A DNA stretch of 63,133 nucleotides from a virus (Duplodnaviria > Caudoviricetes). The notes under the pieces were generated by a model that had not been told where the DNA came from, did not search any database, and saw only the letters and a program-made list of their open reading frames with translations. How positions within the stretch are numbered: position 1 is the stretch's first letter; every line of letters begins with the position of its first letter. The DNA is taken from positions 1 through 63,133 of IMG/VR virus record IMGVR_UViG_3300005534_000015; one strand, 5' to 3'. Made by a program: the position numbers and the translations under genes. Positions 1 through 63,133 of the stretch are shown in pieces.

Positions 1-255
1 GACTTCGGGAACGCGGCCGTCGCCACCGTCCGTGCGACCGCCGATCTTGTTCATGGCGATTTGGCCCTCCATGGCCCGCGCCTTGTCTTTGCCTTTCTTG
101 GGTTTTGATCCGCCTTTGCGAATGCGGCCCGAGTAGGCAATCGGTTTGGCCTTGTCGTTTGCGACGTCGATGGCTGCTTCGGAGCGTGGAGATGCGCTGA
201 AACCGACGTCGCCGGCATCATCCTGAACGTAAAGGGAATCGTATGTGTGGCCCAT
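1..255 (-). CDS. Small basic protein with T4 CTS-like leader (putative internal head protein), partial; not in the supplied ORF track
   Basis: Translated by hand: MGHTYDSLYVQDDAGDVGFSASPRSEAAIDVANDKAKPIAYSGRIRKGGSKPKKGKDK...; runs off the window edge; paralogous to 1686-1937 and 5528-5782. Confidence 0.75.
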   Translation of the reverse strand, partial: MGHTYDSLYVQDDAGDVGFSASPRSEAAIDVANDKAKPIAYSGRIRKGGSKPKKGKDKARAMEGQIAMNKIGGRTDGGDGRVPEV

Positions 256-259
256 TAGG

Positions 260-484
260 TCATCTCCGGTTGTCTAGGGCGAACTTCAGTTTGTTGGCCA
301 ATTCGTCGCGTTCGGCGGTTATCAGGCGCACAGCGTTCATTCCTGCTTCCACACAGTGGTTTGTCGCTGAAAACAGACAATTCGATGCGAGTTTGTAATC
401 TCCATCGTTTATCGCTTGGGCGGCTTCTCGAAGGGCCTGTGAAGCTCGGTAATGATATAGCTTCAACTTGTCGAGGTCAGTCAT
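260..484 (-). CDS. Hypothetical protein
   Basis: 74 aa helical ORF; ATGA overlap with the upstream gene. Confidence 0.6.
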   Translation of the reverse strand: MTDLDKLKLYHYRASQALREAAQAINDGDYKLASNCLFSATNHCVEAGMNAVRLITAERDELANKLKFALDNRR

Positions 485-693
485 CCAGTTCTCCCCGTAA
501 TCGCCCCGAACCAGTATGCTGCGGTCTCGCTGAAACTATCGGCCTGATCATCGTGACCTGCCTCCATTGCCGCATCGTGGCGCACTACTGCGGCCTCGAA
601 GAGGTGGATGGCGCTCTCGATCAGGCGGTCGATGCGGGCCTGCTCTTGTCTTTCTTTTTCTTCATCTTTCGGGACCTTGAGGCGGGTAAACAT
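481..693 (-). CDS. Hypothetical protein
   Basis: Start MFTRLK at 693 with AGGAG upstream; ends overlapping the next start. Confidence 0.55.
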   Translation of the reverse strand: MFTRLKVPKDEEKERQEQARIDRLIESAIHLFEAAVVRHDAAMEAGHDDQADSFSETAAYWFGAITGRTG

Positions 694-908
694 TGTCGTC
701 TCCTGGTAGAACAGAACGGATGGCGTCGCCGACGTCTTCCCAACCGGATCGCAGGGCTTCTTCGTTGTTTTGCTGGAGTATCTTCTCCAGACGGGATTGG
801 TGCAAGGCGCCGCCCAGATCAAGGACAGAGGCGACGCCGATCCAGAACGGATCGTCAAAACCACTCATGAGCCGGTTAAACCACCCAGATGATCGCTTCA
901 TTGCGTGT

Positions 909-1109
909 CTAACGTTCTCGTAGGACCCTCACATCGAAGTGGTAATTCGGATCCTCGTTGAACGCCGCTAACTCTGCATCATAGATGGCGTACTCGGTGG
1001 TAGGGTCGGTGGTCCATGGGATCTGAACTTCAAAGAAGGTGATGGTCCGTGTCTCTTCGCGGGTGACGACGACGCCCGGTATCTTCTCTAGTCGTTCTCG
1101 CAGTGTCAT
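909..1109 (-). CDS. Hypothetical protein
   Basis: Start MTLRERLEK at 1109 overlaps the stop of 1106-1474. Confidence 0.55.
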   Translation of the reverse strand: MTLRERLEKIPGVVVTREETRTITFFEVQIPWTTDPTTEYAIYDAELAAFNEDPNYHFDVRVLRER

Positions 1110-1474
1110 TGGATGTAACACGTTTCCATGCAAGATTCGCACCGATGTTGTGACCCCTGGTAATAGTCGCCCACACCTTCTTCGACGAGCAGGCCCTTCG
1201 CGCCGCAGTTCGGACAGAACAACTCCGTCGTCTCCCAAACAGGCTCGTAAGGGACGGTTGGTGTCTCCATCGCTTGCTGCAGCAGTTCGCTGCGGGTCAT
1301 GCCCGTTTTCTTCAACCATTCGGCGGTGATGGATCGGGAGAGAAGGCTCCAGATATCTTCGCGAGGGTGTTCGGCTGATTCGAAATGTTTGCTCGTTATA
1401 TCTTCTGAGATGGGCGCGGCACCAGGGACAAAGAAGATCGAAGGGTTTGGTTTGGTTGATTGGCTATCGTTCAT
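1106..1474 (-). CDS. Hypothetical protein with C-terminal Zn ribbon
   Basis: CPNC...CESC; start MNDSQ at 1474 in a TAATG overlap. Confidence 0.6.
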   Translation of the reverse strand: MNDSQSTKPNPSIFFVPGAAPISEDITSKHFESAEHPREDIWSLLSRSITAEWLKKTGMTRSELLQQAMETPTVPYEPVWETTELFCPNCGAKGLLVEEGVGDYYQGSQHRCESCMETCYIQ

Positions 1475-1680
1475 TAGAAGGTCACGTTCCTTATGCGGCG
1501 AGCTTCTCGCTGCTCGATAGCTAACACTTCGGCACTGGTCAGCCGTCGCCATGGATCGAGCATCTGGTCGCAAACGTCGTCCGCTTCGTCGGTGTCGCCG
1601 CGCCCAGAAGCGATCAGATCATCGAGGCGTTGCAGTAACTTTTCAAAGAGAGCAGCGTCAGGGTTCACCGATTCTGTCAT
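1474..1680 (-). CDS. Hypothetical protein
   Basis: 68 aa ORF tightly packed in the leftward operon. Confidence 0.55.
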   Translation of the reverse strand: MTESVNPDAALFEKLLQRLDDLIASGRGDTDEADDVCDQMLDPWRRLTSAEVLAIEQREARRIRNVTF

Positions 1681-1685
1681 TCTAC

Positions 1686-1937
1686 CTATCCCATCGCGCT
1701 CGGGTTGGAATACTCCGGGTCATCGGTCAGCGACCGAGGGCTTTTCGGCAGAACAGGCTTGCCGACTTTCGCTGGCTTGCTTCCGCCTTTCTTGATCTTC
1801 CCCTTATACTGAGGGGGCTTGCCTTTTGGCCCGGCCATGCCGATGGGTGTATTGTTGGTCGCGGAGATTGTCGTGTCATACTGGCCCCCGCTGCCGCTTG
1901 AGTCGATGTCTTGATACAGGTCTAAGAAGTCGCGCAT
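1686..1937 (-). CDS. Small basic protein with T4 CTS-like leader (putative internal head protein)
   Basis: MRDFLDLYQD leader; YKGKIKKGGSK motif; GGAGGGG RBS and CGGTACAATA motif upstream. Confidence 0.75.
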   Translation of the reverse strand: MRDFLDLYQDIDSSGSGGQYDTTISATNNTPIGMAGPKGKPPQYKGKIKKGGSKPAKVGKPVLPKSPRSLTDDPEYSNPSAMG

Positions 1938-1955
1938 CGTCGTACCCCTCCAGCG

Positions 1956-1965
1956 TATTGTACCG
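1956..1965 (-). promoter_or_regulatory. Phage promoter motif CGGTACAATA (-10-like)
   Basis: Same motif recurs at 6033, 8949, 23191, 42914 and 51935. Confidence 0.55.
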
Positions 1966-2028
1966 TGAAAATCGGGCTGGGTCCAATCGGTATTAGAGTG
2001 TATGCTCGGTACAAATAGCTGTGGTACA

Positions 2029-2476
2029 GAGGAGGTGCCGGGAACTTCTTGGGTGAATGGTCGTCTGAGGATCAGGACCTTACCGGTGTCCGCGGGGTCG
2101 CAGCATCGAGGTTAGACCGGCTGGCGAGGGACGGGAGGGTGTCCAAGTCGCCCTCCCTCCCTCGCCCTGGTCCGCAAGAGCCTCAGACGAGCATCAGTGG
2201 ATCCCCCGACACCCGTCCCTCCTCCTGCAGACGGATGTCAGTTTACCAGGGGATGGACGTCGGGTCAATGCTTTTGACAAACCTAGCATCAAGGCCGCGC
2301 TTGACCGGCCCTTTTTGGGCAGAGACGGTACTTGACCTACTCCTCGCCGCGGAACCAGCGGAACAGGAAGTGGTAAAGGCACCAGGTTACGGCGTTACTG
2401 ATACCCTCGAAGAAGCGGTCCACGCTCCAGAGCAACCCCGCCACGCCGCGTATCCAGAGGCGGATGAGAACGGCAT
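2029..2476. ncRNA. Putative large structured non-coding RNA, family unknown
   Basis: Gap between two leftward genes filled with nested complementary segments, e.g. TCGTCTGAGG 2061-2070 / CCTCAGACGA 2181-2190; GCGAGGGA-C-GGGAGGG / CCCTCCC-TCCCTCGC; ATCCCC / GGGGAT; CTTCTT-GGGT / ACCC-TCG-AAGAAG. Confidence 0.55.
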
Positions 2477-2479
2477 AGA

Positions 2480-2707
2480 TCATGGCTGGTCTTCGGCCAC
2501 TCCAGAGGCAACGAGGCCGACGATTGCCAGTGCCTCAGCTAGGAAAAACGCGACTTGGAATTCAGTGTCGCCTCGCTCCAACCGTTGAACGACCCCCTTT
2601 AATGATAAGTAAAAGGCTTCTCGCTGCTCCTGAAGCATCCGTTCCAGCCTTTCCGTCAGGTCAAGCACCATACTCCCTTTGGGGGTGATTGTATAACAGG
2701 GTTTCAT
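2480..2707 (-). CDS. Hypothetical protein
   Basis: 75 aa; GAGGA RBS. Confidence 0.55.
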   Translation of the reverse strand: MKPCYTITPKGSMVLDLTERLERMLQEQREAFYLSLKGVVQRLERGDTEFQVAFFLAEALAIVGLVASGVAEDQP

Positions 2708-2720
2708 TTACTTAGTCCTC

Positions 2721-3323
2721 TTAAGGGGAAGGAGTGGCTGGGTTGGTTGGCGCGGCGGCAATAACTGGCCCGGCGCCGGAAGCGACGAGGACCCAGTTAT
2801 TGGCTGGCTGCGCGTAGAGCTGGAAGAAGGCGGGGCCAGAGCCGACGACGGCGGCGGGGACGATAATGGTGACAGCCGTGTTGGTCCAGCTCTTCACGAC
2901 GGCGACGACCCCATTCACCTGAACCCGGTTGCCGCCGACTGCAGGAGTGCCAAAGCCGGCCCCTACGATGACCAGGGTGTCGCCGGGAGACACCTGCGCG
3001 AGGGGTTGGCCCGCAGGCGTCTGGAAGCCCGTGATTGAGGTCGTGGGGGCGCTTGGTGGGGTTACTGGCGGCGTGACCGGAGGAGTTGGGGTAGGAGTGG
3101 GAAGCGGCGTGACGGCCGGCGACGTCCCTGACACTTGAACGTAGGTGAGGGTCCAGGTGTCGGTTCGGGTCTGGTTCCACTTGACCCCGTTGGCGTCGGT
3201 GAAGAGAACGGTGGTCGTCGTCGTGCCTTGCTGGTTGCAGGCCCCGGCAGGGGTGGACTGTGCGAACGAATGGGCGGGAAACAACAACGATACGGTGAGA
3301 AGGCAGATAAGAAGAAGCTTCAT
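2721..3323 (-). CDS. Secreted protein: Sec signal peptide, Pro/Thr linker, IPT/TIG (Ig-like) domain
   Basis: MKLLLICLLTVSLLFPAHSFA|Q signal; PTPTPTPPVTPP linker; PGDTLVIVGAGFG...VKSWTNTAVTIIVP is TIG-like. Confidence 0.7.
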   Translation of the reverse strand: MKLLLICLLTVSLLFPAHSFAQSTPAGACNQQGTTTTTVLFTDANGVKWNQTRTDTWTLTYVQVSGTSPAVTPLPTPTPTPPVTPPVTPPSAPTTSITGFQTPAGQPLAQVSPGDTLVIVGAGFGTPAVGGNRVQVNGVVAVVKSWTNTAVTIIVPAAVVGSGPAFFQLYAQPANNWVLVASGAGPVIAAAPTNPATPSP

Positions 3324-3763
3324 TGGTTTCCTTTGGCATCACATCTAATCGGATACACTTGCCAGAGACAGGCATGACAACCCGGTCGTCCGTCGGCGTT
3401 CGCGGGTCCGAGGGTTCCGAACTTGCCGCACTTCGGGCATGGAGTGCCGCGCAGATCGTGCTCGGTCCCGTCCTTGAGCAGCCAGAGGGGCTGTGGGCGT
3501 ACCGAGACGACGGATGCGGTCTTGTTTGGATCGGCGGGGATATCGACCTTCTGGGTCGGGATGCCGCCTAAATTCGAAAACACAAGAGAAGAGGGATTGG
3601 GTGGTTCAGTGATCGCGGGCAATTGAGCGATCTTGCCTCGCATTTCCGACACAATGGTTCTGCAGTCGGAACATACGTTGAAGCGATATCCTCCAAAGTG
3701 CGTCTTTCCGCAAGCATAAACATTGGGCCGCTCACAGAGTTCGCAGAAAACGGCAGAAATCAT
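3320..3763 (-). CDS. Zn-finger hypothetical protein
   Basis: Four CxxC pairs. Confidence 0.6.
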   Translation of the reverse strand: MISAVFCELCERPNVYACGKTHFGGYRFNVCSDCRTIVSEMRGKIAQLPAITEPPNPSSLVFSNLGGIPTQKVDIPADPNKTASVVSVRPQPLWLLKDGTEHDLRGTPCPKCGKFGTLGPANADGRPGCHACLWQVYPIRCDAKGNQ

Positions 3764-4131
3764 CAGGGCTCCTCCATTGTGAAGAGGGATTTAATCCAGG
3801 GTTGCGTGATGGGGCGACGAGCAAATAGAACGTAACCGCGCGCCGGGCGATGTCTCCGCAGGGTTTCCATCGATGCACCCGTTGTGTACACATCATCAAT
3901 GATGAGTAATCCGTCCTCATCTCTTCCGGTGGCCCCTGAATGCAGTATATCCGCCAGTATAATGCCGCCCTTCGGGACGCCTTCTACGAAACCATAAGGT
4001 TCGGTTCGGCGCTTGATCTCAACAGCGAGGGCACACAAATCGTAGAACGACAGGTAATCACAATCAATCTTGAAGCAGGAGATTTCGCCCGAATGAAGTT
4101 TGAAACTACCGGTGTTGAATAATCCCATCAT
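3763..4131 (-). CDS. Short orotate-phosphoribosyltransferase-like (type I PRTase) protein
   Basis: FKLHSGEISCFKIDC, VEGVPKGG, and PRPP-binding loop LLIIDDVYTTGASM. Confidence 0.75.
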   Translation of the reverse strand: MMGLFNTGSFKLHSGEISCFKIDCDYLSFYDLCALAVEIKRRTEPYGFVEGVPKGGIILADILHSGATGRDEDGLLIIDDVYTTGASMETLRRHRPARGYVLFARRPITQPWIKSLFTMEEP

Positions 4132-4418
4132 TTTCCCTTTGGGGGTCGTCCCCGGCGCGGCTTGGTTGGCGCTTCATCGCTGCAGCCATCGCCGATAACC
4201 ACGACCTGTCTAATCGGCGTTGGCAACAATCGTTTGAATGCCATGCAGGAGATGTTGTTGATGCCATTGGCATTGACCATCTCCCAGCCTTCTCGGCCCA
4301 ACTCGTTGAGGATGGCTGACAATTCATATTCGCTTCCAAGATTGGGTGCGCCGCCATCGGCCATCCATTGTCCATGATAGCTGGAGTATCGGACGATGAG
4401 GTATTCCCATTTTTGCAA
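4128..4418 (-). CDS. DUF4177-like protein with C-terminal AT-hook-like motif
   Basis: KWEYLIV...LNELGREGWEMV...FKR; ends PRRGRPPKGK. Confidence 0.65.
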   Translation of the reverse strand: MQKWEYLIVRYSSYHGQWMADGGAPNLGSEYELSAILNELGREGWEMVNANGINNISCMAFKRLLPTPIRQVVVIGDGCSDEAPTKPRRGRPPKGK

Positions 4419-4440
4419 GGGTAATTCTCCGTAAACGCGG

Positions 4441-4467
4441 AAATGACCGGCAGGGAGCCGGTCATTT
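4441..4467. terminator. Hairpin, probable intrinsic terminator
   Basis: AAATGACCGGC-AGGGA-GCCGGTCATTT, perfect 11 bp stem in an intergenic gap. Confidence 0.6.
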
Positions 4468-4500
4468 GCAGTTTACCCGAGGGTGGAGGCGTTCGTCAAA

Positions 4501-4716
4501 CTATGTGGTGGCTTGCGTGAGCAGTCGACCGGGTGGAATATTGTCGACGCGCTCGTTCTCCAGGACTTGATAGCTGTCAATGACGCTGGAGTGGGTTTCA
4601 CAGCTCTGGTTCCACTGGCGCTGCTGCTCTTCGAGGGCAGTGCGGTCGGGATGGACGATGCGGCCGACCTTGCGGGAACCGCGATACATGATCAGGACGA
4701 ATTCTGTCTTCTTCAT
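4501..4716 (-). CDS. Hypothetical protein
   Basis: 71 aa; ATGA-coupled to the endonuclease gene. Confidence 0.55.
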   Translation of the reverse strand: MKKTEFVLIMYRGSRKVGRIVHPDRTALEEQQRQWNQSCETHSSVIDSYQVLENERVDNIPPGRLLTQATT

Positions 4717-5531
4717 GGGGTATATATTTCTTTCTCTTCGTTATCGACCCACTTCCAAGTGCGTCGGTTAACAACATTGCTTATTGCCCGCTGGTGTACT
4801 CTCATTTCTGCTGCGAATTGTCGCTGGGATACTATTCCGATAGGATATATTTCTCTGATTAAACGCACTTGTCCACGGGTAAGTTTGGAACAATGTTGTT
4901 GTTCTCCCTTGATAATTGCCCTTTTGGAACGTAGTTCAGGGGATGCCCATGCTGCTTTCGAAGCTTCGGATAGTTTTCTTCTGGTTTCCGGGGAAGACAG
5001 ACCTGCTTTAGCTGCCAACGACATTTTAGCTCTTGTTTCGGGAGATGATTTGGCTTTCTTTAGGATGTCGGACATTTTTGTCCTGTACTCGGTTGACGAT
5101 TGTACCGACGTAGATACTAACGACATCTTTTCTTTGAAAGCCTGGGTTTTGTATACGCAATCAGAGGACTCCAAATATCTCTTTCTTGCTTGTGATAGTT
5201 TGTTTCTGAGTTCCAAATTCGGATTGGCTATACCTTCGCCACCGTCAGTGGCGTTGGTTAATGGCGCTCCGCAGGCGCGGTAAAGCGCAATCCATTCTGA
5301 TTCACACTGATCGGTCCCAGAACCCAGAATCACTAGGGTCGGCTCAATTCCGTCGGCAAGTAGGCTTCGGATCCATTTTGCTTTGTAACTTTTTCCTTTC
5401 GTTTTGGCGTCTTGAAGGTGAGCTTTATATCGCGCACTTTCTGTTTTAGTAGTCCTGCCTATATAACGAACGGACAGGACTTCATCGGATATGCGCGGAT
5501 CAGCAAGAGCATAATGATTCCACAGCGTCAT
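4713..5531 (-). mobile_element. Free-standing GIY-YIG homing endonuclease with NUMOD3-like repeats and C-terminal HTH
   Basis: HYAL...RYIGRT, R and E catalytic positions, LTNATDGGEG, repeated SPETRAKMS / SPETRRKLS; AT-richer than its flanks. Confidence 0.85.
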
Positions 5532-5782
5532 TTGTAAGAGTCGAATCCTGGATGTGCCTTGTGGGCATCAGCGGGGTCCATGCGGTCGTCTGGACCGGCG
5601 GTTGTCGTTCCTTCCTTCGTCTTCTTGGTGCCGCCCTTGCCGATCTTATCTTTGAAGGGGGCCTTCAAGTTCTGTTTGGGCTTCTTCGGCTTACCGACCT
5701 TATCGTCCCCAGCAGGGAACTTGTCGAGCGTTTCCTTGCTCATCCCCTCATCCTGGGTGTATAGATCGAGGTACGTTGCCAT
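5528..5782 (-). CDS. Small basic protein with T4 CTS-like leader (putative internal head protein)
   Basis: True start MATYLDLYTQD at 5782 (AGGAG RBS); FKDKIGKGGTK motif. Confidence 0.75.
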   Translation of the reverse strand: MATYLDLYTQDEGMSKETLDKFPAGDDKVGKPKKPKQNLKAPFKDKIGKGGTKKTKEGTTTAGPDDRMDPADAHKAHPGFDSYK

Positions 5783-5783
5783 T

Positions 5784-6017
5784 TTAGGTCTCCTGTTTGG
5801 GCGGCGTTCCGGCCATCGACAGAGGATGGGACACGCCGTCGACGGATGGCTTACCGCTGGGTGACGGCGAAGTGCGAGTAAGGCGCTTCTTCTTTTTGCG
5901 CGAGGCAGCCGACGAGACGCTGGCCCGCTCTGCAGGTGACATCCCCAGGCCGCCATTCCCCACCGTAGTTGCATCGGCTGCGCCTGCGTCCTGATCGTAA
6001 AGTTCGAGGTAGTTCAT
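5784..6017 (-). CDS. Small basic protein with T4 CTS-like leader (putative internal head protein)
   Basis: MNYLELYDQD leader; RKKKKR patch; AAGGAGGAGG RBS and GGGTACCATAA motif upstream. Confidence 0.75.
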   Translation of the reverse strand: MNYLELYDQDAGAADATTVGNGGLGMSPAERASVSSAASRKKKKRLTRTSPSPSGKPSVDGVSHPLSMAGTPPKQET

Positions 6018-6045
6018 GGGTTGCCTCCTCCTTTATGGTACCCGA

Positions 6046-6519
6046 TTAATCAGGAACGTCGTCAATCGGGGTTTCAGGAGGACCTAGCCAACTGTATTTG
6101 GCCCGCTGTTCTCGCTCGTAGGCGCGACCTTTGTTCATGTCGTCGTAACTGTACTTGACGTGGGGCAGGTATTTACGGGCGCATTCTTGGGCCTCGTCGC
6201 GCTCATTTTGCAGTTTCTCAGAAACGACGCAATGATCTTCGTAGGACACCCATTCGCCGCGGTTAGCCAAGGCTTTGCGGAGGGTGTTTACCTCCGCCTG
6301 CAGTTCGAGGATGGTCTTCAGGCGGTCGCTGGCTGATTTGTAAACACAGTCGAACTCCTTCTTCTGTTCCTCCAGTTCGTCCCGGTAATCTTCCGCTTCG
6401 CGCTGCGCCTTATCCCGTTCCTCGATAATCTTCATCGAGCACCAATGGCAATGGCAAATCGTTTGATTGCAGAGGCGGCAGCCATTGTGGGTCATTTCTC
6501 GATTGTCTACTCCTGGCAT
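6046..6519 (-). CDS. Coiled-coil hypothetical protein
   Basis: Cys-rich N-terminus followed by ERDKAQ / ERDEAQ heptad segments. Confidence 0.6.
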   Translation of the reverse strand: MPGVDNREMTHNGCRLCNQTICHCHWCSMKIIEERDKAQREAEDYRDELEEQKKEFDCVYKSASDRLKTILELQAEVNTLRKALANRGEWVSYEDHCVVSEKLQNERDEAQECARKYLPHVKYSYDDMNKGRAYEREQRAKYSWLGPPETPIDDVPD

Positions 6520-6713
6520 TGATCTTCCTCGGCCCGCACAAGGGCGTAGTATCGTTTCAAGCAGCCGGCGAAGAACTCTCGCGCGATCTCTTTGATCTCG
6601 TTGGCGAGGGTCGCGGCTTGCTTCGGGTCGGTTTGTTCGGCGAGAATCGTGTCGATGTTGGCGTTCGCTTCAGAAATGAGTTCGTTCAACTGTTGAGATG
6701 CGGGTTCATTCAT
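6507..6713 (-). CDS. Hypothetical protein
   Basis: 68 aa helical ORF. Confidence 0.55.
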   Translation of the reverse strand: MNEPASQQLNELISEANANIDTILAEQTDPKQAATLANEIKEIAREFFAGCLKRYYALVRAEEDQCQE

Positions 6714-6886
6714 AGTTTAAGGTTGCATCAGCGCGTCAGTAATTATTGCTGCCGGTTCGGGGTTGCTGATCGGATGGTATTCGGCTCAGAGGTTCCAACA
6801 ACGAGTTTCCTCTGGCCCAACATGGGCGGCGGCTTTGGCGAGGATGTCCAGATACTGCGATATCTTGTCGTCGAGCATAATAGAAG

Positions 6887-7216
6887 CTATACCTCCTCGC
6901 TGTGGTCCATAGGATTTCGATTCTGAAAGATCGCGTAGGCGGGTAAACCTCCTTGCGACTTTCGTAACTCGTCTATTTCCTGCTGTTTCTTGTCGCGGCA
7001 GCGACGAAGCGCGTTGTTCTCTTGCTTCAACATCAGAAACTTCCCATGCCAGAGGACGATTGCCGAATCTCGCCGGGCGAGGGCGGATTCCAGCAGCCTG
7101 ATGCGGGCCTGATAGACGCTTTTAGAGCGGTCCAGGGAATCCCGTTCCTGGGTCACCTGTGCCAGTTGATTCTGCAGGTCCTGCAGTCGCTGGGAAAGTT
7201 CTGTCTCGTAAGTCAT
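6887..7216 (-). CDS. Coiled-coil hypothetical protein
   Basis: Heptad pattern; AAGGAG RBS. Confidence 0.6.
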   Translation of the reverse strand: MTYETELSQRLQDLQNQLAQVTQERDSLDRSKSVYQARIRLLESALARRDSAIVLWHGKFLMLKQENNALRRCRDKKQQEIDELRKSQGGLPAYAIFQNRNPMDHSEEV

Positions 7217-7497
7217 ACTCCTGGTTACTCCTTTCCAAACAGTCGCAGCAGAGCCACATCACAGCCCAGTGATAGCGCGAGACGCGCTGCACGGATTGAC
7301 GGCACTGCTCGCAAATGATGTCGGGCGGGGGCTGGTCGTAACTCTGGTTCATCGGTTGCGCCACCACCGCTCCCATTTCCATTCTGTATAGCGAATCAGC
7401 CATTCTTCTCCCTGGATCAAGGCGAGGACGAAGAGGGCGACGCCGGCCAGCGTTCCGAAGACGAGACCCGCTGAGGCTTCGAAGAAGTGGAGGAAGA

Positions 7498-8055
7498 TCA
7501 TGTCGAAACAAAACCATCCATGCGTGCGTTTAACTCCATCAGGGCCAGCATCGAAAAGTCGAGGGCCGCATCGTGCATCTGCTGCATCTCCTCCAGCGGC
7601 TGCGAGTTCCCCATCCCTCCCCCGCTTACCGAGAACAGGAATGCCTTGACGGCCAGGTTGTTGCGGATCTTCTCAAACTGACTGCAGGCGTGGCTGGCCC
7701 GCGCCTTGAGGAGGGGGATGTTCCGGGACAGTGGCCCGAGGTTTAGGTGTTTGCGATATCGCTGGTCGTAGAGGGTGCAAAACCAGTAAAGGCGGGGGTC
7801 GGCGACCAGATCGATGACGCGCTGCCCGTCCCACCGCGGCCATAGGTCCTTGCCGTTCGGGGCAATCAGAATGCAGTGGCGGGCATACAGGTCGATGGAG
7901 GGCGGCGGAATCTTGGTGCCCTGTTCCTCGTGGCGGGCGGCGAGGAGGTCATAGGTCTTGCGGCCCTGGATCTTGGCGAGGGTGATGGCCCGGCGAAGCT
8001 CCTGGTCAGTGAACCGCGTCCAATCGGGTGAAGCTAAAAGAAGGTTGTCATTCAT
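7498..8055 (-). CDS. Hypothetical protein
   Basis: 185 aa; GC3-biased codons. Confidence 0.6.
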   Translation of the reverse strand: MNDNLLLASPDWTRFTDQELRRAITLAKIQGRKTYDLLAARHEEQGTKIPPPSIDLYARHCILIAPNGKDLWPRWDGQRVIDLVADPRLYWFCTLYDQRYRKHLNLGPLSRNIPLLKARASHACSQFEKIRNNLAVKAFLFSVSGGGMGNSQPLEEMQQMHDAALDFSMLALMELNARMDGFVST

Positions 8056-8058
8056 TGT

Positions 8059-8250
8059 CTAATTCGAAGTTCCCACTTTAGGTAAATGGCCGTCGGTTTC
8101 CAGGGCGATGCGAAGGGCCTCCATCAGGGACATGGCGCTTTCGGGCGAGAGGGTCACCATATACTCTTCGTCGCCGGAGAGAAAGGAGATTTCGATATCC
8201 CCGGCGCGGGTGGGTCGCTGCGCCGAATGTCCGACGTCGTGCTTTGCCAT
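8059..8250 (-). CDS. Hypothetical protein
   Basis: 63 aa in the operon after the HTH gene. Confidence 0.5.
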   Translation of the reverse strand: MAKHDVGHSAQRPTRAGDIEISFLSGDEEYMVTLSPESAMSLMEALRIALETDGHLPKVGTSN

Positions 8251-8277
8251 GGATGGACCCTTTCGTCCGTCGACAGT

Positions 8278-8535
8278 TTATGCGGGGAAAGACCGATTCG
8301 TCAAAGTGCGGACTTTGCGCGGTCGGTGGCCCACGACGGCGTAACCTGCGACCTCTGTGCGACTGACGATATGGACTGGCCCGATCTTCCGGGCCGTCAA
8401 CCGCCCCGCCTTGATCGCTTTGCGGATGGAACTCTCGTTGACGCCGATCAGGCGCGCTGCTTCCGCGACGCTGATCAGGTCGGCGAGGACGGCGGCGCGC
8501 TGCTCTCGCTCTCGTTGTTCACGGCCCTTTGGCAT
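8278..8535 (-). CDS. Excisionase/MerR-like HTH DNA-binding protein (HTH_17 type)
   Basis: LISVAEAARLIGVNESSIRKAIKAGRLTARKIG; first gene of the leftward arm. Confidence 0.75.
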   Translation of the reverse strand: MPKGREQREREQRAAVLADLISVAEAARLIGVNESSIRKAIKAGRLTARKIGPVHIVSRTEVAGYAVVGHRPRKVRTLTNRSFPA

Positions 8536-8539
8536 CGGT

Positions 8540-8617
8540 TTCCCTCGTCTTCAGTATAGCAAAGCGAAGCGGAGAGAGCCGCTGGATTTTCTTTGGTTTC
8601 GGAGGTACTATAATGGG
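8540..8617. promoter_or_regulatory. Divergent promoter region
   Basis: Leftward GCTATACT (8553-8560) and rightward GGTACTATAAT (8604-8614); gene orientation switches here. Confidence 0.55.
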
Positions 8618-8959
8618 GTGAAAAAGGCCGATTTGATCAAAAGACTTTTGGAAGTGACGGAACAACTGCACGCGTTGGAGACGGAGGTCGTCTCCCTGGA
8701 AATTCGCCGCCAGGAGCAGGAGTTCATGGTGAAAACGCGGGAGAGCGCCCTGCTGGCCGACGAGAGCGGCGTGATTACGGGGCGGAATGCGGAGACGCGG
8801 GCCGCGCAGCTCTGGGGGATGACGCAATCCGAGAAGGTCCTCGTGCTGGATCTGGAGGCGCAGGTGATGCGCGGGAAAGCGGATTTGAATCACCTGCGGA
8901 CCTTACACAAGTCTCTTCTGGCGATAAGCGCGTTGCTTTCGCCTTCTTCGTTACAATAA
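8618..8959 (+). CDS. Coiled-coil hypothetical protein
   Basis: GTG start 6 nt after TACTAT (possibly leaderless); MKKADLIKRLLEV... Confidence 0.6.
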   Translation: MKKADLIKRLLEVTEQLHALETEVVSLEIRRQEQEFMVKTRESALLADESGVITGRNAETRAAQLWGMTQSEKVLVLDLEAQVMRGKADLNHLRTLHKSLLAISALLSPSSLQ

Positions 8960-8981
8960 GGGTACAGAGGAGGGATGCGAC

Positions 8982-9284
8982 ATGGACGGAATTGGTGGCG
9001 GACTCGACAAGCAGGGCTGGTATTCGCCGTCGGGTGGTAACGGCCCGGTGGCGGAGATGGATGGTCGAGCGAACGGCTGGGCGGGGCTGGAGGATCAGAT
9101 CCCCGTGGGGCCGCACGATGGCTTCGGGATGAAGTCGTGGCCGATTGGCCCGCACCCGCAGATGGACTACGGCTCCGGCCTTGCGGAAGGCACGCAGCGC
9201 GGCGACACCATTCTCTCGGCCGTTGAGGGCTGGGATAAGGGCTGGCACGCCGAGGCGTGGGGCGGAGACGGAGACCTCGGTTAA
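8982..9284 (+). CDS. Gly/Trp/Asp-rich hypothetical protein
   Basis: GAGGAGG RBS; CGTTACAATAA motif upstream. Confidence 0.6.
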   Translation: MDGIGGGLDKQGWYSPSGGNGPVAEMDGRANGWAGLEDQIPVGPHDGFGMKSWPIGPHPQMDYGSGLAEGTQRGDTILSAVEGWDKGWHAEAWGGDGDLG

Positions 9285-9568
9285 TGTTTTTCGGGCGCCT
9301 GCGTCGGATTGAGGCGAGACTGGCGCGTTTAGAGGAGGAGATGATGACACAGGCAGATTTTCAGGCGGTGCTGGCCTCGCTGAAGCAGGCGGTGACCGAT
9401 GTGGGAACGCGCGTTGCGGCGAAGTTGACGGAGCTGGAAGGGCAGATCGCGGCGAATGTGCCGGTCGACCTGTCGGCGGAAGCGGCCTCGATCAACGAGG
9501 ACATCGCTTCCCTGAGTCAGATCGTGCCCGCGCCGGCCCCGGTGGTTGAACCGGCTCCGGCGGGTTAG
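9284..9568 (+). CDS. Coiled-coil hypothetical protein
   Basis: TAATG overlap; alternative start at 9341 after GAGGAGGAG. Confidence 0.6.
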   Translation: MFFGRLRRIEARLARLEEEMMTQADFQAVLASLKQAVTDVGTRVAAKLTELEGQIAANVPVDLSAEAASINEDIASLSQIVPAPAPVVEPAPAG

Positions 9569-9575
9569 AGACGCG

Positions 9576-9737
9576 ATGCTGATCTTGTTAGCGGCGGCAA
9601 CGGGAGTGACGCTGACGGAGGTCTGCGCGGCACTGGTTGCGGTAGCCGGAGTCGCCAAGGTGGTTTACGAAACGGCTAAGGTCAGGGAAGAAGTGCGTCT
9701 GGCTGCGGCAAAGGCGAATAAGGAAACTGGAGGATGA
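9576..9737 (+). CDS. Small hydrophobic membrane protein
   Basis: Hydrophobic N-terminal half and basic tail. Confidence 0.5.
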   Translation: MLILLAAATGVTLTEVCAALVAVAGVAKVVYETAKVREEVRLAAAKANKETGG

Positions 9738-9768
9738 GTCGGGGCCGCTCAATGAGCGGCCCTGATTC
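9736..9768. terminator. Hairpin between convergent genes
   Basis: GGGCCGCTC-AAT-GAGCGGCCC stem, extendable with G-U pairs. Confidence 0.6.
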
Positions 9769-9770
9769 GG

Positions 9771-10571
9771 TTACTTCTTTGTAGCACGCTTGGCTTTTTG
9801 TTCCAGATATATTGCGTTGCAGCAGGTGATGCAGCGCGAGTTGGGAACGACTTTTCCATATTTTGTAGTGACGGGATAGAATAGTTCATTGAGTTTAATC
9901 TTATGGCATCGCCCGCATTCTCGTTTCTTTTCGCCCTTGAAGAGTTTTTGATATCTTCGCTTGCAATCTGACCGTTGATGCATTTCTTCGGAGTCGCACT
10001 CCTTACATTTCGGTCGGTTGGGCTCCGGTCCTGGCTTTCCAGAGGGATGGAATTCGGAGCGAGACTTGATCTTGTGACAACCTGAGCATTCCTTTTCAGT
10101 TGCGGACTTGAAGTATCTTTTCTGGGAATGAGTGGTGAGAGCTTTTTCAGGATCGATGCCTTTTCGAATTCTTCTGATCAGTTGTTGGTGGCTGATGTTG
10201 AACCGTGGATCTTTTACCCAATCCTGAACACATTTGGTTTCACCAAACGCGGTTACAATGATGTTGTTTCGTTTGTTGCGACTTTGTTCTCGCCGCGTAG
10301 ACCAGCGACAGTTCTCGGGGCAGTAATTCTTATCGTTGTCGATCCTGTCAATGGTCAGGCTGGGGTCGTAACCGTGGGTGACCGCCCAAAGGCGAAATGC
10401 CTCGAAATTATCGCGCCATTCGTCGCACATGACGATGCCTCGCGCGCCGTAGTTCTTGTAGGGACGGTGCGTCGGGTAGTAGCAGCGCATGTGGATGAAG
10501 GTCCAGATGCTTCGCAGGCGAAGCGCCTCGTCACTGTCAACCGGCGGCGAGGAGATATCGGCACGGTTCAT
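9771..10571 (-). mobile_element. Free-standing HNH-type homing endonuclease with two C-terminal C4 Zn fingers
   Basis: YKNYGARGIVMCDEW...LTIDRIDNDKNYCPENCRWST; CxxC pairs; antisense to the virion genes. Confidence 0.8.
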
Positions 10572-10634
10572 GGAACGCCTCCCTGTCGTATATACGGGAA
10601 AAGGAAAGAGGAACAGGTTTCATCTGTCCCTATT

Positions 10635-10663
10635 AGTTTATCGGAGTAGTGACGAAATGTCAA
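10635..10663 (-). promoter_or_regulatory. Sigma70-type promoter for the HNH gene
   Basis: TTGACA-17 nt-TAAACT on the minus strand. Confidence 0.7.
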
Positions 10664-10729
10664 CCCCCTTCGGGTTGGTATTTGTAGGCTAAAGTTCGGC
10701 CTAGAAGAGGAATTGTTACAGCCGTCGAA

Positions 10730-12532
10730 ATGATGGGGGCGCCTTTCCAACCCTTCCCAGACCCAGGAAAGAAACGAGGGGTAATATCAAAGCTTGGGAG
10801 CAAGATTCTCAAAGTTTTGCTTCGCGGAGATGTTACGACTTATCCTCAGCTTTCGGGGAAAAATACCTCGGAATTAGGTGCAGGCGAGGCGGCATTCAGT
10901 TCATTTTCCTCGACCTACTGGAAAATTGGCTGGGATAGGAGGGCGGTCTATTCAGATTTGCGCGAGATGGATTCATCAGATCCGCTCATCTCAACGGCCC
11001 TTGACATCATTGCAGATTGTGCTACGGGCTACGAAGATACCTCAGTAGATAGCTTCGAGTGGCTCATGGACCGCAACGATGACCAGGCCAAAGCCGCCAT
11101 GGTCATCTTGAACGAGATGAAGCTGCGCCTGGAGTTGGGCGCCGAGTGCTGGCAGATCGTGCGCGGTTTCGTGCGCAACGGGGAGGAGTTCCGCGAGGTC
11201 GTCTGGGATGAGAGCGGCATCGCTCGCCGGCTGAAGCACCTGCCTTCCTATCAGATTTCCCCGATGTTGGATGGCTTTGGCAACAAACAGCCGGGCTATC
11301 AGCAGCGGCTCGACGGGGCGCAGTACGGGAAGCCGATTGATTTCCCCGAGTGGGGCATGATCTCCTTCGTCTACGGGGCGCGGCGCGGCTGGCAGGGGAC
11401 CGGGCTGATGATGCCGGCCCGGCGCACCTGGAAGCGCCTCGTCAAGATGGAAGACGGCATGGCGCTGGCCCGTCTCATTCGCGCCTACGACAAGTACCTT
11501 CACAAGGTGCCCGTCAAGCCGGAATGGGACCTGGACCGCAACATTCGCGCTATCACCGAACACAAGCGGCAGATGACGAAGCGGTACGGGCTCGACGAGA
11601 ACAACCAACTGTTCACTCGCGAGCGGCCGTTTCAGGTGGAGACGGACATTTATCTTCCCGACGACGGCTCAGGCAAGGGTGGTGTCGAGCTGCTGTCCGC
11701 TCAGAACCAGCAGTTGATGAACGTGGATGACGTCCTCTATCATCAGGCGCTGCTGATGGCCCGTCTCAAGGTACCCAGCAAATATCTGAACCTCGTGCGC
11801 CGCAGTGGGGCGCTGACGGATGCGGGCCTCTCGGCCGAGGACATTCAGTTCGCGCGCACCCTGCGGCAGGTGCAGGCGGTGCTGCGCACCGGCCTCCTGA
11901 AGCTGGCCCATTACCAGCTCGCGTTCCAGGGTTGGGACTCAGACGAGTTGGGTGTCGGCCTGAACCTCCCCAAAGTCTCGACGGACGACCAGTATCAGGA
12001 CGCGAAGGTGCTGTTCACGATGGCGCAGGCGGCGGACCTGTTTGCGCAGGTGTTGGGCGGTCTCCCGCCCGAGCTGGTCGCGACGATGTTCATGAAACTC
12101 AAGAGTGACCAGCAAGAGGTCTTGATGGAGTGGGTCAAGGAGAACGAAGAAGAGCAGGAGGAGCTGCGGCGGCAGATGGCCATGGCCGGGAAGCTCGTGC
12201 CCGAGTTCGCCGCCGGGGCCGGCGGAACGGGAACGCCGAGCCGCCGCGGCGGAGACGGGCGCTTCCGCGTGAATGTGAACGGCAAGCTGTCGAGCGGTAA
12301 GGGTGGCAACACGGACGACGCCGGTGAGGCAGGTACGGACAGCGGGCCGGAGGACCAGGGAGTCCCGGCGGGGCTGCTGGTGAGTACGCTGACGGATCTC
12401 CAGATGTTGGTCCAAAGCGAACTGGAGAACCAGGGTCAAAGCTTCCGCATCGGCCGCGCCGAACGGCTGCACCGGACGAGAGAAGCATTGTTCGAGCGGA
12501 TTTCCGAGCAGAGAAACGGTTTCCAACTCTAG
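10730..12532 (+). CDS. Portal protein, T4 gp20-like
   Basis: REMDSSDPLISTALDIIAD, ARRTWKRLVKMEDGMALARLIRA, DIYLP, LKVPSKYL and EDIQFARTLRQVQ match gp20-family blocks. Confidence 0.85.
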   Translation: MMGAPFQPFPDPGKKRGVISKLGSKILKVLLRGDVTTYPQLSGKNTSELGAGEAAFSSFSSTYWKIGWDRRAVYSDLREMDSSDPLISTALDIIADCATGYEDTSVDSFEWLMDRNDDQAKAAMVILNEMKLRLELGAECWQIVRGFVRNGEEFREVVWDESGIARRLKHLPSYQISPMLDGFGNKQPGYQQRLDGAQYGKPIDFPEWGMISFVYGARRGWQGTGLMMPARRTWKRLVKMEDGMALARLIRAYDKYLHKVPVKPEWDLDRNIRAITEHKRQMTKRYGLDENNQLFTRERPFQVETDIYLPDDGSGKGGVELLSAQNQQLMNVDDVLYHQALLMARLKVPSKYLNLVRRSGALTDAGLSAEDIQFARTLRQVQAVLRTGLLKLAHYQLAFQGWDSDELGVGLNLPKVSTDDQYQDAKVLFTMAQAADLFAQVLGGLPPELVATMFMKLKSDQQEVLMEWVKENEEEQEELRRQMAMAGKLVPEFAAGAGGTGTPSRRGGDGRFRVNVNGKLSSGKGGNTDDAGEAGTDSGPEDQGVPAGLLVSTLTDLQMLVQSELENQGQSFRIGRAERLHRTREALFERISEQRNGFQL

Positions 12533-12546
12533 GGGGAGAAAACACT

Positions 12547-12831
12547 TTGACTGAAGAAGGCAAGCTTCTTCCGGCGGGGAGTTTGAAACGAATTCATGTC
12601 AATAAGCAGGTGATCGCGTCTAATCGTCTCCATGGGACGAACGATCCTGTGTTTACAACCAAATGGAAAGGCCGTACTTATCGAGCCCAGAAGGTGATCG
12701 TTCATGGCCCAAGTCAAATGATTAACCCCGAGAAGCCGTTGTCCTGTGGGGCTCGGGCTTGGGTAGAAACGCATTCCGCTGTGTCGTTGATCCCTGGGAG
12801 TGGCAACTTGCGCACGACAGACGATGTTTAG
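12547..12831 (+). CDS. Conserved phage hypothetical protein
   Basis: KRIHVNKQVI...KPLSCGARAWVET pattern; TTG start after GGGGAG. Confidence 0.6.
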   Translation: MTEEGKLLPAGSLKRIHVNKQVIASNRLHGTNDPVFTTKWKGRTYRAQKVIVHGPSQMINPEKPLSCGARAWVETHSAVSLIPGSGNLRTTDDV

Positions 12832-13822
12832 CGGCTGGACGCCGCCGCAGTTGCAGTGTCTCCATTCGCAGGTGACGGAGCTTTTGCACGGCTGCCGTTT
12901 GCTGCAGGCGAAGCGCCGCGAAAGAGGCGCGTGGGTCAAGCCGGGTCTTGCAGACAGCGCGGGCCAGTTAGAGAAGCTGCTGCTGGCCTCCTACCATCGT
13001 CTCGAACGCGAGGTGATGGCCAGCCTCTCCGGGCGCTCCGATGACGTGGCGACCGGGCGACTGGCCCAGGCGAAGAAACCGAAGGCGGTGACGGATGCGG
13101 AAGAAGATGCGGCGCTGGCTTATTACGAACTGGGCGAAGATGACAAGGATTCTGCTGTCGATCATTCTCGCCTTGCTGCCATCCTGACCCTGCTCCTTCT
13201 TTTCTTGCGTCGGCATCGGGCCATCGCCGATGCGAAGGCGAAAGAGTTGTTCGAGATCGGCCGGAAGAAGGCGCTCGCGGAGGTGGGGAAAACGACGTTA
13301 ACAGAAGGCCCGATCTCGACGCGGCTCAAAGACGCCGTGCTGGGCGAGTTCGACGAGGATATCCGGCGGTTGGAAACCGGGCTGCGCGATGGAACGGCCC
13401 GTAGTCCGGGGCTGGAAGCGATTGTCAAGGATTCCATGACGGTGGGCGAGGCGGCGGCGCTGCTGCGGCGGCTCTTTGATGGCGAAGAGTTCCGGATCGG
13501 AATGCTGGCCGAAGCCCTGGTCTGGCGGGCATGGCTGGACGGGTACCGGGCCGGGGCGATTGAGGTCACAAGGGCAAAGCTGCAGGCGAATGGCGTTCAT
13601 CTGACCGACGACCTGGACGTCGGTGATCTTTCGGAGAGTGATCTGGAAGGAGTGTCTATGTATCTCTGGGTGGGACCGGAGGACGAGCGGACCTGCGATC
13701 CGTGCCTGGCCCGCTTTGGAGAGCCCGTGCTGGCCCTGGATGAGAACGATCTCCTTTCCCCCGAGTCCATCTGTGCCTATTCGCGAAGCTGCCGGCATGG
13801 CTGGGAGCGGGTCGAGCCCTGA
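12824..13822 (+). CDS. Head morphogenesis / minor capsid protein (SPP1 gp7 / Mu gpF-like)
   Basis: Follows the portal; C-terminal W..DERTCDPC...C....CRH motif. Confidence 0.65.
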   Translation: MFSGWTPPQLQCLHSQVTELLHGCRLLQAKRRERGAWVKPGLADSAGQLEKLLLASYHRLEREVMASLSGRSDDVATGRLAQAKKPKAVTDAEEDAALAYYELGEDDKDSAVDHSRLAAILTLLLLFLRRHRAIADAKAKELFEIGRKKALAEVGKTTLTEGPISTRLKDAVLGEFDEDIRRLETGLRDGTARSPGLEAIVKDSMTVGEAAALLRRLFDGEEFRIGMLAEALVWRAWLDGYRAGAIEVTRAKLQANGVHLTDDLDVGDLSESDLEGVSMYLWVGPEDERTCDPCLARFGEPVLALDENDLLSPESICAYSRSCRHGWERVEP

Positions 13823-13840
13823 CGGAGAAAGAGAAGAGCG

Positions 13841-14428
13841 ATGGCTGGACATGTAGATCGTCAAGCGGCTTTAACTTTGAGCGATGGAACTCCCGTCGAT
13901 GCCACGCATGGGCTGCCGAGCACGCTGGCGAATACCCTGGACAATACCAACGACAGCATCGATGTCCCGCTGCATACGGTTCGTTTTGCTGGGAATCTGG
14001 GAGTAACGTCAGGCTCAGCTTATGCCACCGGGCAGTTGCTGGGCCTCGTTCAGACTTTTACCGGCGTGGTTCGGAATGCCGGTCTGGGGGCGGTCGTTGA
14101 TACGATCACCCTCTACGACAATTCGAAGCAGAACGCCGCCGTCGACGTCATCTTTTTTAACACCGCCACCATCTCGACGACCTACACCGACAAGGCGACC
14201 CTGGTCATTGCCGCCAGCGATGTGACGGCCCTGGCCGGGCATGTCAGCGTGTTGAGCGCCAACTATGCGTCTTTCAGCGCGAACTCCATCGCGACCCTCA
14301 CCAATGTCGGCCTGCGGCTGAAGCCGACGCCCGGCACGATTGGCTACGTACTGCTCGTTTGCCGGGGGACGCCCACGTATGCCAACTCGACGGACCTGTC
14401 GCTCGCCATCACACTCCGTCAGGATTGA
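13841..14428 (+). CDS. Virion structural protein
   Basis: Thr/Ala/Val-rich beta composition; lies in the head module. Confidence 0.55.
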   Translation: MAGHVDRQAALTLSDGTPVDATHGLPSTLANTLDNTNDSIDVPLHTVRFAGNLGVTSGSAYATGQLLGLVQTFTGVVRNAGLGAVVDTITLYDNSKQNAAVDVIFFNTATISTTYTDKATLVIAASDVTALAGHVSVLSANYASFSANSIATLTNVGLRLKPTPGTIGYVLLVCRGTPTYANSTDLSLAITLRQD

Positions 14429-14434
14429 TCTGAA

Positions 14435-15583
14435 ATGGGCTCCCTCGTCAAGAACCGCATCTATCGCGCGTCGACCGGGCTGGTCAAGGTCGCGCCGCAT
14501 GGCTATTCCGCCGGCCCGCAGTCGCTGCCGTGGGGCGGCGCCAACGGTTATCGCGAGTTCGTGACGGTGGGGCACGCGTGGCGGATGCAGAAGAGCGGAA
14601 TTATCACCCAAGTCAAGGTGCAGGGGCCATCCAGTTTAACGGGGCAGGGATTCTATTTGCGAGTCTGGCGGCGCCGGGGCGGGGCGGGCAGCCTCTACGA
14701 CGGGATCTCGGCTTCCCCCGGAGCGAATCTGATTGGGCAGATCACCGCGGGCGCGGTCAGCACCGTGACGCTTTCGCCGGGCCTGCCGGCGGCCGAGGGC
14801 GACTACCTCGGTTACCGGCTCGACGGGAATGCGCCTGATCCCGGTCCCTGGACAGCGGCGGGCAGCGTGCCCAGCACCACCACGTACTTCACGAACAACG
14901 TTACTCCCGGTGCCATCGGGTTTGCGTGGGAGGCGCAGTTTGCGCTCGCGGGCGACACGCTGCCCATTGAGGTTTACATGAGCGCGCCGACGGCAGTGAT
15001 CATCGGGGACTCGATTGTGAGTGGCTTTCCGAACCACGTCTCGTTTTTGGAGACGACGGAGACGACGAACCTGGAAGTCCCGATCAGCACCTATCTGATG
15101 CCGACGCTGCCGAGCGTCCTGAACGCGGGCATCAGCGGGAATCTGACCAGCGATATCGTGGCCCGCTTCACGACCGATTGTCTGGCGTACAATCCCCGGT
15201 ATGCCATCATCGAGGGCGGCACGAACGACATCGCGACCGGCGTCTCCTCGGCAACCATTCTCGCGAACTGGACCACCCTGCTGACGGCGACCCAGGCGGC
15301 AGGGGTGCAGGCTGTCATCCTCCTGATCCTGCCGCGCACGACGCTGACCAATGGGCAGTCGCAGCAGCGGGACAGCATCAACGCCTCCCTGACGGCCCTC
15401 GCCGCGACGTATGGAGCCATCGTGGTCAATGCCGACAGCGCGGTCGGTCTCTTCCGGGCCGGCGGCGACGCGGGAAACCACTGGGATATCCAAGCGGCCT
15501 ACGGTTATGGAGACGGCACGCATTACAATCAGGCCGGTCATACGAAAATAGCGCAAACGATTCTGACTGCGATGCGCGGCTAA
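14435..15583 (+). CDS. SGNH/GDSL esterase-domain protein (probably virion-associated)
   Basis: Blocks IIGDSI, NAGISG, GGTNDI, DGTHYNQAGH. Confidence 0.8.
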   Translation: MGSLVKNRIYRASTGLVKVAPHGYSAGPQSLPWGGANGYREFVTVGHAWRMQKSGIITQVKVQGPSSLTGQGFYLRVWRRRGGAGSLYDGISASPGANLIGQITAGAVSTVTLSPGLPAAEGDYLGYRLDGNAPDPGPWTAAGSVPSTTTYFTNNVTPGAIGFAWEAQFALAGDTLPIEVYMSAPTAVIIGDSIVSGFPNHVSFLETTETTNLEVPISTYLMPTLPSVLNAGISGNLTSDIVARFTTDCLAYNPRYAIIEGGTNDIATGVSSATILANWTTLLTATQAAGVQAVILLILPRTTLTNGQSQQRDSINASLTALAATYGAIVVNADSAVGLFRAGGDAGNHWDIQAAYGYGDGTHYNQAGHTKIAQTILTAMRG

Positions 15584-15682
15584 GGGTCTAAAACGGTCAA
15601 TATCTGACCCATGGGCTATCATAAAGACAGTGACTCTTTTGTAACCGTGAGTTCCGTCGGACGAGAGATACGGAGAATCGCC

Positions 15683-16006
15683 ATGGCCAACATCACCAAT
15701 CCCCTCGCCGTTGCCTTTGCGAACAATCAGGTGCGGCCGACTGCCGATTTGATGTCGCAGTTGTACTATACGGCCAAATCGATTGTCAATTACTGGAACG
15801 CCAATTCGATGAGCAGTATCATCCCCAATACGACGGATGTGATTGTCGACGGCGCGGCGACGGATGGGCGGCAGATTCTTACAGGGATTGCTGCTACAGC
15901 CATAATAACGGAGGCTATGGCTGTCATTACCCACTACGAGGCTTCAACGAACGCGGTTTTGAATCAAATCAAGCAGGTTGAAGTAAACGGCGGTGGGCGC
16001 TTCTAA
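15683..16006 (+). CDS. Virion-associated hypothetical protein
   Basis: GGAG RBS; MANITNPLAVAF start. Confidence 0.55.
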   Translation: MANITNPLAVAFANNQVRPTADLMSQLYYTAKSIVNYWNANSMSSIIPNTTDVIVDGAATDGRQILTGIAATAIITEAMAVITHYEASTNAVLNQIKQVEVNGGGRF

Positions 16007-16041
16007 GGATATACTAGTAATTCTTCGTGAGGCATACTTCG

Positions 16042-16347
16042 ATGACGGAACCTGTCGAGCATCTTTTGTGGTGGGAGGCCCCATGGACTGCACCGCCTGA
16101 ACTCATTCGCGTCCAGGTCAGCGAGGGACAGGCCGTGCTGGAGTTGGTGCAGGGCGCCGTCAACCCGAAGAGTGTCACGCTCACGCTGACCGCCGAACAG
16201 GCGCAGGGCCTGGCGATGAAGTTGCACGAGGCGGCGATTCGGCTTTCTCTGCCGGCCGCGCAGGCCCACGGTTTGTCGTGCTGGCTGCGAGATAACCTTT
16301 TGAGTGCTTCGGGGGCGAATGTCCCGAGCTGGCTGCGCTCCCGGTGA
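16042..16347 (+). CDS. Hypothetical protein
   Basis: GAGG RBS; GGATATACT upstream. Confidence 0.45.
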   Translation: MTEPVEHLLWWEAPWTAPPELIRVQVSEGQAVLELVQGAVNPKSVTLTLTAEQAQGLAMKLHEAAIRLSLPAAQAHGLSCWLRDNLLSASGANVPSWLRSR

Positions 16348-16355
16348 GATAAACC

Positions 16356-17786
16356 ATGGCGATCACTGCTGCCGCCGTCGGCGAAGTACGGCAAGCCACC
16401 GGGAACGACAACTGGGGCGGCTTTTTCATCGCGGGTGCCAGCGGCACCGACCGCAGCCAGGCGAACGCCGCCTTTGTCGTCATCGACAACTCGACCATTA
16501 CAACGAGCATTACCACGAACGTCATTACGTTTACTGGCGGCTATACGCCGACTGCCGCCGATATCGGAAACGTCGTGCAGATGCTGACCGGCACGAACGT
16601 TACGGCGGGTTTTTACAACATTACGGCGCAAACGTCGACGACCTGGACGGTTAACGGGAACGTCGTTACGAGCGGCACCACCACCAATGCTACCGGCAAC
16701 ATGGGTGGGGCGCTGGCGACCTTGACGAAGCTGTCCGGTGCGATGCTTGCCTCCAACAAGGCTTACGGCACAGGAAACTTTATCTCGACCGCGACCACGA
16801 CGTTCGCGCAAGCGGTCGCAAACACCTCCGCGGCCGCGCCGCCCACCCGCTTGATCGGTTACGGCAGCACGCGGGGCGACACCACTCATCTGACGGTCAC
16901 GCTCTCGACGAACACCGGTTTGACCGGCCTGAAGGCGACGGGAAACGCTTTCTTCTTCGAGCAGTGCGACGTGAACGGGTCGAGCCTGGGGACCTCCTCG
17001 GGGATCACCACGTTTACCTCGGGGTTCGTGATTCGATGCAAGGTCACCAATTGCACCACGGCGGGGATTACGTTGGGTACTTCTGCTTCCGCCGTAGAAT
17101 GTGAGGCAACCGGAAACTCGGGTGCGAATGGAGCAATCACCGGATCAGGGAACACTACCGGCCTTGTCACTCGCTGTTTCGTCCATGACAACACCAGCCT
17201 GGGCATTAATCTGGGAAGCGGGTTCGCCTGCACCTATAACATCGTCTGCAACAACAGCGGCGCCAGCTCAGACGGGATTTTCTTTTCCTCGGTGACGAGT
17301 ATCCTGAACAATACCGTCCATAATAACGGCCGGGACGGGCTGCGCGGCGCCACGAGCCAGCTCGGCATGACCATCCGCAACAACCTGCTGACGAGCAACG
17401 GCGGATTTGGCTTGAATCTGGACAATGCTGCCGCGCTGCCGGCCGCCTATCAATACGACGGCAACGCTTACTACTCGAACACCAGCGGCGCGCGCAATAA
17501 CGCCGACAGCACCGCCGGCATTTACGGCGTCAACCCTTACACGAATACGATGGACGTCACCCTGAGCGGCTCCCCGTACGTGGGACCGACCACGGGCACG
17601 AGCGCGAACTTTGCTTTGAACAACACAGCCGGGGCCGGCGCTGCCTGCCGGGCGTCGGGAACGCCGGGAACATGGCCCGGCAATACGGGGACGACGGGCT
17701 TCCTGGATATGGGGGCTGTCCAACACGCGGATACGAGCGGCAGTATTCTGGTCGCGCAGGGACTCGATGGGGGGATGAACGGATGA
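16356..17786 (+). CDS. Right-handed parallel beta-helix (pectin-lyase-like) virion protein
   Basis: Repeats of the type NNTVHNNGRDGL / NNLLTSNGGFGL; C-terminal FLDMGAVQH. Confidence 0.7.
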   Translation: MAITAAAVGEVRQATGNDNWGGFFIAGASGTDRSQANAAFVVIDNSTITTSITTNVITFTGGYTPTAADIGNVVQMLTGTNVTAGFYNITAQTSTTWTVNGNVVTSGTTTNATGNMGGALATLTKLSGAMLASNKAYGTGNFISTATTTFAQAVANTSAAAPPTRLIGYGSTRGDTTHLTVTLSTNTGLTGLKATGNAFFFEQCDVNGSSLGTSSGITTFTSGFVIRCKVTNCTTAGITLGTSASAVECEATGNSGANGAITGSGNTTGLVTRCFVHDNTSLGINLGSGFACTYNIVCNNSGASSDGIFFSSVTSILNNTVHNNGRDGLRGATSQLGMTIRNNLLTSNGGFGLNLDNAAALPAAYQYDGNAYYSNTSGARNNADSTAGIYGVNPYTNTMDVTLSGSPYVGPTTGTSANFALNNTAGAGAACRASGTPGTWPGNTGTTGFLDMGAVQHADTSGSILVAQGLDGGMNG

Positions 17787-20700
17787 AGCACCAACTGCAT
17801 CGCGGTTTGACCAGTAAAACCGTCAAGGTCTTCCTCCAGGATTCCACCTCTACGACCGGTGCCGGTCTGACGGGCCTGACGAGCGCCAGCAGCGGGTTGA
17901 TTGCCTATTATATTCGGGAGGGCGATAACGCAACGACGGCGATTACGTTGTCGGCGGGGACGCTCGGCACCTGGAGCAGCGGCGGGTTCGTTGAAGTCGA
18001 TGCGACTCACATGCCCGGTATCTACGAATTGGGGCTGCCGAATGCCGCCGTCGCCTCGGGGAACAGCGTGGTTGTCGTCATCCGCGGTGCGACAAACCTG
18101 GTGCCGCGGAACCTCGAAATCCAGTTGACGGATACGGACGTGAACGATGGGGTGCGCTTCGGGCTGACCGCGCTTCCGAACGCGGCGGCCGGTGCCACCG
18201 GGGGCGCGGACTGCACCGTGACTCTGGGTGGGACCGCCTCGGCGGGATCGGCGACCTCGATCACCTTAACGGGTGGTTCGGCAACTGATAACTACTACAA
18301 CCACCAGGTCGTGCAGATCGTGGGCGGCACCGGGGTCGGGCAGGCGCGGACCATCGTTAGCTATACCGGCAGTACCAAGGTGGCGATTGTCAATCGCGCC
18401 TGGCGCACCAACCCCGACAACACGAGTGTTTTCGCGGTTAAGGGGATCGATGTGACCCCCTCGATTGGCGTGCTAGGTGGCTTAGCCGTTGCGGCCACGT
18501 CGACCACGATCACCCTCACCAGCGCCGCGGTCGCGACGGATAACTACTATAACGGCTGCCTGATCGTCATTAGCGCCGGCACAGGGCTCACGCAAACCCG
18601 CGTAATCAAGAGCTATGTGGGCAGTACGCAGGTCGCGACGGTGGATCACGCGTGGACGACGACACCGGATACGACCAGTGTGTTCCTGCTGATGCAGACT
18701 GATCTGGCCGCGAAGGACGCCTCGCTGCAGATCGCGGCCAACGCGGTCAACGGAAACGTGACGGGCTCGGTGGGCAGTGTTGTCGGCGGGGTGACGGTGA
18801 CCACGAATAACGATAAGACCGGTTATGGTCTTTCGACGCTGGAAAGCTTCATCCTGCACAGTGGCACTGCGCAGGCAGCGACCTCGACCACGATTGCCCT
18901 GGCAGCATCGGCTTCCAGCGTTGACAGCCTCTACAATGGTGAGGTCATTAAGATATACGGTGGAACTGGGGCAGGTCAGGCCCGGATCATTACTGCTTAC
19001 ACCGGCGTCAGTAAGGCGGCCCTCGTCGACCGGGCATGGATCACCACCCCTGACGCCACCTCCCTCTATGCGATCCTCTCCCTCGATCAGGCAGCCACGG
19101 ATGCTAACCTGGCCATTGCCGCGAACGCTGTCAATGGAAACGTGACGGGTTCGGTGGGGAGCGTCACCGGGAATGTCGGGGGCTCCGTCGCCTCCGTCAC
19201 CGGTAACGTCGGCGGGAATGTCGTCGGCAGCGTGGGCAGTGTTACCGGGAACGTCGGTGGCAACGTGTCGGGGAATGTGACAGGGAGCGTCGGATCGGTC
19301 GCCTCCGGTGGGATCACCGCGGCTTCCTTCGGGTCGGGGGCGCTGGGCGCCGTCTGGGACGAGTCGATCTCCAGCCATACGACCTCGGGGACCTTCGGAC
19401 AGCGCCTGCAGGATGTTCGCTCCGGTACTGCCCAGGCGGGCGCGGCTGGCACGATTACCCTTGACGCCGGGGCCTCAGCGACGAACAGCTTCTACAATAA
19501 CTGCCTGATCTATTTGACCGGCGGGACGGGGGCCGGGCAATCCCGCTTTGTGACCGGCTACGTGGGCGCCACGAAGGTTGCCACAGTCAACGATAACTGG
19601 GTGGTGAACCCGGACAACACCAGTGTCTTCGTTATCCTGCCGTGGGACGCGGTAACGCAGGTGATCGGCGCCGTGGGCTCGGTCACCGGCAACGTGGGCG
19701 GCAGCGTCGGCTCGGTGACGGGGAACGTCGGGGGCAGTGTGGCTTCGGTGACCGGGAATGTCGGCGGCAGCGTCAACAGCGTGACGAGCCCGGTTCCCGT
19801 GCAGAGCGGCACTGGCGCCAATCAGATCAATCTCTCCAGCGGCAACGTCGGTGTCCAGAGCGGCACGGGGGCGAACCAGATCAGCCTGACGAGCGGCGCG
19901 GTGACCGTCGGCACGAACAACGATAAGACGGGCTACTCCCTCCTGAACGGCTCGGTGACCAGCAGCACTTTTGCCGCCGGGGCGCTCGGGGCCGTCTGGG
20001 ACGAGAGCCTGGCAAGCCACACGACCAGCGGGACCTTTGGGCAGGCGCTGCAGAAGATCCGGACGGGCACGGCCCAGGCGGGGGCCAGCACCTCGATCAC
20101 GCTTGACGCGGGTGCGAGCGCCACCGACAGCTTCTATAACAACGGGCTGCTCTTTATTACGAGCGGGACGGGCCAGCACCAGGCGCGGTTCATTACCGCT
20201 TATGTGGGGGCGACGAAGGTGGCGACGGTCGGCTCCGCCTGGGCGACCAATCCGGACAGCACCAGCGTTTTCGAGATCATCCCGTTCGATGCGATCTCCA
20301 TTCCTTCGGTGCCGACGGCCGCGCAAAACGCCGCCGCCGTCTGGAATGAGCCGCGCGCCAGCCACACGACGGCCGGAACGTTCGGCGAAGGGGTCGCGGC
20401 CGTTGAAGGGAACGTGACCGGCAGCGTCAACAGCGTCACGAGTGCCGTCACGGTGGGCACCAACAACGACAAGACCGGTTACGGCCTCTCCAGCCTGGAG
20501 AGCTTCCTCCTGCAGAACGGAACGGCCCAGGCGGGCGCCGCGACGACGATTACGCTGGCTGCGGGTGCTTCGGCCACGGACAACCTGTATGTGGGCCAGG
20601 TGATTAAACTGTATGGCGGCACCGGCAGCGGACAAGCGCGGGTCATCACCGGCTATGTCGGCAGCACGAAGGTCGCTACCGTCGACCGGGCATGGCAGAC

Positions 20701-21421
20701 CAATCCGGATAACACGACGACCTACGCCGTGCTGGCGTTTGATCTGGCGGCGACGGACAGCTCCCTGCGGGTGACGGCTAACTCCGTTTCGGGGGACGTG
20801 GCGGGCAGCGTGAACAGTGTGGCGACCGCCGTGACCGTGGGGACGAATAACGATAAGACGGGCTATTCCCTCTCGGGCGCCGGCATCGCCGCGATCTGGA
20901 ATGCACTGACCTCCGGCTTCTCGACCGTCGGTTCCATCGGTCTCAAGCTCGCGAACTGGGCGCTCGGTTCCGATAATCGCGCGCTCGTTTCGGCCGACAC
21001 ACACACGAGCGGGGAGACTGTAGCCGCCGTGACCGGCGCCGTCGGCAGCGTGGCCGGTAATGTCGCCGGCTCGGTGGGCTCGGTCACTGGCGCGGTTGGC
21101 AGCGTGACTGCCGCGGTGACGGTTGGCACGAACAACGACAAAACCGGCTACAGTCTGGCTACAACCCCGCCGACCGCCGCGCAGGTCGCGACGCAGGTGC
21201 TGACCAGCACGAACCTGTCCGAGAACGCGCAGGGTCTACCACCCGTTACGCCCACGCTGGCCGAACTGCTGATGTATTTCTACATGGAATGGCGCAACAC
21301 CGCCACCTCGACCGCCTCGCTGAAAGCGGTGGAGAATGACGCGGGGTCGGTCATTTCGAAGGCCAGTCTCAGTGACGACGGGACCACCTTCACCAAGAGC
21401 AAGATGCAGAGCGGGCCATGA
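17783..21421 (+). CDS. Large modular repeat fibre/decoration protein (~1212 aa)
   Basis: Start MKHQLHRG at 17783 (ATGA overlap); 6 copies of a ~72 aa GTAQAG...YN...GGTG.GQ.R...W.T.PD module, 5 VTVGTNNDKTGY motifs, 3 AVWDE..SHTTSGTFG motifs, VGSVTGNVGG tracts. Confidence 0.75.
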   Translation: MKHQLHRGLTSKTVKVFLQDSTSTTGAGLTGLTSASSGLIAYYIREGDNATTAITLSAGTLGTWSSGGFVEVDATHMPGIYELGLPNAAVASGNSVVVVIRGATNLVPRNLEIQLTDTDVNDGVRFGLTALPNAAAGATGGADCTVTLGGTASAGSATSITLTGGSATDNYYNHQVVQIVGGTGVGQARTIVSYTGSTKVAIVNRAWRTNPDNTSVFAVKGIDVTPSIGVLGGLAVAATSTTITLTSAAVATDNYYNGCLIVISAGTGLTQTRVIKSYVGSTQVATVDHAWTTTPDTTSVFLLMQTDLAAKDASLQIAANAVNGNVTGSVGSVVGGVTVTTNNDKTGYGLSTLESFILHSGTAQAATSTTIALAASASSVDSLYNGEVIKIYGGTGAGQARIITAYTGVSKAALVDRAWITTPDATSLYAILSLDQAATDANLAIAANAVNGNVTGSVGSVTGNVGGSVASVTGNVGGNVVGSVGSVTGNVGGNVSGNVTGSVGSVASGGITAASFGSGALGAVWDESISSHTTSGTFGQRLQDVRSGTAQAGAAGTITLDAGASATNSFYNNCLIYLTGGTGAGQSRFVTGYVGATKVATVNDNWVVNPDNTSVFVILPWDAVTQVIGAVGSVTGNVGGSVGSVTGNVGGSVASVTGNVGGSVNSVTSPVPVQSGTGANQINLSSGNVGVQSGTGANQISLTSGAVTVGTNNDKTGYSLLNGSVTSSTFAAGALGAVWDESLASHTTSGTFGQALQKIRTGTAQAGASTSITLDAGASATDSFYNNGLLFITSGTGQHQARFITAYVGATKVATVGSAWATNPDSTSVFEIIPFDAISIPSVPTAAQNAAAVWNEPRASHTTAGTFGEGVAAVEGNVTGSVNSVTSAVTVGTNNDKTGYGLSSLESFLLQNGTAQAGAATTITLAAGASATDNLYVGQVIKLYGGTGSGQARVITGYVGSTKVATVDRAWQTNPDNTTTYAVLAFDLAATDSSLRVTANSVSGDVAGSVNSVATAVTVGTNNDKTGYSLSGAGIAAIWNALTSGFSTVGSIGLKLANWALGSDNRALVSADTHTSGETVAAVTGAVGSVAGNVAGSVGSVTGAVGSVTAAVTVGTNNDKTGYSLATTPPTAAQVATQVLTSTNLSENAQGLPPVTPTLAELLMYFYMEWRNTATSTASLKAVENDAGSVISKASLSDDGTTFTKSKMQSGP

Positions 21422-21636
21422 TCGATACCGCGCAGAAACGAAGATCAGCGCTGTCCCAGGGCGGGTGGGCTCACATCCTACCTCTCCCTTCCGGCACGGT
21501 CGATCAGGGCGCGCAGCAGGACGTGCTGTGGGTCTACCGGGGTATCCTGGCGGGGCAGTTTATCGTTCCGCCGCTGGTCAACTACGTCGCCACCGTCGCC
21601 GATCTCGGGCAGTATGTCGCTACGGTCGTGGGGTAA
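21418..21636 (+). CDS. Small virion-associated protein
   Basis: ATGA-coupled to the fibre gene. Confidence 0.6.
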   Translation: MIDTAQKRRSALSQGGWAHILPLPSGTVDQGAQQDVLWVYRGILAGQFIVPPLVNYVATVADLGQYVATVVG

Positions 21637-21642
21637 ACCATT

Positions 21643-22023
21643 ATGAGCGATTACAGCGATTTTTCGCTTTCGTTTACCCGCGGCGACACGCATCTGTTCC
21701 GCTTCACCGTGGTCGACAAATTGACGGGGGTCGTGCAAAACATCACGACGTGGCAGAAGTTCTGGGTGACGGGGAAGTTGCACCTGTCCGACAGCGATGC
21801 CAACGCGGTGTTCGAATTGACCCTCGGCAGCGGCATCGCCCTGATCGACCCGTCGCATGGCCTGGCCGAGGTCACCATCTCGCCGACCAACACCGCCTCC
21901 CTCGATTTTCGGAAGTATACCCTGTTTGGCGACATTCAGGGGAAAGATACCACGGGTAATATCTGGACGCTCGCCAAGGGGACGTTCGTCATTACCTCTG
22001 ATGTGACGCAGGCGACGAGTTAG
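21643..22023 (+). CDS. BppU-like beta-sandwich structural protein
   Basis: TRGDT..F.FTV...G.AEVTISP..T..L....Y..DIQ......TL.KG.F....DVT pattern. Confidence 0.6.
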   Translation: MSDYSDFSLSFTRGDTHLFRFTVVDKLTGVVQNITTWQKFWVTGKLHLSDSDANAVFELTLGSGIALIDPSHGLAEVTISPTNTASLDFRKYTLFGDIQGKDTTGNIWTLAKGTFVITSDVTQATS

Positions 22024-22027
22024 GGGC

Positions 22028-22055
22028 AGCCGGCCCCTGGTCAGAGGGGCCGGCT
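22028..22055. terminator. GC-rich hairpin at the end of the fibre operon
   Basis: AGCCGGCCCCT-GGTCAG-AGGGGCCGGCT, perfect 11 bp stem. Confidence 0.65.
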
Positions 22056-22087
22056 CTTGGAACGCGCCCTTCGATACGAACGCGCCC

Positions 22088-22116
22088 ATCTTACCGGGAT
22101 GATAACGGCGCGTCAA
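22088..22116 (-). promoter_or_regulatory. Antisense sigma70-type promoter
   Basis: TTGACG-17 nt-TAAGAT on the minus strand, pointing at the 22028-22055 hairpin. Confidence 0.5.
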
Positions 22117-22157
22117 GCGGGAAAGACCCGCTGCTGTTTCGAGGAAGAGAAGGCCCG

Positions 22158-22730
22158 ATGAATTGGATACCCGCTGTCAAGCGTTCCTTCGACATCGAGA
22201 CGTTCGAGCAGTATGTGCATGTGCTGCCGTTTCACGCATGGCGACCCCAGTTTATCGTTCTCCACAACACCGGCGTTCCCCGTCTCGATCAGTGGCACCA
22301 GTACCCCGTGGCGGTTCGCATGAACGGGTTGGAGCATTACTATCGCGACGTCATGCAGTGGCACGCCGGCCCGCATCTGTTCGTGTCGGACACGGAGATC
22401 AGCGTGTTTACCCCGTTGACGGTCCCCGGCGTTCATTCGCCGAGCTGGAACGCGATTTCGTGGGGTGTCGAAATGGTCGGCGACTTTACGGCGGAAGCGT
22501 TTGATCCGAAGGTGAAAACAAACGCTGTGGCGGCGATAGCCTCGCTCTGCGCGGCGATTGGGATGGACAGTCACACGCTGCGGCTGCACAAAGAGGACCC
22601 GGCCACCACGCATAAAGAATGCCCCGGTATTCATGTCGACAAACAGGAGATGATCGACGCGGTTCACGCTTTGATTCTGGCCCGTCACAGCGGCGAGCAT
22701 TCCGTCAGCGGTGCTCTGCCCAACCCTTAG
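22158..22730 (+). CDS. Endolysin, N-acetylmuramoyl-L-alanine amidase (Amidase_2)
   Basis: IVLHNT, GPHLFV, GVHSPSWNAISWGVEMVGDF, LHKE...KECPG Zn ligands. Confidence 0.85.
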   Translation: MNWIPAVKRSFDIETFEQYVHVLPFHAWRPQFIVLHNTGVPRLDQWHQYPVAVRMNGLEHYYRDVMQWHAGPHLFVSDTEISVFTPLTVPGVHSPSWNAISWGVEMVGDFTAEAFDPKVKTNAVAAIASLCAAIGMDSHTLRLHKEDPATTHKECPGIHVDKQEMIDAVHALILARHSGEHSVSGALPNP

Positions 22731-22741
22731 GAGAAAGTTTC

Positions 22742-23161
22742 ATGTGGAGTTTGCTCGTTCAAAAAATTTTAGGTGGTTTGGAAATGACCGGCGTGAAGTC
22801 TCTGATTCACCAGTTGGAGCATTTCGTGGCCCCTTACGCCGTGAAGGACATCAGCGGCGCGGTCGGCGATTTACTCGTCGAAGGGGTCAACGCGGCGGTG
22901 GCAGCCGCGGTGAACACTCTCGATAAGGATAAAGCAGGCGATTTTGCCCACGGCTATGTGGCGGAAATCGAACACGATTTACTGGCCCTGACCCAGGCGC
23001 TGACTGAATACGTTCCACTGCAGGTCGCGGTGGAAGACGCGATCAAACAATTCGGGTCCGGATCGAAAGAAGCGAACGCCGCCATTGATACGAGAAACGC
23101 CGGAGTCGACGCCATCAAGACCGACATCGCCGGTTTGTTTACTCACATGGTGAAGATTTAA
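22742..23161 (+). CDS. Hypothetical protein downstream of the endolysin
   Basis: AGGAG RBS; amphipathic helices. Confidence 0.55.
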   Translation: MWSLLVQKILGGLEMTGVKSLIHQLEHFVAPYAVKDISGAVGDLLVEGVNAAVAAAVNTLDKDKAGDFAHGYVAEIEHDLLALTQALTEYVPLQVAVEDAIKQFGSGSKEANAAIDTRNAGVDAIKTDIAGLFTHMVKI

Positions 23162-23190
23162 CTCCAAAAAGACAATTGTTTTGTGACAGC

Positions 23191-23234
23191 GGGTACAATA
23201 ATCGCAGGGACTCTGAATCCCTGCGATTTTTATT
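23191..23234 (+). promoter_or_regulatory. Promoter motif GGGTACAATAA overlapping a terminator hairpin
   Basis: AATCGCAGGGA-CTCTGAA-TCCCTGCGATT followed by TTTATT. Confidence 0.6.
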
Positions 23235-23255
23235 GCCTTTTACGGGAGCGAATCA

Positions 23256-23834
23256 ATGGGTGCGGCGTTGGAGTGGAGCTTAAACCTCGTGAAGCCCGAT
23301 GCCGTCCGGCGCGGGCTGGTGGGCCGTATCATCTCCCGTTTTGAGGACAAAGGCTTGCGCTTGGTCGGGATGAAACTGGTCTGGCCGTCCCGCGCGATGA
23401 TCGAAGCGAGCTATACCGATAACGCCGAGGAAGAGTGGTTCCCGGCGCTGCTCGATTATATGACGAGCGGCCCGGTGGTCGCGATGGTGTGGGAAGGCCC
23501 GAATGCGAACGCGGCGGCGCGCCAAATCATCGGGAAGAAAGACCCGATGAAATCGGACGCGGGCTCTATCCGGGCCGATTACAACATCGAAATGGTCAAA
23601 ACGGTCGTTCACGGGTCGCGCACGCCGGAGGAAGCGGAAGCCGAAATCGGCATCTGGTTCTTCGGGCAGGGGCCAAAACCGATCTGGGACTGCATCCTGG
23701 GCACCGAAGCGGACAATCCGGATACCGGGGGTGACGGCGCGGACGACGACACCGAGACAAGTAACTCAAAGGCGCCCGTTATGCCGGGGAAGGCGATCCA
23801 CGCGATTGACCCCGGTAAGGAAGCGGGAAGCTGA
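23256..23834 (+). CDS. ndk: Nucleoside diphosphate kinase with acidic C-terminal extension
   Basis: LVKPDAVRRGLVGRIISRFEDKGL, YMTSGPVVAMVWEG, GSIRADY, catalytic VHGS, AEAEIGIWF. Confidence 0.92.
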   Translation: MGAALEWSLNLVKPDAVRRGLVGRIISRFEDKGLRLVGMKLVWPSRAMIEASYTDNAEEEWFPALLDYMTSGPVVAMVWEGPNANAAARQIIGKKDPMKSDAGSIRADYNIEMVKTVVHGSRTPEEAEAEIGIWFFGQGPKPIWDCILGTEADNPDTGGDGADDDTETSNSKAPVMPGKAIHAIDPGKEAGS

Positions 23835-26800
23835 TGCCGTACGCCAGCGTGAAGCAGCTTCCGGCCGCGGTAAAACGCCTTCCGGGGCACGCAAAGCGCA
23901 TCTTCCGCGCCGCCTTCAACTCGGCCTATAAGCAGCATTCGGGTGACGAAACGACGGCGTTCAAGATCGGGTGGTCCGCTGTAAAGAAGCAGTACCGCAA
24001 GCAGGGAGACCGCTGGGTGGCCCGGCAGCAGGACGCGCAAGGAGACAACGAGATGAAGCGGCTCTGGGCCGATTTGAGCACCGTTTACAAGAGTTACCTG
24101 GACCAGGCGCCGATGGGCGACCTGACCAACGTCAAGGACGCGCTGGAGCTGATCGAAGGGCTGAACCAGGCGGCGGAGCCGGAGATGGTGGCCCTGCGGC
24201 AGCTCGAAGAGACCTGTGTCCCCGCCATCGGCTTCGATCTGGAGCAGGACTATAACTACAACCGGTATAAGGAGAGCGGCCTCAACAACAGCGAGACGCA
24301 TCACAACTCCTACCCCGGCAGCCTGCAGCATCAGATTCGCTGTGTCTGTCTGGCCGCGCACGCGGACGAAGAGGTTTCCGAGTACCTGGGTGATTACGGG
24401 TTCATTCTCGCCGTTTATCCCAATTACATTATCACCTGCGCCGCCGACGATTACGAGGCTCAATCGGCCGACTACTGGCAAGTCGACTACACCTTCAACA
24501 AGAACACGTTCGCCGTCACGTTCGGTGACGCGAAGCAGGTCGATGTCGGTGTGGTCGTGGTCCCTAAAGGAACGATGCCGCAGGAAACTCCGGAGAAGGA
24601 AGCGGCGGAGAACGGGGACGGCGCGGATGACGACATGCAGGATCAGGACGCCGGCCAGAATTTCAAGACCGAGGGCGGCCAGAAGTTTTCAAAAGGCGCT
24701 TACCTGATCGTGCCGGACGCTGAGAAGCCTTCTACCTGGAAAATCCGTATCGAGGAGACGCCCGGCAAAGTCACCGTGCCGCAGTTGGGCCGCGCCTACG
24801 CGGCCCTCACCAAAGGGTTCCGCGGCAACAAGGTGCAGGCGTCCTCGGGCGACAAGAGCGCGGCCCTGGCGGCGCTGAAGGCCAAATACAAGGCGATGGG
24901 CGCCGATTGGCCCGGCAGCGAGAAGCAGGAAGCCGACGACACGCCCGATTGGGTGCTGCAGGGGCTGGACCCGCCGGGCGGCGACGAGACACTCGTCCAA
25001 TCGCAAACCTGCCTGCTGCAGGTGAAAGAGCTGGACGAGGAGTCTGGCATCCTGAAGGTCTCGGGGATCGCGACCACCGGCAACGTCGTCAACGCGAAGA
25101 ACCAGGTTTACCCGACGCAGGTGTGGCAGGACAACATGCCGCGGCTGACCCGGATGATCGAGCAGGGCAAACTGGTCGGCGAGATCCAGCACCCGGCGGA
25201 TGGGAAGCCGACGCTGGACCGGACGGTGATGAAGTATACGAAGCTCGAACTCGCGGGCGACGAACTCAAATTTGAGGCAGATATTCTTCCGACCGACCCC
25301 CACGGGAAGAATTTGCAGGTCCTCATTCAGAATGGCGTTTCGGTCGATATTTCCAGCCGGGGAGCCGGGAGTATGAAGGTGGGCGACTGGAACGGAACGC
25401 CAGGGGTCAGCATCGTGCAGCGGGGTTTCCGCAACGATGCGTTCGACGCAGTGATCTCTGGCGCAAGTCCGGGGTCAACCATTACCGGCTGGCAATTGCA
25501 GTCAGCGGACAATCAAACACCGGAGGATACGGAGGAAGAGATGGAACTGAAGGAAGTTGTTGAAAAGCTCGCAGCTTCGGTGGCGGCGCTGGCTGCGGGT
25601 CAGGAGAAGATCACCGCTGATTTGAAACAGGCGAAGGACACCGAGATCACGAAGGTCGAGGCCGTGAAGCCGGAAGAGAAGCCGGTGGAGCAGGGTCTGA
25701 CGACCGTGCATCCGGAGATCGAGCGGGCCTCGCAGATGGCGGCTCTGATGGAGCAGTCGCTCGTGCGCGGCCGGGTCGAGAGCATGGTCGAAGAGACCAA
25801 AGCTAAGGGTGAGTGGGCACCGGCGTTCATCAACGCCTACCGCAAGCAGTTGACCAATGCCAACTGCAAGACGCTCGCCGAGCTGGAGCAGACGAACGAG
25901 CGGGTGACGAAGCTGATCGCCGACATGGTGCAGGACGCGCCGAAGTTCCCCGGCAAGGGCTTCAGCGTGCAGAAGGACGTGGGCGAGCGGGGGCTGCAGA
26001 CGCCGCGCGAGGTGATCGAGGCGCTGGTCGCCGACCTCCCCGACGATCTGCCGGGAATGGACTCGGGGATGAAGCACTTCATCCAGCAGGACGAGAACGG
26101 TGAGCCCGTCGTCCCGAACCACCTGATGACCCCGCGCCGGCAGATGCGGAAGGTCCTGACGAACATGGCGAAGTTCCGCACCGCCGGTTTCGACGGCCCG
26201 GCGGCCATTCAAGGTCTGATGCTGCTGTCGCAGGGTCACGATCCGAGTTTTGTCGCGGAGCAGTTCCTGGACCAGTCCATTCCCTCGGGCGTGACGGCGG
26301 TCGGCAACTCGGGCGCCCCGTCTTCCGCGATCTTCATCTTCCCGCTGGTGCGGCGCGTCTATCCGCAGTTGATTGCGACCGAAGTGGCTTCGGTGCAGCC
26401 GATGGACCGGCCCGATGGGAAGATTTTCTACCTGGACGCGTATCGCCAGTCGCCGGGCACTGACTCGGTGGACATGGGTGGCAATACGGTCTCGGGCGAG
26501 ATGCGGATCGACCGGTCGGACTCGTTCTCCTCGTCCTACGCCAATAACCCCGGCGAGTTGAACACGGCGCAGCTCATCCAGCTTCGCCTGTCGAACATTT
26601 CGGTCACGGCAGACAACAAGAAGCTTTACGCCTCGTGGAGCATTGAAGAGCTGCAGGACCTCCGGGCTTACCACGGTCTCGACGCGAGCCTGGAGCTGGT
26701 CGGGTCGCTCGCCCGCGAGATCGCGCTGGAGTGGAACCAGATCGTGCTGCAGGAGATGCTGAACGGCGCGACGGCCGGTAACGAGAACTTCGGCACGACC

Positions 26801-27295
26801 GCTCCTTCGGGCTATACGCAGAAGGAGTGGGACGAGTATATTTCTCGCTACCTGGACAAGGCATCGAACGACATCTTCAAGAAGCGTAACGGCGATATGA
26901 CCCACGTGATCGCTGGCCCGGACGCGTGGCTGAAGCTGTCGGCGACGTTCCGCACGGGCACGGACCCGCGCAGCGGCCCGAACCCGGAGCAGTTCGCGGG
27001 CCTGACCCTGACCCCGTTCATGATGGGGACCGCGCCGGGGGTCAAGACGTATAAGACCTCGTTCTGGGCGGGGACGAACACGAACAAGATTCTGGTGCTG
27101 CGGCGCGGGCAGGACTGGTCGGATACGCCGTACGTTTGGGCACCGTATCTCGACTACGTTTCGCCCGTGCTGACGCTGCCGGATACTTTCAACCAGAAAC
27201 AAGGAATTATGTCACGTGTAGCACATCAGGTCGTCGTTGGCGACGCCATGGCTACTGTTTCTATCAACAGCGGTCAGACCGGAGTTACCCTCTAA
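23834..27295 (+). CDS. Head polyprotein: ChaB domain + linker domains + T4 gp21-like prohead protease + scaffold + T4 gp23-like major capsid protein
   Basis: ChaB LPGHAKRIFRAAFNSAY...AFKIGWSAVKKQY; protease NQVYP, GEIQHP, ISSRGAGS; capsid FPLVRRVYPQLIATEVASVQPMDRPDGKIFYL, KLYASWSIEELQDLRAYHGLDA, YVWAPY. Confidence 0.9.
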   Translation: MPYASVKQLPAAVKRLPGHAKRIFRAAFNSAYKQHSGDETTAFKIGWSAVKKQYRKQGDRWVARQQDAQGDNEMKRLWADLSTVYKSYLDQAPMGDLTNVKDALELIEGLNQAAEPEMVALRQLEETCVPAIGFDLEQDYNYNRYKESGLNNSETHHNSYPGSLQHQIRCVCLAAHADEEVSEYLGDYGFILAVYPNYIITCAADDYEAQSADYWQVDYTFNKNTFAVTFGDAKQVDVGVVVVPKGTMPQETPEKEAAENGDGADDDMQDQDAGQNFKTEGGQKFSKGAYLIVPDAEKPSTWKIRIEETPGKVTVPQLGRAYAALTKGFRGNKVQASSGDKSAALAALKAKYKAMGADWPGSEKQEADDTPDWVLQGLDPPGGDETLVQSQTCLLQVKELDEESGILKVSGIATTGNVVNAKNQVYPTQVWQDNMPRLTRMIEQGKLVGEIQHPADGKPTLDRTVMKYTKLELAGDELKFEADILPTDPHGKNLQVLIQNGVSVDISSRGAGSMKVGDWNGTPGVSIVQRGFRNDAFDAVISGASPGSTITGWQLQSADNQTPEDTEEEMELKEVVEKLAASVAALAAGQEKITADLKQAKDTEITKVEAVKPEEKPVEQGLTTVHPEIERASQMAALMEQSLVRGRVESMVEETKAKGEWAPAFINAYRKQLTNANCKTLAELEQTNERVTKLIADMVQDAPKFPGKGFSVQKDVGERGLQTPREVIEALVADLPDDLPGMDSGMKHFIQQDENGEPVVPNHLMTPRRQMRKVLTNMAKFRTAGFDGPAAIQGLMLLSQGHDPSFVAEQFLDQSIPSGVTAVGNSGAPSSAIFIFPLVRRVYPQLIATEVASVQPMDRPDGKIFYLDAYRQSPGTDSVDMGGNTVSGEMRIDRSDSFSSSYANNPGELNTAQLIQLRLSNISVTADNKKLYASWSIEELQDLRAYHGLDASLELVGSLAREIALEWNQIVLQEMLNGATAGNENFGTTAPSGYTQKEWDEYISRYLDKASNDIFKKRNGDMTHVIAGPDAWLKLSATFRTGTDPRSGPNPEQFAGLTLTPFMMGTAPGVKTYKTSFWAGTNTNKILVLRRGQDWSDTPYVWAPYLDYVSPVLTLPDTFNQKQGIMSRVAHQVVVGDAMATVSINSGQTGVTL

Positions 27296-27301
27296 GTTCC
27301 C

Positions 27302-27340
27302 TCTCCAGGGCTGGAGATTTCTCCAGCCCTGGAGATTTTT
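27302..27340 (+). terminator. Intrinsic terminator after the capsid gene
   Basis: TCTCCAGGGCTGGAG-ATTT-CTCCAGCCCTGGAGA, 15 bp perfect stem followed by TTTTT. Confidence 0.8.
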
Positions 27341-27348
27341 GAAAGAGC

Positions 27349-27564
27349 ATGATGCCGAAGTTCGCCTGGGTGAAAAACGAGAGTAAGTGCCCGCAGCATT
27401 GGGGTCCGTATGGCGTTGAACCCGGCGCCGTTGGGCTTATCCCAGCGGAAGCCGTGACGGGGCGGCTGCCGGCTGGCGTACAGGTGGTTTCCAATAACCC
27501 GGACCTGTGGCTGTTCAAGCAGACGGAGCATCAGCCGTTCAATCCGCGATACACCAAACGCTGA
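27349..27564 (+). CDS. Small protein following the capsid gene
   Basis: 71 aa; GC3-biased codons. Confidence 0.55.
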   Translation: MMPKFAWVKNESKCPQHWGPYGVEPGAVGLIPAEAVTGRLPAGVQVVSNNPDLWLFKQTEHQPFNPRYTKR

Positions 27565-28036
27565 GCTTCAGCCTTTCCTGAACCCGTTCCATCACAATCG
27601 GAAGGTGCTTGCGCGGGAAGCGGATTGAGACGCTGAACACGATACTCGCTGGACCGGGACGCGTAATGGCAACGGAATCACCGTCGTCATCGCTGTCCAT
27701 GTCTAAATCATCATGCGGGTGAATGCTGTAGATCCAATCCGATTTCAGGAGGCGGTCTTCTTCTTTCCGGTTGAATGGACGCCAGCAGCGGACGACGTGT
27801 TGATAAAAACTGTCATGGTCATCTTCGTACGGATTGGCGACGATATTGAGAAAGTTCTCGGCGTCCATAGCAGACAGAAACTCTATCCAGATGAACCCTT
27901 TCGGGACGTTGTTCTCGCATGAGTTGCAAGTGCCAATGTCGAGTTTCCAGAGAGACAGGATCAGGTCGGCGATTCCTTTATCGACGTCGGCGGCGTTGTC
28001 GCCGAATTCAATGTAACGGGTCTTGTGGGTGGTCAT
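27539..28036 (-). CDS. Hypothetical protein co-oriented with the HNH gene
   Basis: VDKGIADLILSLWKLDIGTCNSCE motif; AAGGAG RBS; ATGA overlap. Confidence 0.65.
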   Translation of the reverse strand: MTTHKTRYIEFGDNAADVDKGIADLILSLWKLDIGTCNSCENNVPKGFIWIEFLSAMDAENFLNIVANPYEDDHDSFYQHVVRCWRPFNRKEEDRLLKSDWIYSIHPHDDLDMDSDDDGDSVAITRPGPASIVFSVSIRFPRKHLPIVMERVQERLKLSVWCIAD

Positions 28037-28821
28037 TTGCTTACTCCTTTGTAGCCTTTGATGTCGCGTAGATCATCAACGCTGGTGTTTGGAAACGCTT
28101 TGGCATTGTGATTTAAGACGATTTTGCAGAGCGCGACGAACTGTCGGGGAGACATCGTATATTTCATCATGTTGACCAGTTGGCAACAGAGCACGACGTT
28201 TCCTTTCAGATAGCTTGTCGAGTGGTCAATTCGGTCCAGGCTGATTGAGAAGTGGCCCCGAGTCGTTGTCATAGGAAGTCCGGTGTAGTAACAAAGTCCT
28301 TTTTGTTTTTCTAGTAGTGACACTAAAAACTCGATGTCGAGGTCGTTATGAAGCATTGGGTTCTTCTTCGAGAATCTCGTGTTCCTCGACCTGTGGAGAA
28401 GCATCATCAGGTAGGCTCTTGGATTCGTAGTAATTCGCTCTTCTGCCGCCTTGTACCAGCAGATGGAGCATGTTGGTTTCCACTCTCTACTCATCGGATC
28501 AACCTGATAGATAAATTCTTCTGGTGGTAAAAGCTCGTCGCAGCCGTTACAGTGAAAGGTACCGCTTCCTGTATCTGGGCACGTTTTATAGTTGTGCCCC
28601 AGACCACCGCAGATTCTGCAGGCGTGTGCTTTTTCAGGGAAACACACGTAGCAAAGTGTAAACGTATTTGGTTGATACCTTTCGAAGCAACTATCATGCA
28701 TCTCGTAGTCGCATCCAGTGCATACATGCATGTTGTCGGGGTCTACCGGACATTTAGTTTTATTGTGACCCAACTTGCCGCAGTATCCGCAGCGTCCGAG
28801 TGATCCTTTAGGGCGTCCCAT
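28033..28821 (-). mobile_element. HNH endonuclease with two CCHC Zn-knuckle + C4 finger units
   Basis: CGYCGKLGHNKTKC, CRICGGLGHNYKTC; QKGLCYYTG...ISLDRIDHSTSYLKGNVVLCCQLVNMMK. Confidence 0.8.
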
Positions 28822-28867
28822 ATTTTCTCCTTTTGTCAGGTGGACTGCTTGTGACGATGCAATATAC

Positions 28868-29656
28868 GTGCCAATTCAGGATACCGAGATGACTAACGAC
28901 AATATTCTCGACGCGGTGAGGGGAAGAGGTTATCCAGCCGATCCAGATTTAACTGACGACGAGATTATTGAATCTATCAATGGTGTCCAGCGCGACTTGA
29001 TGTATCACTACCCGATACAAAAGTCGGGAATGTTTACTATCTATGCGAATCAAAGTGTGTATGATTTGTTTAATCCGGTGCAGAACCTATCTGTTTCGCA
29101 AGGGGTGTTTCCAGGAGGGGTATCTGTTCTAGAATTAATATGGAGTCCTGCGGGCACCACTCAGGGGCTTTCTGTATTTGGGATAGCTCCTTTTCTTCAA
29201 GGACTCACGATTCTCCCAGGCGAAATAAGTGTCTACTCGTTCAACACTCCCTCAGACTGGTGGCAGTGGGATGCCAACTGGGACTCGTTTGTCAACCGTT
29301 TTGGAGCACAGCCGTTTCAGCACGTTCAGAACATTCCCGGCTCGCCTATCCGCGTCTACCCGGCGCCCACCGATACGCAGATGGCCTTCGCTCGCTACAA
29401 GGCTTATCGCGATCCGACGACCTTTCAAACGAGCGCCGAGGACGAGTCCAGTTTCCTGATGCTGGTGGAAGCCCACTGCTGTTGGACCGTGGCCCGCAAG
29501 CTGAAGATGGTGGCGGGTGCCCGTCTCGGTCGCCTGACCGCTTCCGAGAAGCCGGCCCTTTACTGGCAGATGGAAGGGGACCGGATGTACGCACTCGGGA
29601 TGAAAACCTTCTATGACCACTACTTTGAGATAGGGAGTGCAGTACAGAGAAGTTGA
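28868..29656 (+). CDS. Probable head-tail adaptor/neck protein
   Basis: Position after the capsid; TIYANQSVYDL and IRVYPAPT motifs typical of adaptor proteins; start uncertain (28868 GTG or 28889 ATG). Confidence 0.6.
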   Translation: MPIQDTEMTNDNILDAVRGRGYPADPDLTDDEIIESINGVQRDLMYHYPIQKSGMFTIYANQSVYDLFNPVQNLSVSQGVFPGGVSVLELIWSPAGTTQGLSVFGIAPFLQGLTILPGEISVYSFNTPSDWWQWDANWDSFVNRFGAQPFQHVQNIPGSPIRVYPAPTDTQMAFARYKAYRDPTTFQTSAEDESSFLMLVEAHCCWTVARKLKMVAGARLGRLTASEKPALYWQMEGDRMYALGMKTFYDHYFEIGSAVQRS

Positions 29657-29668
29657 CGCACGTTTTCT

Positions 29669-30379
29669 CTATGACGCGTTGTTTTCGTGTATGATTCTGC
29701 ACAGAGTGAGGAATTGTTCGTCGTCAAGATCCTGTTTCATCTGGTTACAACGCCAACAACAGAGGACTACGTTTTCTGCAACATAGCCTTTGAGCGAATC
29801 CTTTCGGTCAATACTTATAGCCCAATCACCACAGTCGGTAGTCATTTCAATTCCTGAATAGTGACAGATCCATTGTTGGCGCTCTAGTAATTGAATGAGA
29901 AAATCAGGGTCGATGGCTGTTGGTAGATTTCGTTTGTCCATCGCCTTCTGTCCCGACTTTAGCATACGGCCAAACAACCAGTTCAAATCCTTGCGTTTTT
30001 CATCTCTGTTCCAAGTGCTGCATGTGCGACAATAACTGAGGGGATTACCGCTTTTCCTCAGCTTGTAATTCACTAATGGTAAGCGAAATCGACAGCGCGC
30101 GCACCAGTAAAGTCCGTCATCGGGCATTGGGCATGCGTTAATACGGTGTCCGACTTGACCACATCGATGGCAGCAGCGTCCGCGAAGTTCTTGGCAAACA
30201 CAGCAAATATCGCCATAACGACAGTTTCTGGGATCTTCATAGGTATAGAATCTGAATTCGGATACGCGGCGCGTTATACCACACTTTAAGCACGTTTTGT
30301 CGCGTAGAGGGCCGTTGGGGCAATTGCGTCGATAATGACCCTGTTGACCACAATCAGCACACCGAACGATACGAGGCAT
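29669..30379 (-). mobile_element. HNH endonuclease with two CCHC Zn-knuckle + C4 finger units (paralogue of 28033-28821)
   Basis: CADCGQQGHYRRNC, CHRCGQVGHRINAC; QQWICHYSG...ISIDRKDSLKGYVAENVVLCCWRCNQMK. Confidence 0.8.
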
Positions 30380-30433
30380 TGTAATTGTCTCCTTTCGAAG
30401 CTCTGTGTATCATAAAGGTGCAAGAAACGTGCC

Positions 30434-30844
30434 ATGCCAAACACCATTGCGCAGCAGACAGGCTCCTATCTCGTCAACCTGGTCAACCGATTCTACTTTC
30501 AATTCGGCTGCCAGGGCTCGACGACCACTTTTGACCTGTACCGGCGGACCAACACGGGTCCGCCCGATGACCTGGGTGTTCCGTCGAACACGCTGCAGAA
30601 GCTTTACTCTGCCGTCCCGATTGCCTTCGCCGGGCTGATGGAAATTCGGGAGGGCGCGTTTGATGTCATTCCCGAGGGCCAGATTCAGTATCCGATGATC
30701 GATGCGATCACCGCCCTCATCGACGTGCAGGCGGGTGACAGCGTGATCCTGGCCATTGATGGCCGCGGCTGGGGTGTGGAGCGGGCGGAGCGGTTTGGCA
30801 CTCTCATGGTCCTGGTGCTGGACCGGGCGTCGTCGCAAATCTGA
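30434..30844 (+). CDS. Probable head closure/stopper protein
   Basis: Synteny; DVQAGDSVILAIDGRGWGVE barrel pattern. Confidence 0.55.
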   Translation: MPNTIAQQTGSYLVNLVNRFYFQFGCQGSTTTFDLYRRTNTGPPDDLGVPSNTLQKLYSAVPIAFAGLMEIREGAFDVIPEGQIQYPMIDAITALIDVQAGDSVILAIDGRGWGVERAERFGTLMVLVLDRASSQI

Positions 30845-31383
30845 TGGCCGACCCGATGGCCTCCATTGACGCGGCCAAAGCCACCTTCATGCGCGACGTC
30901 CGCGCGGCGATGTATGTTGCCTGCGACCAGGGCGCAGAGCTGCTGCTGGCGGAGATGAAGGCGCTGACAGCCCGCATCGACCACGACCTGAAGGCGCTGC
31001 GCGATCTGGGCCACCCGTACGGCTGGGGTAACGGGCGCGAGCCGGGGACGCCGCACGCCGACTGGATCGTTCACATGCAGGACGGCGAGCTGCAAGGGGG
31101 CCTGAAGAAACTGCCGCCCATGGTGTCGGGCTGGAAGGTGGAGAGCGACCTGATTTCGGAAGCGAAGCAGACCTGGTATCTCCTGCTAGGAACGAAGAAG
31201 ATGCGGCCCCGCGATTTCGTCTCGGCCGCGCTGATTATGCGCCGCGATGCCGTCGCCGCCCTCTTCGAGAAGCATTTCCTGGCAGTTCACGACCGCACGG
31301 TCGGCGTGCCGTCGACGGCGGCGCTGGAGATGGTGCTGCTCCCGCACGACGAGTTCCCTGCGCAGTTGCCGGGAGGCTACTGA
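30844..31383 (+). CDS. Tail completion protein, HK97 gp10-like
   Basis: YLLLGTKKMRPRDF motif; synteny. Confidence 0.65.
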   Translation: MADPMASIDAAKATFMRDVRAAMYVACDQGAELLLAEMKALTARIDHDLKALRDLGHPYGWGNGREPGTPHADWIVHMQDGELQGGLKKLPPMVSGWKVESDLISEAKQTWYLLLGTKKMRPRDFVSAALIMRRDAVAALFEKHFLAVHDRTVGVPSTAALEMVLLPHDEFPAQLPGGY

Positions 31384-31820
31384 TGGCCGCATTAAGGCAT
31401 ATCGCGGCGATCCGCAGTCGCTTACTGCAAAGTGAGTCCCTTGTGCCGATTGTCGCCTTTACGCCGGACAACGTGCCGGCGATCTATGCGAGTCACGTTT
31501 GGGATATCAAGGAGCCGGCTTTTCCTTGTGTCACCATCTATCAGGCTGAGGCGAATCTCGGCGTGTGGGCGCCGAGGGTGATTGATTCAGGACGCATTCA
31601 GATTGACTGCTACTCGAAACTGAACAGCCGCCAATCGAATGAGATGGAAGAGATGGTCGAGGCGATGCTGCACACCCAGAATATTTATCTGAATGCGCAG
31701 AACCCTAACGCTGCCTTCGCTGAGTGTCGTAAAATAAACTGGGGCATGAGTATGTTTGAATCGGATACTCACGCCTGGCGAACCACAGCGATGTATCTCA
31801 TTCGCGTTTTCGTGTCGTAG
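31383..31820 (+). CDS. Tail terminator protein (DUF3168-like)
   Basis: PAFPCVTIY, RIQIDCYS; lies immediately before the tail tube gene. Confidence 0.7.
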   Translation: MAALRHIAAIRSRLLQSESLVPIVAFTPDNVPAIYASHVWDIKEPAFPCVTIYQAEANLGVWAPRVIDSGRIQIDCYSKLNSRQSNEMEEMVEAMLHTQNIYLNAQNPNAAFAECRKINWGMSMFESDTHAWRTTAMYLIRVFVS

Positions 31821-31862
31821 CAAAGCAAATAGGGAACCCGAGGAACCCGAGGAGGAAGAAAA

Positions 31863-32471
31863 ATGTCAAGAATCAACACGACCAATATTACTCTGGGTCT
31901 CGGAGTCCTGGAGATTGGGTCGTACCTGAACGGCGTCTTTCAGTCATATCGCGATGCGGGTGCCATCAAGGCCGAGGGCCAGATTCAGATGCAGCGCCAG
32001 CAGGCGCGATTTGAGAGCGGTCGGCCGCTGGTCGTTCTGAAGAAAGAGACCACCCTGGAGTTGGTGACGATCCAGTTCACCCTCGCCGAGGTATCGGTCG
32101 CCAACATCAAGGACTGCATCGGTGGTGGCATCACAACGTCCAGCAACCCGAATGCGACCTTCCTGGACACGACCGGCGTGGCCCCGAAAGGTGATCTGAC
32201 CTCCAGCGTGGTGACGGTGGGTCTGAACAACCAGTTTACGCTCGGTGGCCAGTGCGACGTGTTCACGGTGGCCTTGCGGTTCACGCACCTGAAGTCCTGC
32301 TCGACCGGCAAGCGGCAGATTTTCGAAGGTTACCTCGCCTCCCCCATGGGCAACCTGACCATGCCTTTCCGCGAGACGGACTGGAACCTGTATCAGATCG
32401 ATTTCGAGCTGCTGGCGGACACGACCCGTGCAGCGGGCGCGCAGTACTTCCAGTTTATCGACGAGCTTTAA
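31863..32471 (+). CDS. Major tail (tube) protein
   Basis: Strong RBS, followed by a terminator and then chaperone and tape-measure genes; NITLGLG, IQFTLAEVS. Confidence 0.75.
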   Translation: MSRINTTNITLGLGVLEIGSYLNGVFQSYRDAGAIKAEGQIQMQRQQARFESGRPLVVLKKETTLELVTIQFTLAEVSVANIKDCIGGGITTSSNPNATFLDTTGVAPKGDLTSSVVTVGLNNQFTLGGQCDVFTVALRFTHLKSCSTGKRQIFEGYLASPMGNLTMPFRETDWNLYQIDFELLADTTRAAGAQYFQFIDEL

Positions 32472-32483
32472 GTCTGGTTTCTG

Positions 32484-32521
32484 ACGGGCGGCGACGCACG
32501 CCGTCGCCGCCCGTTTTCTTT
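32484..32521 (+). terminator. Intrinsic terminator after the tail tube gene
   Basis: ACGGGCGGCGACG-CACGC-CGTCGCCGCCCGT followed by TTTCTTT. Confidence 0.8.
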
Positions 32522-32540
32522 CACTCGAAGGAGACCCTCT

Positions 32541-32990
32541 TTGGACGCGATGCCCGATTCCCTGAACCTCGACGAAGTAAGAGAAATCCCGGTGACCCTC
32601 GGTGGTCGGACGTTTATCCTCACCCAGCAGCGTCGTTCTCTCCTCCTCCGCATCGTCAAATTCGTCCAGAGCAACGGCGAGAGCGAGGGGAAGAAGCTGA
32701 AGGAAGGGGCCGATGACAGCGAGATCATGGAGACGAACTTCGAGAACTCGCTGCCGATCATTGCGTTGATGTTCGGGTTCGATACGAAGGATGAGGCCAC
32801 GAAGGAGACCATCGCCTTCCTGCGCGAGCACCTGAGCCCACAGCGGGCCTTGAAGGTCTTCAAGGCGTGGTGGGAGTTGAACGAGGTCGACGATTTTTTT
32901 ATTCGGCGGGGGAACATGCTGATGGACCCCGACATCGCACAGTGGATGAAAACGCAGCGACGCGCCATCGCGGCGGAGCCGCTGGCCTAG
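32541..32990 (+). CDS. Tail assembly chaperone (gpG-like)
   Basis: Between tube and tape measure; AAGGAG RBS with TTG start. Confidence 0.7.
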   Translation: MDAMPDSLNLDEVREIPVTLGGRTFILTQQRRSLLLRIVKFVQSNGESEGKKLKEGADDSEIMETNFENSLPIIALMFGFDTKDEATKETIAFLREHLSPQRALKVFKAWWELNEVDDFFIRRGNMLMDPDIAQWMKTQRRAIAAEPLA

Positions 32991-33301
32991 ACCCGAACGA
33001 TTCGGATTTCGCGACGACTGTGCTCGATGTGGTCGAGGAGCTGGCCCATCAGTGGGGTAAATGGCCTGAGGAGATACTGCGGATGCCGTGGGTGAAGCTG
33101 AAACGCTGGATCGACGTCTATTTGAAACGGCGGCGCCGGGAGTGGAAGCTCCAGTGCGCGCTGACCTCGATGGGGGCTCGCAGTCAGATGAGCGGTATGA
33201 TGGGCGGCGGCGGCGGGGCGTACGAAGAGATGTCGGATGAGGATCGGCTCAGCGCCTTTGCGGAGTTGGATATTCCCGTGGTGAGACGGCGAGTGGATTA
33301 G
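32894..33301 (+). CDS. Tail assembly chaperone extension (gpT-like), probably reached by -1 frameshift
   Basis: Overlapping -1 frame ORF without its own RBS; LAHQWGKWPEEILRMPW typical of gpT; in-register T TTT TTT at 32894-32900. Confidence 0.6.
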   Translation, partial: FFYSAGEHADGPRHRTVDENAATRHRGGAAGLDPNDSDFATTVLDVVEELAHQWGKWPEEILRMPWVKLKRWIDVYLKRRRREWKLQCALTSMGARSQMSGMMGGGGGAYEEMSDEDRLSAFAELDIPVVRRRVD

Positions 33302-33313
33302 GAACACGGTTCG

Positions 33314-36300
33314 ATGGCCTTCGGGGAACTCATTACATCTGTCCACGCAGACCTGGCCCAGCTTGACAAGGACCTGAACACGGCCCGCGAAAAGCTGAAG
33401 AAGTTCTACGAGGACGCCAATCGGATGGGGGCTCGGCTCTCCGCTGGGGGAGCCGGGCTTTCTGGTGCCGGAGGTGGGGGCGGCCGTGGCGGACTTGATG
33501 TTGCCGGCGTCAACGCGCAAGGGCGACCGCTCTACATCCCCTCAAGAGTTGAAGAAAACGATGCGCGTCGCTTTCTGGCTGTAAAGAAGCGGGCCATCGA
33601 CGATAACCTGAAATTAGAGGCCGATGCTCGCAAGAGATCGGACGCTGAGAATCTGCGCCAGTATCGGTCCCGCATTGCCGATGAGAAGACTGTCGCCAAC
33701 TTCAAAGCGGATGCCGATAAGCAGGCCCTCGGTCTGGCACAGGCCAAGAGCGCCAAGATACAGGCCCTGACCAAGGAGGAGATGAAGCTTCGGCAGCAAG
33801 CCGATAAGGCCCGTCTGGACGCCGAGAAGGAAGTGTCCGTTCTGTTTGCGAAACAGACGAGCCAGAATCGGCAAGAGAACATTCAGAAGCTTCGTCAATA
33901 TCAGAAAGACCAGACAGTCGAACTGCAGAAATCGGCCCAGGCGGCGGCTCGCTTGAACCAGCACTTCGACAAGATGAAGGACTCGCTGGGAAACATCGCC
34001 AATCAGGCCAAAAACGTGGCCGGTTTCCTGGGCCTGGGTGCCTTCGCGGGGATTGGCGCGGCCGTTGCTGAGGCGTTCAACTACAACCGCCAACTGCAGT
34101 TGACGAAGCTCTCGCTGGCTACCGACCTGCAGTTGACGACGAAGATCGTCGATCAGCATGGTAAGCAGGTCAGTCGGCAGAAGGAACTGAACGTCAACCT
34201 CGCCGAGTCGCAAACCATCCTCAACCAGATTCGGAAAGAGGCGGAATCGACGACGCTGACCGAGAAGGAACTGCAAGCGGTGAGCCGCATCGGCCTCGCG
34301 GGTGGCCTTCGCGGCGGTGCGGCCCAGAACCCGGCGGAAGCCATTCACCTCGTTGCGCAGCTCGGGAACCTCGCCAAGATTTTGCAGCCCAACCTTGGCC
34401 CGGAGGCGCTGGTCGCCAGTGTCCGGTCGGTAACGGGCGCTTCGCCGGCTGTGCGGCGAACGGCGCTCGGACAGGTGCTTGACCTGGACCCGAAGCAGCT
34501 TCGCGCTTGGAAAGAGCAGGGAACCCTCGTCCAGCACCTGTTAGATATTCTCCATCGGGCCGATAATATTGTCAACCAAGCCAACGCCTCGTTTGAACAT
34601 CTCTGGTCCACCCTGATCTCCAAGGGGCAGCGATTTTTGCAGTTGTCAATAGATAAGGTGTTCGAAAAGATTACCGGTCGACTTCTGGACCTGAATAAAG
34701 AACTCACGGATGAAAAGATTGAAACATGGGCGAAGCAGTTTTCCGAAGAGCTGGTCAAAGCGTACGATGCGATCCAGAACTTCGGAAACAGCGACGGCTT
34801 CAAAGCCGTTCAGACGTTCTTCAAGTTTCTGGTCAATCACGCAACGGAGATTCTGAATGTCTTCCTCGCGGTGAAGGGCGTTCAGGCGCTGAAGACCGGG
34901 CAATCCATTCTGCAGGACGTGGCAACGGCCGCCGGGGGCTTTGCGAAACGCGGCGCGGGAGGGGCGGTCGCCGGTGTCGAGGAGGCAGGGGCCGTTGGCG
35001 CTGGAGCGGTCGCCGGTGGCTTACCGGCCTTTATGGGCGCTGTGGGCGGTTTGGCTGGCTTCCTGGCAGCGGCGGTTCCCGTGGTGATTGCCGGTCTGGT
35101 CGGTTACGGCATCGGCAACCTGCTGCAGGCGACGGTTGGCCCGTTGGCGGAAGCGGTCGGGCATTACTTCGGCGGGACAGGACGGGGGAACGCGTCACTC
35201 AATCGGTCGATTGCCGGGGGTGAGGGAGCGGTCGGGCGCCGGACTCCGCTGCAGCGACAGTTGGCTTCCCTGCGCGGCCAGGAGCTGCAGGATCGGCAGG
35301 CATTCATTTCGGCTCAAACGCCGGATGAGGTGGCCTCGACGGCAAATATCCTGCGCGGGACGCGAGCCAAGATCGCCCGGCTCGAACGGGAGGGAACGGA
35401 GACCGCGCATCGGGAACTGCTGCATCGAGTGGCGCTGGAAGGGGCCGTCGAGGATGAAGCGGCCCAGAAGAAGCGGCGCAAAGCGCAGGAGTTGGAAGCA
35501 TGGCTGCATCGTCTCCTCGCCAAAGGGACAGAGGATGAAGTCGAGCAGCTCAAACTGCGCTACAAGGCGGATGCCGAATCGGTCTACGCCAAGCTCGGTG
35601 TCACGAAGCGAGCAAATCAGGTGGTGGCGCAGCTTCATCAGCAACTGCTGGAGAAGATTCGCGACTATAACGAGGAGAGCGCCAACGAAGAACGGAAGCG
35701 CATCGCTGATCTGCGCGACGACAAGCTGGCGAAGCTGGAAGCCGAGTATCACGACAACCTGAAGACGATCAAGGACTCGGACGCTTCCGAGGCCGATCAG
35801 GCACGCGACCGATTAGCAGCGTTCGCCAAATTCCAGCGGGACAAATTCGATCAGCAGCGGGAATGGTCGGATAAGGCGCGAGAGCTGGCGAAGCAGGCGG
35901 TCGACGACGAGATCGAACTGCAGCGGACCCGCCAGAATCTCCTCAAGGAGACCGCAGAGCTTCAGAAAAAGTTCGCCAAACAGGCGAAGGACCTGGCTCG
36001 CGAGGAGGAAGATGCGGCACGGGATTATAGTCGCGCGCAGAAAGATCGCCAGATGGCCGATGCTCGATTGTTTGGGACTCCTTCCCTTAGCGAACCAGGA
36101 CGATTCATTCCGAACCCTACTGGAAACAGAGGAATTCCTTTAGGAACGCTTGGCCCATTGCAACCCACTCAACTTCCTGGGCCGGCCCAATTTGATCCGT
36201 TTGCGAACATGGAAGGAACTCGTCTTGCCAATGGCTTCCTCCTCCCGCCTCGGCTTCTTCGGGCAGCCCAGCCGGCATTTGTCGACGAACAAGAATCGAT

Positions 36301-37039
36301 TCGTACAGCAGCGGAACAGTTGTTTAATAGAAGTAATATTGGTGCCGCGTTAGCCCAACGTTTTCAGGGCCAAGGACAAACACAAGAATTCGCCCAGGCC
36401 AACGCTGGTCAGCAACTCCGCGAGTTGATCAACCAGGCGCAGCAGCCGGGTGGAGCTGGCGACATTCTGTCAAAACTGCGTGACCTGGGACTGCCGGCGT
36501 CTCCGGAGTTCGCGGCCCAGATCCAGCATCTTGGAACGCGGGCACTGAATCTACAAGGGCGAGAGGAAGAGGCCCAGCACGCTGCCGAACAGGAGCAGAT
36601 TAAGCGAGAGAAGGAAGATGCGAATCGGCCGGTCGAGGATGCTCGGCGACGCATTGCCGATCTCGCCGACCAGGAAGCGCAGGCCCGCAAGGACTATCAG
36701 GAGGGGATCAAGCGGATCCAGGACGAGTATAAGCAGCAGGTCGTCGACATCACCGGCAAGTTTACGCAGTTGGGGGTGGAGACGGCGAAGCTGACCCGCG
36801 AGATGGCGGCGAGCAATCAGCGCATCCCGACGGACCTGCGGGGGCTGCTGGCCCCGTTCCAGCACATGATGCAGGGGCAGGCCCGCGGGCATGTGGCGTC
36901 GGCGCTGGCCCCTGTCTACCATATCACCTTCGGGCCGGGTTCGCTTTCCGTGAAGGGATTGACGCTGGCGGAAATCAAGACGGCTTTGCATGACCTTCTG
37001 GTGCGCGAAGGGCGGGCGGCTGCGCCGCCGCGGAGATAG
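33314..37039 (+). CDS. Tape measure protein
   Basis: 1241 aa, helical, Ala/Lys/Gln-rich with Gly/Ala hydrophobic segments; synteny. Confidence 0.85.
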   Translation: MAFGELITSVHADLAQLDKDLNTAREKLKKFYEDANRMGARLSAGGAGLSGAGGGGGRGGLDVAGVNAQGRPLYIPSRVEENDARRFLAVKKRAIDDNLKLEADARKRSDAENLRQYRSRIADEKTVANFKADADKQALGLAQAKSAKIQALTKEEMKLRQQADKARLDAEKEVSVLFAKQTSQNRQENIQKLRQYQKDQTVELQKSAQAAARLNQHFDKMKDSLGNIANQAKNVAGFLGLGAFAGIGAAVAEAFNYNRQLQLTKLSLATDLQLTTKIVDQHGKQVSRQKELNVNLAESQTILNQIRKEAESTTLTEKELQAVSRIGLAGGLRGGAAQNPAEAIHLVAQLGNLAKILQPNLGPEALVASVRSVTGASPAVRRTALGQVLDLDPKQLRAWKEQGTLVQHLLDILHRADNIVNQANASFEHLWSTLISKGQRFLQLSIDKVFEKITGRLLDLNKELTDEKIETWAKQFSEELVKAYDAIQNFGNSDGFKAVQTFFKFLVNHATEILNVFLAVKGVQALKTGQSILQDVATAAGGFAKRGAGGAVAGVEEAGAVGAGAVAGGLPAFMGAVGGLAGFLAAAVPVVIAGLVGYGIGNLLQATVGPLAEAVGHYFGGTGRGNASLNRSIAGGEGAVGRRTPLQRQLASLRGQELQDRQAFISAQTPDEVASTANILRGTRAKIARLEREGTETAHRELLHRVALEGAVEDEAAQKKRRKAQELEAWLHRLLAKGTEDEVEQLKLRYKADAESVYAKLGVTKRANQVVAQLHQQLLEKIRDYNEESANEERKRIADLRDDKLAKLEAEYHDNLKTIKDSDASEADQARDRLAAFAKFQRDKFDQQREWSDKARELAKQAVDDEIELQRTRQNLLKETAELQKKFAKQAKDLAREEEDAARDYSRAQKDRQMADARLFGTPSLSEPGRFIPNPTGNRGIPLGTLGPLQPTQLPGPAQFDPFANMEGTRLANGFLLPPRLLRAAQPAFVDEQESIRTAAEQLFNRSNIGAALAQRFQGQGQTQEFAQANAGQQLRELINQAQQPGGAGDILSKLRDLGLPASPEFAAQIQHLGTRALNLQGREEEAQHAAEQEQIKREKEDANRPVEDARRRIADLADQEAQARKDYQEGIKRIQDEYKQQVVDITGKFTQLGVETAKLTREMAASNQRIPTDLRGLLAPFQHMMQGQARGHVASALAPVYHITFGPGSLSVKGLTLAEIKTALHDLLVREGRAAAPPRR

Positions 37040-37042
37040 GCG

Positions 37043-37483
37043 ATGCCCCTCAATACCCCGCTAAATGCCAGCGCCGTAACCCTCGCGGATTATCCAACGG
37101 GCCTGAATCTGGTGCGCCTGGACATCGACCCGACCAGTTATGACCCGTTCGCGATCCCTATTCGCGGCTCCTCCGGGCAAGCCCTGGACGGCTCAGTGAT
37201 CCACCAGGTCTTTGGCCTGAACATCGAGGACTTCACAATCACCTTGCGGGGCCAGATTACCGCCATTCCCACCCTGCAGGCGCTGTGGACCAAATACAAA
37301 CAGGCTGGCGGTGGCCAGGAGTTCATTTTCAACGACTGGTACACCAACTCTTTTGTCGTAATCTTCACGCCGGGCATCGATGCGTTTCACCCCGAATACT
37401 TACTCGGGACCGCAGACAGCTTCAATTACGTGATGAGCCTGAGGATCATTTCCATCATCAGTTGGTTCGGTGGGAGTTACTGA
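37043..37483 (+). CDS. Probable distal tail protein
   Basis: 146 aa directly after the tape measure gene. Confidence 0.55.
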   Translation: MPLNTPLNASAVTLADYPTGLNLVRLDIDPTSYDPFAIPIRGSSGQALDGSVIHQVFGLNIEDFTITLRGQITAIPTLQALWTKYKQAGGGQEFIFNDWYTNSFVVIFTPGIDAFHPEYLLGTADSFNYVMSLRIISIISWFGGSY

Positions 37484-37514
37484 GAAGAAATACGCCCGGC
37501 CCTTTTCCCTCTTC

Positions 37515-37543
37515 CTGACAGGCGCTCGCAGGGTCGCTATACT
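37515..37543 (+). promoter_or_regulatory. Sigma70-type promoter for the glycosylation cassette
   Basis: CTGACA-17 nt-TATACT upstream of the GGAG RBS of 37563. Confidence 0.65.
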
Positions 37544-37562
37544 GTTCCTATGGAGATCGCGC

Positions 37563-38441
37563 ATGAGCTGTAGGAACTGGTACCTTTCGTACGGGGGAGG
37601 GTTAGGCGACGTCGTTTACGACTACCTGAAAGACCGTTCCGCCTGGCGCCTCGCCAGCCTTGTCAAAGACTACGGTGGGCGCGTTCGAGTCTACACCCTT
37701 TGCCATAACGACGGCGTGAATGACCTCTTTCGTCAGCACCCCTACATCGCGGAACATATCTCTGAACCCTGGCACCTCTCGGTCCCCGAAGACGCCGTTC
37801 GTTTCTCCAACCCTATCGACGGTTACCTGCCGCTCCAGCACGACCAGTACTTTCGGCGCGAGTTCGGCATGGATTTCCAACTGGAGCAGCCGGAAATCTA
37901 CCTCTCCCCGCAGGAGAAAGCGCAACTGGCGGCGCTGGGCGGTCAGCGACCCTTGATCGTGGCGCAGCCGTTCGCCGGTCTTTCAGATCGGGACGGATAT
38001 GATTCCGATAGCTTTGAAAAGCAGGTAGCGCAGATCGTTCGGTTGGACTCCCGAGCGCGCATTGTAGTGGTCGGAAAAAACCACGCCCGCACCCATAAGT
38101 ACGCCCCCGAGGTCCTGAACTTCAGTCATCCAAACGTGGTCAATCTGATCGACCGCGCCGGCATCAGATTTTGCTGGCATCTGGTATACCAGGCGGACGC
38201 GTTTTTGGGGTGCCACAGCAACCTGATACGGACGGCCTGGGATGCCCGCAAGCGAAACGCCTGTATCCTCCCATGGCCCCTGATGGAGCGGCACCTGTCA
38301 GAGATCGACGGCAAGTATACGTTTGGCTGGCGGTATTCGGAAAGCCGCCGTTTTACCTATCCGTTCGACGGGACGGGTCAACGGCAGTTCGATAAGCTGG
38401 ACACGGGCGGGATCGCCCGTTTCATTCTGGGGCGGGAATAG
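37563..38441 (+). CDS. GT-B glycosyltransferase, divergent GT9-like
   Basis: GGGLGD, PEIYLSPQEK, IVAQPFAG, VVNLID, ADAFLGCHSNLIRTAW (equivalent of the GT9 FIGNDSG..H.A block). Confidence 0.65.
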   Translation: MSCRNWYLSYGGGLGDVVYDYLKDRSAWRLASLVKDYGGRVRVYTLCHNDGVNDLFRQHPYIAEHISEPWHLSVPEDAVRFSNPIDGYLPLQHDQYFRREFGMDFQLEQPEIYLSPQEKAQLAALGGQRPLIVAQPFAGLSDRDGYDSDSFEKQVAQIVRLDSRARIVVVGKNHARTHKYAPEVLNFSHPNVVNLIDRAGIRFCWHLVYQADAFLGCHSNLIRTAWDARKRNACILPWPLMERHLSEIDGKYTFGWRYSESRRFTYPFDGTGQRQFDKLDTGGIARFILGRE

Positions 38442-38448
38442 AGAGACA

Positions 38449-38907
38449 ATGAAACCAATTTTTCGAATGGATGATCATCCTTTTGAAGTAGGCCAGATTT
38501 GGGCGATTCAGTTGTGGACTAAGAAGGAAGATCGTTTTGTGCCCGTCGATTTAACGCTTCGAATCCGCTCTTTGGATCGGGTGTGTCGCCGGGTGACGGC
38601 TTACTGCGACGAAGACCAGACGACGCGAGAGTATCTGTTTGATTATTTTCAGTCCTTCGGGAGACTAACCACTCGCCGTGACGTCTATTTGACCGACGAG
38701 GACATTCAGATTGAGAACGAGAAGGTTGGAAAAGAACTACGGCCGGGAATGATCGTGTGGCATATTCCGGAGGCGCCCACAGAGGCGGACGATCTTACCC
38801 TCGTTTGCATAACCGATATGGATCACCGCGACAGCAATAAAACATGGTGCGTGAAGGTCTCTGGAAACCCGGCGCAGATGTATTCGAAGCGGCGGTTGCG
38901 TCACTGA
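38449..38907 (+). CDS. Hypothetical protein with two SH3-like barrels
   Basis: FEVGQIW and LRPGMIVW openings; C-terminal half paralogous to the next gene. Confidence 0.55.
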   Translation: MKPIFRMDDHPFEVGQIWAIQLWTKKEDRFVPVDLTLRIRSLDRVCRRVTAYCDEDQTTREYLFDYFQSFGRLTTRRDVYLTDEDIQIENEKVGKELRPGMIVWHIPEAPTEADDLTLVCITDMDHRDSNKTWCVKVSGNPAQMYSKRRLRH

Positions 38908-38921
38908 AAGGATAATTCGAA

Positions 38922-39212
38922 GTGGACGAATTGATTTCCGTAACGGATGAAGAGATTGCCCAGCATAACGCGACGATGGAGGATGCCTTTAAGCCGGGAA
39001 CATTCGCCTGGTATATACCCGCTGGCGAAATTCGACGAAGCGACATTCAATTGGTTTGCGTCACGGCGCTCACTCCTGATGATGAGAATTTCGCGTACTG
39101 TGTCCTGGCAAGCGGGAGCACGAAAGGGGACTTGCCCTGGAAACGCCTGAAAGGAAACGTCATGCACCGGTCGCCAGGGCCGTGTTCCTTTAGCCTGCAG
39201 CGCGCCGTCTAG
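38922..39212 (+). CDS. Hypothetical protein, paralogue of the preceding gene's C-terminal half
   Basis: TDEEI..N...FKPGTFAWYIP...DIQLVCVT...CVLASG. Confidence 0.55.
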   Translation: MDELISVTDEEIAQHNATMEDAFKPGTFAWYIPAGEIRRSDIQLVCVTALTPDDENFAYCVLASGSTKGDLPWKRLKGNVMHRSPGPCSFSLQRAV

Positions 39213-39215
39213 CGT

Positions 39216-40097
39216 ATGGGGTCGACTGAGTATCCGCTCTTCGACTCAATGCTGCGCGGTATAGGCCGAGCCATGCGGGCTCCGTTACTCCGGAAAATCG
39301 ATTCCGATCTTCGCCTCGCAGCCGGATTACTTTCTGACGAAGGAATCAATCGCTTAATGCTCGTTCCTAATCGCTGTCCCGCCTGCCTGTCTCATTCGAC
39401 CTACACCCTCGCCGGCAACGAGTTCCAGACCTGTGACCGCTGCGGCACCATCGCCGCTCGCAACCGGCGGACGACGGCGACGTACGATGCGGTCTACGTG
39501 GCCTCCCGGTATGACCGCTACCGGACGACGCGCCAGATGAGCCACCTGCGCCTCGCGGTGCTGGAGGGCGTCCTCCACCTCTACGAAAGCCTCGCGGAGG
39601 GCTATGGGACGGTCAGGAAGGGCCGTCTGCTCGACGTGGGGTATGGGAATGGGGACTTCATCCGGACGGCCAACCAGAACGGCTGGGATGCGTGGGGGAA
39701 CGACGTCAACCCGACGGTGTATGAAGGGGTGCGGAAGGCCAACCTCCCGAACCTGCCCGACTGGCCCATTCGCTACCGGGTCATCACGTTCTTCGACGCC
39801 CTGGAGCATTTCGAAGACCTTAGTCATGCTCGCTGGGTATCGCACGCGGCTGATTGGCTGCTGCTCTCTTTCCCGGCGGTGCCGTCGACGTTTCCATTCG
39901 ATACGACTTGGAAGCATTACCGCCCCGGTGAGCATCATCTGCACTTCGACCCGAGCCGTCTCGCGAACATCTTCAGTCACAATGGTGTGACGGCCAAACT
40001 GGTTTATCAGGGTCATCCTGAGGATCAGATTCGAAAATCGACAGGAGACGGCCCAAATATCTGGACATGCGCATTGAGGTGTTATGGTAAACGCTAA
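39216..40097 (+). CDS. Class I SAM methyltransferase with N-terminal Zn ribbon
   Basis: CPAC..CDRC; LLDVGYGNGDF; VITFFDALEHF; HYRPGEHHLHF. Confidence 0.8.
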   Translation: MGSTEYPLFDSMLRGIGRAMRAPLLRKIDSDLRLAAGLLSDEGINRLMLVPNRCPACLSHSTYTLAGNEFQTCDRCGTIAARNRRTTATYDAVYVASRYDRYRTTRQMSHLRLAVLEGVLHLYESLAEGYGTVRKGRLLDVGYGNGDFIRTANQNGWDAWGNDVNPTVYEGVRKANLPNLPDWPIRYRVITFFDALEHFEDLSHARWVSHAADWLLLSFPAVPSTFPFDTTWKHYRPGEHHLHFDPSRLANIFSHNGVTAKLVYQGHPEDQIRKSTGDGPNIWTCALRCYGKR

Positions 40098-40554
40098 TTC
40101 TCCTACTGTTTCCAGATTCATGAAGTTTGTTCGTCGTTGCCCAAGTGGGTGTTGGTTGTGGAGTGGATGTATACTTAAAAACGGTTACGGACAATTCTGG
40201 TTGAACGATAAGAATTGGAAAGCACATCGAGTTTCCTACTTACTATTCAAAGGTCGACTAATAGAAGGGCTGGTAATCGATCATCTCTGTCGCAATCGAG
40301 CCTGTGTGAATCCCGATCATCTGGAATTAGTTACGCACAGAACGAACCTACTCCGAGGCGAAACTCTTAATGCAAAAGAGCTGAATCAAACGCATTGCAA
40401 AAGAGGTCATCCTTTTGATGACGGAAACACCTATGTAGATCCTTCGGGAAGTAGATCGTGTCGAACATGTTTAAGAGCAAAATACAAAGCATATCGCCAG
40501 CGTAAGAAGGTGAATGCTGCGTCCCTTCGCTGCACAAAGGAGAACTCAAAGTGA
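40084..40554 (+). mobile_element. HNH homing endonuclease (HNH_3 type)
   Basis: GCWLWSG...GYGQF...AHRVSY...IDHLCRNRACVNPDHLELVT..N; THCKRGH. Confidence 0.9.
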
Positions 40555-40757
40555 ACATCTTCGCCCTACTTCGCATCTTCGGTAAGGATTTCGTTTCCAA
40601 AGAGATCAAGTCGACACTCGATCATCACCTGTCTGCAGCCGGGGCCACGCAGTTGGCCGCGAGCCTGCAGGCGGCGGGAACGGCGCTCTCGGCCACGCCA
40701 CCGAACAATCAGGCGGCAGCCGATGCCCTGGCCGATGTCGTTCTGAGTATCCACTAA
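40551..40757 (+). CDS. Hypothetical protein
   Basis: AAGGAG RBS; GTG start. Confidence 0.55.
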   Translation: MNIFALLRIFGKDFVSKEIKSTLDHHLSAAGATQLAASLQAAGTALSATPPNNQAAADALADVVLSIH

Positions 40758-40770
40758 GGAGGTGGAAGGG

Positions 40771-41004
40771 ATGAACCGTTCTGATTATTGGCTTGTTTTT
40801 CGAACCGAAAAGACTAACTGGAGGGTGTATTCCGATATCGGTGGAATCCTCATTCACTTCACCAGCAAAGAGGCAGCAGAGGAAGCAGGAAAACGGCTTC
40901 TGGAGAACGGTGTTGCAGAAGGTATCTGGATTCTCCATGCTCCTATGGCGTGGTACTGGAATAAGCCGCCAATGGAGGGTAATATCGTGTGCTCGAATGA
41001 TTAA
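40771..41004 (+). CDS. Hypothetical protein
   Basis: AAGGAGGT RBS upstream; start 40762 or 40771. Confidence 0.55.
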   Translation: MNRSDYWLVFRTEKTNWRVYSDIGGILIHFTSKEAAEEAGKRLLENGVAEGIWILHAPMAWYWNKPPMEGNIVCSND

Positions 41005-41025
41005 TTCAGTACCGAGGAGTTATCA

Positions 41026-41223
41026 ATGGCGATTCCGCTGACCTTTACGAACGGCGACGTCACGGTAGAGTTCTGGGCGACGTGGAGTTACAATCCCGTT
41101 CTGCGAAAGACGGAGATCAACCTGGTCGGCTATGCAAATCAGAGTGGAGAAGTGATTCTCCACTCTGAAGACGTGTCTGAGGTGGTGGAGCAGTTCAAGG
41201 AAGAGCAGTATCGGCCCGTTTAG
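41026..41223 (+). CDS. Hypothetical protein
   Basis: GAGGAG RBS. Confidence 0.55.
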   Translation: MAIPLTFTNGDVTVEFWATWSYNPVLRKTEINLVGYANQSGEVILHSEDVSEVVEQFKEEQYRPV

Positions 41224-41231
41224 GAGAAGCA

Positions 41232-41885
41232 ATGCTGACCGAAGCGAAACTGTTTGACGCCGAGACCGAGCGGTATGTGATTAACCGGTCCATCATCGAT
41301 AAAGTGGCCCTACCGGTGGGGGACCGGTACGATGACGAGCTGTTTCAGCAGTATTTTGCCGACTACTGTGGAGTAGCTAGACGCTATCAACCGAAGCGCA
41401 TCTTTGAAATTGGCGTCCGTTTCGGATATACGGCCATCGCATTCATGCTGGCCCTACAGTCGCTGCCCGATGCGCCAGAAGCCGAATACATGGGAATCGA
41501 TGATGAGAGTTACCATTTTGCTAGTTGTGCGCGCGCAAATCTGAACTTCGCGACGGCGCTGCCGAATCATTTCATGTCCGCAATCAAGCACAATTCCTTC
41601 AATGGATTGCCGGAGGGTATCGGAACGTTTGATCTCATCCACGTAGATGGCAATCATACGGCCGTAGGGGTGATGAACGACCTTAATCTCGTCTGGAGGA
41701 TTCTGAATCCCAGCGGAGTCATTATCATCGATGACGCCGCGCCGTTCGATGATCGGGGGCAACCCGGCGAAATCTACACGGCGGCGATGGAGTTTCTGTC
41801 GCGGTTCGAGAACTCGCCGGAACAGGTTGAGTGGCAGTATCAGCCGAACCAGAGGGGGCATCTCATCGTCAAACGGTGCGCGTGA
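41232..41885 (+). CDS. Class I SAM methyltransferase (Methyltransf_24-like)
   Basis: IFEIGVRFGYT, FDLIHVDGNH, LNPSGVIIIDD. Confidence 0.8.
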   Translation: MLTEAKLFDAETERYVINRSIIDKVALPVGDRYDDELFQQYFADYCGVARRYQPKRIFEIGVRFGYTAIAFMLALQSLPDAPEAEYMGIDDESYHFASCARANLNFATALPNHFMSAIKHNSFNGLPEGIGTFDLIHVDGNHTAVGVMNDLNLVWRILNPSGVIIIDDAAPFDDRGQPGEIYTAAMEFLSRFENSPEQVEWQYQPNQRGHLIVKRCA

Positions 41886-41887
41886 GA

Positions 41888-42910
41888 ATGCCATTTAGTC
41901 GGCCTTACCGAGTAAGCGTTTTGCGGCAGTTAGGCGGGGTGGGTGACCTCTTAATGCTTACACCCGTATTCCTTGGGCTCAAGGAGAAGTATCCGGGCTG
42001 CAAGGTTACTGTCGCGACGACCTGGGAGTATCAATCGGGCGCGCTGCCGCAACTCCTCCGCAACAACCCTTACGTCGACCATATCGTTCGCGTCGAGCCG
42101 ATGGAGTTTGCGACCGGGATGATGAAGCATGCCCGCTGGGAGTTCCGCGGCGTGCCGAACGAGCACATCCCCGACTGCGTGCAGAGCGCCGACCTGGTGA
42201 TCGAGCTGTCCGTCATCTGCGCCATGACCGAATCGAGAGAGATGGCTTCTCCGGAAGGGGTGCGCTCCCACCGAACAGACATCTGGTGCAAGGCGGCGCA
42301 CGTCAACCCCAGCAGCCATCGTCCCATCCTCTGCCTGACGAAGGACGAGATGGCCTGGGGCCGGCAGTGGTGCGATGAGAACCTGGGGGAAGGGATACGG
42401 GTCGGACTGCCGCTGAAGACGATGAGCGGAACGGTGATCGGCAAGGATGTCAGGGGCTGGCCCCACACGGAGGCGTTCGCTTACGATCTGCAGCGGGCCG
42501 GTTACCAGGTGGTCACGCTGGACGCCACGCGCCGCATTCACGATTCCATCCCGGCCTTGCTCGGCAAGCCCATCCGCCAGGTCGCGGCCGTCATCGCCCA
42601 CCTGGACGCTCTCGTGACGCCCGACACGGGTCTGCTGCACGTCGCGGGCGCAGTCGGGACGCCGATCCTGGGCCTCTTCGGTTCAACTGATGGCGACCTG
42701 CGGATGAGAGAGTACTGCGGTTCGTATACGATTTCCAAGCGCATCATCCCGTGCGGCAACTGCTTCTATGCTTATCCGTGTCTAAAGAGCCCGAAGCAGG
42801 CGGAACACGTCGCCTGTATGAAGCGGATTACGCGGGAGTTAGTGATGCACGAATTGGAGGTCCTACTGGAACGGTTTGGCCACGCCCTCCCTCGCGCCGT
42901 CACGGCCTGA
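41888..42910 (+). CDS. GT9-family (ADP-heptose transferase-like) glycosyltransferase
   Basis: GGVGDLLMLTPVFLGLKEKYPG, LLRNNPYVD, AAVIAHLDALVTPDTGLLHVAGAVGTPILGLFGST, C-terminal CGNC..C..CMKRIT. Confidence 0.88.
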   Translation: MPFSRPYRVSVLRQLGGVGDLLMLTPVFLGLKEKYPGCKVTVATTWEYQSGALPQLLRNNPYVDHIVRVEPMEFATGMMKHARWEFRGVPNEHIPDCVQSADLVIELSVICAMTESREMASPEGVRSHRTDIWCKAAHVNPSSHRPILCLTKDEMAWGRQWCDENLGEGIRVGLPLKTMSGTVIGKDVRGWPHTEAFAYDLQRAGYQVVTLDATRRIHDSIPALLGKPIRQVAAVIAHLDALVTPDTGLLHVAGAVGTPILGLFGSTDGDLRMREYCGSYTISKRIIPCGNCFYAYPCLKSPKQAEHVACMKRITRELVMHELEVLLERFGHALPRAVTA

Positions 42911-42913
42911 TGC

Positions 42914-42924
42914 CGGTACAATAA
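42914..42924 (+). promoter_or_regulatory. Phage promoter motif CGGTACAATAA, probably driving a leaderless transcript
   Basis: TACAAT lies 6 nt before the ATG at 42929. Confidence 0.6.
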
Positions 42925-42928
42925 AGGT

Positions 42929-43300
42929 ATGAGCGCGAGCCTCCAGTTCTTCGATTCGGACGGGGTAACGGTCGTAACGACTGTCAGCCTCGGCAATATC
43001 CCGACGCCAGGAACTTCGGCGCCGCGGAAACTGTTTCTCAATAACGCGGGGAACCAGACGGCGCAGAATGCGACGGTGGCCATTGAAGCCATCGGTACCA
43101 ACGATGGTTCAACGTACGCGCAAACAGCGCCGGACGTCAGCGGGTCGCCGGGCACGTTTGGAACGTCGACTTTGAATCTGGGGAACATCGCGGTGAGCGC
43201 CTCCGTCCCTTTTTGGGTTCAATCTGTTTTGATTAGCGGATTGACTGCAGATGGTAACCCTAGAAGGTACACGCTTCTAGGGAGTGCCCAGACCCTTTAA
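42929..43300 (+). CDS. Minor tail protein (Ig-like)
   Basis: Ser/Thr/Gly-rich beta composition; resumes the tail module. Confidence 0.55.
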   Translation: MSASLQFFDSDGVTVVTTVSLGNIPTPGTSAPRKLFLNNAGNQTAQNATVAIEAIGTNDGSTYAQTAPDVSGSPGTFGTSTLNLGNIAVSASVPFWVQSVLISGLTADGNPRRYTLLGSAQTL

Positions 43301-44421
43301 CCGAAACGCAGTTGGTCGCGGTACTTTGGAAAGTTCTGGTAGTGATTGAGAACGATGTCGCGCTTACGAGGCAAGAAGGTCGCGGCGTCTTCATAGAGAT
43401 AGTTGGCGATGCGAAGACCTTGTGTGTTACCTGCGTAGCGGAAAGTAAACGCTTTGTCAGACCGGGGATGTGGCGTCAACTTGAGAGGATAGAGTTGACA
43501 TATGGTAGCCAGATGGTTTCTCGCGGACTCAAGGAACCATAGATTCCCAATTAGCGTGTAGGCCATCGAGCGAGTTTTGGTGCAGAAACACCCATCGCCG
43601 TCACTATAGCCGCGAAGATAGTGGCGAAAGGCCCACATCGGTAAATGCGGCCATCGAACAGAATTAGTTTTTCTTGGTCCAAGCCCTAGTTGTTTGAGGT
43701 CTGCCACCATTTGCGGGGAACGAATTTGTACGTTGCAAAAACTTCGATCTTCGTAGATATACTGATGTACGGGAAAGGTCGATTTCATGTCGACGCTCAT
43801 TCTTTCGAGATGATCGGTGTCATTTAACTTGAGGGAAATGGAAATAACATCATCGTCGAGAATGCATCCGTCTGCCGCTATAAATCCGAACCAGTAAAGT
43901 GAAATCGGATTCATTACATCGGAAAAGAAACTGTCATTGCATGTCCTAATACTGGCATAATATGCTTTTAAGCCATCTGGATCGTAAACATTCGGTAGCT
44001 TTAAGATGGTTGCTTTTGAGACGCCATATTCCTTTGCTAAGGTTCGACTAGAAATCCCTTGTTCGCGCTTCATTATGATATCTCGGGCTTGTTCAAAAGA
44101 TAATTTACCTACCATCGGTTTGTCCATCACTACGTTGTGGCGGCGTAAGGCTTTGTAGACCTGACTTCGATTGACACCTAACGATGCAGCGATTGTTATG
44201 GTGGAGTTGCCCGAACGATATAACGCGACAATACTTTCCATGCAGTCCTTTGTCAACGAACCTTCGTTGGATGGCCGGATTGGAATCTCCATCCGTCGCA
44301 GCCAGTCGCACACGGTTGTTGCCCAGATGTTGAAATCCTTGGCGATGGAGTGGGCGGACTCGCCAGCAAGGTACCGCTGGCAGACTTCTTTGATCTGTTC
44401 TTCCGTCAATGCTCTTTTCAT
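43297..44421 (-). mobile_element. Free-standing LAGLIDADG homing endonuclease with three N-terminal HTH repeats
   Basis: LYWFGFIAADGCI and RHYLRGYSDGDGCF; AT-rich; antisense. Confidence 0.88.
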
Positions 44422-44463
44422 ACTTTAGTCTCATGCAAGAAGCATTCCATTCAGGAGATCGAT

Positions 44464-44964
44464 ATGGCCGCAGGGTTTTCATGGAGCCAGCGTAACGGAG
44501 CGTCTGGGATTGTTACCGATCTTGGTAGCAGTGGCAATTTGTTTAACTTCAAGTCGAGCGACGACGCCACTGTCTCCGACTATGCTACATTCCCTATAAC
44601 TGCGGGCAATTCCTCGATGGAATGTTGGTTGCGAGCGCATATGACCGCAACTTTTAACCGTGTAGATGGATTTCGCGTATGGCAATCGGTCGATTTCTCC
44701 CCCAACACCGGCCTTGCTATCTTTTACAATGGCCAGCAGGTCACCTATCTGCAGCCCGCCGCAGGAACCTCCTCCATCGCCACCTCTTCGCTCCCGAAAG
44801 CCGACCCCGGCTCGACGAACGTGAGCATTGGTGGAAACCTGTCGGGATCGCTGGTGGCGCCGGGTTACTCGGATCACATCGTTTTGCAGTTGCGCACCGG
44901 GGCCAATGCGGCACCGGGTGACACGAGTTTGACGACGGTCTCATTATCATATAATGAGAACTAG
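44464..44964 (+). CDS. Minor tail/virion protein
   Basis: AGGAG RBS; PITAGNSSME.W.R and SDHIVLQL motifs. Confidence 0.55.
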   Translation: MAAGFSWSQRNGASGIVTDLGSSGNLFNFKSSDDATVSDYATFPITAGNSSMECWLRAHMTATFNRVDGFRVWQSVDFSPNTGLAIFYNGQQVTYLQPAAGTSSIATSSLPKADPGSTNVSIGGNLSGSLVAPGYSDHIVLQLRTGANAAPGDTSLTTVSLSYNEN

Positions 44965-44989
44965 ACATCTGTAATACACAGGAGAATCC

Positions 44990-45316
44990 ATGTCTGGTTG
45001 GTACGGAGTGGACCTGGATGGCACGCTCGCTTACTACAAACCGGGAATGGCCAGCGCCCTCCTCATCGGTGACCCGATTCCGCCCATGCTGGCGCGGGTC
45101 AAGCAGTGGTTATCCGAAGGGAAGACTGTCAAATTGTTCACCGCTCGCGCCTGCGATCCTGATCAGATCAGACCTATTCGCGAGTGGTTAAAAAAGCATG
45201 GTCTTGAGCAGATGGAGATTACGAACATCAAGGATTACAGTTGCATCGAAATCTGGGATGATCGGGCGGTGCAGGTCGTGATGAACACCGGTCTTCGTGC
45301 CGACGGCCTTCTTTAA
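44990..45316 (+). CDS. HAD-superfamily phosphatase-like protein
   Basis: VDLDGTL, LFTAR, K, WDDRA = HAD motifs I-IV. Confidence 0.75.
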   Translation: MSGWYGVDLDGTLAYYKPGMASALLIGDPIPPMLARVKQWLSEGKTVKLFTARACDPDQIRPIREWLKKHGLEQMEITNIKDYSCIEIWDDRAVQVVMNTGLRADGLL

Positions 45317-45324
45317 GGAACCCT

Positions 45325-46035
45325 ATGTCAGAGACTCACACCATTAACGCCGACCGTAACTTTGAGGTCAAGGTAGCCCCTTGCCTTATTACCAAGCAGT
45401 TCGACCGCTGCATCGTCGTTAAGCTCGGGACCGTCGTCCTTCCCGCCGATGAGTTGAACGAGGAACGGGTCGTGGAGGTAATGGGGTCCTTCTCCCGAGA
45501 AGGGCTCGATACGCTGCGCCGCGATCTGGAATCGGTGCCGGACCCGATTGGCCTGCCGACGCAGGAAGCGGTCAACCGCGACACGCCTTATCAATGGGCC
45601 GTCGTCATGGAGGACGGCGAGCATTACCAGCAGTACCCGGTGGAAGGCGGCGAGACGCCGTTTTCCAGCATTCACCTGCCCGACGTCGATCAGTTCTGGA
45701 TCATGCCCCGCGAAAACCCGAACGCGCTCCCCTGGTATGGGTTGATGCGCGGGAAGGGCTGGTTCGAGCGCGGCACGGATGGGGTGACGCGGCCCATGAA
45801 CCTGCCGCATCCCGGTGACGAGCCGTTCGAATGGCATTACTACCGGCATAACGTGATCACCTTTGCAATGGGTGGGGGCGAGTGCGAGACGCTGCCGCCG
45901 CACGTCGTGCAGTGCCTTGGCTGGCGGCTTCCGCGGACGAACCAGGTGGATGTAGTCTTCGAGATCGGGGTGGAATTCGAGGGGAGCTGGCAGGTCTGGA
46001 AGAGAGAGCCGCTCGACGACCCGAGATGGGAATAG
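45325..46035 (+). CDS. Hypothetical protein
   Basis: 236 aa; AAGGA RBS. Confidence 0.6.
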   Translation: MSETHTINADRNFEVKVAPCLITKQFDRCIVVKLGTVVLPADELNEERVVEVMGSFSREGLDTLRRDLESVPDPIGLPTQEAVNRDTPYQWAVVMEDGEHYQQYPVEGGETPFSSIHLPDVDQFWIMPRENPNALPWYGLMRGKGWFERGTDGVTRPMNLPHPGDEPFEWHYYRHNVITFAMGGGECETLPPHVVQCLGWRLPRTNQVDVVFEIGVEFEGSWQVWKREPLDDPRWE

Positions 46036-46046
46036 GTCAGGTCTAA

Positions 46047-47072
46047 ATGGCAGCAGTGGAACAATTTGCGAACCTCAATGTGAGCCTTGGTCAGGCTCAG
46101 ACCTCGATCAATCAGGGCGGCGGCATCGGCTCCGGTGATACCTCAATGACGGTCGGAGGCCACACTGGCTTTCCATCCGTGGCCCAATATCGCTGCCTGA
46201 TTGAGAACGAGCTGATTCTGGTCACCGGCGGCGCTGGAACCAATACCTGGACCATTCAGCGGGGCATTGAGGGGACGACCGCCGCCGCGCACGCCAACAG
46301 CACGCTCGTTACCCACATCCTGACGGCCGGCGGCCTGGAAGGCGTCTGCGGGCAGACGGTCCTTTCCGATGTCTACGCCAACCTCCCTTCGGCCGGGACC
46401 GTGGGCAAGCTCTATCTCCCGACAGATGGCTACGCGCTGCAGCGCGATGGCGGGTCCGCATGGTCCCTCTTTGGCCCGATGTGGCCCCTGACGCTGCCGC
46501 CCGCCCTTGGAAGCTGGACGCAGGTCAACGGCACCGGGGCCACCTTCTCGACGTTAGCCGGGGCCATCAATATTCTGGCGAACGCCAACTCATCCAACGA
46601 CCGCAAGATTCTGGCGATGGCCGCGCCGGCAACACCCTATACGATTACCGCCCTCCTCGTCCCCGACATCTACGCCCAGCAGTTCAACGCCATTGGCGTA
46701 GGATGGCGCGACAGCAGCACGGATCACCAGGCTTTTATCTGTTTCAACGACGGGGGATCGTCCACAGCGGGCGGCGCGCAAGGAGAAATTGAACTCCGCT
46801 CGGTCAACTCTCTGAGTTCGACCGGGTTCTATTCCGGTTACGTGACGCTGGTGGCGTCGACGGTGCCGGCGTTCATCTGGCTGCGGATTCGGGACGACGG
46901 AACAAACCGCATCGTTTCCTATTCGCACGATGGGTTGTTCTTCCGCCAGATTCACTCCATTGCGCGCACCACCGATGTCGCTAACCCGAACCAGGTCATG
47001 TTTTTCGCCGAGAGCATTAACGCGACTTATCAGGCAGCCGTTACCCTCCTCTCCTGGGCTGTTACCAGTTAA
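46047..47072 (+). CDS. Tail fibre / receptor-binding-like protein with lectin-like C-terminus
   Basis: IENELILVTG...TIQRGIEGTTAAAH N-terminal module; WLRIRDDGTN...SYSHDG concanavalin-like pattern. Confidence 0.6.
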   Translation: MAAVEQFANLNVSLGQAQTSINQGGGIGSGDTSMTVGGHTGFPSVAQYRCLIENELILVTGGAGTNTWTIQRGIEGTTAAAHANSTLVTHILTAGGLEGVCGQTVLSDVYANLPSAGTVGKLYLPTDGYALQRDGGSAWSLFGPMWPLTLPPALGSWTQVNGTGATFSTLAGAINILANANSSNDRKILAMAAPATPYTITALLVPDIYAQQFNAIGVGWRDSSTDHQAFICFNDGGSSTAGGAQGEIELRSVNSLSSTGFYSGYVTLVASTVPAFIWLRIRDDGTNRIVSYSHDGLFFRQIHSIARTTDVANPNQVMFFAESINATYQAAVTLLSWAVTS

Positions 47073-47086
47073 AGTGAAGGTGAACC

Positions 47087-47515
47087 GTGGCATTCACTGG
47101 AGGGCTGGGCACAGCGAGCAGCGGGCTGTCCAACATCGGGCTGGGATCGCTGGGGGGTTCAGCGACCGTCCGAACGGTCCAGGCGAAGGCCAACATCTAT
47201 GGTAAATCGACCCGCACCGTCCAGGCCCGCGCCCGCATCGGGTTCAAGACGACCACGCAGACGGTTCAGGCCCGCGCCAACATCCTCATTACGGTTACGG
47301 CGACCTGTGAAGTCGATTTCAATGTCTTCCCGACCATCACGCAGCGATGCCTCGTTCAGTTCAATGCCAGCGACAAGGTGGTTTCGTATCGAACGGTTCA
47401 GGCGAAGGCGCGAATACTGCAGACGACGACGGCGACGTTAGGCGTGACCTACACCGTTAATTACCCCATGCCGAACGGCATTTTCCGGCCAACGGAACGG
47501 ACGACGTTTAGCTAA
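47087..47515 (+). CDS. Minor tail protein with TVQA(K/R)A(N/R)I repeats
   Basis: Four clear repeat units. Confidence 0.6.
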   Translation: MAFTGGLGTASSGLSNIGLGSLGGSATVRTVQAKANIYGKSTRTVQARARIGFKTTTQTVQARANILITVTATCEVDFNVFPTITQRCLVQFNASDKVVSYRTVQAKARILQTTTATLGVTYTVNYPMPNGIFRPTERTTFS

Positions 47516-47526
47516 GGAGCCAACCG

Positions 47527-49392
47527 ATGGCAACGCTGCGAACCGTTCAGAGCCGCGCAAACATCTTCGCGAAATCGACGCGTACCGTCCAGGCCCGCGC
47601 CCGGATTGGCTTTGCGACCCAGACCGCACAGGCAAAAGCGAACATTCGCCTGCCGCTGCCCGCGACCGACGGCGGCTCTGTTTATCAGGTCATCGGCTGG
47701 AACGTCGAAGACGACCTCACCTCCCTTTGCCGAACCTTTAACGTCCGCCTGAAGGGCAAAGCGGATCTGCAGGTCGGCAGCCCGATCACGATCAAAGGCG
47801 GTTACGACAACAATAACGTCACCCTCGTCAACGGCATTGTCGATGAGGTCGTATTGGATACGGCCACGAACTCCCTGGAGACCATCGTTCAGGGGCGGGA
47901 CAGCGGCGCACGCGAGCTGCAGTCGATCCGCACGACCTTCTCCATTCCCTCCGAACCGCCGCTCGCGATGCCGCTGGCCAAAGGGGTGATCGGCAATGCC
48001 GTCGGTATATCAGGGCTGACGGTCGGGTCCCTGGATTTTCTGGATTACCCGCTCTTTGCCACCTACACAGCTATTGGCCGCACCGCGCCGGAAGTGATCG
48101 CTGAGCTGGTGCAGCCGTTCAACCAGTTCCCCAGTCAGCAGTATCACACCCGCATCGCGAACCGACTGGTTTCCGTCGTCGCCGTCAACTACAATCAGAT
48201 TTCCGGCTTTGGCGGGTTCGTTTCGGTTCCCCGGTCTCTCATCTATCGGATGCAGCGGCGGCAGCTTCTCTACCTGGACCAGCCGCGCCTGAACGAGATC
48301 CAGCAGATCGTCATCCGCGGCGCGGCCTACACCGTCCCGAAGACGAACCTTGGCACGGTGACCAAGAACGAATACTTCCGCACCACCGAGATGCAGGAGA
48401 TCGCGCAGGGAGTGCAGGGCCAGGTCATCGCGCCGGGCGACAGCGTGCAGACCGGGGCAAACCCGGCCGCCTATCAAGAGGTCGTCACCGAGGTCTCCAC
48501 GTCCAGTACCGTCTACGGCGACAAGCTCTTGAACAATACGGAGGAGATCGTCGTCAACGGCGTGCTCACGACGCGGACGACGGAACGGTACTGGTATACG
48601 GAACCGGGAAACATCACGCCGGCCGGTGGCCCGGTCGCTCTCGACGCGGCCTCGCTGGTCAATCAGAGCACGAGCCCTTCGGCGGACGCGCTGCTGTTCA
48701 TGACCTCCATCGTGCGCTCCGGATTGGTGGCCTCGGGCAGCGGCACCGTGTTTCAGGACCTCGAACGCTCGGTTAGAGAGTGCTTCTACGATGCGGCCGG
48801 CAACCTCGCCTGTGAGGCGACCACGACCCAGAGCTACGACACGAGCCTGCTGCAGTGGAAGCTCGCGGAGATGAGCGTGCGCACCCATGCCGAGGCGACG
48901 TCGGGGGCCGTCCGCACGCAGCTTTTGAATCTTCAATACGACGGCACGGTGTTCGAATTCAACAACAGCGCGACGCAGGTCGTCGCCGGCGGACGGCCCA
49001 GCACGACCCAGCGCGGCTCACGGCGCAGTGTGATCACCGTGCAGGCGCAGTCGCCCTTCGGGGAGCTGGACGGCAGCGGGAACCCGATTGACCCCGGTAC
49101 CGGCCTGTTCACCTGGTCCTACGAAAGCCCCTATCTCGGGCAGAGCATGTGCGACGTCGTGTTCGGGAACGCCGTCGAGGAGAAATCGCTGCAGTTGACA
49201 AACCCGCGCTGGGAACAGGTCGATCTCGAATGCCCGCTCCTGCCGCACGTCTACGCCGGACAGATTTTGCAGGTCGAGGTAACGACAGGCACCTTCCTCA
49301 CCTACATTCTGGATACGGTGGCCCATCAGTTCGAATCCAATCAGGCGGCGACCCGCCTATCGGGCCGGCGCATTACGACGACCCCTCTTTAA
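47527..49392 (+). CDS. Tail tip/hub protein
   Basis: N-terminal TVQ repeats; LVNGIVDEV...VQGRDSG hub-like region. Confidence 0.6.
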   Translation: MATLRTVQSRANIFAKSTRTVQARARIGFATQTAQAKANIRLPLPATDGGSVYQVIGWNVEDDLTSLCRTFNVRLKGKADLQVGSPITIKGGYDNNNVTLVNGIVDEVVLDTATNSLETIVQGRDSGARELQSIRTTFSIPSEPPLAMPLAKGVIGNAVGISGLTVGSLDFLDYPLFATYTAIGRTAPEVIAELVQPFNQFPSQQYHTRIANRLVSVVAVNYNQISGFGGFVSVPRSLIYRMQRRQLLYLDQPRLNEIQQIVIRGAAYTVPKTNLGTVTKNEYFRTTEMQEIAQGVQGQVIAPGDSVQTGANPAAYQEVVTEVSTSSTVYGDKLLNNTEEIVVNGVLTTRTTERYWYTEPGNITPAGGPVALDAASLVNQSTSPSADALLFMTSIVRSGLVASGSGTVFQDLERSVRECFYDAAGNLACEATTTQSYDTSLLQWKLAEMSVRTHAEATSGAVRTQLLNLQYDGTVFEFNNSATQVVAGGRPSTTQRGSRRSVITVQAQSPFGELDGSGNPIDPGTGLFTWSYESPYLGQSMCDVVFGNAVEEKSLQLTNPRWEQVDLECPLLPHVYAGQILQVEVTTGTFLTYILDTVAHQFESNQAATRLSGRRITTTPL

Positions 49393-49394
49393 CG

Positions 49395-49640
49395 ATGAAC
49401 ATTTTTGATCTCATTCAATCCCCTGAGAACCGGTCGCGGGTCGGGTCGCAGACGATGACGAACGGGACCATCATCGGGCCGGACGGACCCCGCTATCAGG
49501 TGACGGTGGCCGGCATCGCCTACACGGCCGATTCAGCGGTGACCGGGCTGCGGCCGGGGGACCGGGTGTGGGTCGTGATGGGCTGGGGCAGCCCTAAAGT
49601 GATCGGTCTCCTGGGGCCGGACCAGAACGCCAAAGCATGA
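49395..49640 (+). CDS. Small tail-tip protein (OB-fold-like)
   Basis: LRPGDRVWV motif; start MNIFDLIQ. Confidence 0.55.
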   Translation: MNIFDLIQSPENRSRVGSQTMTNGTIIGPDGPRYQVTVAGIAYTADSAVTGLRPGDRVWVVMGWGSPKVIGLLGPDQNAKA

Positions 49641-50662
49641 ACACCCGCGACCTGCTTCTCGGGGATGGGCCGGGTGATGAGCCCCGCGCGCGGCAGCGGC
49701 TCCTGCCGTCGCAGCCAGAGGGGACGGACCCGAACCGGGTCTATGTCGGCTCCGATATGGGGGAAATCGCCTACTCAGGAGAGAAGCCGCAGGCGGGCGA
49801 TATGATCACCATCATCGGGCAAGCGGCCCGGTTGGTGGCCCTGTCGCCGCAGACGCCGGGCCTGTCGATGCCGCTGTTCAGTAATCCCTGTTCCTGCAAA
49901 TGCCCCGGCAACAGCGGGGTCGCCTTTTACATGCAGAGCGCCTGCCGGAATTCGGTGATCGTGGCCCTCGACGCCCTGACGGGCGCGGTCCTTCAGGTCT
50001 TCGGGCTCGGCGATCTCTGGTATGGCCGCGGCATTGCCGTTGACAGCGCCAGCCCGCACAACCTCTACGTGCTGGATGATCGCCGGGTCTTGACGAAGCC
50101 GATCCTGACAACGGCCCTGACCCCGACGCGCGGCTACTTTACCCTGGTCGCGTTTACGCTGTCCGGAGGACAGTACCATGCGACGGCCTACACCGATCTG
50201 ACCGACCCGCTGCCGCCGCCTGCCGGCATCACCGGCTTTCCAGGGATCGCCTTCGAGACCCAGGACCAGGACCCGCCCGGCTTCACCCGACAGAGCCTCT
50301 CCGTTATTCAGGGCACGCTGCACCTGACGATGTATAACGCACCGGCCCGCTTCATGACTTTGAGCGGCGGGGTCGTCACCCCCGTCACCCTGAGCCAGAA
50401 CGGCGTCTCTGTGAACATGGGGCTGCGCGGTCAGATCGTGGCGATTAGCGACTCCCCCGCCCGGAGAACGAACCGGTACTGCATCGCGACGGATGGGGTG
50501 AACTATTTTGTGCTGGAGTTCAACGAGACGGGGGTTGTGACCAAGCAACTGGCCCTCGACGCCGAGCCGCAGCCCGCGCAGCTTGCCACGGTTTGCAATC
50601 AGATGCTCGTTCTTTCCACCGATCAGACGACGTTGATCCCTTCAACCGAAAACACTCCTTAG
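49637..50662 (+). CDS. Minor tail protein (beta-propeller-like)
   Basis: VALDALTGAVL, GRGIAVD...LYVLD. Confidence 0.55.
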   Translation: MNTRDLLLGDGPGDEPRARQRLLPSQPEGTDPNRVYVGSDMGEIAYSGEKPQAGDMITIIGQAARLVALSPQTPGLSMPLFSNPCSCKCPGNSGVAFYMQSACRNSVIVALDALTGAVLQVFGLGDLWYGRGIAVDSASPHNLYVLDDRRVLTKPILTTALTPTRGYFTLVAFTLSGGQYHATAYTDLTDPLPPPAGITGFPGIAFETQDQDPPGFTRQSLSVIQGTLHLTMYNAPARFMTLSGGVVTPVTLSQNGVSVNMGLRGQIVAISDSPARRTNRYCIATDGVNYFVLEFNETGVVTKQLALDAEPQPAQLATVCNQMLVLSTDQTTLIPSTENTP

Positions 50663-51916
50663 ATGGCCAAAGAGATTCAGCAGATCGACTTTTGCAAAGG
50701 GCGATTGACCAAGATCGCCAAAAGCTTCGACCTGGCGGCGCCCGTCGACACGGCGCCGCTGCTGGGTCTGGCCTCCCTCGGCTGCCGTCCGCTGGTCTCG
50801 CATCGCCAGGATGCCGGCAGCGAAATCCTCTCCCGCTTCAAGCAGGATAAGGGGACGATCACGGAGCAGATTCTGACGACCCCGAATGACAGCGGGGTCA
50901 CCGGAACGTTTCCGAACTTTGAGGAGTGTTTTCCTTACGGCGCGCTCATCGCGGGCCTCGTGGGCAGCAACCCGATTATCGGCTCCGCCACAAACCCGTT
51001 CCCGACGACCGAGCCGAACCGTACCCTGCTATGGACGGTGGGGAACGCCGGCTTTACCTCCGTGGTGAATGGCACGCCGAAGTCCCTGACCGGCGATCCG
51101 ACCGCCTTTGATCGCGGCTCCAGCGCGGAAGCGCAGGTCGGTTTCGGAGGGACGAACGGCGGTGCCTCGGGCGGCAACATGCTCGTTCAGTTGCCGCCGG
51201 ACAATCGCGAGTATACGGGCGGCGTTCGTCTGCGGGCCAACCATCATTACGTTCCGTTTATCGAGCTGCCTTACTCCCCGCTCCTGCAGCCGCTTCTCTT
51301 CCAATACAGCTCGGCGTTCGGCTATTCGATCATCCCCGGCTTCTTTACGGGTGGCCAGGCGGTGATCGGGACCAACGGAACGTGCGATGTCGAAGGCTAC
51401 GGCGCTCCAGTCGCGCCGTGCCTCGTCTCTGCCAACGGCGATTTCGCTCCGGCGCAGAGCAACGAGCTGAACGGGCCGTCCCTCTCCCGTCAGTACAATC
51501 TGTACCGGCTGGCCCCCTTTACGCTGCCCGGCTTCGGCGGCAGCTTTAATCAGACCTTTGATGTGCCGCAGTCCAAAATTCGGGCTTACCTGTGCGTTTA
51601 CGTTGACAGCAGTCGGATCGACAGCGTGGTCTGTCACGAGGGGGCGAACGCCGGGACGACGGCCGTTTCTCTCCCGACGCCGGGGAACGGGCCGCCGTCC
51701 GCTTTCACTCCGGTTTTCCCCGGCATTGCCTTCGATACGGTCTATCAATTTGCCGTGGTGGGAAACGAAGCGACTTATACCTTCGACGTGACGCATGGAG
51801 CGACCACGATTACCACGACGGCGAGCGCCTTTTTCACTCTCGGCGGCACTCACATTCGCGCCTTCGAGGTCTATCTGGACATGCACAAAACAGGAAACCC
51901 GAGCCTCGTCTGCTGA
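50663..51916 (+). CDS. Minor tail / host-recognition protein
   Basis: Gly/Thr/Phe-rich; last large gene of the tail module. Confidence 0.55.
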   Translation: MAKEIQQIDFCKGRLTKIAKSFDLAAPVDTAPLLGLASLGCRPLVSHRQDAGSEILSRFKQDKGTITEQILTTPNDSGVTGTFPNFEECFPYGALIAGLVGSNPIIGSATNPFPTTEPNRTLLWTVGNAGFTSVVNGTPKSLTGDPTAFDRGSSAEAQVGFGGTNGGASGGNMLVQLPPDNREYTGGVRLRANHHYVPFIELPYSPLLQPLLFQYSSAFGYSIIPGFFTGGQAVIGTNGTCDVEGYGAPVAPCLVSANGDFAPAQSNELNGPSLSRQYNLYRLAPFTLPGFGGSFNQTFDVPQSKIRAYLCVYVDSSRIDSVVCHEGANAGTTAVSLPTPGNGPPSAFTPVFPGIAFDTVYQFAVVGNEATYTFDVTHGATTITTTASAFFTLGGTHIRAFEVYLDMHKTGNPSLVC

Positions 51917-51970
51917 TCGCCATTATGCGGGATCCGGTACAATAAACATGAGACCTGACCCCGGAGAACA

Positions 51971-52279
51971 ATGATGCGGCGCGACTTCACCGACTCCCTT
52001 AATTTGCAGATGTCCGTGAAGCTGGCTTTCTCGCTATTGGCGGCATGTCTGACGGCGGGAGCCGGGGCTGTCTCCTGGGCTTACGCCTTCCAGCAGCGCA
52101 TTGTGGATCAAACGGATCAACGCCAGGTGATGCGCCTGAAAGCCTATCCTTCTTCGATGGAACTGGAACGGATGTTTCAGATATTGGAAGGGCAGCAGCA
52201 AGTCAATTACATGGACCTGCGAAACCGGCTCGATGCGATCCGCACGCTCGTCTACCAGCGAACCGCAAATCACCGCTGA
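51971..52279 (+). CDS. Single-TM protein with coiled coil (holin- or spanin-like)
   Basis: LAFSLLAACLTAGAGAVSWAYAF hydrophobic helix; CGGTACAATAA motif at 51935-51945. Confidence 0.5.
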   Translation: MMRRDFTDSLNLQMSVKLAFSLLAACLTAGAGAVSWAYAFQQRIVDQTDQRQVMRLKAYPSSMELERMFQILEGQQQVNYMDLRNRLDAIRTLVYQRTANHR

Positions 52280-52746
52280 CGTTCAGCCTTCAGCCATGGG
52301 GCGGTCCAGCCGACGGTCGGCACCCATGTCAGTTGACACTCCTCTTCGTCCAGCTCCCCGATAGTCCAGGTCTCCTGCGCTTTCATGCAGCAAACCGGCA
52401 GCATCCAGGCGCGGCTCTCGACGGCGCTGCCCATTTCGATGCGCACAACGCAAACGGCGAGGAATGGATCTCCTTGCTCGCGCTCATAAATCTCCAGGAG
52501 CCGGGGTAGTTGATGTCCGCGACAATGGAAGTTGCCGGGGTTGATCGCGACGTCGCCGGCGTGAAGCGGCTTCTTGCGCCCGTACTTCGTCAACTTGCAT
52601 TCGATGGGGTAGAAGTTGCCCATGTGGGCCATGCAGATGTCGAACGGCTTAACGACGGCTCTTGCCAGGTCAGGTATCTTGTAGACGAAGCAGCCCTGCG
52701 ATTTCAGACCGCGCATCAGACTGCTCTGGAAATCAACCTCTTTCAA
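52270..52746 (-). CDS. PD-(D/E)XK nuclease, Holliday junction resolvase-like (RecU/Hjc type)
   Basis: E..FQ, KIPD, KPFD, IECK, HQ; TTG start after AGGAG. Confidence 0.7.
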   Translation of the reverse strand: MKEVDFQSSLMRGLKSQGCFVYKIPDLARAVVKPFDICMAHMGNFYPIECKLTKYGRKKPLHAGDVAINPGNFHCRGHQLPRLLEIYEREQGDPFLAVCVVRIEMGSAVESRAWMLPVCCMKAQETWTIGELDEEECQLTWVPTVGWTAPWLKAERQR

Positions 52747-52756
52747 TGGCTTTCTC

Positions 52757-53008
52757 CTAACATAACCCCTGCGCGAACTGCAGCTTTTCGGCTGCTGCGG
52801 CTTTCGCGACTGCCTCGCGCAGCGAGCGGCCCACGACATGGACGCGTCCCTGCATCTTATCGCCGTGCCAGTAGGAGACGGCCCAGTAATCGCCGTCTTC
52901 TTCGCCCGAGGGTTGCGTGCCTTCTGGCTTTTTGACCCACCGCTCGACGGTGGCCCGGCGCTGGTCGATAAACGCTTGGGCTGCCTCTTCCGATTCAGGC
53001 CCGGTCAT
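52757..53008 (-). CDS. Hypothetical protein
   Basis: ATGA overlap with the cupin gene. Confidence 0.55.
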   Translation of the reverse strand: MTGPESEEAAQAFIDQRRATVERWVKKPEGTQPSGEEDGDYWAVSYWHGDKMQGRVHVVGRSLREAVAKAAAAEKLQFAQGLC

Positions 53009-53379
53009 GGCATCGTCCACCACAACTTGGCATCGGCTACAGGATCGAGTGCGTGGCTTTCGTTGATTCGGCAAACGTCTTCATCGGAATGTTGAGTGGA
53101 CACTTCTAGAAGAGTCATTCCCGTTAACGTCGCGAAACAATGCGGCGTACCGCGGGGGACATGTAGAGTCTCTCCGACTGACACCGGCCATAGGGTGGAT
53201 CCGACGACGATTACGCCGGAACCCGCAACGACGTGAAAACTCTCGGCCTTCTTTGGGTGATAATGAAGAGAGCAAACATATCCCGGAGAAATATAGAGCC
53301 ACTTCGAACAGAATTCGGGACGATTCGTAATGTAAACTTCTTCACCCCATATTTTGGTAACAACCCGTCCCTCATCCAT
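53005..53379 (-). CDS. Cupin, sugar-phosphate isomerase-like
   Basis: KIWGEE, SLHYHPKKAESF, VPRGTPH, LLEVST. Confidence 0.75.
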   Translation of the reverse strand: MDEGRVVTKIWGEEVYITNRPEFCSKWLYISPGYVCSLHYHPKKAESFHVVAGSGVIVVGSTLWPVSVGETLHVPRGTPHCFATLTGMTLLEVSTQHSDEDVCRINESHALDPVADAKLWWTMP

Positions 53380-53617
53380 TTTTACTCTCCTTCTCATCGG
53401 GAACCCACTGTTTCTCCGGTTTCGGCTGTTCGACCTTTGCCTCTTCCAGTATCTTGCGGGCGCCGGCCCGCAGAAGATCAGCGACGGTCATGTTGTTCTT
53501 CCGCGCAAACTTCATGAAACGCATCCATTCGTCCGGTTCAACGCTGGCCGAGACACGCACCGTATTCTGGTGAATCTTAAACTTGCCCCAATCCTTCAGG
53601 GTCGGGTCTTTCATCAT
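53372..53617 (-). CDS. Ribbon-helix-helix (CopG-like) regulator
   Basis: VRVSASVEPDEWMRFMKFARKNNMTVADLLR. Confidence 0.6.
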   Translation of the reverse strand: MMKDPTLKDWGKFKIHQNTVRVSASVEPDEWMRFMKFARKNNMTVADLLRAGARKILEEAKVEQPKPEKQWVPDEKESKNG

Positions 53618-54126
53618 CGTCGCTTCCTCCTCTTCGCCCCAGGAAGGGCCTGCAGCCGCTCCAGGAGGACCGTTGTGCGATGTTCCGAGAGGTAGGGCAG
53701 GGTATGGACCTCTCCCCCGTATTTTTGGACCACAGCGGCTTCAGGGAGGTCCTCGATGCGCCGATCCGGCCCCTTCACGTAAGCGTGCGGCTGGATCACT
53801 TCAAGAACGCCTTCCGGTGTGTCGTCATCGAAGACGACAATGGTGTCCACCGCCTCCAGGGCCGCCAGCATCAGCACCCGGTCCCGGACGGCGAAAAGAG
53901 GACGCTCTTTCCCTTTGAGGCGGGTTACGCTCGCATCGGAATTCAAGCAGACAATCAGGTGCGTTCCATAATGACACCGGGCCTGATGGAGGAACAGGAC
54001 ATGCCCTGGATGAAGCAGATCGAAGCAGCCGCTCGTCGCGACGATATGGTTGCCTAGCGACCGGAGAATCTGACAGTGCTCGCGGATCTGCGACAGGCGA
54101 ACGACCTTATGTTCGAGGCGGAGCAT
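53614..54126 (-). CDS. Heptose-1-phosphate nucleotidyltransferase (HldE domain II / HldC-like)
   Basis: TSGCFDLLHPGH, LNSDASVTRLKGKERP, FDDDTP, VKGPD, RTT. Confidence 0.88.
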   Translation of the reverse strand: MLRLEHKVVRLSQIREHCQILRSLGNHIVATSGCFDLLHPGHVLFLHQARCHYGTHLIVCLNSDASVTRLKGKERPLFAVRDRVLMLAALEAVDTIVVFDDDTPEGVLEVIQPHAYVKGPDRRIEDLPEAAVVQKYGGEVHTLPYLSEHRTTVLLERLQALPGAKRRKRR

Positions 54127-54299
54127 CAGGCATCGACTCCCGCGCCAGCGCGGAGACCGTCGACAACCTCCTGGGGCAGGGAGATGAGGTGATCGCAGTA
54201 CTCCCAGGCGTAGTCGTTCGTGCGGGAGTAATAGTAGACGGGGTTGCCGCGATAGAAGACGCCCTCGACGGGCACCCAGCAGTTATAGAGTGACGGCAT
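54126..54299 (-). CDS. Small hypothetical protein
   Basis: MPSLYNCW start after GGAGG; TGATG overlap. Confidence 0.5.
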   Translation of the reverse strand: MPSLYNCWVPVEGVFYRGNPVYYYSRTNDYAWEYCDHLISLPQEVVDGLRAGAGVDA

Positions 54300-55314
54300 C
54301 GGTCGATCCCTCCGGCGTTGTTTCAGGGGCCGCGAGCGCGGCGGCTTGCAGCGGCGTTCCACAGCCGATCTGCGCGCAGCAGTGCGCGGCCCAGCGTTGC
54401 CCTTCGTGTATCCATCGTTTGACCTCTTGCTCCTTCGATCCGGCGTGACCCGCCAACTGCGGGCGCCGCAGGACGCTGTAAGCGAAGCCGGCGGTGAATG
54501 CGTCACCTGCCCCGGTTACGTCAATCACGTTATCGGCAAGAGTCGGCTCGTGGAGCATCCTCCGAACGGTGGATTCCGGTTCCATCGAAAGATTACAGTA
54601 AACGCCGCCCGACCCCTGAGTAACGACACGGCATCGCGACTGGAAGAGAGGCCAACGGTCGTTCTCCACAACTTCCTGCCAATGAGTGTCAGCCTCCTTG
54701 TGGTTGCAGATGAAGGCTTCGAGACAGGCGTCCTCCCAACGCTGCGGGACCTTTGAGTTGACAATGGTCGTGAGGCTCGGATAGAGGGTTCCTATCCAGT
54801 TGATGAGCCGCTGGCCCGCTCGGCCCTGAAACATCCCTTTATCGTAGTCGGCCACGACGACAAGATCGAAGATACCTTGTAAAAGCACCTCCCGAAGAGA
54901 GGCGCACTCTTGTTCGTCCAGAATGCAATTCGTATCTTCGTCGCAGCGAACCAGTTGCCTGACAAATTCTCCCGACTCAGAGGCAAGGCAAATCCTCTCT
55001 TTGCGGGTCGTGCGGAATTGACCTGGCGGGCGCAAGCAGCGCCAGGAGAGAGCAATGTTGTTACGCGCGCAAAGGTCGCTCAAATCGCCACCCGTTGCAT
55101 CCGTCGTCCAGTGACAAAAGAGAGTGACAGCAACGTCTTCCTGCGCTGCCAGCCACCGGGCGACGTTTGCCGCGCCTCCCAGCTCAATTTCGGTCTTCAT
55201 GTTGGACAGGACGCGGCAGTCGGGGTCCTCGGGGCTATCTCGGAAAGTAAAGCTATAACGACGGACATCAACCATCGCGTCACCAATGACGGCAATACGA
55301 TATGGATAGGACAT
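54283..55314 (-). CDS. PfkB-family sugar kinase, heptose-7-phosphate kinase-like (HldE domain I / HldA-like)
   Basis: IAVIGDAMVD, RDSPE, LGGAANVA, TTRKER, DYDKG, DVTGAGDAF. Confidence 0.85.
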   Translation of the reverse strand: MSYPYRIAVIGDAMVDVRRYSFTFRDSPEDPDCRVLSNMKTEIELGGAANVARWLAAQEDVAVTLFCHWTTDATGGDLSDLCARNNIALSWRCLRPPGQFRTTRKERICLASESGEFVRQLVRCDEDTNCILDEQECASLREVLLQGIFDLVVVADYDKGMFQGRAGQRLINWIGTLYPSLTTIVNSKVPQRWEDACLEAFICNHKEADTHWQEVVENDRWPLFQSRCRVVTQGSGGVYCNLSMEPESTVRRMLHEPTLADNVIDVTGAGDAFTAGFAYSVLRRPQLAGHAGSKEQEVKRWIHEGQRWAAHCCAQIGCGTPLQAAALAAPETTPEGSTDAVTL

Positions 55315-55319
55315 TGAGG

Positions 55320-55865
55320 CTACGGTTCCTTTCGAAGGGCCTGATCGAGTTCGTCCAGTGTCTGGCGAAAGAAAGGTGTCTTCTTCCCATCGGCGCTGAT
55401 AAAGTCAGGAAGCCGATGGATCGATTTCATGTCTATCCGAGACATGGTGTAAACGTCAAGGAACCGAACCTGCACGGCGGCTATTTTATCTGCGGTCATG
55501 GTTTCGGCGCCATCTCCCTTATCGACCCGTCGCCGCATCCGCGCTTCGACTGCTTCCACCGCATCTCCCATCAGAAACAGACGGCACTCCATCACACTCA
55601 TAAAGTGGTCGAACTTCCCCAACTCTCGATCCGAGAGCACCCCGCCGCCGAGACACCCGTTATAGGCATAATTGGAAAGGTGCGCCCGGTCGATGATGAA
55701 GTGGCGACTGCGGCGATACTGTTCAAGCAGCCCGTCGCGGAAGTGCCGATAGGCGTCGGGCGGCGGGACGTTGAACTTCAGGATAGGCAGGTCCAACGCC
55801 TCGCCGATGGCGGCGGCAAGGGTGGACTTACCCGTCATGTTGAGCCCTTCGATCAGTAATATCAA
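55320..55865 (-). CDS. Thymidylate-kinase-like P-loop dNMP kinase
   Basis: IEGLNMTGKSTL, IIDRAHLSNYAY. Confidence 0.75.
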   Translation of the reverse strand: MILLIEGLNMTGKSTLAAAIGEALDLPILKFNVPPPDAYRHFRDGLLEQYRRSRHFIIDRAHLSNYAYNGCLGGGVLSDRELGKFDHFMSVMECRLFLMGDAVEAVEARMRRRVDKGDGAETMTADKIAAVQVRFLDVYTMSRIDMKSIHRLPDFISADGKKTPFFRQTLDELDQALRKEP

Positions 55866-55877
55866 CGATTTCTCCTC

Positions 55878-58800
55878 CTACTCGATACTTCGCAGTTGCT
55901 CTTCGAGCCGGGTCAGTGCGCCGCCGGGATAGGCCCGCGAGCGAACGGTTATCGGGTGCTGCGGGTTCTCCTCCAGGTCGAACAGGTCCCGTTTGCTCTG
56001 CTGCTCGGCGCGCTGCTTCTGCTGCTCGGCTTTCAGGGCAGCGCGGGTGCGGGCATGGACCACCCCCTTGCTCTCTCGGAAACAAACGATGTCTTCGCCG
56101 AACAATCGGGTCCCGTCATCCGAAATCACCGCAACGGCGTAGACGCTGTTGCCAATGCCGTCGGTTGGGCCGCGCAAGGGATCGCGGCCCCGCTTGATCT
56201 CGGCCCACTTCCACCCCGAGAACCAGACGTCAACGGAGCCGGTCTCGTCCGTGATCGTGATCAGGAGCCGCTCGTTCGTCCCGCTCGTGACGCCCGGCTT
56301 CCCTTGCTTCTTGGTCGTCGACAGTTGGACGTCCGTGATCCGCCCAACAATACGCACGGCCCGCTGTCCCCCGCCTTCCTCCATCTGCGCGTGAATGTTT
56401 CGGATCGTCATCGCTTTTTTCTGGGCGGCGGCGGTTCGCTCGATGGGCAGATAGTGGACATTGACGAACCAAGGGGCGATGACCAGAGCGCAGTCGAGGT
56501 CAAGGTCTCCCGTGTGCGCGCCGACCGCCTGCAGATCGTAGGCCAGGGAGGAAGGACAGTTCAGCAGGAAGTGCGTCCAATCCCGGTAGGGCCGTTTTGC
56601 GATCATCTTCTCCGCATGATTGGGGCCAATGCCTTTGATCGTTTGGAAGCCGCCAAGGATGGTATTGGGCTCAGGCGATGAGAACTGCCGCTCACTCAGG
56701 TTCGGGTCCAGGAGAATGAGTCTGCCGCCCTGCTGCCGGAACTCGCGAAGAATCTGCCGCTGGAATGCTTCCTTCTTCTCGTGATTGGCCATGATGCAGG
56801 CGAACGTGGCGGGATGGTGACATTTGAGGTAAGCCGTCCAATAGGCGTGGAGAGCATACATCGCCCCATGCGCTTTATTAAAGATGTAATTTCCGGCTTT
56901 CTGGCACTGGATCCAGAGGTGGTCGGCTTCCTTGGGAGGCACGCCCGCCGCTTTCATCCCTTTCAGGTAAAGCGGATGATACTTTTCCAGTGCGGCGGTG
57001 CCGCCCGATTTGCTAACCAGCTTGCGCACCTTATGAACGTCGGGCCAGTCGAAGCCGGCGACCCGCATCAGGCCCATGACCTGCTCCTGATAGAGGATGA
57101 CCCCGTACGTTTCGCCGAGCACCTCCATCACCTTCGGATGATACCGCGGCATCGCCATGCGGCCGTGTTTGCGTTCGATGTACTCCGCCGCGCCGCCCGA
57201 CTGCAAGGGGCCGGGCCTCCCGAGGGCGGCGAGGGCCACCAGGTCGTTGATATGGCTCGGCTGCAGCTGCAGCAGGAGCTTGCCGGTGGAGTGACCCTTC
57301 AACTGGAAGACACCCATGTTCCGGCCCTTCGATAGCATCTCGTAGGTGGGCACGTCGTCGAGCGGCAGCCGGTAGAGCCAGTCGAAGTCATGACCCAGCG
57401 TGTCGAGGATCTCGGCGACACCCGACATCATCTCCACCGAGAGGGCGTCGATCTTCAGGAAGCCCTGCTGCGCGGCGAAGTTCATATCGCAGGCGATGAC
57501 CCGCGCCTTGTTGGGGATGGCCTCGACGCCGACGATGGTCTCCAGCGGTTCCTGATCCACCACGAAGCCCGCAGCGTGGAGCGACTGGGACCGTATCTGC
57601 CCCTCCAGATCGGCGGCTATTTTCAGCGCCGGCCAATCTTTCAGCAAACGCTGAGCCCCCTCACTTTGCTGAAAAAGTGCGGCGAGCTGGCCCTTGTTCT
57701 TGATACCCCCTTCGTTGTCTAACTCCGGAAGCAGCCGGACCATCGCCTGCCCGACCCATTCAGGGATGTCATAGACCTCGCAGACATCCTTGATGCTCTG
57801 GCGGGCGCGGAAGGTGGAGAGGGAGGCAATCTGGGCGCAGTGCTCCTTCCCGTACTTCTTCTCCAGGTAGGCGAAGCACTCGTCCCGATAGCGAGCATCA
57901 AAGTCCAGGTCGATATCCGGCATGTCGGAGCGGCTCTTGTCGATGAACCGTTCGACCGGCAGCTTGAACTGGATCGGATTTATCTGCGTGATGGAGAGAT
58001 ACCAGCAGAGTAAACTGCCACCACAAGAGCCCCGAGCAATACACCAGTACTTGTTCTTATTGGCCCAGCGCACGATATCAGCTACGAGCAAAAAGTAGTT
58101 CGAAAAAGCATGGTGGCGGATGATGTCAAGTTCGTACTCGGTCCTTTCTTCATATTCTCGCCATTCATCGCTGGCGAGCGGAGGTAACAGTCCCAGACTG
58201 CGACGATAGGCTTTCCCTTCCTCGACCCATTGTTTCAATAGATCGAAGGCCGTCAAGCCCTCTGGCACCTGAAAGAGTGGACCGCGCCCTCGGGGAAGTT
58301 CAACGTCGCACGATTCCGCGATCTCGACCGACCGCCGGGCCGCGGCGATCAAATCGGCTTCAGGAACAGAAGGAAGGACCTCCCTCGCGCGTTGAAGAAT
58401 CTCCTCCCCGCTGCAGCGATAATGATAGGCGGGGATGCGAAGCTTCCGCTGCTCGTCCTTCTTCTTGTTCCCCATCGATATGCAAAGCATGGCGTCTTCG
58501 CATTCGTGGTCTTCCGGGCGCGGAAAGTGGGCGTCGTCCGTCAGCACGGTCGGCAGTTTCAGTTCTTCGGCGATCTTCCAGAGAGTGCGGCAAGCGGCAT
58601 AAGAGATCGGGAGGCCGGGACAGGGGACGATTTCAATAAACCAGTTCTCGATATGGTTCCGCAGATAGTCGCACCATTGGAAGGCAAGGTCGGCCTGATC
58701 CTTGTTGATGAGCCGGGACACCATACCGCCTACGCAGCCGGAGAGAACAATCAGCCCTTCCTGGTGTTCGACGACCGCCTTCCAGTCGAGGGAGGGCTTA

Positions 58801-59183
58801 TAGTAGAATCCTTGAGTGAAAGACTTCTGATACAACTTTAAGAGATTCTGATAGCCCATCTGATTCTGGGCGAGAACGGTCAGGTGGGCAATCTCGACGG
58901 AGGCGGCACCGCGCTGCTGCTTGGTCCCTTTCTCCTTGCCGCGCTGATGCATGTTCTCACGATGGTAGAACTCGCACCCGGCGATAGGCTGGAGGCCACG
59001 CGCTTTCAGGGATTGGAAGAAGGGCCAGATTCCAAACAAGGTACCGTGGTCAGTAAGAGCGCTGTGCTGCTGGCCCAGTTCAACCAAACGGTCAGCGATC
59101 TGATCCGTGTCGCCGGCACCGTCCAAGCGACTATACATACTGTGGGAATGTAGCGCCGCGTAGGGTATTCTTTCTATTGACAT
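55878..59183 (-). CDS. dnaE: DNA polymerase III alpha subunit (family C)
   Basis: PHP domain LHSHSMYSRLDG, ALTDHG, DAHF; RGSCGGSL; MPDIDLDFD; HAAG; FLKIDAL; YIFNKAH; C-terminal OB fold; no intein seen. Confidence 0.95.
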   Translation of the reverse strand: MSIERIPYAALHSHSMYSRLDGAGDTDQIADRLVELGQQHSALTDHGTLFGIWPFFQSLKARGLQPIAGCEFYHRENMHQRGKEKGTKQQRGAASVEIAHLTVLAQNQMGYQNLLKLYQKSFTQGFYYKPSLDWKAVVEHQEGLIVLSGCVGGMVSRLINKDQADLAFQWCDYLRNHIENWFIEIVPCPGLPISYAACRTLWKIAEELKLPTVLTDDAHFPRPEDHECEDAMLCISMGNKKKDEQRKLRIPAYHYRCSGEEILQRAREVLPSVPEADLIAAARRSVEIAESCDVELPRGRGPLFQVPEGLTAFDLLKQWVEEGKAYRRSLGLLPPLASDEWREYEERTEYELDIIRHHAFSNYFLLVADIVRWANKNKYWCIARGSCGGSLLCWYLSITQINPIQFKLPVERFIDKSRSDMPDIDLDFDARYRDECFAYLEKKYGKEHCAQIASLSTFRARQSIKDVCEVYDIPEWVGQAMVRLLPELDNEGGIKNKGQLAALFQQSEGAQRLLKDWPALKIAADLEGQIRSQSLHAAGFVVDQEPLETIVGVEAIPNKARVIACDMNFAAQQGFLKIDALSVEMMSGVAEILDTLGHDFDWLYRLPLDDVPTYEMLSKGRNMGVFQLKGHSTGKLLLQLQPSHINDLVALAALGRPGPLQSGGAAEYIERKHGRMAMPRYHPKVMEVLGETYGVILYQEQVMGLMRVAGFDWPDVHKVRKLVSKSGGTAALEKYHPLYLKGMKAAGVPPKEADHLWIQCQKAGNYIFNKAHGAMYALHAYWTAYLKCHHPATFACIMANHEKKEAFQRQILREFRQQGGRLILLDPNLSERQFSSPEPNTILGGFQTIKGIGPNHAEKMIAKRPYRDWTHFLLNCPSSLAYDLQAVGAHTGDLDLDCALVIAPWFVNVHYLPIERTAAAQKKAMTIRNIHAQMEEGGGQRAVRIVGRITDVQLSTTKKQGKPGVTSGTNERLLITITDETGSVDVWFSGWKWAEIKRGRDPLRGPTDGIGNSVYAVAVISDDGTRLFGEDIVCFRESKGVVHARTRAALKAEQQKQRAEQQSKRDLFDLEENPQHPITVRSRAYPGGALTRLEEQLRSIE

Positions 59184-59659
59184 AGCTTACGAAGATTCTT
59201 TATTGCGCCGAGAATCGCCTGGCTGACATATTGCTGCCGCATTCCCAATCGTTTGCTTATCTCTACTTGCGTGAGGCCCTCGCAAAAATACAGAGACGCG
59301 CACTCCTTCTGGCGCCCTCGCAGTCTTCCCAACATCCATTCGACCCAGCAGTCGCCGATAACGAATTGACAGTTGTCTTCCTCGCCCACTGTTTCATCCA
59401 CAAGGGGATTACCCTCTTCATCGACAAGGTGGGCCTCATGAGCACCGATGTTTTTCCGCGAGCGCGACAATTGCCTGAGCCGACGACTGATGGCCCGTCT
59501 GACTCTGAGGTCCTGTTCCGGTCCCTCGTTTGCTAACTCTTCCAAAGCTGCGAGAAACGCTTCTTGCTTCATGTCTTCATGCTCTGCCGGAGGATGGTAT
59601 CGCTTCAGGTGCCAGAGTATCATTGGTAGATACTTTCGAACGTCGGTCTCATCAGCCAC
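59174..59659 (-). CDS. Phage sigma70-family factor (regions 2 and 4)
   Basis: EDMKQEAFLA; LRGRQKECASLYFCEGLTQVEISKRLGMRQQYVSQ. Confidence 0.75.
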   Translation of the reverse strand: MADETDVRKYLPMILWHLKRYHPPAEHEDMKQEAFLAALEELANEGPEQDLRVRRAISRRLRQLSRSRKNIGAHEAHLVDEEGNPLVDETVGEEDNCQFVIGDCWVEWMLGRLRGRQKECASLYFCEGLTQVEISKRLGMRQQYVSQAILGAIKNLRKLCQ

Positions 59660-60125
59660 CGTACAACTCTTCCCACGCCTCATGGGTGTAGGGGACGCGC
59701 TCGACATCGCATCCGTACTTGTCCCAATAAGCGTCGTCGCAGCAGCCGCGATGTCCGTGAGCGGTTGGCCCGACCCAGTAGACAATCCGGGCTAACTTGG
59801 CCTGCATAACATCGAGTCCGCAGTCGTTGCAGGGAACGCCGCTGACGTAGAGGGTGGCGCCTTTGCAGCGTTCACGGCCGGCGAACATGATGGCGTTGCT
59901 TTCGGAATGAAGGCAACAATTTTCCTTCGGCGCATTGGGCGGTAGACCGACCCGGTAGCAAATGTGGTCGTTCTGGGAACCGGCGGGCTTCCCGTTGTAG
60001 CCCGTGGCGATGATATGCCCTTCTGGATGGACGATGACTGAACCATACTGAGCCCGAAGGCACTTGGAGCCTTTGGCGATCTCGAAGGCTAGGTTGATAT
60101 AGTAGCGGTCCTGTTTAAGAATCAT
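59652..60125 (-). CDS. dCMP deaminase
   Basis: SKCLRAQYGSVIV, IIATGYNG, HSESNAI, PCNDC. Confidence 0.88.
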   Translation of the reverse strand: MILKQDRYYINLAFEIAKGSKCLRAQYGSVIVHPEGHIIATGYNGKPAGSQNDHICYRVGLPPNAPKENCCLHSESNAIMFAGRERCKGATLYVSGVPCNDCGLDVMQAKLARIVYWVGPTAHGHRGCCDDAYWDKYGCDVERVPYTHEAWEELYGG

Positions 60126-60358
60126 TAGTGTTCTTTCGAATTCGGATGTGTCTTTAACCACTTCCATAAAGCAACAGTTAGTTCTTCAACCTTTGATCGT
60201 TCAAGCCAAACATTCGACCCCTCAAGAACGTATCCACCATCGGTTAGACACAAACGTAAACCATGTGTGTCATCCGTAATTAACTCGACACATAGGTAAT
60301 CGCTCAATGAGATTGTGGCATGCACATTAACGTCATCTCCAATCCATTCTTCTGTCAT
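60125..60358 (-). CDS. Hypothetical protein
   Basis: GGGAG RBS; TAATG overlap. Confidence 0.55.
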   Translation of the reverse strand: MTEEWIGDDVNVHATISLSDYLCVELITDDTHGLRLCLTDGGYVLEGSNVWLERSKVEELTVALWKWLKTHPNSKEH

Positions 60359-60374
60359 AGTTCTCCCTTATGTC

Positions 60375-63133
60375 TTAATCACGAATCGGTGCTCTCTTCC
60401 TTGGCTCTGCGGCCTGCTGCCGATCTTCTGCCAGCATCTTCTCCAGCATGGTACAGAACGGCGCTGTTTTCGCTGCCGCCTCCAGACCTTTGGAATGGGC
60501 GATGCAGTTGTTGGCGAGCAGGACCGACCAGAGCGTCTGCGCGGCGAACCGTTCTCCCACCAACTCCTCCAGCATCGTGCGGGTCAGCACCGATTGCGTC
60601 AGCAGTTGACGGACGAGCGCCCGCCGGGGAACGCTGACGATCTGGCCCAGCGCCTGCAGGACGGCGGTCTCGTCGGCGATGAAGCTCCGCTCCTTCTCGA
60701 TGGCGGAGAAGGCCGCGTAGCCCATGTCTTTCGAGTCGTAGGTTTCTTCCAGATGCGCAACCGCGTAAGCGACGTGCGGGGTGTCGACAACTAAGACAAC
60801 CTTCTCTTCATTCGTCCGAAAGGCCCCACTTAGGGCCGCTACAGGCACCGAAAGCTTAGCTAACTTGTCAAAGGCGCGGCCTTTTTCCAGCAAAGGAATC
60901 ACCTCGCTGTACTTACTCGTCAACTCCTCCGTCTTCCGCCGGAGCAAAAGCTGCGCATCCTCGGTGAACTCCACCTGGTTCGGAGCCAACGACCAGGTGA
61001 GGATGGCCAGGCTGTTAAAGTGTCGCCTTACGCCGTCTCGCTGCAGCCGGGGACGCGGTTGGGTAATTGTCGCGACGTCTACGCTGTCACTGGCGACGGC
61101 GTAGACCTTACAGAAGCGGGCCACGTCCTGACGGCTGTTGATCACGGCCTCAATGGCGCGGCAGGCCCCGTTATAAGTGGCGATGGCCCGACCTTCCTGC
61201 GGGTTGGTGAGCCAGAGGAGGCGAACCTTGGTAGGGGTCTTGGCGTTGTGGATCTTGGTGATCTCGGCCATTCCCGAGCTGCGCAGCGCGGTCAACTGCG
61301 AGATGATGTCTTTGTTCTTGGTCTGCAGGGCATCGATCTCGTCCAGCACGACGAAACCCCCGTGGTTCCGCGGCAACGCGCCCCATTTGGTGACGGGGAT
61401 GCGGTCAATGAATTCGATGCCGCCCACCAGGCCCGCAGCTGAGACGGTCTCACCCGAGATCAACTCGCCCACGTTGACCATCTGCATGATTCTTTTTGCG
61501 GTCGTTGACTTACCGGTACCGGTGTCCCCGATGACGAGCACCTCGACCCAGCCGTTTTCAATCGTATGGTTGCCGCAGGAGAACTCCAGCACCGAGTAGA
61601 TGCACTCCAGCACCGCCTGCTGGATCCCGTACTGCCCCCAGATGCCGGTGTCCTCTTCGATGACCCGGTGCAGGCTCTGGAAGTGGTCGGCGATGGTCTC
61701 GCCGTTCCGAGGCTGAAACCATTCGATGGCCTCATAGACGGCCTCGTTGACGACAAAGTTTTCGATGGCGCTGCGGGCCGGCTCGGCGCCGTAGAGGTTC
61801 AGGACGGCGGATTGGCTCTTGGGGTCGGCCTGCAGGTGGCCCGAGAACCAGTAGTCGCGATTGTCGGTGATCGGTTCCCCATGGTAGTAGGCGGTCACGA
61901 GGCCGTTGTAGTCCTCGCGCATCTGGGCCAGCTCGACAGCGGGGGAGAGGAGAAGGTGCTGGATATTCTGTCGTTTGACGCTGGCAATCTGCACGACGTC
62001 ACAGCGGCGATTGATCCCCAGAATCTTACGGATGGATTGGTCCTGCTGCTCCTCCGAGACGCGAAACATCTGCAGGGCCTTCTCGTTGCGATAGGAGATC
62101 GGAATCGTCCACGGTTTCTCGGCCGCGTCCATCCGGTACAACTCGCATTTGTTACAGAGCTTCCCTTGACTGCGAGGGCAATCGATCAGGACCTCGGTCG
62201 GGACCTGATAGGAAGCCAGACCGTGGGATTTTCCCATTGCGTGCGCGAGAAAGCGGATCGGTACGCCGTAAAGGTCGTTGGCCTGCAGGTCGCGGAAGGT
62301 GATCTCGCGCGGCTCGCCCGCTTCCTCTCCCTCATAGAACGTGCCCGCCCGCGGCTCGACCTTCTCGGCCTCGGCCACGAGGGTGTCCCATTCCTCTTTC
62401 GTATGGCCGGCATCACACCAGTCGGTGTAGTCACCGTTCGCCGGCAGGCCCTCCGAGGGGAGGTGGATGATCGAGACCGCCTTGCAGACGGTGGCAAGGC
62501 GTTGGGCTACCTTGCGGGAGGCTTTCCTTCCGGCCTCATCCACGTCGAAGCAGACGTAAACCGTTTTGCCGCGAAAGAGTCGGGCAAAATCGTCGGGCAG
62601 AACGCCTTCCGCAGCCGTCACCGTGACCGCCGGCAGGCCATTCTGGTGCGCCCGCATCGTGTCCTTCTCGCCCGCCATGAAGAAGACCAGCGGCTCCTTC
62701 TGGAGGGTCGGGAGGGGAAAGATGCGGCAGGCGCCGTGTCCCGTCGCCCAGTGGATCATCTTCCGGTCGGCCTGGCGGTTATAGAGGCGGATATCCTCCC
62801 ACGCCTCGCTCTCACCCCAGATCGGAATGGTAAAGCGGCCCGGCTCGTTCTCGCCCCGTGAGACATAGCCGATCTTGAACCGCGTCAGAGTCTCGGGTTG
62901 CAGGCGAAACATCTCCTGGGCGCGCTGCAGGAGGGCGGGGCTGGTGAGGAGACGGTGATGATATCCCTCTACTTCCTTATCGGCAATGGGTCGGAGGAGG
63001 CCGAGTTCGAGGGCCAGTTGGCGGACGGCTTCGCCCTTTGTTTTGCAGCCTTTGGCCCAGTAGTAAAGGTCGATGGCGTCGCCCGCCTCGCCGCAGCTTG
63101 CCGACTGACACTTCCAGAGGCCGGAGTTGATGT
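60375..63133 (-). CDS. Primase-helicase: CHC2 Zn finger + DnaG-type TOPRIM + MCM-family AAA+ helicase, 5' partial
   Basis: Frame stays open to the window edge (..GLWKCQSASCGEAGDAIDL..); AGEKD, CFDVDEAG, GDYTD; GDTGTGKST, SAAGLVGG, WGALPRNHGGFVVLDEID, ARF. Confidence 0.85.
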   Translation of the reverse strand, partial: INSGLWKCQSASCGEAGDAIDLYYWAKGCKTKGEAVRQLALELGLLRPIADKEVEGYHHRLLTSPALLQRAQEMFRLQPETLTRFKIGYVSRGENEPGRFTIPIWGESEAWEDIRLYNRQADRKMIHWATGHGACRIFPLPTLQKEPLVFFMAGEKDTMRAHQNGLPAVTVTAAEGVLPDDFARLFRGKTVYVCFDVDEAGRKASRKVAQRLATVCKAVSIIHLPSEGLPANGDYTDWCDAGHTKEEWDTLVAEAEKVEPRAGTFYEGEEAGEPREITFRDLQANDLYGVPIRFLAHAMGKSHGLASYQVPTEVLIDCPRSQGKLCNKCELYRMDAAEKPWTIPISYRNEKALQMFRVSEEQQDQSIRKILGINRRCDVVQIASVKRQNIQHLLLSPAVELAQMREDYNGLVTAYYHGEPITDNRDYWFSGHLQADPKSQSAVLNLYGAEPARSAIENFVVNEAVYEAIEWFQPRNGETIADHFQSLHRVIEEDTGIWGQYGIQQAVLECIYSVLEFSCGNHTIENGWVEVLVIGDTGTGKSTTAKRIMQMVNVGELISGETVSAAGLVGGIEFIDRIPVTKWGALPRNHGGFVVLDEIDALQTKNKDIISQLTALRSSGMAEITKIHNAKTPTKVRLLWLTNPQEGRAIATYNGACRAIEAVINSRQDVARFCKVYAVASDSVDVATITQPRPRLQRDGVRRHFNSLAILTWSLAPNQVEFTEDAQLLLRRKTEELTSKYSEVIPLLEKGRAFDKLAKLSVPVAALSGAFRTNEEKVVLVVDTPHVAYAVAHLEETYDSKDMGYAAFSAIEKERSFIADETAVLQALGQIVSVPRRALVRQLLTQSVLTRTMLEELVGERFAAQTLWSVLLANNCIAHSKGLEAAAKTAPFCTMLEKMLAEDRQQAAEPRKRAPIRD

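Follow-up and report, generated by a model that had tools for sequence, protein, structure and literature searches.

The closest described counterparts of the small phage proteins considered here are the internal proteins of bacteriophage T4. T4-type internal proteins form a diverse set that shares only its leader, and one of them, IPI*, is described as a dedicated nuclease inhibitor (PMC3012670). In the T4 record, the IPII/IPIII leader reads MKTYQEFIAE|A; targeting is assigned to residues 4 and 7 of this leader and processing to residues 8 and 10 (PMC9026906). In addition, PMC9958956 describes the removal of 65 residues from T4 gp23, whose solved mature chain comprises 456 of 521 residues, and the cutting of the core proteins gp22, gp67 and gp68 to small peptides. 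The characterised S77 prohead proteases covered in PMC9026906 and PMC5694885 all cut after Glu, at L/I-x-E, S/A/G-x-E or A-x-E, and a single search of the full-text literature found no Gln-cutting prohead protease. In phiKZ-like giant phages (SPN3US and 201phi2-1), head-internal proteins bear N-terminal propeptides that are taken off by the prohead protease, and their paralogues keep identical N-termini while the remainder diverges (PMC5694885).

The window, which denotes the whole stretch of 63,133 nucleotides analysed here, is a fragment, 58% complete, from an uncultured phage whose head module is of a distant T4 type. Its minus-strand arm, made up of small accessory genes and homing endonucleases, houses four genes for small basic proteins predicted to be disordered: g1 (1..255; 85 aa within the window, with its 3' end past the window start), g2 (1686..1937; 83 aa), g3 (5528..5782; 84 aa) and g4 (5784..6017; 77 aa). 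All four lie on the minus strand where the initial annotation had placed them, and their N-termini read as it gave them, namely MGHTYDSLYVQ|D (leader at 223-255), MRDFLDLYQ|D (1911-1937), MATYLDLYTQ|D (5753-5782) and MNYLELYDQ|D (5991-6017), respectively. The common pattern is M..(Y/F)x(D/E/S)LY..Q|D, followed by a disordered polycation. The central motif proposed for three of the proteins is likewise present (YSGRIRKGGSK, YKGKIKKGGSK and FKDKIGKGGTK), while g4 carries an RKKKKR patch in place of KGG(S/T)K. The gene g2 heads an operon whose last gene is g1, and the latter is nearly complete, as its orthologue P0074 is 85 aa long. For g3, the longest open reading frame begins at 5974 and overlaps g4; the start at 5782 has AGGAG 8 nt upstream in its favour, as well as three orthologues beginning at the motif. 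A Shine-Dalgarno-like purine run precedes each of the four starts, and codon GC3 is 0.68-0.73 in these genes versus a GC2 of 0.41-0.58.

Searched with a profile, 1.84 billion representative proteins gave 10 matches, nine of them true small homologues of 73-85 aa and one a spurious repeat protein; P0001 is additional. Each of the four subtypes has orthologues and is conserved across relatives rather than hypervariable: P0073 and P0074 for g1; the homologues P0001 (87% identity) and P0070 and a syntenic orthologue in L054 for g2; P0075, P0076 and P0079 for g3; and P0072, P0077 and P0078 for g4. Body identity between subtypes is 15-27%, with little in common beyond the leader. Judged by these comparisons, the four proteins form a real family. 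Among 14 aligned members, the leader is 8-11 aa long and ends in Gln at P1 without exception; P3 of this first Gln after LY is always hydrophobic (Tyr in 8, Leu in 5, Ile in 1), although the spacing from LY varies (LYQ, LYxQ, LYDIDQ, LYDLEQ), and P1' is Asp in 10, Ser in 2, Glu in 1 and Gln in 1. Position 4 is nearly invariantly Tyr or Phe (Tyr in more than 90% of members), position 7 is Leu, position 8 is Tyr or Leu and position 10 is Gln. The leader-free chains comprise 63-75 aa with a net charge of +4 to +7 and a pI of 9.3-10.9, and contain few further hydrophobic-x-Gln sites. Disorder-promoting residues account for 81-88% of the family chains, and g3 is predicted to be disordered in its Atlas model (pLDDT 0.24). 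Scans against Pfam and PHROGs assigned none of the four to a family. In one relative, an additional, truncated leader sits next to an inserted gene and points to turnover at this locus.

The register in which MATYLDLYTQ had been aligned with MKTYQEFIAE is confirmed by the T4 record, and the family leaders agree with the T4 capsid-targeting sequence at all four positions of functional importance (4, 7, 8 and 10), with an aromatic residue at 4, a hydrophobic one at 7 and a hydrophobic-x-P1 protease site at 8-10. By BLOSUM62 similarity to the T4 leader, g3 and g1 rank first and second of 662 ATG-started frames in the window (top score 12; mean -4.8, sd 5.0); the likeness is modest, with a z of about 3.3 and an unrelated folded protein (21643-22023) scoring 11 versus 12. 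Further similarities are that T4 IPI, IPII and IPIII are small proteins with only an N-terminal leader of 10-19 aa in common, that the window encodes gp20-, gp21- and gp23-type head genes, and that the ip genes, like g1-g4, lie apart from the head cluster among accessory genes. Unlike the T4 proteins, the family has Gln instead of Glu at P1 and mostly Asp at P1', and its putative mature chains are predicted disordered polycations rather than folded proteins. These chains show no sequence similarity to IPI, IPII or IPIII, g3 giving no tblastn match at E up to 10 among 50,697 phage records. The inner-body and ejection proteins of SPN3US and 201phi2-1 are similar in their N-terminal propeptides and in the kept N-termini of their paralogues; however, those proteins are large, with propeptides often exceeding 100 residues and cut after Glu, whereas the proteins here are shorter than 90 aa with leaders of 8-11 aa.

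The head genes of the window lie on the plus strand and include a T4 gp20-type portal protein (10730..12532; Pfam Portal_T4, with tblastn matches to gp20-type portals) and a 1153-aa polyprotein (23834..27295) that, unlike the T4 arrangement, joins scaffold, protease and capsid protein in one chain. The polyprotein comprises a ChaB domain (aa 9-63), an S77/gp21-type protease domain (aa ~397-545; His453, Ser507 and Asp538), a scaffold (~557-800) and a gp23-type major capsid protein (~815-1153); a conserved region without an assigned family lies between ChaB and the protease. The Pfam matches of the head genes, PF03420 (Peptidase_S77; 33.9 bits, cut-off 27), PF07068 (Gp23; 112 bits) and, for the portal, PF07230 (Portal_T4; 66.9 bits), are all above their cut-offs. 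T4 gp21 matches the protease profile of the clade at E 1e-22, with its H85, S140 and D168 aligned to H453, S507 and D538, which are invariant in 62 polyprotein homologues, and the same profile matches 5jbl_A at E 8.8e-15. The enzyme resembles the S77 prohead proteases T4 gp21, phiKZ gp175 and SPN3US gp245 in its Pfam match and its aligned, invariant His/Ser/Asp, and likely also in self-cleavage on either side of the catalytic domain. It differs from the characterised members in being a domain of a polyprotein and in the Gln carried by the conserved borders of its clade.

Conservation across the 62 homologous polyproteins places conserved Gln columns outside folded cores only at domain borders, and each border has hydrophobic-x-Gln. 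Four candidate cleavage sites result, all on the plus strand. At VLQ376|G (nt 24959-24961), Gln is 90% conserved, with Leu, Val or Ile at P3 and Gly or Ser at P1'. At QLQ556|S (nt 25499-25501), it is 100% conserved, with Ser at P1' in 53 of the 62 homologues. LSQ800|G (nt 26231-26233) is 97% conserved at the Gln, P3 being Leu, Met or Phe and P1' Gly in 60/60. The Gln of LDQ814|S (nt 26273-26275) is 95% conserved, with Leu or Met at P3 and Ser, Ala or Thr at P1'; only three homologues have Asp there. The polyprotein borders carry no conserved L/I-x-Glu in this set, and the sole conserved linker Glu, E726, has Pro, Val or Gly at P3. Relative to shuffles, hydrophobic-x-Gln is 1.87-fold in the scaffold region (hydrophobic-x-Glu, 1.02) and 1.14-fold in the mature capsid domain (0.68). 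Two conserved sites, Q814 and Q556, stand where T4 has I/L-x-Glu. T4 gp23 reads SFLTE65|A and the window QFLDQ814|S, 33 and 25 residues, respectively, before the shared VRR core; in the MAFFT alignment, T4 E65 falls 8 columns off the Q814 column within an indel-rich stretch. In T4 gp21, KEITE187|S follows the aligned protease domain immediately; the corresponding place in the clade is taken by its invariant Gln (Q|S). On this pattern of conservation, the protease of the clade appears to cut after Gln in hydrophobic-x-Gln.

The four proteins are best explained as head-packaged internal proteins that would be clipped after Gln and act as DNA-bound polycations, a reading to which we assign about an even chance. 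We infer Gln specificity, leader removal, packaging, late expression and a DNA-bound role for the family. The N-terminal leader of 8-11 residues would work like the T4 capsid-targeting sequence, binding the protein through its aromatic residue 4 and Leu 7 to the scaffolding core, itself part of the fused protease-scaffold-capsid polyprotein, as the prohead assembles. The S77 protease of the phage would then take the leader off after Gln in hydrophobic-x-Gln, where T4 gp21 cuts after Glu in L/I-x-Glu. Once freed, the polycations would most likely remain with the packaged DNA, serving as its counter-ions or condensing it, and exit the head with it. In adenovirus, the basic core proteins pVII and pX/mu, which condense DNA, are made as precursors that the viral protease shortens within the capsid; virus lineage and protease family are both unrelated to those considered here, and the comparison is an analogy only. 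The initial annotation had proposed a T4-style leader that a gp21-like protease takes off after Gln, and the presence of the S77 protease, the conserved border Gln sites and the T4 register lend this proposal independent support. The leaders do not end in the gp21 site L/I-x-Glu and instead fit the hydrophobic-x-Gln of their own clade; counting against the main reading, their P1' is mostly Asp (10/14) versus Gly, Ser, Ala or Thr at the polyprotein sites.

What appears to be new, as far as the sequences indicate, is Gln in place of Glu at P1 within the known scheme of T4-type leader and S77 protease. A broader scenario may be put forward tentatively: in a clade of uncultured phages of ~100 kb with fused T4-type protease, scaffold and capsid protein, the S77 protease may have switched its P1 from Glu to Gln while junctions, scaffold sites and leaders co-evolved, and one subclade may carry as cargo a set of disordered polycations akin to protamines, a kind of phage head content without earlier description. 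If true, the head-loading code of T4, made up of leader and protease site, would be transferable and adjustable, with one coordinated P1 change running through capsid precursor, scaffold and cargo leaders. The clade would then represent a natural experiment on the co-evolution of protease specificity and substrates in virus assembly, and would provide a second, orthogonal pair of tag and protease for putting foreign proteins into phage heads. New N-termini are predicted at G377, S557, G801 and S815 of the polyprotein and, for each of the four small proteins, directly behind the leader Gln.

It is also conceivable, though unlikely, that g1-g4 are not packaged and that their N-terminal peptide is a short linear motif that serves takeover or regulation within the infected cell by binding a protein of host or phage, such as a sliding clamp, RNA polymerase or a nucleoid protein. 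Their location among small accessory genes and homing endonucleases would suit such a function; however, the T4 ip genes likewise sit among accessory genes. Distribution among relatives also favours it in part. The co-occurrence of leader family and protease clade anticipated by the initial annotation, which speaks for the reading as packaged proteins, is found in G001 (polyprotein 57% identical), where a cluster of at least six ORFs for small, basic, disordered proteins has hydrophobic-x-Q|D/S or AAQ|D in the leaders, and is indirectly indicated for P0077 and P0078, whose longest contigs (28,895 and 26,785 bp) equal in length those of the polyproteins P0004 and P0005. It fails in G002-G005, four complete genomes whose polyproteins belong to this clade (34-47% identity): an HMM, a motif scan and a de novo shared-leader search detected no family member in them. 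These genomes keep the Gln sites despite this absence, so the small proteins do not invariably accompany this protease. The xLDLY of the leader loosely resembles the bacterial clamp-binding pentapeptide; the nearly invariant first residue is nevertheless Tyr, not the Gln of that pentapeptide. A linear motif would leave unexplained why hydrophobic-x-Gln always follows at varying spacing, why the same hydrophobic-x-Gln stands at every polyprotein border, and why the leader motif is always at the extreme N-terminus.

Promoter-like elements bear on the same question. GGTACMATA occurs five times exactly in the window versus 0.19 expected, a count reached by 0 of 100 shuffles; with one mismatch allowed, the excess is lost (11 found versus 7.7 expected). 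On the minus strand, GGTACAATA (1956..1964) forms a -10-like element 18 nt before the g2 start, paired in a consensus scan with TGGACC 17 nt upstream, and GCTACAATA occupies the corresponding place in L054; GGTACCATA (6034..6042), likewise -10-like, lies 16 nt before the g4 start and heads the g4-g3 operon. On the plus strand, GGTACAATA (23192..23200) precedes the operon of an NDK gene and the capsid polyprotein. The proposal that small genes share this motif with capsid and tail genes holds only in part, for that operon; the other two matches (42915-42923 and 51936-51944, plus strand) precede genes of unknown function at 42929-43300 and 51971-52279. Because an ordinary sigma-70-like -10 hexamer (TACAAT) is part of the motif, sharing it need not mean late co-expression of g1-g4 with the capsid gene; together with the -35-like hexamer before g2, this hexamer would fit early expression, in line with an intracellular linear motif.

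It is improbable that g1-g4 are packaged and injected as specific anti-defence effectors, each comparable to IPI* acting against GmrSD, rather than as general counter-ions. The diversity of T4-type internal proteins and the scant similarity of the four diverged paralogues past their leader would accord with this, as would the locus turnover suggested by the truncated extra leader. However, IPI* is compact and folded, whereas all members here are low-complexity and predicted to be disordered and keep each subtype across relatives, and the Pfam and PHROG scans of the four gave no signal. The initial annotation had envisaged an injected effector among its options; on the predicted structure, a folded IPI-like anti-restriction effector is unlikely. 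Equally doubtful are assembly-only core components that would come into the prohead together with the scaffold, size or nucleate its core and, in the manner of T4 gp67 and gp68, be broken down and cleared out ahead of DNA packaging. The logic of leader and protease would be identical to that of packaged polycations, and the fate of gp22, gp67 and gp68 in T4 sets a precedent; however, the chains offer few hydrophobic-x-Gln sites past the leader, and their strongly basic mature parts suit DNA binding more than scaffold building.

The most remote reading, in which the ORFs are not genes and their common N-termini reflect chance or a repeated DNA element, could appeal to short length, low-complexity composition and the lack of a family match, but is already contradicted by the conservation data, with nine protein-level homologues, orthologues for each subtype and synteny kept in L054, along with GC3 above GC2 and ribosome-binding sites at all four genes. 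The leader motif also exceeds chance: a loose regular expression for it, run over all six frames of the 63 kb, gives six matches, four of which are the N-termini of g1-g4; the other two are a short frame that stops three codons later and an internal LYQE in the DNA polymerase.

The window, an entire IMG/VR virus record of 63,133 bp, is listed as a linear fragment with a completeness of about 58%. It carries four small genes on its minus strand, all present as the initial annotation had described them: g1 (1-255, 85 aa, running off the window start), g2 (1686-1937, 83 aa), g3 (5528-5782, 84 aa) and g4 (5784-6017, 77 aa). Their N-termini read MGHTYDSLYVQ|D, MRDFLDLYQ|D, MATYLDLYTQ|D and MNYLELYDQ|D, respectively, with the bar marking the proposed cut. 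A purine-rich ribosome-binding site lies 5' of every start, and GC3 (0.68-0.73) exceeds GC2 (0.41-0.58) in all four genes, the same trend as in the window's long genes. The longest ORF for g3, starting at 5974, overlaps g4; the start at 5782 has AGGAG upstream, and three orthologues start at the motif. The central motif (Y/F)xx(R/K)IxKGG(S/T)K is common to three of the four paralogues, again as had been claimed, and a loose leader pattern run over the six frames of the window gave six matches, four of which are the N-termini of g1-g4. Between the two small-protein loci, 4128-4418 (minus) encodes a DUF4177 protein with an AT-hook-like tail, KPRRGRPPKGK.

The head module is of a distant T4 type, with Portal_T4 recognized by Pfam in 10730-12532. 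In a single ORF at 23834-27295 (plus), an N-terminal ChaB domain is fused to a head protease, a scaffold and a major capsid protein, all three of T4 type, and a literature search for such a protease-scaffold-capsid fusion returned nothing relevant. In its 1153-aa product, ChaB, Peptidase_S77 (the T4 gp21 family) and Gp23 all score above curated Pfam cut-offs, and by tblastn the protease and capsid parts are nearest to gp21 and gp23 of T4-like cyanophages (25-32% identity). There are 68 fused homologues in public data, and the contigs carrying them reach about 120 kb. T4 gp21 matches the clade protease profile at E 1e-22; its PDB entry was reached by the 62-sequence profile and missed by phmmer with the protease domain alone. 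The catalytic triad of gp21 is His, Ser and Asp according to a paper on SPN3US (PMC5694885), and T4 H85, S140 and D168 align on H453, S507 and D538, three residues that never vary among the 62 sequences.

A fusion of protease, scaffold and capsid protein has to be cleaved where its domains meet, and conserved residues at these borders were therefore examined in an alignment of 62 polyproteins, as conserved Gln columns outside the folded cores. Q376, just before the protease, is 90% conserved (P3 L/V/I; P1' G/S), and Q556, just after it, is 100% conserved, with a variable P3 and Ser at P1' in 53 of 62 sequences. Before the capsid core lie Q800 (97%; P3 L/M/F; P1' Gly in 60/60) and Q814 (95%; P3 L/M; P1' S/A/T). 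E726, the sole conserved Glu in the linkers, has Pro, Val or Gly at P3, so that no border carries a conserved L/I-x-Glu. Relative to shuffled sequences, hydrophobic-x-Gln occurs 1.87 times as often in the scaffold region, against 1.02 for hydrophobic-x-Glu, an enrichment likened to T4 gp22, which is studded with gp21 sites; the corresponding values in the mature capsid domain are 1.14 and 0.68.

Judged by place and local likeness, two of these Gln sites appear to occupy positions that carry Glu sites in T4. The T4 gp23 sequence is ...SFLTE65|AEIGG..., and its solved mature chain comprises 456 of 521 residues; the removal of 65 residues is given in a review (PMC9958956). The window polyprotein reads ...QFLDQ814|SIPSG..., 25 residues ahead of the shared VRR core versus 33 in T4. 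MAFFT placed E65 8 columns from Q814, in a gapped stretch, and a BLASTP comparison of the window with the N-terminus of T4 gp23 recovered the VRR-QPM core only; because the two residues do not share a MAFFT column, their equivalence rests on distance and local similarity. In T4 gp21, ...KEITE187|SQT... directly follows the aligned protease domain, at the place of the clade's invariant Q|S; ITE187 is a candidate C-terminal cut site and conforms to the L/I-x-E motif. The prohead proteases of T4, phiKZ, 201phi2-1 and SPN3US all cut after Glu according to PMC9026906 and PMC5694885, and no prohead protease that cuts after Gln was reported in the papers retrieved by a full-text search.

The leaders of the small proteins show the same hydrophobic-x-Gln pattern as the polyprotein sites. 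In 14 of 14 family members, P3 of the Gln that comes first after LY is hydrophobic despite variable spacing, as in LYQ (P3 Leu), LYxQ (P3 Tyr), LYDIDQ (P3 Ile) and LYDLEQ (P3 Leu). In the T4 record, the leaders removed by gp21 from the internal head proteins are MKTYQEFIAE|A for IPII and IPIII and MKTFKEFTSTTTPVSTITE|A for IPI. Experiments by Mullaney and Black, as related in a review (PMC9026906), assigned targeting to leader residues 4 and 7 and processing to residues 8 and 10; the family shares this register, with Tyr4 (over 90%), Leu7, Tyr/Leu8 and Gln10. Cleavage of the leader after Gln and packaging of the small proteins are proposed from these sequence features, and the T4-style, Gln-cut part of the earlier interpretation gains independent evidence from the polyprotein.

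The main rival explanation is that the small proteins are not packaged and that the leader is a short motif. When 662 ATG-started frames of the window were scored for similarity to the T4 leader, g3 ranked first and g1 second (score 12; mean -4.8, sd 5.0), but an unrelated folded window protein reached 11 in the same control, so the T4-leader resemblance is weak on its own. Prediction of a complex between polyprotein residues 377-815 and g3, run without controls, scored 0.00, a value that weighs neither for nor against binding. The agreement of the leaders with the polyprotein sites favors processing after Gln. A clamp-binding motif was also considered as a possible reading of the leader. An IPI-like folded inhibitor is counted against by the nature of the mature chains, which are basic in 14 of 14 members (net +4 to +7, pI 9.3-10.9), consist of 81-88% disorder-promoting residues and, for g3, give a disordered Atlas model (pLDDT 0.24). 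This character argues for DNA-bound polycations; a search for ESM Atlas neighbors gave none usable (best score 0.83 versus a lead level of 0.9). The distinctive features of this system are its Gln site, its fused polyprotein and its putative protamine-like cargo.

A profile built from the four proteins had 10 matches among 1.84 billion representative proteins, nine of which are small proteins (73-85 aa) with the architecture of g1-g4; the tenth, an FN3-repeat protein, was judged spurious. A word-index protein search with g2 added one further homologue, P0001, the sole one found by that method. In the 14-sequence alignment each of g1-g4 clusters with its own orthologues, which indicates that the four types are old and maintained. 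The g1/g2 alignment recovered two short metagenome contigs, one of them from the same phage, and no relative in IMG/VR or among 185,579 prokaryote species genomes. No match to g3 appeared by tblastn against 50,697 phage records (E up to 10), PHROGs and Pfam hold no family for any of g1-g4, and querying IMG/VR with the portal protein alone gave no relative. In L054, a 2.6-kb metagenome contig, the genes between g2 and g1 stand in the same local order as in the window. At L054 2266-2648, a truncated extra leader, MSHPYDDLYQDAAGDGG, ends in a stop and is followed by a 73-aa inserted gene; after this comes the complete g1 orthologue, which has a leader of its own. The arrangement looks like insertion of a gene at the leader with leader duplication.

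The longest contigs of two small-protein homologues, P0077 and P0078 (28,895 and 26,785 bp), equal in length those of the polyprotein homologues P0004 and P0005, indirect evidence that the two co-occur. Tight coupling to the polyprotein clade is argued against by four complete genomes, G002-G005 (polyprotein identity 34-47%), which retain the Gln sites of the polyprotein, yet in which no family member was picked up with the HMM, the motif or the de novo leader search. A related genome, G001 (polyprotein 57% identical; 79% complete; the IMG/VR record behind the related locus L004), carries at least six small ORFs clustered on its minus strand at 47308-50505; they are disordered and have basic patches near the C-terminus. 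They begin with varied acidic-aromatic N-termini (MEEFDF..., MEEFELG..., MPLDDFEL..., MFEWPSFEDLYQD..., MEYPDYTNLYQS...) that include a hydrophobic-x-Gln, and among the leader motifs are DLYQ|D, NLYQ|S, NLSQ|D, VLDQ|D, CLQ|Q and YAAQ|D. An hmmsearch of six-frame translations of G001-G006 gave no significant family match, with the window as positive control at 4/4; G006, a 36% fragment, is uninformative for family absence. When 12-mers shared between N-termini were sought de novo in G001-G005, no other leader family emerged, and the family profile returned nothing from 10 related viral records, where an empty answer carries no weight.

The motif GGTACMATA occurs five times in the window versus 0.19 expected, every copy in an intergenic gap and facing the next gene. 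Copies precede g2, g4 (with g3 behind it), the NDK gene ahead of the polyprotein and two genes of unknown function, so that the claim of a promoter motif shared with the capsid and tail genes holds only in part. The motif is real and ties both small-gene operons to the capsid operon; by itself it does not show late timing. Its core, TACAAT, is an ordinary -10-like hexamer, and in a consensus scan the g2 copy has TGGACC as its -35-like partner. L054 carries GCTACAATA at the position matching the g2 copy, and the sole exact GGTACMATA of G001 sits just upstream of its small-ORF cluster. A sigma-like protein is encoded at 59174-59785. The GGTACAATA copy that precedes the NDK-capsid operon is immediately followed, at 23201-23240 (plus), by a perfect hairpin, ATCGCAGGGA...TCCCTGCGAT, and then TTTTTAT, so that the promoter-like element has a terminator-like structure downstream of it.

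Within the structural block between portal and capsid genes, 14435-15583 (plus) encodes a GDSL lipase/acylhydrolase domain protein. Six homing/HNH-type endonuclease genes are spread over the 63 kb (4713-5531, 9771-10571, 28033-28821, 29669-30379, 40084-40554 and 43297-44421), several opposed to their neighbors' direction. Sugar-nucleotide genes at 41232-42910 and 53005-55314 encode a cupin, a cytidylyltransferase-like protein and a PfkB kinase; these regions also hold a family-9 heptosyltransferase-like protein and two methyltransferases, and together their genes may modify the virion or DNA.
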